From: Octopus sinensis
Taxonomy: Eukaryota
Assembly (NCBI RefSeq): GCF_006345805.1
Contig: NC_042997.1
Location: 90,768,001 to 90,832,000 of the forward strand
Direction: 5' to 3'
DNA length: 64,000 nucleotides
Shown: positions 1-64,000 of the stretch, one piece after another
Numbering within the stretch: the first letter of the stretch is position 1
How the letters are laid out: every line of letters starts with the position of its first letter
Notes under the pieces: model-generated
Told to the model about the DNA's origin: nothing
Databases searched by the model: none
What the model saw: only the letters and a program-made list of their open reading frames with translations
Program-made: the position numbers and the translations under genes

Positions 1-1778
1 ATGTGTGTGTGTGTGTGTGTGTGCATGTACGGTCAAGCTGTCAGATTGAAAGACAAAGTATCAAAAGAGAAAGCGTCAAGAAAAGATAATCATAAAAAGA
101 CAGTACAGCAAAAGTGATGAAAGGTTAAAGAAGGTAATAAGGCAAAAAGTAGTGGAGGATGGCAAGGAGAGAGAGAGAGAGGAGAGTGTGTGTGTGTGTG
201 TGTGTGTGTCTATATGTGTGCATACATATGCACAGAGACATGCGTATTTTGTGTAGGCATTCAACTCAATGTCTAAGAGGAGTCACAGAATAAGAAAAAC
301 AGGTTGAGTAAAGTAGTGCATACTTTTAGGAAGACAGGACTGGGTTGTTGGAAGATAAGAAAGGCAGTTGAAGAACAATAAGCTAAGTAAAAACCCCGTC
401 TCTACTGACATTGAGTTAAACATCTATGAAACATGAACTAACATCACAGCAAAGGATAAAAGAAATTTTACAGGGATAATAAACAATACAGAAATCTTGT
501 TATTCAGGCTATTATTATTTTTGCTATTTTTTATATTGTTTTATTAACATTGTTATTTTTTTTTTTTCCCTATTTCTTTTATATACATTGCATTTTTGTA
601 CACAGATGCTTTTCAGTGCACCCAAACCACTTCTAGGCCAACAGTCTTATTAGATTGTGAGGTGCACAACCAAACATGGATAACTGTGCAGGAACAACGG
701 TGGGGTGGACAGGAGAGTTGGTTGTGGAGAAGCTTCAACAGTAGTAAAGAATGGCTGAAAGAGGCAGGTGAAATCTAATCTCCCTGCCCCAAGAGACTGA
801 TGCTGTCCTTTTCTAAAAGAGTCACAAAACAATGTCATCAACAGTGGTGATGCTGGTTGTTGATTTTATTTACCTATTTTTCATACTTTTGTCATTGTTG
901 TCGATTACCTTTTGTCTCCTACTTCTTCTTCCAACATCCCCATTCGATTATCATTACCACCACTCACCCCACCTCACTCAAAATGCATTTGTTCCACAGC
1001 AACCCACCTCTTTGTCATGTATTAGAATATTGTGTATTTCTGGATGAACAGGTGCTGCATCTTCAGTTAGGTGCTGTTAGGTTCCATATTCCATGGAAAC
1101 ATTTCAAATGTGCATGCACACACACGTGTGCACGCACGCGCACACATGCATGCCTGTGTATCTATATGTAGTTACACATGCCAGCTATGGATAGATATAT
1201 ACACATACATACATTCCATAAAAATGATACATTCATACATTTTTCTTTTTCCCATACACACACACAAAAGTGTTGATGGATGGATGGATATATATATATA
1301 TATATATATATATGAAACTCACTTTCTTACAAATACATACACACACAGAATGTAACTTTATGACAAAGATGCATCAACACACATGCACATACAAAGGTAG
1401 TAGTGGGTAATAAGATAGACTGTGTATACAATTGTGGAATGAGCACGGAGAAGAGAGCTGAATGACAGAAAGAAAGGCCACAGCTGGTGACACAGCAACT
1501 ACTGAAGGGCTGATTGGTTCATAGGTAGACATGAAAGGATCAGCTGGAAGCAGAGATAACTTTGGTTCCTATGCAGAAGAATGAGATTCACTAGACCTCA
1601 ATATGTAATGACAGGTTCTATAATGGCGGGCAAGATAGGTTTAGTAAGAGGGTTTAGTGGGCTGAAGAAAAATACATTTACTAAAGTAATATGTGTGATA
1701 TGACTGGATATCGTACAGTTGCAGTCAATGGCTTTATACACACAAAGACAATGCAGTTAACAACTAGACATCCTCACA

Positions 1779-1819
<41 letters not shown>

Positions 1820-3156
1820 TATAAAGAGTCAAGCAGTACATAACCTTGTAGAAAAACACATTCATGTAGACAATTAGGTAATAGAGTATTAACTGATACA
1901 TACAAGCATATACAGATAGATACACACACATTGTAGGTTCTCTGCACACTTGTGCAATCTGACATTAAATGATATTTTGTTTTTTTACATTAATATACCT
2001 GGCAACTTCTATGAAATGGTATGTTATGTAAGTTTACTAGTACAATCACTCGACAACAGAACAATCAGATGATTGAGGTGTGGGGAGTAGGGACTTCTAT
2101 GCATTCAATCAAACTGCTAGAAATAGCAAACAAATATTTCTCAAATCACATTCCACTATCCTAAAACAGAAGGATAGATTGGAAATATAGTCCAAGATGT
2201 CCAGAACGATTTTGAACATAGGGAAACTCAATCAAAGTCTAATCTTTGCTATTATGTGGAAACTTGTGTTCTTCAATGACCCTGAGAGCTATGCCAGCAG
2301 AGTGCAAGCTACTTGTAGGGCCATATTTTACATGACCATTGGTGTAGCACTGGTCAAGTTATGCAAGTGGGTAATGGTGTCTTCATGTTTTATTGCTTTT
2401 ATTTTTTCTATTACCATCAACAACAAACAACTACATGGTGCATACCATGTGCATGCTGTTGAAATGGTTATCAAGAATAGTGAATCAGGGAGGGATTGTT
2501 TTGTTTTTTGCTGCTCCTTTGTACCTCTAAAACAACCTTAATTTGAAAATAAACTGCACAGAAACCATTGTCATCAAAGAAAAAACAAAAAAGAAAAGCA
2601 AAATCAGTAAAATAGTTTCTCTTATAGAGCATACATGCTGTCTAAATGACTGAGGTGCTAGACTACTAACAAATAGGACTATCATTTCAAACCCCTAAAG
2701 TCAATGATCACTAAAAATCACATTTCTGATTACTTGTCTATTCCATACCAAAATAACCACTCTTGGAATAGTATTCAATTTCTCATTTCCATACCTCCGT
2801 TAATATATTTATGGATTGGACTTATTGAGTATCTATACAATATTGTTTCAAATAACTTAAATATTTTTCCTATTTGCTAACTGTCATCAGTTAATAGAAC
2901 AGAGATTTTAGGCCAAAAATACACACTACAGTGAAACAATATTAAGTAGTACTCACTCATAATTTCATTTTAAAATTCCTTAGAAATACACCTAAATCAA
3001 TATTTTTGATTACCAGGATGTAGTGTTAACATTTTTAGCTTCATATGCAACAATTTGAAGAAGAAAAATGTGCCTCTGAAAACATGCAGTCTGTTGTATT
3101 TTGAATAACTATACTTTGATTCAAATGCATTGATAATATTTTAAGGAAATCTTCAG

Positions 3157-3326
3157 TGAATAATGCTTACAACTATTTTCAAACTATGGACGCAAGAGAC
3201 AGCGATGAAGTATCGGAGGACAATCTCAAAACACTGAACCTTATGAAGGAGATGACAGAGGACCGAAAATATAGTGCATTGATGTACTCAAGAAGACCCG
3301 CACCCCCACCAGATCCTAAACCCAAA
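3157..3326 (+). other. Coding-like segment of unknown origin (NNAYNYFQTMDARDSDEVSEDNLKTLNLMKEMTEDRKYSALMYSRRPAPPPDPKPK)
   Basis: Stop-free, non-repetitive, several CpGs; follows cttcag; abuts an RTE 3' end at 3327; protein not recognised. Confidence 0.45.
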
Positions 3327-3591
3327 GTGACACATAAAAGGCTTTGGTGTGGATGCTGGTGCCATGTAAAAAATACTGGTGCTGGTGCCATATAAAAAAC
3401 ACTGGAGATGGTGCCACATAAAAAGCACCCAGTACATTCAGTAAAGTGATTGGTATTGGGAAGGGGATCCAGCCATAGAAACCAAGCCAAAGCAGACTAT
3501 GGAAGCTGGTATGGACCCTGGCCTTGCCAGTTCCTGTCAAGCTATCCAACCCATGCTAGTATGGAAAATGGACATTACATGTTGATGATGA
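3327..3591 (+). mobile_element. RTE-type LINE 3' end (tandem ggtgccacataaaaagcac units + cccatgctag...gatgatg tail)
   Basis: Same 3' terminus as the RT-linked copy at 49597-50581. Confidence 0.8.
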
Positions 3592-3861
3592 AGCTGATAA
3601 TTATGTATTTTTCAGTCTTACATATATTTTATTGGCCTTATTACCCAGTCTTTTGGCCTGGTAGTTTCCTGTCAGATTGCACCATTATAATGTATACTAG
3701 TGGAACTCCCATATGCCCCAGGATTCAGTTTCATCCACCACATTCATCTTCTATATATTTCAACAACATATTTTCTTTCATCTCTTATAATGCCAATTCC
3801 AATACAGGTGCTACCACCCTTCATTCTTCACTAACCTTCTGCACCCAAGCATAACCTAGAC

Positions 3862-4047
3862 CAGTACTCCACAACCTTTTTTCACTTGCGGTACATTTAG
3901 ATTCTTTTCAAAATTTGGTGGCACACCTGAACTAAAAATATAACTAAAAGTATAGGGAAAAAAATTATATTCAGATAACACTGCAGCACACCTAGCATTG
4001 TCTCATGTCACATCAGTGTTCCATGGTATACCGGTTAAGGAGTACTG
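3862..4047. mobile_element. hAT-type MITE
   Basis: TIRs cagtactccacaacc / ggttaaggagtactg; 8-bp TSD acctagac / acctagat. Confidence 0.75.
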
Positions 4048-4667
4048 ACCTAGATACTACACTAACTCTAAAACATCCTCTGATTGTGTCATACAAATTT
4101 TGTCTTGCGTAACAGCAGAAAAATACAATCATTGAGCATATCAAGAAAACATTTATACATAGCACTCTCCTTAACCCTTCAGCATTCATTTATTCTGTCA
4201 AAAGTAATGCTTATTTCTTCACATTGTTTTGATTTAATTATGCATTATCTCATAGCTTTGAGATTACAATGGTGTGGTTATTTATTTTTAGAATGACCTT
4301 GTAGGATAGGTGTGAAAGGCTGGATATAGCCAGTTTGAACCTGGCTATAGCCTGAGGCCATAGCAGAAGACACTTGCCCAAGATACTATGGCAGTGTAAC
4401 TGAACCCAGAGCCATGTGGTTGAGAGGCAAGCTTCTTACCACACAGCCACACCTGCACCTATATATTGACTCCTCTCTCCTTTTTCCATCACTACTACTG
4501 CGGCCTCTGCTCCTCAGAGCTAGCTGGTATCTTGCTGTTTCCACTCAACCACTTTCAACTCACTTTCCTGTCCTCTTTTCATCAACAGTATTGTATCCAC
4601 CTTCCCACATCCCAGGATGTACTAACCACTAAGCAAAGAACTCCCCCCACCCAACATGTTTTCCCCT

Positions 4668-4700
<33 letters not shown>

Positions 4701-4718
4701 GTGTGGTGTGTGTATGTA

Positions 4719-4760
<42 letters not shown>

Positions 4761-5212
4761 CATACATACACACACACTATCCATTGATTACCATCTGTTC
4801 GAGAGGAAGCATTAATTAACTGAATCCATCTTCACAGTCTCAGAGGGCTTGTGAAAGCCTTCAGTACTGCCTCTTCCTTCAGACAAAAACCAGTTAAAAA
4901 TATATATATATAACTACTATGTACATAATATAGTTGTTTGTGGAGTATAGATAATGTGTAAGCATGATGCATTATCACATTTTGCGTACCTACAAATATC
5001 ATACACACTACTATAACCAGCAATCTGAACCAGTATATATATAACCAACACACAATATAGCAACCATTTAACTATTACTCTCTACAACTGCCTAACCAGC
5101 ACAGTATATAATTTGCTAACAAACCATATCCTCCAAAGTTCAACCCAATAAGTATTTAATTTGACAACAAGCTAACCAATACACATTACTGAAACTTAAC
5201 CTACACTAAAAT

Positions 5213-5333
5213 ATATATATTAGCAACAGAAGCAGTATTATTACTGAGAGGTAATATTTATCTCCACTTAAACATGGATCTGCATTAAGGAGGATGTTCA
5301 GTATTCGATACTGCTTCTGTTACTAATATATAT
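5213..5333. mobile_element. Small MITE-like inverted repeat
   Basis: 26-bp arms 5213-5238 and 5308-5333 with one mismatch. Confidence 0.6.
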
Positions 5334-5900
5334 TTTTTAACAAACTCACTGGCTAATCATGACACTAGTGCCTGTTCTGGCACTGCTATTATATATATAT
5401 TGCTGGCAGGAAGATGAATCGCTGCTACCTCTAGCGGTCAAGCGTTCATCCTTGACAAGACCAAAGAAGGTTGAATCATGCGATCTAGTGGTTTCAGCAC
5501 TGGAGATAGCAGGGATTTATCACCCCACTAGTAATATATACAGGAGTGCATTTTGCACCAAAAGCCAATGTGAGAGGTTTCTCTCAAGGTAACAACTGCA
5601 GTATAGTTTGTTCTAACAGAACATCCATGTTTCAGTGGGGACAAATTTTAACCTACACTGTCTACCAGAATTAAACCCAACATTCTCTGCTAAGCAGTAA
5701 ACCAAGTGTCAACTCCCCTATCCTAATCTTCTAAATTAGCTAACAATGACTGAGATCTTAACTTGAATTCCAGAATGTTCCATTTCCAAATTTGCCAGTT
5801 GGGCTCCAATGAACTTTTACCCAGAAGCCATACTCCACTGAGATAGATAAGTTATTATATACAATCAGTTATTTTTCTGTTCTGTTTTCAAACACACAGC

Positions 5901-5969
<69 letters not shown>

Positions 5970-7785
5970 CATACACATATACACACACATATATACACAC
6001 ACATACATACACACACACACACATATTTACACACATACATACACACACACACACACATATTTACACACATACATAGATATATATATATATATATATACAT
6101 ATGCGCACACACACGCACATACATACATACATACATACATACACCCACACACAAACCCAGGCCTATTGTTATACACCCCACTGATATTTACTGATCAACC
6201 AACCTATCAACCAAACCAGATTCCACTAACTCCTAAACCTCTGCTATACCACCATCACTATCACATCTATCTTTCCCTCTCCCTCTCTTCCAGACCCCTA
6301 CCCAAGCAACCACCACACTATCTCCAATGTATATCACCCACCACCCTCACCACAAATTCTACCACAAATCCCACCACCCACTGCTACCAACTACCATCAC
6401 CCCACCACCACCAACTACTACCACCACCACTCCACCACAACCAAGCCCCTACAACTACCTCTACTGTTACTACGACCACCACTCTCTGAACCTCATGTAC
6501 AGATGTTTCCATACCAAAAGAATCACCGATCAACATTAACATGGTCTCCAGAGAATTTTAAAAGGAAACAATTTCCCTGAATAATTTTTTTGTGTAATTT
6601 TTCTTGTATATTTTTGAATTGCCTCCCTTTTGTCACACAAATTGTTTTTTTTTCCTAAATGTTTCCTTTTTGTTTTCATATATTTTTGCTTCTTTATTTC
6701 ATTTTATTATTATACTTTTTGTTTTAGCTGCCAAGTGTCAGTGTTTTGAGATTTAGCTTAGCACAGCAATCAGCTAAGCAGCATGCAGCTGTACTCCATC
6801 CATACTACAAGAAGTACTTGTGGCAGAACAGAGGCAGAGACAGACAGACAGACAGTGTGTGTGTGCATACATGCACATGTGTGTTTACCTGTCCAGTAAG
6901 GGAAGAACTATATAGAAGATTCCCAATCCACAATGCCCACCCACGATGAACAGAGTGATGCAAATAACAATGCAATTGCATGGCGCAATAAGTGATGCCA
7001 ACCACACAACACCAAATACCTTCAGCAATAACAACAACCATAAGAACAATAACAGTACCACCATCAATTCCACCAACAACAACACCAAGAACACCACCAC
7101 CACCACTACTGTAATCATTGGTTACAATGATAAGTGATGCCACACGACAACATCTCAACAACAAATCTTTCACACAGACAAAATGTGTGTATGTGTGTGT
7201 GTGTAAACAGAACAAAAATATTTAGTGATAGAAAACTAATTAGCACTAAAGAGAGGGTAATGAATGCAGGAGAAGGAAGTGTAGGGGATAACAGAGACTG
7301 TAAATTGAATTGAGGGGAAATGATAACAACAAAGTATCGTTTAACTGTATTTGAAAAACAAATAAAAAAACCTCCAATACAACAACAAGCACAATTTGCC
7401 CAGCTCCCACTACCACCACAAGTCCCTTGAATCTAGTAGGGGTTTGAAGCAAAAATAACAAGGAAATTCTTTCTCCACCCGCTCCTACCACCTTCAACCT
7501 ACCCATACTGCTATGCCTCCACTAAATCCAACTATAATCATCATTATTTTAATGTACACTTTTCCATGTTTGCATGGGTTGGACAGTTTATTTGAGGTAC
7601 ATTTTTCTATGGACAGATGCCCTTCCTGTCACCAATCCTTGCCTGTTTCCAAGCAAGATTACATTTCCCCAGGCATGTTCTCGCAGGATATTGGAAATGA
7701 ATGACTCTGCTTGTACAACAGTGACAATCACTTTCAACTATCATGTGATGTCAAGACAAGGAGATACAGACATGTATATATATAT

Positions 7786-8366
7786 GTCGTCAAGATCAAC
7801 CTTCGCATATTCGCCGTGTCAGGCCGAAAACGAAATGTTCCCAAGATAAGGAAATCTTTCTAATCTAATTCATCCGTAATCTGTACCAGTAATATTCTCA
7901 TGCAAATTTGTCTGATCTCTAGTGGTTAAGCTGTTTATTATTATTATTATTAGTATTATCCCTTTAATCCCCAGTCGACAATTTGTTTATTATTATTATT
8001 ATTATTTTCAGCTTCGCCTCGTATTGCATATTATGTATAATTTATTAGTTATTGTTGACCATCGGTTTCCGGCCTCGTGTCTCGCTAAATACAGAATAGA
8101 TATTTAAGTTTCTCCATACAGGGGTTTTTTCAATGGCAGCCGATTTTCGCGGGGTTCCACTATTCCCTTCTCTCTCTCCCTCCTTTACATTGTCTGCCCT
8201 CCCCCCTCTTCCTTTCCCCCTTCCATTGCTAAGAGCATTTTTAAGCCAGCCCGTCAAGTTCAACCTTCGCGTATTTGCGCCCCGCATTTTTAAGCCAGCC
8301 CGTCAAGTTCAACCTTCGCGTATTCGCGCCCCGCATTTTTAAGCCAGCCTGTCAAGTTCAACCTTC
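7786..8366 (+). mobile_element. Unclassified CpG-rich interspersed repeat, same family as the tandem units at 53140-53790
   Basis: Shares ttcagcttcgcctcgtattgcatatt, ttttcgcggggttccactattccc and gccagcccgtcaagttcaaccttcgc blocks; ends in three 49-bp repeats (8235, 8284, 8333). Confidence 0.75.
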
Positions 8367-8993
8367 ACTGAGCTTAGTACACTGGAAGGCTGCACCAGAC
8401 TCCAGTCTGATTTGGCATGGTTTTCTACAGCTGGATGCCCTTCCTAACACCATCTCGAGAGTGTAATGGGTGCTTTTAGGTGCCACCAGCATGGGTGCCA
8501 TTTGCATGACACTGGAGTGCATTTATGTGCCACTGGTATCTGCCACTAATGCGATTTTGCTCAGCTTGATGGGTCTTCTTCTCAAGCACAACATAATGCC
8601 AAAGGTCTCAGTCATTGCCTTCGTGAGGCCCAACACTTGAAAGGAACTCAGCCACTTTGCCTCCATGAAGCCCAATGTTCAATGATGTTATGTGCCACTA
8701 GCACAGATGCACTTGGCTTGACAGGTCCTCTAAGCACAGCACATTGCCTAAGGTCTCAGTCAAAGATCGAAGATCATGCTTCACCACCTCGTCCTATGTC
8801 TTCCTGGGTCTACCTCTACCACAGGTTCCCTCCACAGTCAGATCAGCACTTCGACCATACCAATGCAGTCATCTCTCTTGCACACATCTGATTCCTCTTA
8901 TGCCTAACTTTTCTCTCAAGATGCTTACACTCTGTCAAACATGCACACTGACATTGCACATCCAGCAAAGCATACTGGCTTCTTCATTTCTTT
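8367..8993 (-). mobile_element. RTE LINE 3' fragment (RT C-terminus + 3'UTR)
   Basis: Reverse complement of the family at 49597-50581 (cttttctctcaagatgcttacactctgtcaaacatg...). Confidence 0.85.
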
Positions 8994-9002
8994 ATGAATA
9001 TA

Positions 9003-9555
9003 TATCATCATCATCATGATCATCATCGTTTAACGTCCGTTCTCCATGCTAGCATGGGTTGGACGGTTCGACCGGGGATCTGGGAAGCCAGAAGGCTGCA
9101 CCAGGCTCCGGTCTTATCTGGCAAAGTTTCTACAGCTGGATGCCCTTCGGGTGCTTTTTACGTGCCACCTGCACTGGTGCCAGGCGAGGCTGGCATCGGC
9201 CACGGTCGGATTGGTGCATTTTATGGAAGCCAGTCAAGGCGGCACTGGCTTCGGCTACGATTCGGATGGTGCTTTTTACGTGCCACCGACATGGAAGCCA
9301 GTCGAGGCGGCGCTGGCATCGGCCACAATTCGGATGGTCCATTTTATGGAAGCCAGTCGAGGCGGCACTGGCTTCGGCTACGATTCGGATGGTGCTTTTT
9401 ACGTGCCACCGACACGGAAGCCAGTCGAGGCGGCGCTGGCATCGGCCACAATTCGGATAGTACTTTTTACGTACCTCCAGTCCTAGGGCCCTGGCATCTG
9501 CCAGGTGCTAGTCATAGGATTGGTTCAATTTCGATTTCACTTGGCGGATGAGGTT
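9003..9555 (-). mobile_element. RTE 3' end / RTE-tailed non-autonomous element with internal GC-rich VNTR
   Basis: (cat)n-cgtttaacgtccg...ccatgctagcatggg terminus; 68+55-bp subunits repeated with a 123-bp period. Confidence 0.85.
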
Positions 9556-9556
9556 C

Positions 9557-9557
<1 letters not shown>

Positions 9558-9608
<51 letters not shown>

Positions 9609-9646
9609 TGCATACATACATGACTTATATATATATGTATATATAT

Positions 9647-9680
<34 letters not shown>

Positions 9681-9713
9681 AATATGCATACATACATGAC
9701 TTATATATATATG

Positions 9714-9764
<51 letters not shown>

Positions 9765-9784
9765 TACATACATGACTTTATATA

Positions 9785-9815
<31 letters not shown>

Positions 9816-9830
9816 TACATGACTTTTTAT

Positions 9831-9864
<34 letters not shown>

Positions 9865-9904
9865 ATATGCATACATACATGACATATATATATATATATG
9901 TGTG

Positions 9905-9937
<33 letters not shown>

Positions 9938-9945
9938 CATACATA
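9558..9945. repeat. (TA)n compound minisatellite with catacatgact units
   Basis: Directly visible; related array at 10435-10660. Confidence 0.9.
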
Positions 9946-10219
9946 AATGAGGGTAAAATTTGTACTGTCTCCCTGGTTTCTATGTGCTAGGCCACTTGGT
10001 GTTAAACTGACGGTATTATTAAATTAATATCTAATTTTTCACCCTCATTTATGAATATATAAAATAAGTATACTGCAGCAAATATTGTATGCGGTATTGT
10101 TTTCCACGGAGTCTTAGCATGCTTTCGGCGGGAAGCTAAACCACAACTATGTATGCAATAGATCAGACCGCATGTGTATTTCATCGCCCGTGTGGGTCTG
10201 ATAAATTGTATCGAGGACA

Positions 10220-10297
10220 AATACTGCTGATGAATTATAGACAAATATGTGAGTATAATTACATACTATGTTGATAAGGAAACAATTGTTCAGTATT
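10220..10297 (+). ncRNA. Type-I hammerhead ribozyme-like motif (degenerate stem II), probable Penelope-like element relic
   Basis: aatactg-CTGATGA-...-GAAAC-aatt-GTT-cagtatt; 7-bp helix I, palindromic helix III aacaattgtt. Confidence 0.55.
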
Positions 10298-10432
10298 AAT
10301 CTATCTTTTGTTGTATTTCGCTTCCCTTACGTTGAGGGTAATGCTGTTTCTGCTGTGGAAAAAATCTTCGTTGGCTATACCAGAATAAGGAGCTATTTCT
10401 AGCACTAGAGTTAGCCACTTATCGTTAACTCT

Positions 10433-10476
<44 letters not shown>

Positions 10477-10486
10477 CATACATGAC

Positions 10487-10518
<32 letters not shown>

Positions 10519-10526
10519 TACATGAC

Positions 10527-10558
<32 letters not shown>

Positions 10559-10567
10559 CATACATGA

Positions 10568-10606
<39 letters not shown>

Positions 10607-11211
10607 TATATGTACATACATGACTATATATATATATGTATATAAATGACTTTATAAATATATAAATGACTAAATTGCCTATTTAAATGAAATGTATTAA
10701 ATAATTGCCATGACTGTATTGATAAATAAAATAACACATACAACTCATTTATTAATTGTCATATAATAAACAGACAGAAGTTCGTATGAAATCCATCTTT
10801 TTTCTACTTCAATTATTACAGGTTTTTCTCTTATAAAATTACACACATTCAGAAGGAGTAAATCTGATTTGTAGTGGTAGTCTTACCCTGGTTCAGATTC
10901 AAAAAATATTTTGTAGGAGCATCACATGTGGGAGCAAAAGCAAATCGTTGTTTATAAAGAAATATTCACTCTTAATACATGACTACTTCAATAATTTAAT
11001 TTGCCATTACTACCATTACATTCATGAATGAAATTGATCTTTTTTCTTCTTCAATTATTACATATTCCTCTCTTGTAAAAATACACACACACAGGAGGAG
11101 TAAATTATATATAATAACACTTTGAATGTGGCTCCAAACAAACAGTAAAAGTAATTACCCAATCAACGACAGGTATAACTCGCTGTGTGTGTCAAAAGGA
11201 AAAGTACGGTT

Positions 11212-11852
11212 ATCATCATCATCATCATCATCATTTAGCGTCCGTTTTCCATGCTAGCATGGGTTGGACGGTTCAACTGGGGTCTGGGGAGCCCGAAGGC
11301 TGCACCAGGCCAGTCAGATCTGGCAGTGTTTCTACAGCTGGATGCCCTTCCTAACGCCAACCACTCCGAGAGTGTAGTGGGTGATTTTATGTGCCACCGA
11401 CACAGGTGCCAGACGAGGCTGGCGAACGGCCACGCTCGGATGGTGTTTTTATGTACCACCGACACAGGTGCCAGACGAGGCTGGCAGACGGCCACGCTCG
11501 GATGGTGTTTTTATGTGCCACCGACACAGGTGCCAGATGAGGCTGGCGGACGGCCACGATCGGATGGTGTTTGTTACGTCCCCAAAGCACGGAGGCCAGT
11601 CTATGCGGTACTGGCTACGGCCACGTTCGGATGATTTTCTTGTGTGCCACCGGCACTGGTACCACAAAGATACAAATTCCATTGATGTTCATCTATTTTG
11701 ATTTGTTTTGATTTGATTTGATTTTCACTTGCCTCAACAGGTTTTCACAAGTGTCACAAGAAGGAAGGTATGCACAGGTGGACTGACTACGTCCCAGGTA
11801 GGGGCCACGGGTTATGGCCTGACTAGTCTTGCCGGGTCTTCGGATGGTGTTT
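11212..11852 (-). mobile_element. RTE 3' end / RTE-tailed element with about 61-bp tandem repeats
   Basis: (cat)n tail; repeats of ttatgtgccaccgacacaggtgccagacgaggctggc...ggatggtgttt at about 11387-11575. Confidence 0.85.
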
Positions 11853-12029
11853 TTATATATATATATATGAATTATAACACATAACTAGCTCATAGCTCAT
11901 TCAGTAAAGCATGAGACCTATCTTAGGGTTATTGGTTCAAACCCCATGTTGGGCGCATGCTTTTTATTTAAGGCAGTACTCCAGCATGGCTGCAATCAAA
12001 CAACTGAAAAGAGTAAAAGAATCTATGTA

Positions 12030-12093
<64 letters not shown>

Positions 12094-12136
12094 TTATATG
12101 TATGTGCGCGTGTGTATGCATACACAGACACATGAA

Positions 12137-12422
12137 GGCGCATGGCTTAGTGGTTAGGGCATTTGGCTGATGATCGTAAAGTTGTGAGTTCAATTCCCAG
12201 TGATGCACTGTGTCCTTGAACAAGACACTTTATTTCACATTACTCCAGTCCACTCAGTTGGCAATAGTGAGTAGTACCTGAATTTCCAAGAGCCAGCCTT
12301 GTCACACTCTCTATCATGCTGAATCTCCCTGAGAACTACAATAAGGGTACACACGTCTGTGAGCAAGTTGTTCCGTTGATCGTATCAACTGGGACCCTCG
12401 TCATCATAACTGACGGAGTGCT
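12137..12422 (+). mobile_element. tRNA-derived SINE (family with ctccagtccactcag core)
   Basis: A box tggcttagtggtt, B box gttcaattcc; second copy at 26430-26745. Confidence 0.8.
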
Positions 12423-12427
12423 CTACC

Positions 12428-12460
<33 letters not shown>

Positions 12461-12492
12461 ACAATTGCAGCGTGGAAGGTGCTGCATGGATT

Positions 12493-12542
12493 TTTGTCAG
12501 TGAACAGGTCGCGGATTTTAGCGACGAAAATATTTTGACAAA
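12493..12542 (+). ncRNA. Minimal type-I hammerhead ribozyme-like motif, G3-C8 covariant core
   Basis: tttgtca-GTGAACA-g-gtcgc(ggatttta)gcgac-GAA-aatatt-T-tgacaaa: 7-bp helix I, 5-bp helix II, palindromic helix III. Confidence 0.65.
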
Positions 12543-12680
12543 TTAAACTTAAATGTTGAAGTGAATCGAACGGCTTTTGTGTGTTTCTTAAATGGCTTAT
12601 AAACACCTTCCACGCTGCAATTGTTTTCGTTTCAGCACACGATCTCAGATCAAATTACTTGCTATGCGAGTACATCTCCG

Positions 12681-12720
<40 letters not shown>

Positions 12721-13407
12721 CACATATGTGTGTGGGTGTATATGAAAATGATGTCAAACATGTACATAATGATATTCAATGCATATGCATTTAACACATA
12801 CATGTCAGATAACTGTGTAATACATTAAAAGGGAAGTTCATCTCTTACGCAAAATCTTCTTGAAACATATTAAATGCATTCAAAATACCATTACTTGGTC
12901 TGACTTCATTTCTATAAACTATACGACTCTGTGCCCTGTACAAACTAGCCAGTAACTAAATCCATTCACACAGATACTATTACAAGGGTTTGGAGTGGCT
13001 TGTTCTATTTGACTTGAGTCAGAAATTCTGGTATTGTGCATCGCTTCTAAGCTTAATACAAATTATATTTATTGTTACACATATATATATATGTATATAG
13101 TTATACTTGGGGATGGTTATATTTTGTTGATTAAACACATGCACTATATATTTAGTCTTCTCTACAGCCTTATTATTAATATTATTATCATCTTAGTTTC
13201 TTAGTCAAAGCTCTTTTGTCACACATCCTGTGACTTCATCAGCAACTTTCTATCCCATGTGTTACCTCTTATTCTGCTTCGGCCATTTACATTTATTCAT
13301 TTATATATATATAGATAGATAGATAGATAAGGAAAGAGATAACAAAGGAATAAACAATTATCTTATGAACCCCATTAGCTTACAGCTGATTATTATTATT
13401 ATTTAAA

Positions 13408-13865
13408 AGGCAGTGAGTTGGCAATTAGCATGCCAGGTGAAATGCTTAGAGACATTTTGTCTGTCTTCACGTTCTGAGTTCAAATTCTGCTAAGGTCGAC
13501 TTTGCCTTTCATCCTTTCAGAGTTGATAAATTAGGTACCAGTTGCATATTGGGGTCAATCTAATCGACTGCTCCCCTCCCACAAAATCTCAGGCCCTGCA
13601 GCTATAGTAGAAAGGATTATGATTATTATTATTATTATTATTATAATTAAGACAGTAAAATGGCAGAATCGTTAGTAACCCAGGTGAAATACTTAGCAGC
13701 ATTTCATCCGTCTTTACATTCTGAGTTCAAAATTCTGCTGAAGTCAACTTTGCCTTTCATCCTTTTGGTACCAAAAAATACCAGTGAAACACTGGGGCCA
13801 ATGTAATCGACTAGACCCCACAAAAAAAAAATTGGGGACCTTGTACTTTTAGTAGAAAGGATTAT
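13408..13865 (+). mobile_element. Two tandem tRNA-derived SINEs (ggcagtgagctggcag...ttctgagttcaaatt family) with (ATT)n tails
   Basis: Match to the clean copy at 38737-38972. Confidence 0.8.
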
Positions 13866-14064
13866 TATTATTATTATTATCATTATTATTATTTCAAATG
13901 TCACTGAGGTTAACCTCGCCTCTCAACATGCGGTAGGCTCATATTTGAATGCCTGAGTAACAGCTTAGTTTCATTAGCATCTCAAATATGAAGTGCAGTT
14001 TATTTGAGAAAATATATACATTTTAATATATACACAGAAAAGCATTACCATTGCCAATGAGAAA

Positions 14065-14121
<57 letters not shown>

Positions 14122-14597
14122 TACCTAAGGACTTATGGACTAACATCTACACAATCGGTAGGTTGAACTGAACTTTTATGCTTCTTTTTTCTTCTCTTTT
14201 TCTTCATCACCTTATTCCTTTTCTCCTGTCCTCTATGTTGTCGTTTCATTAATCTATACCCTTCTCATTTTCCCCAATTCGTCTCAAATGATGGAATATC
14301 TCATACTCTAGGATATCCCAGAAACAGCTGTAAGACTTTGAATTTTTCCAATAATAATAACGTATATGACTTGAGATGTTTATCCTGCCTTAATGTTTGT
14401 TGTCCTGTTTAACAATTATATATCTACTATAACAGAAATCTACAATGGTTCCATAACTCCCATCTTGGTTATAACCTTGGAACCCTGGTAATCCATTACA
14501 ACACTTAGCCAGCATACCAAGTTGTTCAGATCACCTGTCAATATATTTTATATATATGCACACACACATACACAACACACACACATACACAACACAC

Positions 14598-14649
<52 letters not shown>

Positions 14650-15831
14650 TACATACATATACACACATACACAACAGGCTTCTTTCAGTTTCCACCTATC
14701 AAATCCACTCACAAGGCTTCAGCTGGCCTGGAGTAGAAAACATTTGCCCAGGGTGCCACTCAGTGAGACTGAACCCAGAACCATGTGATTGGGAAGCATA
14801 CTTCTTCCTACATAACCACACCTACTATATCCCCAAAACTACTTCCAAAACTTTTGTCATCAATAAATACCTCCAGCACCCACCACCAACACCAACACCT
14901 TTACAATCACAGACTACACTGTGCTATGTTAGTGCTACACTCACCATCACTACCATTCATATTGCCAAAGCCACTACAATAACTGTCACCATCACCACCA
15001 CCCCTATACCTAGAACTCACCACCACTATCACTTTACCCACCCAACAACAACATCAGATTACCTGCTGGGTTTCAATAGATACTTTTTTAATTAACCCAG
15101 TTTTCTCTACTTTGATTAATAAAGGTGTTGATTTGGTTGCAGTTTGGATCTATTTCAAAGCAGCATGCTACTTCCTACCACCACCATCAACAACACCACA
15201 GCACATCAGCCCCCACTAGGATTAAACTATCCACCATTATAATAGTCACTGCTAACATCCCCACCACTAAGTCAAAGACAGTCTCAATGACTACTATCAG
15301 AACTGTTACTATAAAGATAACAGTCACCAATTCCACCAACACAATCACTACCAACATCACCACCACCTGCAGCAGTTATGACAACAACAACGGTTATATA
15401 TATATAAAGAGAAGGGATAACTCAATAGCTATAATACGTCTTATAATCCTTTCTACTACAGGCACAAGGCCTGATATTTTGAAGGGATTAGTTGACTAAA
15501 TTAACCCCAGTATCTTACAGGTATTTATTTTATTATTTATTAACCCTCGAAAGGATGAAAGGTAGAGTCAACACTGGCAAAACTGAACCCAGAATGTGAA
15601 GACAGACGAAATGCTACTAGACATAAACAAGCAACTACTGCAGTATGAACCAATGAAGGAGCCTCAAACTTAAATTTTCAAGTATCACATACTGTCCTTC
15701 TTAACTTTTTAGTTACCATATTTCTGTCAAAATATACTACCTTTGTTTCCATTAACTTTGAAAGAACAAAATTTGAAAAACATAAAATTTTGATTGAAGG
15801 TTTTCATTAACTTTAACCCTTTAGCTTTCAC

Positions 15832-16041
15832 AATATTCCATCAAAAGTAATGCTTATTTATTCACATTGTTTTGAATTAATTGTGCATTATTTTGTAGCT
15901 TTGAGATTTTGATGAGGTAACAGCAAATTTTTAGAATGATATTGTAAAGTTGGTGAGAGAGGCTGAATCTGGCCAGCTTGAATATAAAATAGGCAGAATA
16001 TTTTTGGCCAGATATGGCTGATTTAAATGCTAAAGGATTAA
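15832..16041. mobile_element. piggyBac-like MITE
   Basis: ttaaccctttagc ... gctaaaggattaa termini with TTAA; related copies near 4172 and 41342-41560. Confidence 0.65.
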
Positions 16042-16674
16042 AATAGGAAGGATGTACCATAGAACCTAGGGTTGTCCCTGGTGGACTGGTCTCAAAAGGG
16101 TTAAGAACATGTGTTAGATGAGATAAGAAAAATACAAGATGGTCACAACTGGAATGCCTTTGGTCATAGATCTACTTGATCAGAGGTGATCTAGGGTTAA
16201 ACAACATCCACTTCCACTGCAGTATAGACAAGGATAATTCCTACTCTTCCACCATAATCCCAAATTTACTCACCTCTCTATTTTCCTCTTTTCCACTACA
16301 ACTACTAATATTTCTCTGACCCATTATCTACCATCAGACAGCACAGCTACATACCATCTTCACTATAAATTCCACCACAATGAATTTTAAGAACCTGTAA
16401 TCCTGGATCTATGGGGTGCTCTTAAGCATTCAATAGACTGGCTTCATACTAAGTGTACTCATCTAAAACTATCCATAAAGACTACAACATAAAGCAGCAG
16501 CAAAACTTAGGAATGTTTCTAATAAGTCATTAACTGTGACCAAACACTTCAAACATTAAAAAATTCCAAAGCTGAGCCAAAGGGTAAAGCTTCTGTCACT
16601 ATGCTTTTTTATTTGTTTAATGTTTTAATTTCTTCACTGACCAAATCAGAAATGTGAGCAATTAGACAGCTTAC

Positions 16675-16705
16675 CTTCCGTATATCAGGTCCATTTTGAT
16701 CATAC
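16675..16705 (-). CDS. MORC2: MORC2-like exon (31 nt; W-YDQNGPDIRK), end of chromo/Tudor-like domain
   Basis: ttcttattattacag / gtaagc; phase 2-0; fits recalled human WVEKGSEDVRL; preceded by a 21,416-nt intron. Confidence 0.8.
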
Positions 16706-17230
16706 CTGTAATAATAAGAAAGAAAAGAATGTTTATTTTGGAAGATAGAATGCAAAGAGAGAGAGAGTCAGACAGATCAACATCTTCAACACCAAACTAA
16801 ATTTGTCAACTAATCACCTAGAAGCAGCCAATCACAAACGTTGATGATTGAATAATACACGTCTTTAAAACAAGAAATTCCCTCTCCTGCTATTCACAGG
16901 AGTTTGGGGTAACATTCAGTTAGACAAAACTCAACTACATCTGTGAAGGCAACTTCTTATCAAGTCATTCATTTCAATTTGTTGTCATTGTTTATAAAAA
17001 TATGAAAAGTAATGTTTGTATTAAATAACAATAAATCATTCAAAAGAAGTATGCAGTCCAAATACAGACAATATTATGTTGTAAGAACAATAGTAAACCA
17101 TTCATTCATTTATTTGTGATTGTTCCAGTCTATAGACAGAACAACTATTTCAGGTACTGATGAGAGAGTTACAGACTGAACATAGTCTGAACAGGATCTA
17201 CAACACATATGTATAAAAAATATATGTACA

Positions 17231-17261
<31 letters not shown>

Positions 17262-17326
17262 GATAGATAGATATGGACATATATATATGTGCATACATAT
17301 GTATACATATATATATACATATATGT

Positions 17327-17373
<47 letters not shown>

Positions 17374-17412
17374 TAGATAGATATGGACATATATATATGT
17401 GCATACATATGT

Positions 17413-19153
17413 AGAGTTAGAAGAAGATATTAAAAAAAAGACAGCAAAACTTCTAAAATTACAGAGCACAAAAGTAGTGGAATCATCAAATCAGTTAAGA
17501 TTGGAAGAGGAAAGGAGACAAAGAGAAGAAGAAATAGAAAAGAAAAAGGAAGAGCGAGAGAGGTTGAAAAAATTAGAAGAGAAACGCAAGGCTGAAGAAG
17601 AGCAGAAAAAAGAAGAAATTCGGAAAAAAAGAGTAGTGAAGCGGCTCGTGGCAGTAAATCAAAGACCGTGGCAGATAAAGTGAGTAAAATTCGGTGCGTT
17701 TTTTACTTAATTTTTAAACTAACAAACTGGTTATGTTCAAACAGGTCAGATCTGGTTTCTCCTATATACCTAACAATGTCATTCCAAAAATAAACAGTTA
17801 CATCATTGAAATGTCAAAGCTATGAGATGATGATGATGATCATCATCATCATCGTTTAACGTCCGCTTTCCATGCTAGCATGGGTTGGACGGTTCAACTG
17901 GGGTCTGGCAAGCCCGAAGGCTACACCAGGCCAGTCAGATCTGGCAGTGTTTCTACAGCTGGATGCCCTTCCTAACGCCAGGTGTATAATTAATTCAAAG
18001 CAATGTGAATAAATAAGCATTACATATTACTATTATTATTAGTATTAGTATTGTCCCTTTGATCCCCGGTTGACAGTTTGCTTATTATTATTATTATTAT
18101 TACTATTTTCAGCTTCGCCTCGTATTGCATATTATTTCTCCATACAGGGTTTTTTTTTTTTTTTTTTTTCAATGGCGGCCCATTTTCGCGGGGTTCCACT
18201 ATTCCCTTCTCTCTCTCTCCCTCTTTTATGTTGTCTGCCATCCCCCCTCTTCCTTTCCCCCCTTCCATTGCTAAGAGCATTTTTAAGCCAGCCCGTCAAG
18301 TTCAACCTTCGCATATTCCCGTGTCAGGCCGAAGAACGAAATGTTCCCAAGATAAGAGAGTCTTTCTAATCTAATGTTGTGGTTGAGCTGTTTATTATTA
18401 TTACTATTATTATTAGTATTAGTATTGTCCCTTGATCCCCGGTCGACAGTTTGCTTATTATTATTATTATTATTACTATTTTCAGCTTCGCCTCGTATTG
18501 CATATTATTTCTCCATACAGGGTTTTTTTTTTTTTTTTTTCAATGGCGGCCCATTTTCGCGGGGTTCCACTATTCCTTCTCTCTCTCCCTCTTTTACGTT
18601 GTCTGCCATCCCCCCTCTTCCTTCCCCCCTTCCATTGCTAAGAGCATTTTTAAGCCAGCCCGTCAAGTTCAACCTTCGCATATTCCGGTGCACCCGCCCT
18701 TGCACACCACAATACCGGATATCTCTATATTTGCTCCATCTATACCGGATGTCGCTTCTCCCACCACCATTATAGGTGTCTACTTTTCGAACCCCCTCTC
18801 AATACGCTATTTTACCATGCATTACCCCTCTCTTGATATCCTACGTTCTACTTGCCTAGAACCTGTCATCATTTCTCTGAACCACCCTCCCCACTGGTGC
18901 TCCCCTATATTTCTGCACACCCCCCCCCCACATAAAAAGCACCATCTGAACGTGGCCGATGCCAGACCCCTCTGGCACCTGTGCAGGTGGCACGTAAAAA
19001 CACCCACTACACTCGCGGAGTGGTTGGCGTTAGGAAGGGCATCCAGCTGTAGAAACACTGCCAGACTAGACTGGAGCCTAGGGCAGTCCCTAGCTCCCCA
19101 GACCCCGGTCGAAATCGTCCAACCCGTGCTAGCGCGGAAAACGGACGTTAAAC

Positions 19154-19187
<34 letters not shown>
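17413..19187 (+). pseudogene. Partially spliced (semi-processed) retrocopy of MORC2 pre-mRNA, antisense within MORC2 intron
   Basis: 13 nt of exon 57986-58079 + whole exon 56599-56637 + exon 54151-54366 joined without introns, then reverse complement of intron 54150-52681, ending in (GAT)11; 1-nt loss in an A run shifts the frame. Confidence 0.95.
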
Positions 19188-19850
19188 TACAAATATATAT
19201 ATGTACATATATATATATACATATATAGATATATGTACATATATATACATATATAGATATATGTACATATATATACATATATAGATATATGTACATATAT
19301 ATACAATATATATATATGTACATATATATACATATATAGATATATGTACATATATATACATATATATATATATACAAATATAGATATATGTACATATATA
19401 TATATATATATACAAATATAGATATATGTACATATATATATATATACAAATATAGATATATGTACATATATATATACATATACAAATATAGATATATGTA
19501 CATATATATATATACATATACAAATATATATATATATAGATACACACAAAAACATATATACGTATACATGTATATATACAGAAACACATATATATACACA
19601 CATATACATACACACACATATGTATGTATATACACATGTATACATATATATACATACACACACATATATGTATATACATATATATATATGTATGTATATA
19701 CACATATGTATATACATATATATATGTATGTATATACACATGTATACATATATATATACATACATACACATATATACACATATATACATACATGCACATA
19801 TATACACATACATGTCTATATATATATAAATACAGATAGATATACATACA
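19188..19850. repeat. Compound (TA)/(CA) microsatellite flanking the retrocopy
   Basis: Directly visible; continues the array at 17221-17412. Confidence 0.9.
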
Positions 19851-20033
19851 ATGATTAAGTAATGTGCAAAATATTATTATTTTGCATATTACTTAATCAT
19901 TGTTTTATGTTTTATCTTATATTTAATCTTTCTAAATATGTAATTTTTCTAAATGGTATGATTTAATTTTTCATTATTGAATTGATAAACAGTGTTTTTT
20001 TCTCTATTATATATATATATATATATAATATAC

Positions 20034-20107
<74 letters not shown>

Positions 20108-20146
20108 GCATAAACACACACACACATTTGTGTAAAAAATTAATGA

Positions 20147-20522
20147 GTGGCTGTGTGGTAAATAGCTTGCTTACGAACCACATGGTTCTGGGTTCAGTCT
20201 CACTGCGTGGCACTTTGGGCAAGTGTCTTCTACTATAGCCTCAGGCCGACCAAAGCCTTGTGAATGGATTTGGTAGACGCAAACTGAAAGAAGCCCGTCG
20301 TTTATATATATATATATATATAAATGTGACCGCATGTGTACCGTTGTCGATTTTTCTTCTGTCTTCCCTTCTCTGGATCTTTCCTTCTCCTATGTTTCCG
20401 ACAAAGAGCTCCACTCGAAACGTTAAACCCTCCTCCTTTCCTGAGCATCCAATAATACTATATTTGTTCCACGTCCTCGCGTTGCTGTGTTTTTTTGTGC
20501 TTTCTTGTTTGGATTAACTCTC

Positions 20523-20557
<35 letters not shown>

Positions 20558-20760
20558 CTATGTTTGTCCCCGCAACATCACTTGACAACTGATGCTGGTG
20601 TGTTTATGTCCTTGTAACTTAGCAGTTTGGCAAAAGAGACTGATAGAATAAATACGAGGCTTACAAAGAATAAGACCTGGGGCCGATTTGATCAACTAAA
20701 AGCAGTGCTCCAGCATGGCCAAAGTCAAATGACTGAAATGAGTAATAGAGTAAGTACATG
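20147..20760 (+). mobile_element. tRNA-derived SINE (ggctgtgtggtaag...ggttcagtcccactg family) with a nested insert at about 20325-20520
   Basis: Head, ggatttggtagac body, gtcaaatgactgaaa tail; further copies near 14660, 21000, 21640, 25430, 34665, 36870, 49410, 60435, 60878, 61465, 63700. Confidence 0.85.
20394..20428 (+). ncRNA. Degenerate minimal hammerhead-like motif in nested Penelope-like fragment
   Basis: gttt-CCGACAA-a-gag(ctcca)ctc-GAAAC-GTT-aaac; helix III palindrome aacgtt; core deviates at positions 4 and 8. Confidence 0.45.
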
Positions 20761-22866
20761 CACTGCATAAATGTTTTCAGGATTAAATAATAAGACAACA
20801 AACGGAAAATATGACATAACTGTGTGTATACATATGTAATTTTTTTTAAAAACTGATGTAAATAAACATACGAACATATACTAAATGCACAGATGAACAG
20901 AAAACACAGAAGGTCACCAACTCCTCTTCAGTTATCAGCCAGAGGGTTGAGCCCAATTTTGGCCATGTGTGTGTGTACACACACCTTTTTTATATATGTG
21001 TATATACAATAGCTTTCTTTCAGATTCCATCTACGAAATACACTCACAAAGCTTTGGTTGTCCCAAGGCTATAGTAGAAGACACTTGCCCAAGGTTCCAC
21101 ACAGTGGGATTGAACCTGGAACCACATGGTTGGGAAGCAAGCTTCTTAGCACACAGCCACTATATTCATTTATGTATATTTATTTATATCTTTGTCTTTG
21201 TGTTTGTTTTTATGTTCAAACCAGCCATGTCTAACCTCTCACATCCACCTTACAATGTCATTCTACAAGCAAACGATCTCAATATTGAAATCTCAAAGCT
21301 GTGCAATTAATTTAAAACATAATAATATGAATGAAGGGTTAAATTTGTAGTAACACTCAGAAAACCTATGACCCAAACTGCACTCGGATGGAAATTAGCT
21401 GAAGTTATTTGAGATTTTCTTAAGTAATCAAAGCAGTGTTCACAGTATTTATATTTGGGTGTACATAGTTTAATCAGATACTTCAGCATTATTTGTTTGT
21501 TTGTTCATAGAGAAACAAAGTAACAAGGACTACAGGTTAAGGATTAGAAATGATGTGATAGTAGAAAAAAAAAAAGAAGAAAAGTAAGGAGGGAAAAATG
21601 TACCTCCTTATATCATTTTTTCTTTTTGTCCGTTTTAACTCTTTTTATTTGCTTCAGTCATGTGACTGTGGCTTGCTGGGACACCAGCCTGAACAAATCA
21701 ATCCCATTATTTTATTTTTTTAAAGTCTGGTATTTAATTTCTTGGTCTCTTTTACCAAACTGCTAAGTTACAGGGATGTAAACAAACCAACACCAATTAT
21801 CAAGCAATAATGGAGAGACAAACATAAACACACACACGACGGGCTTCCACACTGCTTCCATCTACCAAATTCAATCACAAGGCATTGGTCAATCCCGGGC
21901 TAAAGTACAAGATACTTGCCCAAGGTGCTGTGCAGTGAGACTGAACTCAAAGCTATGAGGTTGCAAAGTGAGCTAGATATAAAAGTACTGCAGCATTTGC
22001 TGTGTGTACATTTTATACACCAAAATCTGTTTTCTTAAGCATCCTTTACAAAAAAAGAAAGAAAGAAAAAAAAAGCAAGTAAGTTCAACTCCAACAGACA
22101 TATTCAACATTATTTAAATATTTCTCACAGTAAATAAAGAACAATAAAACAAAATGAAAGCTTGCCACAAAATATTATGGCAGCTAACAGCAGCAATGCT
22201 GTAAACATACATATTTTATTCTTCAGTCATCACACTAAATCCAGCAAGAGTTACAATCGCTTCTCTTCAGATTCTCAAATATAAAACATGCAATATAAGT
22301 CACTTGCAGAGTTGTCAGCAGCCCTAGCACTGGCTTTTATTCAGATAAGTGATTTAATAGAGTGCCATGTAATTAAACAATATTGTTTTGGACTGGCTGT
22401 TGGAGGAGTGGTGGATTGATGCGCTTGCCATGCAGTGGGGCTGGGTCTTGGTGCATAACCATTTAGTTCAAGCGAGAAGCCAAGAACAGCCAATGTTTTA
22501 ATGCACATCCACCTGAGACTTTGTCACAGAGAGTGTTGTTGTTGTAGCCTTGCTAGCCAATGTGAAGACAAGACAAGATGGGAAGTTTATGGTTTTGGTC
22601 TTTAATGATGTCAGCTGCTGCTGCTGCCAGCACAGTAAATATGGCTTATAAGCAATAACATCATCATCTCTAATAAGAAATACCAATGCCACAACACGAA
22701 TGGTGTAATAGCTGATGATAAAACCGCTTTTAGCATCAAATGATCCTATCAGCATATGAAATATTACATGCATGTGTTTGTGAGAAGTGATGTGTGTGTT
22801 TGTGATTTTGATGAGTGATGTGTGTGCACACACAGACACATACCTTAAACACACATGTATGCTGCA

Positions 22867-22904
<38 letters not shown>

Positions 22905-22911
<7 letters not shown>

Positions 22912-24146
22912 CAGTGAATAAACTGTCATCTAAATTACACAAAAATGAAAATAACACAGACATCTCATTTTAACAGATATATTTACCAAAATTACATAAA
23001 AATATCTTGAAATACTAAAGAGTAAATTTATTCAATAAAATTGCCATTGTCTTCAACAACGGCCTCCAGACGACTTTGGAATTTGTAACTCTTCTAGATA
23101 TTCTCCATAATCCTTGCTCTCAGTTCATCCTTGGTGTAACAAGGAGTTTTGTTGGTCTCTTGCTCAACGGCACCCCACACATAATAATCAAGCAGGTTGC
23201 AATCTGGGGAGTTAGATGGCCAGATGTTAGGGGTGATGTCATTGCAGAAATTGTCTGACAGCCATGACTGGGTTCCCTTGCTTGTGTGGCTTGGTGTAAA
23301 GTCCTATTGTCAGACATTGGGTCTTCTAGCAGCCACCCTCTTCACCCAGAGTAGCACTACCTCCTCCAGGCACCTGATGTAGGCCTCCATGTTGAGACTG
23401 AGACTGTGTGGGAAGATGAATGGAGGTATAACATCGCCATCACTAGTAATCACTCCAAATGTTGACTGGATGTTTGATTTTTATCATTTTCAATACATGT
23501 TTTGGGGGCATGGCAGCTGTTCTGTGTGCTTACCATCTGATCCTGGCATAAATTTTTCATGTCTGAGAAAAACCAAAGCATGTTCAGTTGGAGGGGATGC
23601 TAGGGTTTGTTCAAAAGCTTCGTAGTGCGATCTTTCCACTTATCATTGATGGCTTGCAATAAAAATTGGTCCTTTCTCATCTAGTATGAGAAATGCTCAA
23701 TATCTTTATGCACTACCTGCCTGATAAGAAACTCAGACACTCCCATGTCCCTGGTGATGGACCTGATTGACTTGGGGGGATCGTTATCAATCATGGCCTA
23801 GAGCTCACCAACAAATTCAGGAGTTCTCTTCTTATCAAAACAATCAGAGTGAGTTTTCTGAGCTGCCATACATTCGTGATCACCATTAGACAAATTCAGC
23901 TCTTTTCGAATCCTCTGCACTGTCATCAGATTGACACCCAATCACTCTGAAATGTTTGTATTGGAGCTTCTGCCATGAATGCCAAGCAGTACAGCATGTC
24001 ATTTCCAAAGTCAATTGCATCATTGCGTTGTTTTTCTTACAGACACTGTCCAACTGACCCTACTATATTGAGTAATCAACAAATTCAAAAACAAACAATG
24101 CACATAATTAAAAATATGAGATAGCGACAATTTTTCCCATCATACC

Positions 24147-24151
<5 letters not shown>
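22905..24151 (-). mobile_element. Tc1/mariner DD37D (maT-type) transposon relic
   Basis: Minus-strand DFTPSHTSKGTQSWLSDNFCNDITPNIWPSNSPDCNLLDYYVWG gives 37 residues between the Asps; stops and frameshifts; degenerate ta(c/t)aggg termini in (TA)n. Confidence 0.88.
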
Positions 24152-24187
<36 letters not shown>

Positions 24188-24859
24188 TACATATGTGTGC
24201 ATTTATATGTATACATACATACTTATATATACATATACATATGTACATACACACACATATATCACTGTACCAACCAGACTATCAGATATAGTTATACACC
24301 ACTGGTCATAATGCATTTCCAGTTCTTTCCTAACTGTCGCTGTCTTTTCCATCTTGAACCAAATTCCTTAACTATGAAGCAAATGGTTCCCAGTCCATTT
24401 TGACAATGAATATTCAGTTGTATGCCCTGTGATTTGGCATGGTTTCTACATCTAGATGCCTTTCATAACACAAAATTTTACATGTGCACACTTGCATTAG
24501 AGAAGTTTCATGTCCTCGGCTGAATGAAGTCCTCACTACTTTATGTTGATTTCATTAGCATAGCAACCACTTTTAGATTGTGTTTGGTGCATTTTAATAT
24601 GACACCAGTATTAGAGGTCAAGTCCAGGTCGTGGTGTGATGGCTTGTATGTCTTAATGATCCTGAAAGCAATTCCAGTGGAGTACAAACTCCCAAGCTGA
24701 ACAGGTTAAAGAATAGAAGCCAGACTAATTTGGACCACCTCTAGGGATGAAAAATGGGTTTCTGTAAAGCCAACACACCTACCTAGAAAAAAGCAATGTT
24801 ACAGAGGCAGTGATGACAATTCAATACCAACAAGATTGGGAAGGGGAAGGCCTTTCTTC

Positions 24860-25125
24860 AGAAAAATACATGATGCGGTTCAGCAAAAACTGAATGGAAG
24901 AAACTAACATCCAGCATTATATATCAGGCACTAACCTGGGACCCACAAAAGAGGCATAAAAGAGGGACACCCGGAAAATAGTTGGAAGCAAGATAGTGAG
25001 GCAGAGCTGAAAATATAGGGATCCAACTGGAGAGAAGCAGAGGAGACAGCCCAGGGTTGAGAACAGTGGAGAAAGGTTGTTAATTGCCTATGCTTCAAAG
25101 GGGGCAAAGGGGTAAGTATATAAAT
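24860..25125 (+). mobile_element. Old RTE LINE 3' fragment
   Basis: Decayed translation resembles YQALTWDPQxxxKRGxPxNSW...WREAEETAQ...WRKVVNCLC, typical RTE RT C-terminus. Confidence 0.65.
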
Positions 25126-25608
25126 ACTAGAGAAGTTGTTTTGTACCATACAAGACTAAAGTGTGTATGTTATAATAGGAGCAAGAAAGCAATGCTAAGT
25201 ACAGACTAATAGAAGAGAACAATGACAACAACTACTGGTAGGTTATCAGTAAGAGATTTTGAATAGACAAACAGCATGTACTTGGTGGCAATATAGTGAT
25301 TATAATAGGGAGAATAAGTGAGAGATAAAAACAGAGATGGACAATAGTAAGTAAGAATGGTAAATGTCAATGAGCAGTGATATCGAGAAGAGAGTAGTGA
25401 ATAGAGATACATACACGTGTATATATATGACTGCAGCCATGCTAGAGCGCCACCTTAAAGGATTTTTTAGTTGAAGAAATCGACCCCAGGGATTATTCTT
25501 TGTTAGACTATTCTATCAGCCTCTTTTGCCGAATGCTAAGGTACGGGGATGTAAACACACATACATTGGTTGTCAAGTGATGGGGGTGGGGACAAACACA
25601 GATACAAA

Positions 25609-25645
<37 letters not shown>

Positions 25646-25889
25646 AAACATAGACAGACAGACAGATAGATAACAGGCTTCTTTCAGTTTCCACCTACCA
25701 AATCCACTCACAAGACTTTGCTGGTGCAAGGTTATAGTAGAAGACACTTGCCCAAGGTGCCACACAGTGGAACAGAACCTGGAACCATGTAGCTGAGAAG
25801 CAAGTTTCTTACCATATATACCCATTCATTTTTTTATTGATGTATACACCTTCCATCCTGCCCTTATTCTCAAGATTTTAGCACCTCAT

Positions 25890-26300
25890 TAAAAGATGCA
25901 GACAAAGCAAAGCTGGACAAGACCCTACGTGATAGTCTCTTCAATAACACCATCCCACCTGTGCTCTTATATGCAAGTGGACTACTACATAGAGGAAAGA
26001 ACATTGATCAGCTACGATGCAAAAGGCTATGAAAAGATCCAAGCCAAGATTATCATTGCTAGGGCATGTCCGAAACAAGGAAATTCAAGGACGGAGCTGA
26101 GTTGACAACGATTGGAGAATACTAAGAGCACAAGTTCTGCTGGACCAGAAGGCTCACAGAAAACTGGTGGACGTGTGCAGGTGCCAAGTGGTATTAAAGA
26201 AATCAGAAAAGCCACTAGGAAATCCTCCACAATGATGGGAAGACAACTTTAATGATTTGGTCCAGAATGGGAAAAAAAGAGGGCAATCAAGAAAGAATTA
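25890..26300 (+). mobile_element. Old RTE LINE RT C-terminal fragment
   Basis: LFNNTIPPVLLYAS...RLTENWWT...KWY...GNPPQxWED resembles RTE thumb region. Confidence 0.7.
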
Positions 26301-26354
26301 GGAGTATATTATCACCAGCAGTGTATAACAACATTCGACACTCTGACACAGTGA

Positions 26355-26388
<34 letters not shown>

Positions 26389-26429
26389 AGTGCGTGTGTG
26401 TGTGTGTGGTGTGTGTGTGTGTGTTAGTG

Positions 26430-26745
26430 AAGGCATGTGGCTTAGTGGTTGGGATATTTGGCTCATGACTGTAAGGTGGTGAGTTCAATTCCCAGTGGTG
26501 CACTGTGTCCTTGAGCAAGACACTTTATTTCGCATTGCTCCAGTCCACTCAGCTGGTAAAAATGAGTAGTACCTGAATTTCAAAAGGCCAGCCTTGTCAC
26601 ATTCTGTGTCATGCTGAATCTCCCTGAGAACTATGGGTACACATATCTGTGGAGTACTCAGCCACTTACATGTTAATTTCATGAGCAAGCTGCTCCATTG
26701 ATTGGATCAACTGAAACTCTCATCATTGTAGCTGATGGAGAGCTA
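26430..26745 (+). mobile_element. tRNA-derived SINE (same family as 12137-12422)
   Basis: ggcatgtggcttagtggtt...gagttcaattcccagtgg. Confidence 0.8.
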
Positions 26746-26754
26746 GTTATTTAT

Positions 26755-26788
<34 letters not shown>

Positions 26789-27782
26789 GTTGTTTTCAAA
26801 TGTGTGCCAAGATACAATGATGCGTGCAAAAAGTATCTTAGTGCACCAAGGATTTTTAAAAATGTACTTAAAGGTTTTAGAAAATCCATATTTATACTTG
26901 AGCATCTTCACAAACATGTTATTCATAAATGTGATTAATAAAACAAGATAAGTAATAGTTTTCTATATTTTTTTCTCTAAATCTTTGACTTTAGAAGTTT
27001 TTTTTAAACTTTCCATGAGATGTGAGCCGGGAATTTCAGAATTTTTTTATTTTAATTCCCAGTAAGTCAAAAAGTAAAAAAAAAAAAAAAAGTTGAAACC
27101 ATGAATTACACACATACACATACAAATGAGTGTGTGAATGTGTTTGTACAGACACAAAAGTACGGATATATATAAATATATGCATACACATGAACATATA
27201 TGTATACATATGTATATATGCACACACACATATACATAAACATATGTATATATGCACACACACATATACATAAACATATGTATATATGCACATACATATA
27301 CGTATACACATATCTACAAAACACACATAAATGCACATGTATGCATTTGTGTGTGATTACGAATACAAATGTATGGATACATATAAATATATGCACACAC
27401 ATCAACAAATATGTTTACTCGCATACATACACACAATGATTGCTTCACTTGTCATATAATAGCTGTCTCAAAAGATATCTGCACTGCATTAGGTTATAAT
27501 AACTCACACAAAACCTATGTCACTCTCTAAGTATCCATAGCTAAATTATCTGCAGACAAGTGCAGAGACTGTTTTAACTACGGATCCTTCCTTTATATTT
27601 TCCCAATAAGAGGATACTCAGAAGTTTGATATAGAAGCTTTCCTCCTCCAAGTGGTTTTACTGCACACTCAGACATAAACCCATATATATATTTGTTAGT
27701 TTTACATGCTTTTCTGCACCAGCATGGAATAAACAAATAATCATCCACATTCCACATACACACACTCATACATATATAAATC

Positions 27783-27851
<69 letters not shown>

Positions 27852-27873
27852 GATTTATACACATATACATATG

Positions 27874-27911
<38 letters not shown>

Positions 27912-28689
27912 ACACATATATAAATCATACATATTTGTGTGTGTGTGAATATACATATAGGCCCAAGTATAGCTGCGTGGTAAGAAGCTTACTTCCCAGG
28001 TTCAGTCCCACAGTGTGGCACCTTGGGCAAGTGTCTTCTACCAAAACTTGCATTTCAGATGCAATGATGTTTAGGAATAGTTCATGTTAGGGAAAATATA
28101 GCAGAACTAAATTTTAAAATATCCACCTTATTTAATGTTCAACCTCTAACTGCAGTATGTGGCATAATAAATGGCCATTACTAAAGTGCATTTAAGAAAC
28201 CAAATACAGTATTATGCAGTACACATATACTAGGTTTTTATGGTGGTTGGAAGCTCAAGAATTTAGTTAATTTCACTCACCAAGGAGATAAAACAGGCCT
28301 ATAATTTCTCAGTGGCTATATTTTAGCTGACAACCTTTTGACTTAAAGATTTATGATCTTCAATCACTATCACAATACTTCAGTTTCTTTTCAGTGATAG
28401 AAATAGTGTTCTCAAATGATGCTATCACAAACCATTTATTCTCTTTCCCTGCTGGTATCCATGAGATGGTAACATTCATGAATGTCTTTTAGTCGTTCAT
28501 GTCTTACACTCCCAAAGTTGATACACACAGTCTTTTCTCATGCTAAATCACATTCTATAAAAACCATGCATACACTATTGATGCCATCACAAATATTCCT
28601 GTGATGAATTGTAGATCACTGTCTGTGCCATATTATCACAGTCCATATTAATGTTGTTACCAATGTCCTTATGCTTAAGAACTGATTCA

Positions 28690-29100
28690 TTTTTATTTAC
28701 AAAACGTAATTTAGAAACATTTTCTAGGTTAAGATTAGCTTGTTTCGAACAACACAAGAAACTGTGCTCTTATATGGCTGAAGTACATGGACTCTAAATA
28801 AGGCACCAGAAAGAAAATAGATGGAACATGCACAAGACTTCTAAGAGCAGCATTTAACACTTAACATCAATTGGCAGTGCCATACGACTAACCAGGTTCT
28901 GTATGGTAACATTCCAAAAGTTATCTCCACTAGAGAGGAAAGAAGACTGAGATTCTGTGGACATTGCTTTAATATGACAGATGAAGGACATTTATTGATC
29001 AACTGGTTGAAGATGCTGATCTACTAAAGAGCAACCTATCAAATGCAATGCAGGAAAGAGAATTCTGAAGGCAAGTGGTTGGTGGTGTTCGTCAGTGAAC
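28690..29100 (+). mobile_element. Old RTE/RTE-X LINE fragment
   Basis: ETVLLYG...WTLNKAPERKIDGTCTRLLRAAF...NWQCHTTNQVLYGNIPKV...ERRLRFCGHC. Confidence 0.75.
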
Positions 29101-29292
29101 AATGTGGTAGGTAAGTAGGTACTTTCTAGGTTCTCAAATCTTACATTTGTTAAGTCAACTTAGATTACATGCCTCATCATATTACCTCATATAAAACATC
29201 AGAATCTATCCAGAGGCATATAGAAGAATTTGTAAACAATGTCTCTTCTCAGTAATTAATTTCTGTCTAACCTTTCCGTTACTACTGATAAA

Positions 29293-29342
<50 letters not shown>

Positions 29343-29809
29343 CTTCATATTATTGAAATTAATTCATACTTTAAGATTAGTTGAGAAAAAAACAAGGAAA
29401 ACATTAGGTGTTGTGATAAACAATGTAACTTTTATGCTAAGATTATTAGCTACCATTTGGAAGCTATTTTCCAGTGGCACTCAGAAACAAACAAAACAGT
29501 GGAGAGAGTACATGACCAGACTGCAACACATACAGTTCACTTCACCACTGCATGTCAAAGATAAACTGAAGACTGGTTGGTGTATCTGGAACAAAATATA
29601 GATTTGTGCATCACATCTAGTCATTTGGGCTACATGTGTTTAGAGGTCTTCTCAATCATAGCTGACTTGGGGACTATATAATTATTGCTACAACAACGTT
29701 CAAGTGTACAGTACAACAGAATGATTTCAGACAAGATATGTTGTATCAATCAATGATATCATCCATTAGATAAAAAGTTTCTCTCTTTACTTCCATTAAC
29801 ATTCAGCTT

Positions 29810-29970
29810 TAAATATCTGATCTCCAATTTTTGTTAAATCTATTCAACTCATTCATCTTATTTGTTGCCATCTTCTGTCTCTTTGGCACTCCCTCAGGAT
29901 CCAGTCTGCCAGCTTTTTCGGCCACATATTGTCACTCATACTCAGCATGTTCAGTCCAATTCCATTTGAA
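29810..29970 (-). mobile_element. Decayed RTE RT C-terminal fragment
   Basis: KWNWTEH...W..KLADWILRECQRDRRWQQIR resembles the RTE KWxWAGH...W motif. Confidence 0.5.
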
Positions 29971-32900
29971 TGATTTTTTTTTCACTTCCATACTAAACTA
30001 ATTACTACATAAACCACACTCTACCAAATTTGTTTTCCCTAATTGAGATCACCTTCTCCGAATGGAGCTACATAAAAATGCAAGTTACATGCATGCGCAC
30101 ATGTGTGCATGTGTGTGCTTCATACAGATATTTGTGTGTGAATATATACAATACAAATACTTGTTTGTGTATATGTGTATGCAAGTGTGAATATATGTAA
30201 TACAAATATTTGTGTGCGTGTTTGTGGATTGGTACCTGAATAAAACCAATACAAATATTTGTTGTAATCATGTGTATTTGAATATAAATACAATTATAAA
30301 TAGATTCCATTTATAATACCAAGAGACTAACTGTTCATCTAAAACACATAGAACACAGAATATTTGTCTTCCATACCATTCCAAACTAGGATTCTGAGTT
30401 TTAAAACATTAAAAGCAAGTTAATTTTAAATTGAAATAAAGAAATAAACACAAAAAAATAAACAAAGAGGCAAATGAAAAATTATTTTCATTAAATTATG
30501 AAAGAATTTAATTCAAAACAGTTCCAATTTAATGCAACATGGGAGGAGGATAAATTCCACACTGACATACAATTTTACTCAATCCTCCAAATTTGGATGG
30601 TTTACGAGAAGAACAGTCAGGGACAGCAGTAAAGAACTAGAATTAAATTAGTACTGCTGTTTCAATTGGGTCAAAACAAATACACTGAGGACCACATCTA
30701 GGATAAGTTAGATTGTCACCATGCCCAATTTAACTTATTGACAAAAGCTTCTCAGCTGTGTGCTCGTGTTACAAAGACAATGTGTGTTTTAAGATGTTCC
30801 AGTTCCCTAATTGCTCTTATATAGTATGTTATTAGCCCAGTCGAATATTCTTAGCATCTTATCCAGATATTGCTAAACAATAAGTTTCTGTCTATCCTCT
30901 TTCTGCAACAGTAAATATTAATTTCTTTTGTTTAAAGCACAATGGTGACTATTGCAAAGAAGTATAATGGACTCAACCGTTGGAGGGACACTAAAACAAA
31001 ATGACCTAGACAAAATTTGAACTCAGAACAGACAGAGTAAAACTAAAGCAAATACTGTAAAACATTAAGTCTTAATATATGCCATCTCCACCACTCCTAC
31101 ATCCATGTACCATTATTGTAAAACCAAGGTTCAATAATACTTAATACACACATACAGAGTCTACTAGGAACTAAACTATTATAATCTTGTCAAATCCACT
31201 TATTCAGTTGTTAATTCCCATATGTCACTCATACCAATAAATACTTAGGTTTTCCTACAAAAGACATAAAAGTTAAGTGTTAGTTTGCCAAGTCAGCGCA
31301 AAATAACAACTTAGGCCCATGCAGAAAACCACAGACAATGATAACAACACTAACACGGATAATAGCTAACCTAAGTAATAATTCAGTATCACGTTAAAAT
31401 GTTTGTTTCAGTTGAACTTTAATTTGTCTATCAAGCTGGAAATATTTCAGTTACTTATTTTCTTTTTGTTGTCATCGAGATTGATAATACTGATGTTATT
31501 TTCTTCTTCTTCTTTTACTTCAGTTAGATAGGAAAAGAAAAGTACTGTTTTTCTTTGTCATTTTTCTAATTCTAGAAACATGTTTTTGGTTGCAACATTG
31601 AACAAAGAATTGATTACAATAGTCAAAAGATTGTATCTTGGAATCCCAGAGCAGCAACTTAATCAGCTCATCTTTTTATAGAGTTAGTTACAACCCTTAA
31701 ACAAAGGAAATCTTGAAAAGTGGAACAACCAACAAATAAATAAATAAATATATGTTAAATCAATTAGTGAACAAACATCGCTTTCTTCTTTCCACCCATC
31801 CCACCCCCTTCACTACCACTCTCAGACAAACAACACATCAAAGAATGAAGAATTAAAATTCTCTGAATTTGAAGAAACATGATCTTAAAAATAAATTAAA
31901 AATCTCCAATTTTGACAAAACGAAAGGAATGGGAGACTGAGCCAATTAAAGAAACCTATTTTGACACCATCGAATTAATTTTCAGTGGTGTTTATTTTTA
32001 TAAATAACATATATTGAATTTAAGTGAAAACATATTAACAAACAGCTTCTTTACCAAAACATCACAGTCTAGCCTAATCAGGGGGGCATCAGATACTGAT
32101 GCAAGAAAAATAAGTCCAATTTCAATGCATTGCCATTTTGATAACTAAAGTGAAATCTGTGCCTTACAGCTACTTCTCTCTTTCTCTCTCTCTCTTACCT
32201 TTACTCCACACACACACACACCTAATACCATAAAATCTCTAAATGACTATAAGGTTTATTATCACATCTAGCAAGGAGAATCCATACACTATAACTTTTC
32301 ATACATTAATTGTATAGTATTTGAAGTGCATCATTTCATTAATTTGGTTTTAATTGATGAGATTAAACATAATTAGTTTAGCTTGACACTTACATCTATG
32401 ACCTAAGATCTGAACCATCAGTCAAGACCACAATATGGCAGGATGGGGAGGTTGTTGTTTAGCTCTAGGTCAGCTTTGATCAAACAGCCCTAGTGATCAA
32501 ACATGTTCCAAATGTATATCTAGAACTACATTATCTAATTAATGGATCACCCTTCTTTTTTTAAGACAGTAAAATGATCTTAAGGATAGATTTGGCTGTT
32601 ATTTCTAGTAGATTTAGCAACCATATCAAGGGTTGGTTGAACAATGAAGTTCGCAGCACATTTATTACATACATGTTCAAAGCACAATATGGCTTTTATT
32701 CTTGGTTTTTATCCACTGACAAGGTTGCAAAAGCAACGAAAATTTTGGAAGCAAAAATATGAATAATAAATGAGTGGAAATTGAACTGGTGTGTTAGATA
32801 ATAAAGCATTAAGACAATATGACTCTCCTCAGACACAACAAAATTTATTATAGGTGTTTTGTTAAATGGTATGTAGTAACATTCTTGGTAGAACATTTGA

Positions 32901-34201
32901 AGAGATGCTTTATCAAGCAGTTGTTGATATATAGTTTATCTTTATGTTCAAAGTTCAAATTCTATCAAGGCCAACTTAGATTTCCCTTCCTCTGAAACAG
33001 TGATTCTCAAATTCTAGATACTTTTGATTACTATTTTATTCTTTGTGGACCTACTTTACCATTCGGTGTTTTAAAACTAGTTCAATAGATACTTCTTTCA
33101 AAATTCCCATTTTGTTTTTCAGACATTCACTTGCATAGGTTTGCATTGAACTCTCTGAGAGAACATGTTTGTGGCCAGAAACATATTCAATTATGTAAAA
33201 CCTAGCTGTTTCATGCAATAAATGTACCATCATCATCATTTAACATCTGATGTCCATGCTGACAGTAGTTGGACGATTTGACCAGGGCTGGTAAGCTGAA
33301 GGACTGCACCAAACTCCAGTCTGATTTGGCATGGTTTCTATGGTTAAATGCTCTTCTTAATGCCAACCACTCAGAGTGTAATGAGTGCTTTTACATGCCA
33401 CTGGCACCACTTGAGTAACACCAGTATCTGCCATGACTATGATTTCACTTGGCTTGATGGATATTCTACTCAAGCATGGCATATTGACAAAGGTCTCAGC
33501 CATTTGTCAGCGAAGGTTATTCACAGACCATTAATATATTACTGTGGGTCCCCAGTTTACTATTTTACTAACACAGACCCCCAAAATTCTTATATGGACT
33601 CCCCAGTGGAGAACTACTGCTCTAAAGTATCAGTAAAATGGGTACTAGTAAAACTTGAAGAGTGAGTCATCTTACACTTATGGTCTATCAGAAGAAACCA
33701 TTACTGTAGACCAATAATTCCCAAACTTGTTTTTTCACCTGTCATTATACTCTCAATATAGTCTTAGGAAGTGAGCAAAAAACATGTAGCCAAAGCTGTG
33801 TGAAAGCCAGCTGATAGAAGCCATCTTTACACTACAGAGGAATTTGGATTTGTATCTGCAATAATTTAGGTGTTCAAAATGTATCCTGATGGATAATAGG
33901 TTTTTGGAGATATGGATAATTAGCAAAGTATCAAAAAATAAACAGCAGTAGACACACAAATTTGGTGACCCTTAAGTTTAGGATATTTCTTTCACTTTTT
34001 TGTCATTCTGCATTCATATGATGTAGTTGTCTGTCTACTTATCTACTTGCCTAGCTCACAGTTTGAAACCCTATCCATGTCAAACAAAATTCCTACTTAC
34101 TAAGGCAAAGGAATTTACTACTGACCAGTGAGTTGTTAAAGGACTTATATTAATATTAAAGGCCAGTTAAATACTAAAGTAACAGCATACAGACATACAC
34201 C

Positions 34202-34235
<34 letters not shown>

Positions 34236-34237
<2 letters not shown>

Positions 34238-34543
34238 AGCACCATCCGAACGTGGCCGATGCCAGCGCCGCCTTGACTGTCTTCTGTGCCGGTGGCATGT
34301 AAAAAGCACCAACTGATCGTGGCCGCTGCCAGCCTCCTCTGGCACCTGTGCCGGTGGCACGTAAAAAGCACCCACTACACTCACAGAGTGGTTGGCATTA
34401 AGAAGGGCATCCAGCTGTAGAAACACTGCCAGATCAGACTGGAGTCTGGTGCAGCCTCCTGGCTTCCCAGACCCCGGTCAAACCATCCAACCCATGCTAG
34501 CTCAGAAAACAGACATTAAACAATGATGATGATGATGATGATG
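34236..34543 (+). mobile_element. RTE 3' end with (GAT)n tail
   Basis: aaagcaccatccgaacgtggccgatgcc...ccaacccatgctag...aaacaatgatgatgatg; similar copies at about 33230-33510, 42820-42995, 47283-47475, 51445-51830. Confidence 0.85.
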
Positions 34544-37500
34544 CAAGAGAGAATATAGACGCAATGCAAGCCAGATAAAGCCAACTGGATCTGACCAAAT
34601 TCCAGCAAAGCTTCTTTTTAGGTTGCTCTGTAGAACGCGCACATGTGTGTGTGTTAGCTTTTATCTTTTACTTGTTTCAGTCATTAGACTGCAGCTATGC
34701 TGGGGTACTGTCTTCAGGAATCTTTTAGTCGATTGAACTGGCCCTAGTACTTATTTTTTAAAGCCTGGTACTTATTCTATTGGTCTCTTTTGCTGAATCA
34801 CTATGTCACAGGGATGTAAACACACTAGCATTGGTTAAGCAGTGGTGGGGGGGGGGACAAACACAGACACAAACATAGACATATATGATAGGCTTCTTTC
34901 GGTTTCTATCTACCAAATCCACTCACAAGGCTTTGGTTTGCCCAAGGCTATTGTAGAAGACACTTGCTCAAGGTGTCACACAGTGGAACTGAACACAGAA
35001 TCATGTGGTTGGGAAGCAAGCTTCTTTCCATGCCTATGTTGTCTACTTTATCTGTATTTTACTGGCAGCTTGTTTTCAAACCCTTAATGAAATTAATACA
35101 AAAGAAGAATCCCAGTATTGCTCCATAAATACAGCAAAGTATCATCAGCAGTTCATAAGCAACCAAATCACATTCATCTTCTAGTAACAGAATGAGTATT
35201 TGAGCAAGGATCAAGAAGTACCTGCACATCTCATATAAAACAATTTATGATAAAGACTAGTACATAAGACTCTAAGCAACACTAAAAATCTATACAGGAT
35301 ATCAAAAAAAAATAAATAATTTCATAGCTGATATCAGAATTATTATCACAAAAATCTATCAAGATCAGTCTTTCTAGTTATTATTTTTCTTCATCGAATA
35401 TCAATGCATCAGTCTAAAAGTCTCTGAAAGTTCATTTTTAAAAATTTCCCTGTGAGAATATTCAGAGAGCATTTGTAATTATCCAAACATAAATGTAAGA
35501 TTGTCTTTAGTTAGTTCAGTTTTATTGTCATTATATATACATACACAGAACAAAAGCAAGCTGCATCCCAAATAGAAGTAACAAAACTAAATAACAGCAC
35601 TAACAACAGCAAACTTATATGCACAAATTAATACAAACAAATGCAATTACTGAATTGCATAACAGTAACATAATTACATTAAATAAATATATTCCTGTCT
35701 GCCCACATACAAATATATACCAAGTAATAGCAGTGACTAACCTACGGAAAAAAAAATGATTTACTTTTCAGGGCTGTAAATTTTATGAAGAGAAATTACG
35801 TTGCACCATGTTCATACCTCTATAATGAGCATTATAGGAATATTAGTAGTGTCTCCCAATAAAATAGTAAACTATATTGTTGGCAGTAGTCATGTTATGC
35901 CAAATACTTTTATAAACCTTAGTTAATATTTCACATAAATTCATGAAGGAATGGCAATAATACTGTGCAGTACACATTACCAACTGCAGAACTGTCAAAT
36001 CAATTAGAAAGCATTATTGTATTGCACTGCAATTCAAAAATCAAAATAGCTACAAGAAAAGTTTTATCTTTAATATAGTGAAACAGAAAAAAAATACAGA
36101 TGATGCTGGGTTTAATGCTGTTTAGTCATGAGAAGCCTTCTGTAATCTAGTAAGGAACTCAGCAATGAGTTTCTATTGTTATAAGTAAGAAGGGATTCAC
36201 AACTTTACATTTTACAATCTTCAATACACAACATAGTCTATTTCATGATGAAAAGCCATAATGTTTATAGAACATTTCAATAGTTCTCACACTATCACTG
36301 AAAGTAAAACACCAGTACAAAATTGTGGATTCATGAAATTGTTAGAGCACTGAACAAAATATTTTGTAGCATTTCTTCCAACTCTTTAATTCTGAATACA
36401 TAGGCAGATGCAGTGAATTTGTTTATATCTACTAACAAAATGGTCTTCTTGTTAAAAACAGCTGAAGGAAGGCAACAAAAAAACTACTTTTGTTTTCACC
36501 CAAGAAAATTCCCTAATAAACACTATGTGCTTGTGGTGAAAGTCATTCATCAACAAGGTTGAGTAAGGAAACAATTTTGTCAGCCAACTCTCAATATTGT
36601 CACTGACCAAACCAACTACATCAATGCTGTGTACAAAATTCATGTTGACAGAGCAGTGAGCATGCACACATGAAAAGATTCCTTAAACCAACCTGCAAGG
36701 TGTCCTAGCTTCTTGAAAACTATGCTGAAAACGGGAGAGACAACCTGCACTCACAAACAGATACAAAGGTATCAACAAGCAACAAATACTCTATGCATCA
36801 CCCTCTAACCAACAATGCAAGCCTAAAACAGCAATACAGTTATAACATGTAACCTTTAACGATGACATAGATTCTTTTATTTGTTTCAGTCATTTGACTG
36901 CAGCCATGCTGGAGCACTGCCTAGAGTCAAGCAAATTGACCCCAGGACTTACCCTTTGTAAGCCTAGTACTTATTCTATCAGTCTCTTTTGCCAAACCGC
37001 TAAGTATATATATGACAGGCTTCTTTCAGTTTCCATCTACCAAATCCACTCACAAGGCTTTGGTCAGCCTGAGGCTATAATAGAAGATACTTGCCCAAGG
37101 TGCCACACAGTGGGACTGAACCTAGAACAATGTGGTTGGTAAGCTAGCTACTTACCACACAGCCACTCCTGCATCTGATCAACTTAGATTTCTAATGTTA
37201 TGAATTATCATTATTGGATGACCTAGACAAGTAAATATCTTGCTCTAAGTCACATTCACCACACACACACTCCCCCTACCACCATCCATATATATGCAAC
37301 ATGAACACCCTTGATGTTTCAAGAAACTACTTCTATGTGTTAACAATAACATCTGGAATATTATCATGGCTCAGAAATATGTCACTTCTAACAAGTACAA
37401 TACAAGTCTAAACATAATAAAATATCACTCCCAAGAGCAGAAGAAAGCTAAACTTTAATTTACAGCTGGTCTTTTTTAAACTGAAATTTTTTTTAAAACT

Positions 37501-38121
37501 TATATGATGATGATATGATGATATCTGCTAATAATGTGGAAGAGATTAGCTGTAAAAAAATGCTACAGCTAGTTACCCCTAATGTACACACACACAAAGA
37601 ATAAACACTTGCTTTTAGGTACTTTTGTGAGAATACCTAAAAGTGAAGGTTCGTTGCCTGGTGGTTAGGATGTTGTAGTCACAATGACAAAATCTTGGTT
37701 TCAATTTCTAACCAGGACAATGCATCTTATTCTTGAGAATAACACTTCACATGCTCCAGTCCACTCAACTGTAAATGTCTATCCCTGCAATGGACCAGCA
37801 TTCCATTCAGTGGGGATGTTGTAACTTCTGTTACTCATACACCTTGGAACCCAGGTAACCAGCCCCGCTGAGTCCAAAGACTCAAGACAGTACTTTCAGT
37901 TTACTGTATTCCTGTGGGATACTCTTTAGTAAAAAAAAAAGTAGGAAACTATATCTCCACCAGTAACAAATAGCTGTTGCTTAATATTAGATAAGAAGCT
38001 GGTTAAGTCCACAAACAATAGACCCTATTCAAGAGGCATTGAGAATCCAGGCAATTCTAATGCACTAAAAGTCTATCACACTCTATTCAGTAGATTTGTA
38101 GTCAAACATGTTTTAACTTAC

Positions 38122-38211
38122 CATTTATCATATTTGTCCCTTGGATAAGTATCAAACTTTATTTTTAATTTGCCATCTGAAGAGTTGATTTTAATCACAG
38201 TTCCAGAAAAC
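38122..38211 (-). CDS. MORC2: MORC2-like exon, chromo/Tudor-like domain (W-FSGTVIKINSSDGKLKIKFDTYPRDKYDK-W)
   Basis: ctcttgtacag / gtaagt; 90 nt, phase 2-2; resembles recalled human WYTGRVTAV...WKVKFD...DRW. Confidence 0.9.
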
Positions 38212-38736
38212 CTGTACAAGAGATTCAATAAAGGTACACTATGTAACAAACTGGCAGAGATAACATATCAATGTTGCCGAGTAGCAGCATTTGTTAAGTG
38301 ATTTTGTGTGTATTGTTACAGGTGGCCTGAAGTCAAACAGTGCACATGTTAATACACATATTAATACATATTAATGTGTAAATTCTAAATTCAGAGTTTA
38401 ACAAACATCAGAACTGTAGTACAGAGGGTGAAGTCTAGAAGAGAAGTGTTCACCAAAAGAAATTTCTCCAAGCTATTATTAATTATTAATTATTATTATT
38501 ATTATTAATTATTATTATTATTAATTATTATTATTATTATTAATTATTATTATTATTATCGAATAAAAGAAAGAATTCAAGAAACTGGAAAGATTTTCCT
38601 TTAGCTAAGTCTGGGATGAGCATTTTCAGACACTAACTTATACTAATAAACTAGTAACAGAGATCACTTACACTTCAATCAACCCCCTAAATTACGTTCA
38701 ATTGATAGAAGGAAAAGTGATCCACTAAACAGAAAA

Positions 38737-38972
38737 GGCGGCAAGCTGGCAGAAACGTTAGCACGCCAGGTAAAGTGCTTAGCGGTATTTCGTCTGCCGT
38801 TACGTTCTGAGTTCAAATTCCGCTGAGGTCGACTTTGCCTTTCATCCTTTCAGGGTCGATAAATTAAGTACCAGTTACGTATTGAGGTTGATGTAATCGA
38901 CTTAATCCCTTTGTCTGTCCTTGTTTGTCCCCTCTATGATTAGCCACTTGTGGGCAATAAAGAAATAAGAAA
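38737..38972 (+). mobile_element. tRNA-derived SINE, well-preserved copy
   Basis: ggcggcaagctggcagaaacgttagcacg...ttctgagttcaaattcc...gggcaataaagaaataagaa; inverted copies at about 39545-39725 and 40285-40480. Confidence 0.88.
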
Positions 38973-39757
38973 CAGTGTCATTAAAACTGACTCCTCAGTT
39001 TTAACACTTCATTCTCTACATTTTCTATAATTTTTTAATATTATTGTTAACCTCTTTGCTATTTTAATGTATTACTTTTAAACATAAACTTGATAGTCAA
39101 AACAACTTCCTTGCTATATCTGTTTTTAATCAACGATCTAAGGGAAACAACTCTAACCATACCACAAACATGGAATATTATCTACATAGAAACGAAAATA
39201 GCTTGTATGCATTTACAGTTCAAATTCAATGCATTTCATCGACTTCAATAAAAAAATTATATCTATATTAAACTCGTCTTGATTAGAAACTAGCTCTTAA
39301 AATATGTATTCAATAGATGAGTGACCCGAGTAACCAACAATGACGATTTACCCCTTATTAACACAAGCCATGAAAGTTATGAACTTATTAATGAGCTGGT
39401 CAATGCCCTCCCCATCCCCCGATTCCACCTAAGCAATAAGGGAGATAATTCTTACACTACCAATAAACAAAAATGTCAATATGAAGTTTTTGAGCAGAGA
39501 CAAAATATTGGTTTCAAATTTTGGTACAAGACCAGGAATTTCGAGAGAGCTGAGTAAGTCGATTACATTGACTCCAATGCTCAACTGGTACTTATTTCAT
39601 CGACCCGGAAAGGATGAGAGGCAAAGTCGACTTCGGCGGAATTTGAAATCAGAACGTTAAAACGGACGAAATACTGCTAAGCATTTTTTGCCTGGCGTGC
39701 TAACGATTCTGCCAGCTCACCACCTTTGGTTGAGACAAACTACTGAATCGTGTAAAT

Positions 39758-40009
39758 CAGTAGTCTTCAACCGGGGTCCATAAGAGATTTTTATTTATTT
39801 TTTTCTTTTAAAATTTACCTGCAATAAATTAGTTAAACGTCTACAATACACAGACTATTTTAATAATTATTTTATACAATTCCTAATAATATTTAATTAT
39901 AAAAATATAATAGAATTTTTTAAACATCACATGGCTAGGAGGGTCTGTCAGTGTAAAATAGGAAACTAAGGGGTCCACAGATAAAAAAAAAATTGGTTGA
40001 AAAATACTG
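39758..40009. mobile_element. hAT-type MITE
   Basis: TIRs cagtagtcttcaacc / ggttgaaaaatactg; 8-bp flanks gtgtaaat / gtctaagt (6/8). Confidence 0.65.
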
Positions 40010-42553
40010 GTCTAAGTCAACTCTACTTAGATACGTTTTTACTTATTCAACAAATTCCATAGATATCTAAGTTCAATAACAACAACTATAATAACGATGA
40101 TAATGTGATTTCTTGCTTAGCAATAAGTCTAAACAGCTACATACAATAAAGAAGTCAACTGAACAGGCACATCAGAATAGGCACATCAACCCTCTTCAAA
40201 GAGACAAAAGACAAAAATCTACCCCAGAGAGATTTGAAATCAGTATGTAAAAGAACAAAACTGAATAGTGCTTACTAATTTTGGCACAAGGCCAACAATT
40301 TTGCGGGAGAAGATAAGTTGATTGCAGTGACCCCACTACTCAACTGGTGCTTATTTTATTGACCCTGAAGAGATGAAAGGTAAAGTCGACCTTGATGAAA
40401 TTTGAACTCACAACAATAAGGTTAAAATGCTGCTAAGCATTTTTTTTCCTGGCATGCTAATGATTCTGCCAGCTTGCTACACTTAGTCTAATATTGGGGA
40501 ATATAAGCCATTCAATGGGAAAAAATGGGTATTAGTACATGTGGGAATTGAACCCACACCTTTTATTTTCACAATAAGTGTACTGACCAATTAGACCAAC
40601 TTACCCACCTAAATATTAAAAAAGATATTAGTCTGATGTTTTACCATTTTTGCCTATTAAGAAGATGCAGTAGCATACTGGATATTGATTCTATCAACTT
40701 TCTCTTGCTCCCCACTTACAAATGTATAGCTTTGACAAGAGATTAATGATTGTTAATATTGTTGTTTAGATCTGAGCTCTGATCAAGCTAACTATGAAAT
40801 ATAATTATAGCTGTTACAGCATAAAAGCCTTAATCAGCTTGGAGCAAGCAAGCTTATGGTGTTTAGGTAACTGATAGAATGCACAACAGTTAGCCAATAA
40901 TCCAGCAGCTGATATACTGTAGTTTAGTGCATTGGGTCTCGAGATCACACTGTGCATTGTAATACAGCACTTGAGTTGCAATGTGGTCATTAAGATATAT
41001 TACAGTAGCCTAGACTGCATCTAAAAGAAAACCCTTCAAGTGATTGGCAAAGATTCACACCCCAAAAGGTAACAATCTACTCAACAACAAAAACAGATCT
41101 TATAAAGGATTCAGAAAGAAAGTACCACCCTATTAAAAGTTAAACTGAATAAACTAATTATCGTGGAAAGTACCAGTAAGAGATCCTTATCAACCAAGAT
41201 AAAGTTTGAAGGAAATATTAGCCATTTTTTCTACTTTCCAAAGGTAAGCAAACAGCAAATAACAGTTGCTACCCAAGGACAAAAATCATATTACAAACTG
41301 TAATGCTTTTGGGAAAAAGTAATGATGATTACAACCATCTCTTAACCCTTTAGCATTTAAACCAACCATATCCGGCTCAGATATTCTACCTATTTTACAT
41401 TCAAACTGGTCAGATCTGGCCTCTTGTGCCTACCCTACAATGTCATTCTAAAAATAATGAATGGCATCTTTGAAATTTTAGAAGTATGAAGTAAAGCATG
41501 ATTAATTCAAAACAATGTGAATAAATATGCATTATATTTGACAGATTACTCTGAATGCTAAAAGGGGTGAGATTTTAGTTTTCACAGAGAAGGCAACAGG
41601 AATATTAGACCAGTATACTTTAATTCATTATAGCAATGTTATAGTTACATAACTCTAGAAATGCATATGCTACATACAAAAAAATATTTTTAAAAAAAAG
41701 GTACTGATGAAATTATTATCATTTTGCGACTATATATAGACACAAATAAGGTGGAGAATTATAAGCATATATAATACTTAGCAACATTTCTTCCATCTCT
41801 ATGCTATGAATTCCAATTCTGTTGAGATTAGCTTTTACTTTCATCCTTTTATGGTCAATAAAATAAGTACCAGTTGAACACTGGGGTCTGTGTAATTGTC
41901 TAACCCCTCCTCCTAAAACTATTGGCCATGTGTCAAAATCTGAAACAATTATGTTGAGTCAATATTAAATTTTTCCACTTTTTATGTAATATTGTATGTT
42001 TTTTCTAAAATCAGCCAAACAACAAAGAGACTTTAGTGGGAAACCAGATGATTATTATGGATTGGACAGTGAAATTATTAGATCGTACATTATTTAGTAA
42101 TTACCTCAAAAATTTTGAGGTACCATGATGCCAGAAAACACAACAATTCCTTCATAATATACTACCTTAAGAGAGAAAAGTTGAATAATATATTCCTAAA
42201 TAGGCTATGTGAGAGAAAAAACATAGAAATAGTCACAGATAGAACATTTTTGATCATAACGCAACTTGATAAGTGCTGATCTGAAACAAGAGAAAACATA
42301 AAAATAACTTCCTCATAAACAAAATTGAAAATGCTTTAAATTAATGCCAATAAAATAATTTCCCCAACGAAATAAAAATATTCAAAGCATAACTTCAGTT
42401 TTAGATAATCACCATCACTTTTCTTAGAATCCCTTCTTGTTATTTTACTACTGAGTCTTCAGTAGAAAAATATAAACAGAAGGTTTGGGGGGAAAAAAAC
42501 TGTCTTAAAGGAAATAAATAAAAAAGAACTTTTGTGAAAAATTGCAAACTTAC

Positions 42554-42596
42554 CATCGGCCATTGACAAGTGCTTCAACTTGGGTGTTTACTTCCA
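42554..42596 (-). CDS. MORC2: MORC2-like exon, start of chromo/Tudor-like domain (MEVNTQVEALVNGRW)
   Basis: ccattttatag / gtaagt; 43 nt, phase 1-2; resembles recalled human VEVRVNREW. Confidence 0.88.
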
Positions 42597-43902
42597 CTAT
42601 AAAATGGAAAAACATGTAATTGTTAGCAATTTGCTACATAAGCCTTATCATTTCTTTTCAAAAATGGATTGTATTCAATAAATTTGACCCCAATATGTTA
42701 CTAACGATTACCTTATGAATTGGTGATGGGGTTAAGTAGAATTTCACATTTTCTATGCAGAAACCCAGCCACCACAACAGAATTGAGATCCTAAAATCAA
42801 GGTTCTACATAAAAAGCATTGGTGTGGGTGCCAGTGTCACATAAAAAGCACACAGTACACTCTGTGGGTGGTTAGCATTAGGAAGGGCATCTAGCCATAA
42901 AAATCACACCAAAACAGACTTTGGGACTATAGTGGCTTCTGGCCTTGCCAGTTCCTGTCACGTTATCCATCCCATGCCAGCATGGGATGATGATGTGTGC
43001 TGTGAATCACATAACATAAGGAAATCACTAAAAAATAGACATGACAAAGCCTATCTCTCTCTAAACTATACTTATGATGAGCTGAACAGTATTTCAAGTT
43101 AACAAAACATTCATCATTTAAAACTGTTCTTACAACTTGTGCAAAAGTAAGCTTTACTACCTACTTAAAGCTAAATTGGCATAGACATTAGCATGAAATA
43201 TCGTAGAAAATCTCAATTCTGATGATGAAAGAATGTGAAACTTGGGTGGATAGTACCCTGCCTCATTGAGTTAGTTGTCTGCAATTTATAGAGGCACAAT
43301 ACTTTTCTATCACCTGCACCAATCCTTCTATCTCATATGCAAATACTATTGGCTTGTTTTGACTAAGACACAGAAGTTCTATATTTTAAACTTTTTCCTC
43401 TTGAGACCTAACCCCTTATTCTGCAATGAAGAGAACTTTTATATAACAGTTCACCTAAGGCAAAATGATTCATGTTTATAGCTTAGTCAGATCATGTACC
43501 AATATCAGATAAGGTAGTTCCAAATATAATTGCTTAAAATTTAACTATATTACATTGGACTTTAACTCTTTTTTTCTTTTCTTTTTTGCGTTTCAACAAC
43601 TCTTTCCTTTGTTAACAAATACTGTATTTTCCAGCATACAAGTTCACATAGTATATCATGTCAACATGTAGTATAAGCATTCAAACATTGTCACTATATT
43701 TCCAACTCCTGCTGCATTTCACATGGAATTTTTGGTCCTCCAAATTCGATCTGCTTTTATTTTCTTTCTTTTTTTTTTTTTTTTTTTGCTGTAAATTTGG
43801 GTCTGAAAATTTTGACTTGTGTACCAGAAAATACAGTACATATTTTTCTGTGTGCAGACACATGCATCTATTATAAATGAATATAAAACAAAAAGGATAT
43901 TA

Positions 43903-43935
<33 letters not shown>

Positions 43936-45890
43936 TGTGTACAGTGCTCAGGTGCACTACAACTCATCTAAAGTGTATATATAATCAGGTGTAGTTTCGG
44001 CGGATTTCGGAAAGCATGAGGGCCTTAAAAGATGCAGTGTCATGGCAGTCAACAACTGACGCAGGCAGTTTATTCCATGCTTCAGCAACTCTGAGCGTGA
44101 AAAAATGTTTCCGAAAGTCATGGGAGCTGTATTGTTTTCTGACTTTGTAGGCATGTCCACGTGTGTTAGACACATGGAGATCAAAAAGGTGTTCAGTGTT
44201 GTTGTTGGTGAGGTGGTTGATAACTTGTGGGTGTTTACCAAGTCCGTCGCCAAACGCCGGAGCTTCAGTGAATCCATGCCCAGGGAAACAAGGTGCTCAG
44301 AATATGGTAGGTGTCTGATGGAGGGTATGCGTTTGGTTGCACGTCTCTGGACAGATTCCAGGAGGTCAATGTTCTGGCAAGATAGGGGTTCCAAACTGAT
44401 GATGCGAATTCCAAGTGTGGTCGTACCATAGCTGTATACAGTTTTAAATAGATGGCTGGAGAGCGGCTAACAAAAGACCTGCTGAGTGATGCCAAGACAC
44501 CCTCGGCCTTCCTGACAATCTTAGAGATATGCTTTGACCAACGCAAATCACTGCTGACAGTGATGCCTAGGTCACGCTCGCAAGAGGATTTCTTGATATC
44601 AGTGTTGTGGAGGGAGTATGTGAACGCAGGGTTTTCTCCCAAAATGCATGGTGGTACACTTGTCCACAGCCAGTTTCAGTTGCCAGTCTGTGATCCATTG
44701 CTGCATTGTGTCTAGGTCTGATTGCAGGAAAGAGTTGTAGACATCAGGATCTGTCCTCTTGATTTCAAGGTACAGCTTGATGTCGTCTGCATATTTCAAT
44801 ACTGTGGCATTCTTTAAATTGGCATCTATGTCGTTAATGTATGCCACAACAAGAGGGGACCAAGGACAGATCCCTGTGGTACACCCGATGACATCTCATA
44901 TGGTGTAGAGTGCTGTCCTAGAACTGTGACTACCTCCTTTCGGCTGAGGATGAAGGATTTCAACCAGTTAAAAAGGTCATCCCCCACACCCATTGCAGAG
45001 AGTTTCACCATAAGCCTTTTGTGTGGCACAGAGTTGAAAGCCTTAGCAAAGTCAAGGTAGACAACATCACCCATGAGCCACTGTCAGTAATCTGAGTAAT
45101 GTCCTCGAGGAACTCGACAAGCTGGTCACTGCAGCTGGAGTTAGGGACAAATCCATATTGTGAGGGTCAGATGAGACTGTGAGAGCTCCAGAAGTTCCAG
45201 AGTGTTTCTCTGACACACGATTCCATCAGTTTTGCAATACAGCTAGTGAGACTGACTGGGCGATAGTTGACAGGTGATGTGCGGTCGCCCTTTTTGAACA
45301 GAGGAATGACACTGGCAGTTTTCCACTGCTCTGGAGTAGCACCATTGTTGAGACAGTACTGGAAGAAAATAGAAAGCTGGTGTAAAAGGAAGTGCCTGCC
45401 ACGTTTGAGAAGCAGGTATGTAACTCCATCGAGACCAGGGGAGGCATAGTTGCGCTTATTTTGAAGGTGACGTCGCAGCATTGCAGGTGTAAATCCATAG
45501 TTGTTATGGAGTTTGCTGTTAGTGATGGTGAAGATGGTACATTTTGACTTTCAACAGTGAATATGTTTGCATAGCACTCGGCAATGAGTTCTGCGCATTC
45601 CTTGGGGTCGTCAGTGATCTGGTTTGTGTGAGGGTTGCGAAGAGGGCCCACTGGAGAGTGAGGTCTCTGCTTTGAGTGCACATATTTCCAGAAAACCTTG
45701 CTGTCAGGATTGGCTGCTATGCACTGTTCAAATTCAAGCACTGCTTTTTTTGTCACTTGCTTGAGATGGTTGGAGGATTTATTCCGCTTCTTCCTGTTGG
45801 TGTCTGATTTATGCAACCTGTATTCCCGTTCAGCAGTCCGGGCTTTGGTATACTTAAATAAGCATCCTTCTGTCTTATATGGATTCATTT
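43903..45890 (-). mobile_element. 5'-truncated CR1-group LINE (RT domain) with (TAT)n tail
   Basis: YLDFAKAFNSVPHKRL, GVPQGSVLGPLL, KYADDIKLY, RPHLEFASSVWNP motifs across frameshifted ORFs 43957-45903. Confidence 0.93.
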
Positions 45891-46659
45891 GTTTAACTGA
45901 CACATCTCATCTTGTAGAACAGAAAATTTATTTTACAAATTTCCCATCTCTTTTTCCATTCTAGCAGTAGGTGGAATAATTTTCCAAATTCTGAACATTT
46001 GCATATTGCAGGTGCAAGCCTTTTTTGTAACTTGATGAATTTCCAATACATAACCAACTATTAATCATGAAACTGAAGTGTCACTTATTTAGGCAATATG
46101 AAATAAGTAATTTGTCTTGTGGCCTGGAAAATTGAGTGAAGATAGTGATGTTGCTGTTTAGCCCCAGGTCCACTCTGACTGAGCAGACCTATGATAAAAG
46201 TATTTAAGTAGTGACTATCTATTTCATTTTTCAGGTAGTGTACCTCCAGGACATTATCAAATGTCTCCTCCTCCTTTTAAAACACTAGAGAATGACTTCA
46301 GGGAAAATTGGTTGCTATTTCTAGCAGACAGCAACTGCATAAAGGTTCCCTTATTAAAATGAAGATAGAAATGTAAAAGTTGTAAACATTTTACATAATC
46401 CATCAAATGGGATAGTCATAGGTAGTAGGCTCTAAATTCATTTTGAAAATTAGGTAAAATATGTCATTATTCTGACTGAAATACAGAAACCATTTAGATT
46501 TCATAATGCACAGATTATCTTTATCATGAGAAAATATCCCAAAAATAAAACTTGCTCATAATAATCCAAGTATGCTTTCATTTGTAGAACCATCATCCAA
46601 GCCATGTTAACTTGGAACAACACTGAAATCAATAACTAATAATCAATAATTCTACTTAC

Positions 46660-46741
46660 TAGGTACTGCATCAGACATGTCAGGTTCATCTGTACTGGGT
46701 TCAGCTGCAGCAAACTCAGGTTTTTCAGAATTTCGTTTGAT
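46660..46741 (-). CDS. MORC2: MORC2-like exon (IKRNSEKPEFAAAEPSTDEPDMSDAVP)
   Basis: atattccag / gtaagt; 82 nt, phase 0-1, compatible with both neighbours. Confidence 0.82.
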
Positions 46742-48255
46742 CTGGAATATTAATAAATCAACAGAAACTCACACTACTACAATTATTAGTCAAAACCACT
46801 AATTTCATTTTGTTTACCTAGATATAATGAGCGAGTCTTCTCTTTCTAATCTTATAACCTATGAACTTAATTCCCTCACTTCCTACAATTTTAATTATCT
46901 TTTTCTTATGGTTTCTCAGAAGTTACATAGTTTTGCAGCTGGGGTTGTGAGATTCTTCCCCTTCACTGCTAAAAGCTTCTTGTAACAAGTTGTTGGTATC
47001 ATTGCTTCCGTTAATGATTGATTTCAATTCAGTTATTACTAAGTGAGTCACCTGTTTAACCAACATGTATCAGTTCTATATTTAACCCTACTCATACCAA
47101 CCTGTCTGAAACCACCCCTGGTTCTTTGATATAAACTTCCTGTCTTAGAGTGATCAAAATTGAAAACTTTCCAACAGAATTTCATGTCAATTTATGTTCA
47201 AAATAAAGACAAAGTTATTTCATTAAATTCTTCATTATTTTCAAAATTAATTTAAACAAAGACAGTGTATTTCAACAGAAATCATCACCATCATCATCAT
47301 CATTTAATGTCCGCTTTCCATGCTAGCATGGGTTGGACGATTTGACTGAGGACTGGCGAACCAGACTCCAATCTGATCTGGCAGAGTTTCTACAGCTGGA
47401 TGCCCTTTCTAACGCCAACCACTCCGAGAGTGCAGTGGGCGCTTTATGTGCCAGCGGCACAAGGGCCAGTTTGGTAACTCTTCTATCTTAATTGTTTTGT
47501 TTACCTAGCTTTTAAAAAAGCTTTTCTCTCATTACATGAATGGTTTGCAAGACACACGTGAGTCATTAACAAAAGTGCTATTGGTAACAAATTCAAGGAA
47601 GTGGCTTTGATTCTTTGCTGAATTTCTTGTGGTCATCATTACTATCATGATGACCTGTTTAGATTCTTGACAGACCATAGGCCTTTCACAGTAGGTCTTC
47701 CAGTATATTCAGTCCAGTGCTCTTTTTTTTCGTTTTTTAATGGGTTTCATGTCACCACTTATCTTCAATTCCTTTCTCTGCTGATCTCTGCCAAGTGATC
47801 ATCAAGCATTCTGCCTCTCTTTTCCCCTTTTGAGTTCTAACCTAAGGCTTACCTTGCTATACATCTCTCTGGTTTTCGTAACATATGATCAACTTTGTCT
47901 CTATTTACGTCCAAATAATAATTTCCTCTCAAATCAGTGATTAGCAATTTAATCTTCAACACAGATTACAGCAACCCAAAAATGAATTTAATCAACAGTT
48001 GATATCAATTCTAAAGCTGTAAGAATTGTTCTAATGTTCTAACTTCACAAAGAAGAAATGTACAAAACCCTTGAAAAATAAATCAGTAAGTGTTACTAAC
48101 ATGTAAACAATACTGGATATAGCAGCCGTGGGTTATCATTTCTCCTGAAGCATAAGAGTTCCCTGAGCAAGACTCTTCTATCAGTGTCAGTTTATGTAAT
48201 TTACTATACAGAAATTGCACAGGTGCTGTGTTTGAGAAAGAGACAGACAGACAGG

Positions 48256-48309
<54 letters not shown>

Positions 48310-48561
48310 AGTGTGTGTGTGCGCACGCATGTGTGTGTGCGTGTGTGCGCGCGCTTATATATTAGTGTAAGATGGAAAATGGTGTATTTCATTAACGATT
48401 CTTTGCAGTATTCACATCGCACTGAGTTATCTCCCTTCACACCAAACCTCACTTTTCATTTTTGCAACATACAATGGCAAAATACTAGGGTCCAATCAGA
48501 TAGAAGATAAACTGAAGAATAAACATACAAGATAAATTTACAGAAGTGTATTAATACTTAC

Positions 48562-49185
48562 ATAGTCTGATGAGATCGCTTGGCCATTTGTAGGGAAATC
48601 CATTTCCGATTCCATGGATAATACCATGTTACTGTCTGAAGGTGAACTGCTTGTATCAACTTCTTTTTTGAGTACAATATTGTCTTTGACCTCAGAGACT
48701 GGTTTCGTAGAGTCAGCACTAGAATTTACTTCTGACCATTGATTAGAGTCTTTTCCACTATCTAAATCTTGCTCATCATCATCATCGCCCGTGCCCTCAT
48801 CAACTTTGCTCTCCTCTTTCTCCTTCCCCTTCTCCTTTTTCACAGCTGACTTGACACTTCCTTCACTACTACTTTTACCATTTTCTTCCTCCCAGTCAGA
48901 GTCCATATCTACATTATTGCTGCTGTCTTCTTCATCATCATCAGCTTCTTCAGTGACCACTGTAATTATGGGTCGTTTCTCTTTTGCCTTAAAGCTGCTG
49001 CTGACTTGTTTCTTTTCCTCTACTACGTCTCTACGGTTTTCTTCTTCCAATTTGGCTTGTCGCCGAGATTTCTTGGTTGGCACAACCACTTCTTCTTCAT
49101 CGTCATTAAAGTCAGAGTCATCTTCATCATCATCATCTTCATCATTCCAAGCTGATCTGCGCTTGGACTTTGGTTTTTTCTTTGT
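48562..49185 (-). CDS. MORC2: MORC2-like large exon, basic NLS-like patch then D/E/S-rich disordered region (TKKKPKSKRR...AISSDY)
   Basis: ttttatttcag / gtaagt; 624 nt open frame (ORF 48538-49215), phase 0-0. Confidence 0.9.
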
Positions 49186-49563
49186 CTGAAATAAAATGGC
49201 AATAAAAATGTGCATGGTTATTGAGAAATACTACTGGAGAAGACAGATAAATAAAGACAGATGTAGGAAAATAGAGGAAAGTGAGGGAATAAAGAGCTCA
49301 AACAGATAGGCATGTAGGTTGATATATTAACCTAAATATACATACATATAGTGTGTAAATGAAATTATAACATCAATTTATCTGTATAAGTAAATATATA
49401 GTGACAGATGTTGAGGTGGTTGTGTAGTTAAGAATTTGCTTTCCAATCACAAGGTTTCAGGTTCAGTCCAACTGTGTTGAAACTCAGACAAGTGTCTTCT
49501 ACTATATCTCTAGCTGATCAAAGCCTTATGAGTGGATTTGATCGATAGCAACTGAAGAAGCTC

Positions 49564-49596
<33 letters not shown>

Positions 49597-49600
<4 letters not shown>

Positions 49601-50581
49601 GTAGTAAATAGCTTCCGTTATGTAGGTAACCAAGTTAGTAGTGAAGGTGGGTGCTCCTAGAGCGTAGCTGTGAGAATAAAATTAGAATGAGCAGAGTTCA
49701 GAGAGCTCCTACTCCTGCTGACAATAAAGGGCCTCTCTCTCAGAGTGAAAGGCAGATTGTTTGATGCCTGTGTGTCAACAGCTATGCTGCATGGCAGTGA
49801 AACATGGACTGTGACCGCCAAGGACATGCGTAGGCTTGAAAGAAATGAAGCTAGTATGCTTCGCTGGATGTGCAATGTCAGTATACATGTTTGACAGAGT
49901 GTAAGCATCTTGAGAGAAAAGTTAGGCTTAAGAGGAAATCAGGTGTGGTGTGTAAGAGTGATGACTGTGCTGGTATGATCATGTGATGCGTATGGACATG
50001 GACAGCTGTGTGAAGAAGGGTTGATCTGTAACTGTGGAGTGACCAAGGAAGATATGGAACAAGGTGGTAAAGCATGATCTTTGAACTTTGAGCCTCACAG
50101 AGGCAATGACTAATGACCAAGACCTTTGGCGATGTGCTGTGCTTTAGAGAACCTGTCAAGCCAAGTGCACCTGTGCTGGTGACATGTAAAGAACACCTTT
50201 CAAGCATTGGGCCTCACGGAGGCAAAGTGGCTGAGTTCCTTTCAAACGTTGGGCTTCATGGAGGCAATGACCAAGACCATTGGCATTATGTCTTGCTTGA
50301 GAAGAAGACCCATCAAGTTGGGCAAAATCGCAGTCGTGGAAGATACCAGTGCCATGCCAGTGGCACATAAAAGCACCCTGGTGTCATGAAAATGGCACCC
50401 ATGCCAGTGACATGTAAAAGCACCTATTACACTCTCGGAGTGGTTGGCATTAAGAATGGCATCTAGTTGTAGAAAACCATGCCAAATCAGACTGGAGTCT
50501 GGTGCAGACTTCCAGTGTACCAGCCCAATCAAACTGTCCAACCCATGCCAGCATGGACAACGGACATTAAATGATGATGAT
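49597..50581 (+). mobile_element. RTE LINE 3' portion: RT C-terminus contiguous with 3'UTR and (GAT)n tail
   Basis: RVKGRLFDACV...MLHGSETW...RLERNEASMLRWMC followed by ccaacccatgccagcatggacaacggacattaaatgatgatga; ties the tail family to RTE. Confidence 0.9.
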
Positions 50582-50686
50582 TCATTATAACCATTCAGCC
50601 ATATACAAAACAAATATTTTCAGAGTTAAATATTAAGGAGATATATACAGAGAGAAAGATATGGTTAGCTAGATCAGTAAACTTAC

Positions 50687-50878
50687 CTTTTTAGTCGGTA
50701 CTTTTGGTCGGCGATTATTTGCAGTGGAAGACTTCTTACTTTTGGCTTCTTCGATAGCAGCAGCTCGACGCTCAGCATAGACCTGTGCTGCAGTACGTGC
50801 CATTGATCGTTTGGGAGGTTGCAGAGCTTGTTCCCTTGCTCGGTAAGAACTAACAAACACTGTGGAACCATCTTGGAC
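50687..50878 (-). CDS. MORC2: MORC2-like exon (VQDGSTVFVSSYRAREQ...RRPKVPTKK)
   Basis: attctcttag / gtaagt; 192 nt open frame, phase 0-0. Confidence 0.88.
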
Positions 50879-52681
50879 CTAAGAGAATATTTTTTAAAAT
50901 GTAACTACATCAACTTTTAGCAACCAGAGCAAAACGTCTGAGAGTATAAGCACTAATATGAAAAAAAAGAATGTCTTTTAAAATAGCCTGTCAGGTTTAC
51001 CTAATCCACTCAATGAAAGAAGCCCATCATATATATATAAATATATATATCATCAATGTATGTGTGTGTGCTTTTGTTTGTGTATGTGCATGTATCTACT
51101 TGTCTTGACATCGTCTGATAGTTGTAAACAGGTGCCACTGTCATACAAGCAGTGTTCTTTATCCTATCTTCCTTGAAAATATGTCTGTCCCCGGGGAAAT
51201 ATTTATGTTACAAGGAAATAAGTGGGGGATGATGACAAGAAGAGCATATGCCCCAATGAATTCCATCCAACCTATACAAGCATGGAAAAGTGGACAACAG
51301 TGACAGCAATAAATCAAATTACTTTTTTGGTAAGGGCTTTGAACTATCTCGGGTTTATATTTGACGTATTTATTTATTGTTAATGATCTGTGAAGAAAGA
51401 TATCTAAAAAAAAAAACATTTGAACTCTCACTTCTTCTGGATCACCATCATCATCATTATTTAACATCCATTTTCCATGCTAGCATGAAATGGACAGTTT
51501 GACAGGAGCTGACCAGACTCCAACTGTTTGGTTTGGCATGATTTCCATGGCTTGATGCCCTTCCTAAGGCCAACCACTTTACAATGTACTGGATGCTTTT
51601 TACATGCCACCAGCACAGATGAATTTACGGAGCACAAGTGCATTTTACATGACACCGGCACTTGCAAGGACATGCTTGGATGGCTGCGATTTTGCTTAGC
51701 TCAATGTGTCTTCTCAAGTACAGCAAATTGCTATAGCTCTCAGCCCTTTGTCCTTTCCTTAGTGAAGCCCAGCATCTGAAGATTCTCGCTCACCACTTCA
51801 TTCCATGTCTTCCTGGGCCTACCCCTCCCTACATTCAAAATCAATGGTTCCCAAAGCTTGTGCTGCTACCTCCAGTAGACATTGGAACTGCTTAATAGGG
51901 CATTATACAAATATTCCAAACAGGCATTTGGTATATTGCTATACATGTGGAATTGCTTGAGTGTGACCCACTCTTCCAGTTAATACCATTTTGTAAATGG
52001 ATGGTGACAATGTGTGTAAAGCAACAGGAGCAATGGAAAGAAAAAAACTAGAAATCATCATCATCATCATTTAATGTCCATTGTCCATACTGGCGTGGGT
52101 TGGACGGTTTGACCAGGGCTGGCAAGCTGGAAGGCTGCACCAGATTCCAGTCTGATTTGGCATGGAGTCTGGTGCAGCCTTCTCTTAAACTAAACCACTA
52201 AGCCCAGACTTTCACTTCTAGAGCTGTATCCCTCAGGAACTCCTTCCCCATTTAAAATATTTGCCAACAACACTAAAATAACACTTCATGAAAATATTCT
52301 TCTAAGAGGATTGACATGAGTGGCTTCTGAAGATGGGAGGCAACTGAGATAATTGTAAAATCTTCAACAATACATTATGTTTATTTACCAAAGGACCAGT
52401 ATTGTGCAACTGAAAAGCTCATTATCAGATAGTATTTAATCTATAGTAGGGAGAGCAATGATAAAGTTATGGTCATATAACATTAACTTTGGAGTAGGTT
52501 AAATAAAGTTTGAACCTTCAAAACTACTACTGACACACTTTGGGATATTATTTGTCTTAGACTACCTATAAGCAGACAAGTGCGGTTTCAACTGTATAGT
52601 GAAGGTCAGAATAAAAAAAATGCGCTTCCTTAGTCAAAAATATATTTAACCTTTTATTTAACATTTAGATCATCCTGTCAA

Positions 52682-52920
52682 ATCATCATCATCATCGTTT
52701 AACGTCCGTTTTCCGCGCTAGCACGGGTTGGACGGTTTCGACCGGGGTCTGGGGAGCTAGGGACTGCCCTAGGCTCCAGTCTAGTCTGGCAGTGTTTCTA
52801 CAGCTGGATGCCCTTCCTAACGCCAACCACTCCGCGAGTGTAGTGGGTGTTTTTTACGTGCCACCTGCACAGGTGCCAGAGGGGTCTGGCATCGGCCACG
52901 TTCAGATGGTGCTTTTTATG
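52682..52920 (-). mobile_element. RTE 3' end in MORC2-sense orientation; donor tail of the retrocopy
   Basis: Carries the diagnostic ccgcgctagcacggg variant otherwise seen only in the copy at 19124-19150; (GAT)5 tail. Confidence 0.9.
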
Positions 52921-53139
52921 GGGGGGGGGGGGGTGCAGAAATATAGGGGAGCACCAGTGGGGAGGGGTGGTTCAGAGAAATGATGACAGGTTCTAGGCAA
53001 GTAGAACGTAGGATATCAAGAGAGGGGTAATGCATGGTAAAATAGCGTATTGAAGAGGGGGCTTCGAAAAGTAGACACCTATAATGGTGGTGGGAGAAGC
53101 GACATCCGGTATTGGTGGTGGGCAAGGGCGGGTGCACCG

Positions 53140-53790
53140 GGAATATGCGAAGGTTGAACTTGACGGGCTGGCTTAAAAATGCTCTTAGCAATGGAAGGGG
53201 GGAAAGGAAGAGGGGGGATGGCAGACAACGTAAAAGAGGGAGAGAGAGAAGGGAATAGTGGAACCCCGCGAAAATGGGCCGCCATTGAAAAAAAAAAAAA
53301 AAAACCCTGTATGGAGAAATAATATGCAATACGAGGCGAAGCTGAAAATAGTAATAATAATAATAATAATAAGCAAACTGTCGACCGGGGATCAAAGGGA
53401 CAATACTAATACTAATAATAATAGTAATAATAATAAACAGCTCAACCACAACATTAGATTAGAAAGACTCTCTTATCTTGGGAACATTTCGTTCTTCGGC
53501 CTGACACGGGAATATGCGAAGGTTGAACTTGACGGGCTGGCTTAAAAATGCTCTTAGCAATGGAAGGGGGGAAAGGAAGAGGGGGGATGGCAGACAACGT
53601 AAAAGAGGGAGAGAGAGAGAAGGGAATAGTGGAACCCCGCGAAAATGGGCCGCCATTGAAAAAAAAAAAAAACCCTGTATGGAGAAATAATATGCAATAC
53701 GAGGCGAAGCTGAAAATAGTAATAATAATAATAATAATAAGCAAACTGTCAACCGGGGATCAAAGGGACAATACTAATACTAATAATAAT
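53140..53790 (-). repeat. Head-to-tail tandem of a ~370-bp unclassified repeat unit (about 1.7 copies)
   Basis: gggacaatactaatac at 53397 and 53765; copied into 18040-18685. Confidence 0.85.
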
Positions 53791-53829
53791 AGTAATATGT
53801 AATGCTTATTTATTCACATTACTTTGAAT

Positions 53830-53985
53830 TAATTATACACCTGGCGTTAGGAAGGGCATCCAGCTGTAGAAACACTGCCAGATCTGACTGGCCTGGTGTA
53901 GCCTTCGGGCTTGCCAGACCCCAGTTGAACCGTCCAACCCATGCTAGCATGGAAAGCGGACGTTAAACGATGATGATGATGATCA
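53830..53985 (+). mobile_element. RTE 3' end inserted into a piggyBac-like MITE fragment
   Basis: ggcgttaggaagggcatccagctg...cggacgttaaacgatgatg; flanks match the 15832 family. Confidence 0.8.
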
Positions 53986-54150
53986 TCATCATCATCATCA
54001 TCTCATAGCTTTGACATTTCAATGATGTAACTGTTTATTTTTGGAATGACATTGTTAGGTATATAGGAGAAACCAGATCTGACCTGTTTGAACATATAAC
54101 CAGTTTGTTAGTTTAAAAATTAAGTAAAAAACACACCGAATTTTACTCAC

Positions 54151-54366
54151 TTTATCTGCCACGGTCTTTGATTTACTGCCACGAGCCGCTTCACTACTCT
54201 TTTTTTTCCGAATTTCTTCTTTTTTCTGCTCTTCTTCAGCCTTGCGTTTCTCTTCTAATTTTTTCAACCTCTCTCGCTCTTCCTTTTTCTTTTCTATTTC
54301 TTCTTCTCTTTGTCTCCTTTCCTCTTCCAATCTTAACTGATTTGATGATTCCACTACTTTTGTGCT
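54151..54366 (-). CDS. MORC2: MORC2-like exon ([27 protein letters not shown]...SKTVADK), charged coiled coil
   Basis: gtattgtag / gtgagt; 216 nt, phase 0-0; acceptor confirmed by retrocopy junction 17464/17465. Confidence 0.93.
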
Positions 54367-54824
54367 CTACAATACAAATCACAACTAATCACAAAATGAA
54401 AGTAACTAAGACCTGGTTTCATTTACTATTTGATACCAATGGTCCACAACAATTTTGCTTGTTGGAATGTAAAGGCAGGGTTGGGATACTTTGGGGCACT
54501 GAATCCAGATATGACATCAGTTTTTGTTTAACATGTTAGTTGCTAAGCACCACAGACCAGATACACAAAATTAACCATTTTAGTCATCTTAAGAAAACTA
54601 TGAAAGTATTTGTCATTTTGTATTGTACTGATCAAAAAGTCGCTTGGTGTCCTTAAATAGTTTTGATCATCATCTACACAAAGCTACCATAATTTTCACA
54701 ACAATAACGTCGCTTGTGTTAGTCTTTTAAAACTGAACTTGCTTCTTGTTATTGTGCCATGTTGTAAAGCAGCCCTTCATAATTATTATTGGTTAATGTT
54801 GTTAGCAATGTTAATGGTTATATA

Positions 54825-55650
54825 ATAATAACAAACTTATTGTATATATTGTTCAGGTGCACTACAGCTCATCAGAAAAGGGAGCCAAAAGTGCATGAAC
54901 AGGACATAGAATAATGCACAGAAAGTGAACAGTGAATGAGTTGTTTAAAAAAAAAGTGGTGGGGACATCAGGTGTACTGTTGGTGAATTTTGGGAAGCAT
55001 AGAAGTTTTGAAGGATATAGTGTCCTAACAGTTAACAACTGATGTGGGTAGTTTATTTTATGCTTCAGTAATTGTGATCAGGAAAAAATGTTTCCAAAAG
55101 TGATGGGTGCCATGTTTTTTTTTTTATTTACAAAATCATGTACATGAGTGTTAGACATATAAAATTCAAAAAGTTGCTCAAGGTTGTTGTTGTTGGAAAT
55201 ATGGTGGATAATCTTGTGGGTGTCTACCAAATCAGTTGCTAGATGTCAGATCTTTAATGTGTCCATGCCCAGAGAAGAAAGACATTCAGAGTATGGTAGA
55301 TGCCTGATAGCAGGTATTCATCTGGTTGCACATTTCTGAAGTTTCTAGATTGACATGCTGAGCAAGATAGGGTTCCAGACTGGTGATGCAAACTCTACAT
55401 GTGAATATACCATAGCTTTAAAAAGACAGCTGAAGAGTGGCTGACAAAGGTCTTACTGAATGATACTAACACACTCTTGGCCTTTTTGACAATTTTAGAG
55501 ATGTAGTTTGTCCAACATAAAATCGTTGTTGACAACGATGCCCAGGTAAATTCACTTGTAGACTTCTTAAGATTGGTGCTGTAGAAGGAGTATGTAAAAG
55601 CTGGGTTTTTCCTCCCAAAATACAAAGTAGTTCTTTCATTTATCAACAAC
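54825..55650 (-). mobile_element. Older diverged CR1 LINE 3' fragment, same family as 43903-45890
   Basis: Shares caggtgcactaca and aaaaaatgtttcc...gtgatggg blocks with many substitutions. Confidence 0.8.
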
Positions 55651-56598
55651 ACTACAATATTAATTCTTCATTTCAAACAATTCTGTTCATTTAAAACTGT
55701 AGTATAGACAATACCCTTTTTTAAAATGACAGTCAAGTAAATTGTTTTACAAAGCCTATACACTATAACCATCTAGTTGCTGCTACATTACAGTGAAATG
55801 TTCAGAACAAGATTGTAAGGTAATAAGCTTAATAAGGACAGATACCTACAACACCCTAAAGCATTGACATATATAAAGCAAGAAAATAATTTCCAGATTA
55901 ACTCCCCCTCCCCCAAACCAAAGTATCTTATGTACATTCGTAAGATACAGAAAGTATCAGCTGATAATTATTAGATGAGAAAGGTTGTAAAGTAAATAAA
56001 GTAAATTCTTTTGAAGGCATTGTTACATTTTTTGGTACTAAGAATTTGGCATTTCAAGACCCTAACTTCCAAGAATGGAGGTGAGTAGAGGTTGCAAGAA
56101 TGTATGGGAGAGTGAGAGATGGGGAATAGGTGAGAAGGTGAAATATAATGAACACGTGCTGAGGGAGCAATAATGCACAAGGAGAGTAAGAAACATACGA
56201 TGGAGAAGAAGGACAAATAATAAGGTATCTACAGGGCAAAGTAATGTTATATGTGGGTGGAAAAGACAGTATAAGGATAAGGGCCAACCATTGAAAAATA
56301 TTTCAGCAAGTTAAGTTCCCCAGTCATCTCCAGATATTCTAGAACTATAAAATTTAACTGATACAATGTAAATTAATTAGCATAGAGTCACCATGTCAAA
56401 GCAGCAACTATCAATCATAATCAATCAGTGAAAACACTTCTATACTTCGTGTATATATTAATTAATAGATGAATAATTATGCGTCATTAGCAACCAATAA
56501 TCTCATTCTGTAACAAGTTATTTAATCTAGCTCAATCCAAAAGTAGATTAATACAGCTGCCTATGTAAAATGTATCACTATCCTCCTTTTGTACTCAC

Positions 56599-56637
56599 CT
56601 GTAATTTTAGAAGTTTTGCTGTCTTTTTTTTAATATC
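56599..56637 (-). CDS. MORC2: MORC2-like exon (39 nt; [13 protein letters not shown])
   Basis: tttttttacag / gtgagt; both junctions appear spliced in the retrocopy (17426-17464). Confidence 0.95.
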
Positions 56638-57985
56638 CTGTAAAAAAAAACAAAGGAAACATCAAATAATGACAAACAAAAACTACAGGTTGTGAAAATA
56701 TCTTTCTTTTTTTTTTAATATTATCACCATTTAATACCCATAGAAAATAAAACATGCATGCATATACGTAAAGAGTCTCCTTATAAACATAAGACATGAG
56801 AAGTTGGTGTTAGGTCAACTTTAATTCAGTAAACTTCAAATCAAATCTATTCCAATCATGACTATTTTTCTTTATAGGAGTTTCAAGACTATATTTAACA
56901 CTTTTGTTACCATTTTTCTGTTGAAACCCACAATCTTTGTTTCAGCTACTTTTGAAAATAATGAAAAATTTAGTAAAATAACTGTCATTATTAAGCTGAT
57001 GTTTGGTACATTAATTAACATGAAATTTTGATGAAAGGTTTTAATTTAGATCACTTTAAGCAAAAGCTTCTTTGATAAAACCAGAAGAAGACTTAGGTTG
57101 GTTGGTATCAATAGGGTTAAGGTAGCAATTTGGCAGAGTTGTTAGAACATGGGATAAAATGCCTTCCACTTCTCTGCAATGAGTTTAAATCCCACAAAGC
57201 TCAACTTTAATTTCCTCTCTACAGGGTTAATAAAGGAAGTACCAATCAAGTACTGGAGTGGATTCCTCTTTCACTCTATTTTTTTCTATTTTGAGAGAAT
57301 TGTGGGAGGCCATTCACAGTGTCTGTGATATCAAAAAAGATTGGAAGCCCTACAGACACAAAAAAATTCACCAGCATTCAAAAGAGCTACCGACACTCCA
57401 AGACTGTATTCTTTCCATTTTTAAGATGGTGGGAGATAATTTGGAGGATTTAGCTGCTACTTCTGAGGGGCTTGTTCATTAACTAGTCAGTGATGTACTG
57501 TCTTTCCAAGTGGCAGTAGCTTAGTTAGCAAGGGGTGCAGCTACAACTGCAGCACGGGGAGAGAGGGGGGGGGGTCCATCTACCAGATCCACTCATGAGG
57601 CTTTTAGTCAACCTGAGGCTTTAGAAGAAAATACTTGTCCGAGGTACTACATAGTGGGACAGAACCCAAGACCACATAGCTGGGAAGAAGCTTCTTCATG
57701 GTGATAATGAAGATTTCTTTCATAGGCCCAAGGCCCCAAATTTTAAAGAAAACAGAGTCAACTATTTCAACCCTAGTACTTGACATGCATATTTTAGGAA
57801 AACCTAAGATAAAAGGCAAAGTTGGCTTTGGTGGGATTTGAAGACAGAATGTAAAGAGACGTCACTGAATATTACAATTCATTTAATCCACCATTGGGAT
57901 GGTGAATTAAATGTTGTCCACAAATAGTAAGAATAACAAACATTTCTTGAAGTAAATCTGCTGATAAAACCTCAAATCAACTTAC

Positions 57986-58079
57986 TTCTTCTAACTCTTT
58001 CTGTTTCTGTGCTTTTGATTTCATTTCTTTTTTGAGATAACCTTCAACTATGTTCATTTTCTGTTCTGCAGCTGAGCAT
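57986..58079 (-). CDS. MORC2: MORC2-like exon (CSAAEQKMNIVEGYLKKEMKSKAQKQKELEE), last CW Cys and start of coiled coil
   Basis: cctgttgcag / gtaagt; 94 nt = 1+93; 3' junction independently confirmed by the spliced retrocopy at 17425/17426. Confidence 0.93.
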
Positions 58080-58224
58080 CTGCAACAGGAAAAAGGATAT
58101 TGTACAGGAAATCATGTTCAAAACAGAAATCTACCTAATCCATCTTAAGGCAGAAAAGCTAATAATATCCTTTATAAGTGAACTACCTGGTTTACAATGC
58201 AGGTGACTTGGCCATAGCCCACAT

Positions 58225-58790
58225 AACCAGCTGTTTTAAGCATCTCAGCAGTGATTCCTGATGGGCCAGGGGCTTTTCCTGGCTTCAAACCCTTAATTGC
58301 TTTATCTACTAGGGAGCTGTCTATTCAGATAGCTGGTATCCTCTAATGGGTCAACATTTGGCAGGCTCTCCTCCTCCCATTCATTCTCCACATTCAGCAG
58401 TCTTTCATAATGGCTTCTCCAAGCCTCCTTCTTTTCAGAATCATTAAAAGCAGGTGTGCCATCATCCATGCAGACACATTTCTCTCCTGTGACATCATAA
58501 TTTTCTCTCACACACTGTCTTGCAATCCGAAATACCTCAGTTCTTTGGTCCTCACATCGCTGGACATTGGCAAACTTTTTTTCTGCTTCGTTCTTGGCTA
58601 TGTATACCTGCCGCCCAGCCTCCCTTTTGGCTACCTGGTACAGTTCCCTGCTACCTCCACCCTTCCAGGCTTTCCAGGCCTGTTTCTTTGCTCTAATGGC
58701 TTTGTCTACCGTACTATTCCACCACTACGTAACTCTAGGTCTGGAAAGGACTTTGCACCAACCACAGACTTGGTCTGTGGCACTCATTAT
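58225..58790 (-). mobile_element. RTE LINE internal ORF2 fragment (linker upstream of RT)
   Basis: FRIARQCVRENYDVTGEKCVCMDDG...EAWRSHYERLLNVENEW...IKGLKPGKAPGPSGITAEMLK. Confidence 0.85.
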
Positions 58791-59015
58791 AATTGAGTGA
58801 ATTAATTATATAATGTAATATCCAATTAAATAATTACACCTGTATTTTATAAAACATTTATTTTGTAATAGTTGGTGACATTTTATACCAATGTGAACAA
58901 AACTAAAGCTATGAAAAAGTAATGGCTTGACTGTTTATGATCGTGTGGCAAGCAAAAAAGAAAAGTGCCCAGAATCATTAGAATTTATCAAAATCATGTT
59001 CAAGTGAAAACTTAC

Positions 59016-59121
59016 TTGTTGTGTGAAAGATCAGGGTTCATACTACACACCCAGTCATCAGGGAATTCACGACCAACATTATTAGCTGAATAGGGAAGTG
59101 TTCGCCACTTCAGGCAAGCAT
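59016..59121 (-). CDS. MORC2: MORC2-like exon, CW-type zinc finger core ([36 protein letters not shown])
   Basis: ttttccttag / gtaagt; 106 nt = 2+102+2; CxxCxKWR...WxCxxN CW-finger signature, close to recalled human [31 protein letters not shown]. Confidence 0.95.
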
Positions 59122-59348
59122 CTAAGGAAAACAAATCAAAGAAAACAATTTTAAGTGTGGAAGGAATACGTTTTTTTAAATCTTTTAAAAATTGATGTCA
59201 TAAATGTGTATGTAATGTGTGTAATGGATATGAATATACATGGGTACAATAACAAGTATGTTTGTAATTAGATGTACACACCTAATCGTGTTCTGCAAAA
59301 AAGCATGTGACACGCTATATTATTGCTGTTGTAGTAGTTGCAGTAACA

Positions 59349-60141
59349 TATGAGGTGGTATTAATAGGTTCCTGGACAAGTTATGTTTAATAAAAAATAA
59401 CTTATTTACCTAAGTTTTAACATCATCTCCTTCAAAATAGTCACCTTGCGCAGCATGCACCAGTCCTAGTGTTCCCTCCACTTTTCAAATCAGTCCACAG
59501 GTGCTAAATCTGGGGAATAGAGTGGGTGCGGAAGCGATAACATGTTTTTGGTGAGAAGCTCACAAGTGAGGAGAGCTCAGTGACAAGGTACAGTGTCATT
59601 GTGAAGAATACAATTCTTCGCAATCTACAGATCCAGTCACTTTTGATGAAGGTCTTCCTTCAAACGCTTCAAAACGTCACAGTAGAACTTTCAAGCAATG
59701 GTCTGGCTCTGGGACAAATTCTCAATGCATAATACCACATTTCCAGGGGAGCCATGCTCACGGCAGGTTTTCCAGTTTGCTCATCATCTTCCAGGGATGT
59801 TCTTCTGCTTATGAAATGCCTGTGCCACCTGAAACATTGCATACAACCTGTTGCCTCATGACTGTAAACTTGCCAAAGTATGCTCAATGTCTCTGTAGCA
59901 GAGTTCTTAAGTTTAAAGCAAAATTTCACATTGGTTGTTTGTTCCTGTCCATGACAAAATCACAGACAACAGCATATTTGTGATCACAAAAACACAAATT
60001 TCACAACTTGCAAAGTAAACGCAATGATGTCACTTGGCACACTGCCTCGTGAAGGTCACTGCTAGCTCTCACTAAATGCATAACCAGGGGTTGTTGGTGC
60101 ACTACAGAACTAGTCCAGGAACTTTTTGATACCACCTCGTA
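59349..60141 (-). mobile_element. Internally deleted mariner element
   Basis: TIRs tatgaggtggtattaataggttcctggac / gtccaggaactttttgataccacctcgta with TA ends; N-terminal KFCFKLKNSATET...RTSLEDDE..GKP and C-terminal GDYFEGD remnants. Confidence 0.9.
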
Positions 60142-60184
60142 CAAGAAGTGTAATGAAGTGTAATCTAAAGAGAAAGCTACATAC

Positions 60185-60288
60185 CACACTGAAGAGTAAA
60201 ACTAACTTGCATCGCTCGTCTTCTGGCATATTTGGCATCTGAAGATGGTTGATCTTTCCATTTTGAGCTGATATAACCAAAATTAGAC
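60185..60288 (-). CDS. MORC2: MORC2-like exon (W-SNFGYISSKWKDQPSSDAKYARRRAMQVSFTLQC-D)
   Basis: ttttccttag / gtatgt; 104 nt = 1+102+1; resembles recalled human [37 protein letters not shown]. Confidence 0.92.
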
Positions 60289-61719
60289 CTAAGGAAAATC
60301 AATGGGAAAATAAGTCTTTTAGAACTATTTTAGAAATGAATAAATGCAATACTGAAATGGTGTTGGATAAATGCTTATCACTCAATGGTGTCTTGTATCT
60401 GAAACAGACCTATCTTTATGTGGGTTTTTTTTTTTTTTTTTGCTTCAGTCATAGGGTTGTGGCCTGCTGGGGCACTATCTCCAAGAGTTTTAGTCAATCA
60501 AATTGACCCTAGTACTTGTTTTCTTTTTTTGTTTCTTTAAGTTTGGTAGCTATTCTATCAATCTCTTTTGCTAAATCCCTAAGCTACAGGAGGGGTCGTA
60601 ACCAACACTTGTATTCAAGTGGTGAGGGGCTGACAAACACAGACACACATGTATGGGTTTCCACGCAGTTTCCCTCTACCAAATTCTCTACAAGGCATTA
60701 TTCATCATGGGGCTATAGTAGAAAACAGTTGCCCTAGGTGCTGCACAGTGGGACTGAACCCAAAATTATGTAGTTGCAAAGTGAGCTTCTTAACCACAGA
60801 GCCATGCTGGGAAATGCTTTTACAGAAGATAAAAGCAAAAGCTTCTATATTTCACAACATTAAGCATATAGGTGCAGGAGAGGCTGTGTGGTAAGTAGGG
60901 TTCCAGGTTCAGTACCACTGTGTGGCACCTTGGGCAAGTGCCTTCTACTATAGCCTCAGGCTGACCAAAGCTTTGTGAGTGGATTTGGTAGACAGAAACT
61001 GAAAGAAGCCTGTCATATATATATATATATATATAATGTATGTGTGTTTATGTTTTTGTGTCTGTGTTTATCCTCCCAACATCGCTTACAACCAATACTG
61101 ATACATTTACATCCCCGTAACCTAGCAGTTCGGCAAAAGAGACCGACAGAATAAGCTTACAAAGAATAAGTCTTGGGCTCGATTTGTTCGACTAAAGGCA
61201 GCGCTTGAGCCACAGTCAAAATGATTGAAACAAGTAAAAAAAAAAAGAATAAAAGAATCTAATTACTCAACATGCCTATTCATTTCTAGTTTTAGAGATT
61301 TTTGTCAAGCTATTTGTTTGCCGAGATATTTGTTCTTCTATTAACTGCATTAAAAGTTTCAAATAAGGGTGAATAAGGTTTTATCAGTCAGGTAATCTGG
61401 GACAAGCACCATTAGGTATATGTGAAATTGTCGATAGTCAGTGCCTCAAAAGCACAAGAGTGATTATGTGGTAAGAAGCTTGCTTCCCAACCACATGGTT
61501 CCAGGTTCAGTCCCACTGCTTGGCACCTTGAGCAAGTGTCTTCTACTATAGCCTTGGGCCAACCAAAATCTTGTGAGTGGATTTGGTAGACAGAAACTGA
61601 AAGAAGCCCATTGTATATTTTGTATATATTTAAAAATTAAGGGTAGAAATTGATATTAGTCAATTAAAACCAGTGGTCTAGCACATTAAAAAGAATCCGA
61701 AGATTAAAATATTTATATA

Positions 61720-62076
61720 TACCAATTAAGGACTGAACACGAAAAGGTGGACAGTCAACATGCTAGATATAGACGTCAAATCGCCATTCTCCACAAAGAT
61801 TTTGTTCTCAAATAAAAATGTGGAGAATGGCGATTCTGTCTACCAAATCCACTCACAAAGCTTTGGTCAGCCTGAGGCTATAGTAGAAGGCACTTGCCCA
61901 AGGTGCCACACAGTGGTACTGAACCTGGAACCCTACTTACCACACAGCCTCTCCTGCACCTATATGCTTAATGTTGTGAAATATAGAAGCTTTTGCTTTT
62001 AACTTCTGTAAAATGGCGATTTGACGTCTATATCTAGCATGTTGACTGTCCACCTTTTCGTGTTCAGTCCTTAATT

Positions 62077-62080
<4 letters not shown>
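61720..62080. mobile_element. Palindromic TA-flanked MITE carrying a templated insertion (61836-62011)
   Basis: 76-bp arm 61720-61795 matches 61819-61835 plus 62012-62080 in reverse complement. Confidence 0.85.
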
Positions 62081-62123
<43 letters not shown>

Positions 62124-63225
62124 TAATGTATGTATATCTTTGTGTCTGCTTCCACCCCCCAATCACTTGACAACTGATGGTGGTGTGTTTATGTCCCCAT
62201 AACTTAGCGGTTCAGCAAAAGATACCGATAGAATAAGTACTAGGCTTACAAAGAATAAGTCCTGGGGTCAATTTCTTTGACTAAATCCCTTTAAGGCAGT
62301 GCTCTAGCATGGTGGCAGTCAAATGACTGAAACGTAAAAGAATAAAAGAAAAGAATATAGATGGTCCCAACCCTATGTAAATGTATTTACATTCAATAAA
62401 AACTTTTTCATAAGGCCAAAACAATGCAAAATGAAATACAAAGTAAACCACAAAAGTGCAAACAGAACAACAGTTGAAGTTGTTCTGTTTATATTTTCAG
62501 CTGCTGCTGTTTCACTTTGCATTGTTTCAGCCTCATCAAAAAGTTTTTAATCTAATGTCATATCACACAATGGCTCACCATAATCATACAATTTTACACA
62601 GGGTTATTACCTGGTGATTACCAGAGTAGGTGACACTGCAAGCTGATTTTGGTGGAGCTACTTATCTACACCATTTGTCCCCACGACAAAACACAGTGAA
62701 TGGCGTTCTACTGGGCTCAAATATACCCCAAGCATATTTTAACTGGAAATAACCTTGTATTTATACATATCATGCCACCCAATAATTTGTATGCAGAGAA
62801 CCACCTTTTAGCGCTACCAGTCATTGAACAATAATGACAGGAATATCATAAGAGAGACAATCTCTCTTATCAGCCTGCAACACACCCTGTCCAATTTAAG
62901 TGGCTAAAGAGGAATGCTTGTAACCTACAGTCTGGGTAGGTAGCGCTACAAGCTGATTTTGGTGAATTTACACCATTTGCCACCAGTGAGAAATTTTCAC
63001 CATCACAAATATTGCCATCATCATTCTTAAAGAGGATAATTCTTGCTTCAAATACAACAGATGAGATGGACAGGTAACAGTCCACCATTTCTCCACAATC
63101 TACTTGAATGTCACATATAGAAATAATAAATAAATTGACAAAAAAATAGCTGATAAACATCTCTATCTTCTAATCTAAATAAAAACTTACAAAATTCAAA
63201 TGTAAACAAAAATGGATATATTTAC

Positions 63226-63250
63226 CAAAAGCTTGTAATTCCAGTTTGAT
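63226..63250 (-). CDS. MORC2: MORC2-like exon (25-nt microexon; xQTGITSFW)
   Basis: tttgtttcag acceptor, gtaaat donor; phase 1 in, phase 2 out; fits recalled human MORC2 AQRGIIKFW and joins in frame to 60288. Confidence 0.75.
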
Positions 63251-63311
63251 CTGAAACAAATTAAAATATCATCATCATTTAACATATTCATTACTTGTGA
63301 GGGTTTGGTGT

Positions 63312-63350
<39 letters not shown>

Positions 63351-64000
63351 GATGTGTTAATCAAAGTGTACGGTATTATATATTTATGGCCAATCTTACC
63401 AATCGGTTTCTTCCTAGAGATTCAACTGAGTGTTAGGTAATAGTTCGATTGTGTAACCCTGCACTCATCAGAGGTAGAATGGATGGATTGATAGATGGGA
63501 GTTATTGAGGTGGATTTTCTACAGCCAGATGCCCTTCTTGTTGCCAAGCCTATCTGTTTCAAGTTAAGTAATATTCCCCATGACCAGACATGTTAACATG
63601 GCAGATTAAAAATGAAGGGTACTACTTGCACAACGGGGTAATATTTGTTTCCATCTATCACAAAGTCAAGGAAAGGAGACAATAGGACACACACATACAA
63701 AAATATATATTCTTTTGTTTCAGTCATTTGAATGTGGCCATACTGGAGCACTGCCTTAAAAGGTTTTTAGTCTAAGAAATCAACCCCAAGACTTATTCTT
63801 TGTAAGCCTAGTACTTATTCTATTGGTCTCTTTTGTCAAAATGCTAAGTTACAGAGGCATGAACACACCAACATTGGCTGTCAAGCAATGGTAGGGGGAA
63901 AACATACGACACACAAATATATACATATACAATCCTTCAATATTTATGTTTACATATATTGCCCTTCAGTACTGGGATTTTCTTCCCTTATAGTTATATA

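Follow-up and report, generated by a model that had tools for sequence, protein, structure and literature searches.

Few retrocopies are expected in genomes whose active LINEs (RTE, CR1, L2) demand a specific 3′ tail, since the usual mRNA does not bear it. Rodent preproinsulin I is the classic semi-processed retrogene. snoRNA retroposons sometimes carry flanking sequence of the host, and they are L1-dependent, with priming at A-rich or poly(A) sequence. These retroposons are described as derivatives of intronic snoRNAs of host genes (PMC1687206). Movement of spliced exons together with a mobile element is known from SVA (for example, the SVA_F1 elements with a MAST2 exon) and, rarely, from L1: a host promoter upstream of the element drives transcription of a chimeric RNA, and its retrotransposition carries along the upstream flank and even spliced exons (PMC4859970). 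In the stringent type of LINE, any RNA bearing the 3′ tail of the LINE is mobilised (PMC3747384). Microsatellite tails are typical of RTE elements (PMC9115989, PMC3747384), and the 3′ microsatellites of RTE correlate with the target-site nucleotide (PMC6007223). Recent activity in Octopus has been described for RTE elements (PMC9115989, PMC13282606) and for the Dong/R4 clade (PMC13282606).

The locus described here lies in a window of 64,000 nt of Octopus sinensis (contig NC_042997.1, positions 90,768,001 to 90,832,000, forward strand). Similarity at the protein level identifies the host gene as MORC2, as the initial sequence-only reading of this DNA had proposed: the exon for the CW domain matches that of human MORC2 with E = 1.3e-10 (1e-4 for MORC3), and a large exon is 88% identical to ATPase MORC2 of Octopus bimaculoides, a protein that carries the Pfam domains HATPase_c_3, Morc6_S5, zf-CW and Chromo_MORC2. 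Eleven MORC2 exons were mapped in the window, and residues 1014-1176 of the O. bimaculoides protein are absent from it. In O. bimaculoides, the MORC2 locus is 158 kb long. Between exons 38121-38210 (O. bimaculoides residues 973-1002) and 16675-16705 (residues 1003-1013), a large intron of this gene contains, in antisense orientation, a reverse-transcribed copy of a more upstream part of the same gene (Table 1). Insertion of the copy into its own gene had also been claimed at the outset, and it holds.

On the plus strand, 17413-19187 reproduces minus-strand MORC2: it opens with the end of exon A, takes in exons B and C and runs on for 1.47 kb into the intron that follows. All coordinates first given for the copy and for the parental exons hold base for base. 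The 13-nt segment of exon A (AGAGTTAGAAGAA) has no second occurrence in the window, and the base 5′ of 17413 is T in the target versus A in exon A. Because the exon matches of 13, 39 and 215 nt adjoin in mRNA order, a match by chance is excluded. The 1348-nt intron A-B and the 2232-nt intron B-C are excised exactly, as had been claimed. The splice sites flanking parental exons A, B and C are canonical (AG...GTAAGT, AG...GTGAGT and AG...GTGAGT, respectively), and both excisions correspond to true mRNA junctions, since the O. bimaculoides protein runs across them. The A-B junction of the copy, ELEE/DIKK, is found in that protein, and in a tblastn search its residues 569-642 match 17414-17632 in one unbroken stretch. 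Thus, an RNA intermediate lies behind the copy, in which two introns had been cut exactly at GT/AG and the third donor was read through. By blastn, 17463-19168 matches 54368-52682 on the minus strand with 96.5% identity over 1723 columns (8 mismatches, 14 gap openings, E = 0); a stricter global alignment of copy and parent gives 7 substitutions and about 14 indels. The run of seven A in exon C, versus eight in the parent, causes a frameshift. The copy is a dead, antisense, partly processed MORC2 fragment joined to a new copy of a mobile element. An ORF of 100 aa specific to the copy has no match among 5.8 billion predicted proteins, and in a genome search the exon/intron part of the chimera was found only in the parent and in this copy, with no further offspring.

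Table 1. Features of the MORC2 retrocopy, its parent and its target (positions in the window).
Feature	Position	Strand	Evidence
5′ target flank, TA-rich microsatellite, tandem pair of ~100-nt units	17203..17412		17203-17303 matches 17317-17413 at 90%
Retrocopy, final 13 nt of MORC2 exon A (5′-truncation point of the cDNA)	17413..17425	+	exact, unique match to reverse complement of 57986-57998
Retrocopy, MORC2 exon B, 39 nt	17426..17464	+	39/39 match to 56599-56637 (-), unique
Retrocopy, MORC2 exon C, 215 nt vs 216	17465..17679	+	matches 54151-54366 less one A
Retrocopy, transduced intron flank, opening with unspliced GTGAGT donor	17680..18024	+	collinear with parent 54150-53798
Antisense RTE 3′ fragment inside transduced flank	17827-17980	antisense	90% identical to LINE (L037) nt 2963-3105
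Retrocopy, mobile element itself	18025..19153	+	family homology, alignment to L039
Retrocopy tail, (GAT)11 + G	19154..19187	+	sequence; parent tail is (GAT)5
3′ target flank, TA-rich microsatellite	19188..19850		sequence
Host MORC2 intron holding the antisense copy, 21.4 kb	16706..38120	-	exons 38121-38210 and 16675-16705 on either side
Parent MORC2 exon A	57986..58079	-	O. bimaculoides residues 541-572
Parent MORC2 exon B	56599..56637	-	O. bimaculoides residues 572-585
Parent MORC2 exon C	54151..54366	-	O. bimaculoides residues 586-657
Parent intron flank upstream of element, 353 nt	53798..54150	-	collinear with copy; family homology ends at element edge
Antisense RTE 3′ fragment in parent flank	53842-54001	antisense	same fragment as in copy
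Parent (source) element, gene-sense, 29-nt deletion vs copy and family	52682..53797	-	alignments to copy and family
Parent element tail (GAT)5	52682-52696	-	sequence

Two explanations that do without reverse transcription into this site have to be weighed against such an anatomy. A DNA-level segmental duplication from exon A into the intron, followed by precise loss of two introns, would suit the position of parent and copy, which lie near each other on one chromosome and are inverted. However, it requires two independent intron deletions exact to the splice sites, an end exactly at the tail and growth of that tail, and no duplicated intron sequence is left; the exact exon-exon junctions effectively refute it. 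The second is an assembly artefact, in which transcript-derived or chimeric reads had entered the contig. Many of the differences between copy and parent are indels of 1 nt in homopolymers, typical of consensus errors in long reads, and only one haplotype is represented: the unique 901 nt beside the insertion occur a single time in the assembly, with no second haplotype contig. Against this, unique and microsatellite sequence continues without gaps on both sides, with no N runs in the window, and a cDNA contaminant would normally show poly(A) or random ends rather than the junction of tail and target that is typical of the family. Furthermore, the parent has lost a segment of 29 nt, lying between ATACCGGAT direct repeats, that the copy and the family retain, and this deletion, the 7 substitutions and the unequal tails argue that the copy is not an artefact, an origin that we hold to be highly improbable. 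The substitutions, T>C (2), C>T (2) and C>A (3), include no A-to-I editing footprint (A>G on the sense strand).

Beyond exon C, the sequence-only reading saw about 1.47 kb of intron read through to the 3′ end of a sense RTE at 52682. The stretch is collinear with the parent as described, and the tail is indeed shared with a LINE, but just 353 nt of it lie outside a terminal element, and this element is complete rather than a bare 3′ fragment. It is non-autonomous, about 1.1 kb long, and combines ~375-nt tandem units with a 3′ end of the RTE type (parent 53797-52682, copy 18025-19187). The copy contains about 1.8 tandem units (18025-18323 and 18399-18690 are 96.3% identical), which are followed by a core of ~460 nt; the final 240 nt derive from the 3′ end of an RTE-like LINE. 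The number of units is variable, and one family locus, L045, has 11.3 units of 380 nt. The 5′ end of the element is placed at 18025/18026, since homology to the copy is lost exactly there in four independent loci. The genome has at least 4082 candidate copies; over 476 nt, identity is 94-97% for the 39 best of the others. Another locus, L039, is 93% identical to the copy across 18025-19160. A variant, ccgcgctagcacggg, had been taken as private to the parent and its copy; L039 and L045 carry ccgcgctagcacggg too, so that it is a trait of the family. An apparent short subfamily of 437 nt proved to be an alignment break caused by the 29-nt deletion of the parent. No tRNA head was detected in the element by ARAGORN, and an Rfam search for a tRNA, 5S or 7SL head gave only sub-threshold miRNA-like matches in TA repeats. 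By design, this abundant composite with variable tandem units may be regarded as an analogue of primate SVA.

A hairpin is predicted near the 3′ terminus of the element, 10-12 nt before (GAU)n. In the family variant CCCGTGCTAGCGCGG, a stem pair is preserved by a double change from A-U to G-C, and covariation over the hairpin is slight, with a term of -0.12 kcal/mol and double changes in 2 of 22 pairs. The tail comprises 3-9 GAT units in 29 family copies (mean 6.2) and 11 units in the copy. The contrast between (GAT)11 and (GAT)5, together with a lack of poly(A), belonged to the first description of the locus and is seen in the sequence (19154-19187 versus 52696-52682). Poly(A) is absent from the copy although AATAAA sits about 25 nt past the parent tail, and nothing of the sequence 3′ of that tail is found in the copy.

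The partner of the element is probably an RTE-like LINE, represented by the locus L037. Nucleotides 2865-3105 of the LINE are 86.0% identical to 18929-19166 of the copy and 86.6% identical to 52918-52684 of the parent, and it terminates in (GAT)8, not poly(A). The reverse transcriptase ORF of L037 matches Pfam RVT_1 (2e-25). Its endonuclease-region ORF, at 4057-4989 of the locus, matches proteins with Pfam PF03372/PF14529, and its best named homologues are "craniofacial development protein 2-like" proteins, in O. bimaculoides (88%), O. sinensis and Priapulus. The bovine Bcnt protein, which we take to be CFDP2, is reported to carry an RTE-1 endonuclease domain (Iwashita 2003, cited in PMC4613681). 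Domain content, tail type and RefSeq names thus suggest that L037 is an RTE-type LINE; this copy has a frameshift, and the locus does not reach its 5′ end. Dong/R4 elements target microsatellites, and for this and for their recent activity in Octopus the clade was considered as partner. It was set aside because the endonuclease region of the tail-sharing LINE is of the apurinic type, with named homologues of the RTE type.

The insertion occupies the preferred (TA)n target of the family. A (TA)n run lies within 12 nt of the tail in 17 of the 29 family copies versus 3.8% in the background, and the flank begins with AT in 23 of the 29. The TA-rich microsatellite around the copy, and a distance of 708 bp from its start to exon 16675-16705, are as originally noted; when the insert is removed in silico, the flanks close up cleanly and keep the register of the paralogous unit. 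A target-site duplication of the copy amounts to at most ATGT(A), about 4-5 nt, and overlaps the tail. Duplications of 8 nt or more were looked for, and neither the copy nor family members with unique flanks showed one. It is conceivable that the insert arose when a double-strand break in the fragile TA microsatellite was repaired, either by capture of cDNA from a partly spliced transcript or by RNA-templated repair, independently of the endonuclease and perhaps with another reverse transcriptase. This account would fit the absence of a clear duplication, a target that is a palindromic TA-rich tract scoring as hairpins, and a template RNA that comes from the same locus and hence was nearby. 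However, endonuclease-independent insertions are typically 3′-truncated, whereas the copy ends exactly at the element tail, which is longer instead of truncated. The same (GAT)n/(TA)n junction is found in those 17 ordinary family copies, and a missing duplication would be normal for the family, because members with unique flanks also lack long ones. Capture by break repair is thus improbable.

The explanation that we consider best, and probable, is 5′ transduction by a non-autonomous retroposon mobilised by RTE. The copy includes the source element and its contiguous 5′ flank, as 17413-18024 corresponds to the parent flank 54150-53798 with exons C, B and A. The element, which is in gene sense in intron C-D, would be transcribed within the MORC2 primary transcript. 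The reverse transcriptase of the partner LINE would recognise the 3′ end of the element, probably via the hairpin before (GAU)n. The nick would be made 33.5 kb further downstream in MORC2, in a TA-rich microsatellite, and priming would take place on the tail repeats, where slippage may have lengthened the tail from 5 to 11 units. The whole element would then be copied, and after it the 353-nt intron flank and the joined exons C and B; 13 nt into the 3′ end of exon A, synthesis would stop and leave the 5′ truncation. Copying past the 5′ end of the element is expected because the template would be a host pre-mRNA and not an element-length RNA. The original proposal was that an intronic tail captures host RNA; the copy does stop at the tail, but what moved is a whole element with its 5′ flank, not RNA caught by an isolated tail. 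The proposed "handle" has its known counterpart in the 5′ transduction and exon trapping of L1 and SVA (PMC4859970), here in an RTE-type form, and it is less new than had been suggested.

At the time of copying, introns A-B and B-C would already have been removed from the template and intron C-D would still have been in place. It was suggested from this that the copy is a fossil of splicing order. This is one reading only, since an intron-retaining mRNA would leave an identical copy. In the alternative, the retrotransposition event is the same, and in place of nascent pre-mRNA its template was a stable MORC2 transcript with the intron retained, or one otherwise mature; the copy would then be silent on splicing order, and its landing in its own gene would be luck. 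The anatomy needs only an RNA that lacks introns A-B and B-C and retains intron C-D as far as the tail. With either a nascent or a mature template, initiation internal to the RNA at the tail is needed, because 1803 nt of uncopied intron lie past it (the next exon is 50687-50878). The family also seems to have no general habit of local reinsertion, because no two of the 39 other best-scoring copies lie within 100 kb of each other (the nearest pair is 267 kb apart, on C3). On the other side, random landing in the same gene of ~158 kb in a genome of 2.72 Gb has p ~6e-5, a biased value in that only pairs in the same window could be noticed. A mature template is quite possible, if somewhat short of probable. 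Conversely, reinsertion into the own gene may not be luck. An RTE ribonucleoprotein may have acted on the tail in nascent, co-transcriptionally spliced MORC2 RNA tethered to chromatin and integrated nearby, and sense RTE tails in introns might then provide a general, local, poly(A)-independent route for copying spliced exons in genomes with stringent LINEs. We offer this broader proposal tentatively and think it rather unlikely.

Whichever template was used, 5′ transduction by the RTE-mobilised element can be set beside the systems introduced above. The octopus element shares with SVA a composite, non-autonomous build and tandem repeats that vary in number. The resemblance is one of design only: its modules are unrelated to the Alu-like, VNTR and SINE-R modules, and its tail is (GAT)n, with an RTE-type 3′ end and no poly(A). 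The probable partner is an RTE-like LINE and not L1. Unlike in SVA, the exons are linked to the element by a retained intron, not by splicing into the element, and unlike in both SVA and L1, initiation would have taken place at a tail within an intron, 1.8 kb before the intron end. In contrast to SVA_F1, the octopus chimera founded no subfamily and is a single copy.

The 3′ end agrees with the SINEs of stringent LINEs (UnaL2/UnaSINE1; RTE/Bov-B with Bov-tA and Au-like SINEs), in that a terminal region of ~240 nt and a short-repeat tail are common to LINE and element. As in those SINEs, the repeat number of the tail varies in the family, as slippage predicts, and as in RTE-related retroposons the tail repeat agrees with the bases at the start of the target (PMC6007223; PMC3747384). 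The difference is that the tail-bearing RNA would here be a Pol II pre-mRNA of the host, and host exons were copied along with the element. The copy also resembles semi-processed retrocopies and L1 processed pseudogenes, being reverse-transcribed, 5′-truncated, frameshifted and without a promoter, with some introns removed and one kept. Unlike these, it has neither poly(A) nor 3′ UTR, and its 3′ end, set by the tail of an intronic transposon, lies within the kept intron C-D. These features separate it from processed pseudogenes of the L1 type. With snoRNA retroposons it has in common that an intron-borne sequence of a Pol II host gene was retroposed (PMC1687206); it differs from them in its dependence on a specific LINE tail. 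In the literature searched, coverage of which is incomplete, no report of RTE-mediated 5′ transduction of spliced exons was found. The kind of event is known from L1 and SVA, and the RTE-type, poly(A)-independent variant is uncommon.

If the preferred explanation is correct, the octopus copy provides a clean case, outside mammals and free of poly(A), of the 5′ transduction by which exons are shuffled in humans. It would also indicate a way round the tail restriction of stringent LINEs: a sense element in an intron lends its tail to the host transcript, and the spliced exons travel along. The copy further suggests that an RTE-type system was active in the Octopus germline recently, roughly in the last million years, and the comparison of family members reveals a strong (TA)n target preference for this element family.

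The position of the copy may matter for the host gene itself. Copy and parent form an inverted repeat of 1.7 kb inside MORC2, in which the antisense copy provides a perfect complement of 267 nt to spliced exons A-C within the same transcription unit. Such a repeat is a possible source of double-stranded RNA. Human MORC2 silences retroelements, and octopuses are known for heavy RNA editing. If double-stranded RNA does form, MORC2 would hold a ready substrate for A-to-I editing or for the production of small RNAs.

Direct reading of 17000-19600 and 52300-54500, with comparison by BLAST and exact search, confirmed in full the claim of the sequence-only reading that a partly spliced MORC2 RNA is copied at 17413-19187. 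The copy lies on the plus strand, in reverse-complement orientation to the gene-sense minus-strand sequence, and joins three exon pieces (A, B and C) to only 353 nt of read-through material and a mobile element. The first two exon pieces have no further match within the window by exact search. Two introns of 1348 and 2232 nt (A-B and B-C) are missing with single-base precision, and at the third donor the sequence continues unspliced into the next intron (C-D); the parent exons are bordered by AG and by the donors GTAAGT, GTGAGT and GTGAGT. A BLAST alignment of 17463-19168 with parent 54368-52682 spans 1723 columns at 96.5% identity. The tail is (GAT)11G in the copy and (GAT)5, followed by TTGACAGG, in the parent. 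Chance is not a candidate explanation for this match, and a DNA duplication followed by exact loss of two introns is not credible.

Coordinates of the copy, its parent and other features in the window
Feature	Position (strand)	Remark
Copy, exon A piece	17413-17425 (+)	AGAGTTAGAAGAA; final 13 nt of exon 57986-58079
Copy, exon B	17426-17464 (+)	exon 56599-56637; match 39/39
Copy, exon C	17465-17679 (+)	exon 54151-54366; A8 run one A short
Element in copy	18025-19187 (+)	
Element in parent	53797-52682 (-)	
29-nt segment	18710-18741	parent 53112-53121; between ATACCGGAT direct repeats
TA-rich units, 5' flank	17203-17303, 17317-17413	~100 nt each; 90% identical
Tail and target junction of copy	19154-19200	
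CW zinc finger ORF	59015-59197 (-)	
Inverted RTE 3' ends	53842-54001 (+), 52682-52840 (-)	83% identical over ~150 nt
L037-family internal fragments	58185-58781 (-), 49596-50167 (+)	L037-family nt 478-1076 and 2006-2594; 75-76% identical
Second LINE	43960-45906 (-)	RVT_1 1e-10 and 6e-9 at 44602-45083
Tc1/mariner-like ORF	23097-23303 (-)	

The host gene is identified by its CW ORF, which matches human MORC2 residues 498-532 (E = 1.3e-10) and MORC3 only at about 1e-4, and by a large exon 88% identical to 'ATPase MORC2 [Octopus bimaculoides]' (1176 aa). With the O. bimaculoides protein, tblastn placed eleven exons between 60287 and 16675, the final 163 residues being encoded outside the window. 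Its residues 569-590 run uninterrupted over both junctions present in the copy, which are thus genuine mRNA junctions. The copy lies antisense within a 21.4-kb MORC2 intron, flanked by exons 38121-38210 and 16675-16705.

The element belongs to an abundant family. A search of the whole assembly (2.72 Gb, 13,516 contigs; the window is C1:90,768,001-90,832,000) with copy 18690-19165, apparently unique within the window, gave at least 4082 candidates, the best 39 other copies being 94-97% identical across all 476 nt. Loci fetched with their flanks show a non-autonomous element whose 3' core, ~460-490 nt long, is constant, the 5' parts being variable. Tandem units of ~375-380 nt make up the 5' part in the copy's subfamily, and the copy carries ~1.8 of them (18025-18323 against 18399-18690, 96.3%). 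At locus L045 (991-5266; G000 C18:3269135-3274622) a ~380-nt internal unit is repeated 11.3 times with 96% matches, much like the variable-number tandem repeat of primate SVA. Homology to the copy ends exactly at 18025/18026 in four independent loci, and this sets the limits of the element in copy and parent. An apparent '437-nt subfamily' proved false, early alignments having been split by the parent's 29-nt deletion. Across 29 loci (L008-L036), at least three unrelated 5' heads sit on the one RTE-tailed core: the tandem-unit head at ~20 loci, a second at L011, L012, L018, L026 and L034, and a third at L013 and L035. Such variety would be expected if upstream sequence had been captured repeatedly; it suggests either that or a modular 'jigsaw' evolution, and separate subfamily origins are another possible source.

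The copy is best read as a 5' transduction. The sense-oriented element would have been transcribed within the MORC2 primary transcript, and a reverse transcriptase, probably of RTE type, would have started within intron C-D, at the (GAU)n tail, passing over a nearby AATAAA and the 1803 nt of intron downstream. It would then have copied the element and the host RNA, from which the two upstream introns had been spliced beforehand, and come to a stop after 13 nt of exon A. It is established that stringent LINEs mobilise RNAs carrying their tail (PMC3747384), and for L1 and SVA also that spliced exons and upstream flank can be carried along (PMC4859970). Tail recognition may involve a terminal hairpin, predicted in the last ~35 nt before the tail (CGUCC...[CCAUG-CUAG-CAUGG]...GGACG); the family's CCCGTGCTAGCGCGG variant preserves a stem pair by a double change, A-U to G-C, a weak covariation. 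This variant had been called private, but it is also found in other family members printed (L039 and L045) and is therefore a family trait.

The insertion site is of the kind that the family prefers. Tails of the 29 independent copies have 3-9 GAT units (mean 6.2), and the flank begins with AT in 23 of them; a (TA)n run lies within 12 nt of the tail in 17/29, compared with a background of 3.8% at random window positions. This is a strong (TA)n target preference, and the copy was inserted in a TA-rich tract of this type. Since its 5' flank holds a tandem pair of units, the pre-insertion site could be modelled: with the insert removed in silico, the flanks rejoin in register with the paralogous unit 110 nt upstream. 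Target duplication amounts to ATGT(A) at most, overlapping the tail, and none of 8 nt or more was found in family members with unique flanks either. In RTE-related retroposons the tail repeat is reported to match the opening bases of the target (PMC6007223). A cDNA captured where the TA tract had broken would be consistent with the missing duplication; however, the tail is intact and lengthened and the junction is family-typical, neither of which such capture fits.

Copy and parent differ by 7 substitutions in ~1690 nt (0.41%), with no A>G editing footprint among them, and by ~14 indels, mostly homopolymer changes of 1 nt, for which consensus errors may be responsible. The 29-nt segment is shared by copy and family and missing from the parent, so that the parent changed after copying. 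This speaks against transcript contamination, and an assembly artefact is likewise contradicted by the copy/parent divergence and by clean, gap-free flanks. With a calibration of Jukes-Cantor distance 0.065 to ~18 My (PMC13282606), the substitutions suggest an age of about half a million years, an estimate with a wide margin. Divergence of family copies from the present one is 3-6%, which makes them much older. The genome search found no other offspring of the exon/element chimera.

The partner LINE is probably of RTE type, an assignment well supported but indirect. Locus L037 carries, on its minus strand, an endonuclease-region ORF, a reverse transcriptase (Pfam RVT_1, 2e-25), a C-terminal ORF and a 3' UTR. 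This UTR ends in (GAT)8, and over its last 240 nt it matches the last 240 nt of the element at 86-87% identity. At 2975-3754 (-), the reverse transcriptase is followed by a cysteine-rich finger of PHD-like or C1-like type (Pfam PHD 8e-5, below cut-off), which is not known as a standard RTE feature. Named homologues of the endonuclease ORF are 'craniofacial development protein 2-like' in O. bimaculoides (88%), O. sinensis and Priapulus, a name presumably denoting the Bcnt protein. As listed among the references of PMC4613681, Iwashita (2003) concerns an RTE-1 endonuclease domain in bovine Bcnt. RTE elements with microsatellite 3' ends are reported to have been active recently in Octopus (PMC9115989; PMC13282606), with 182 recent RTE insertions listed in the latter. 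Many 'SINE-like' pieces of ~150-315 nt scattered over the window are 5'-truncated 3' ends of the L037-type LINE, and two internal fragments of its family lie in MORC2 introns. The window also holds a second, different LINE, ending near an (ATT)n-like run, and an ORF resembling the C-terminal part of a Tc1/mariner transposase, for which a Pfam search gave no match.

The main interpretation of the sequence-only reading, a retro-inserted, partly spliced MORC2 RNA with an RTE tail, is upheld. It is refined in that a whole, abundant, SVA-like, RTE-tailed element moved, so that the event is an RTE-type version of a known process and no new principle. No account of spliced exons transduced by RTE machinery turned up in the literature searched. 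The copy is a neat, rare specimen, from a cephalopod, of a host-gene retrocopy that is partly spliced and arose independently of poly(A). Introns A-B and B-C are gone from a molecule still holding C-D, with which nascent RNA and intron-retaining mRNA are both compatible as template. The naive probability of landing in the own gene is ~6e-5 (158-kb O. bimaculoides span, 2.72 Gb), in a scan that saw within-window pairs only; among the best-scoring family copies none lie within 100 kb of each other. Local capture of nascent MORC2 RNA would be the novel reading, and seems unlikely.

The copy and the parent at 52682-58079 (-) lie 33.5 kb apart in one transcription unit as the arms of a 1.7-kb inverted repeat, which are ~99.5% identical when substitutions are counted. 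In the copy the exon part, 267 nt, is uninterrupted and forms the complement of spliced MORC2 mRNA. The repeat is a candidate substrate for double-stranded RNA formation, editing or rearrangement. Separately, two RTE 3' ends lie in opposite orientation in the parent intron, and pairing between them could make the pre-mRNA fold in the stretch from exon C to the element tail.
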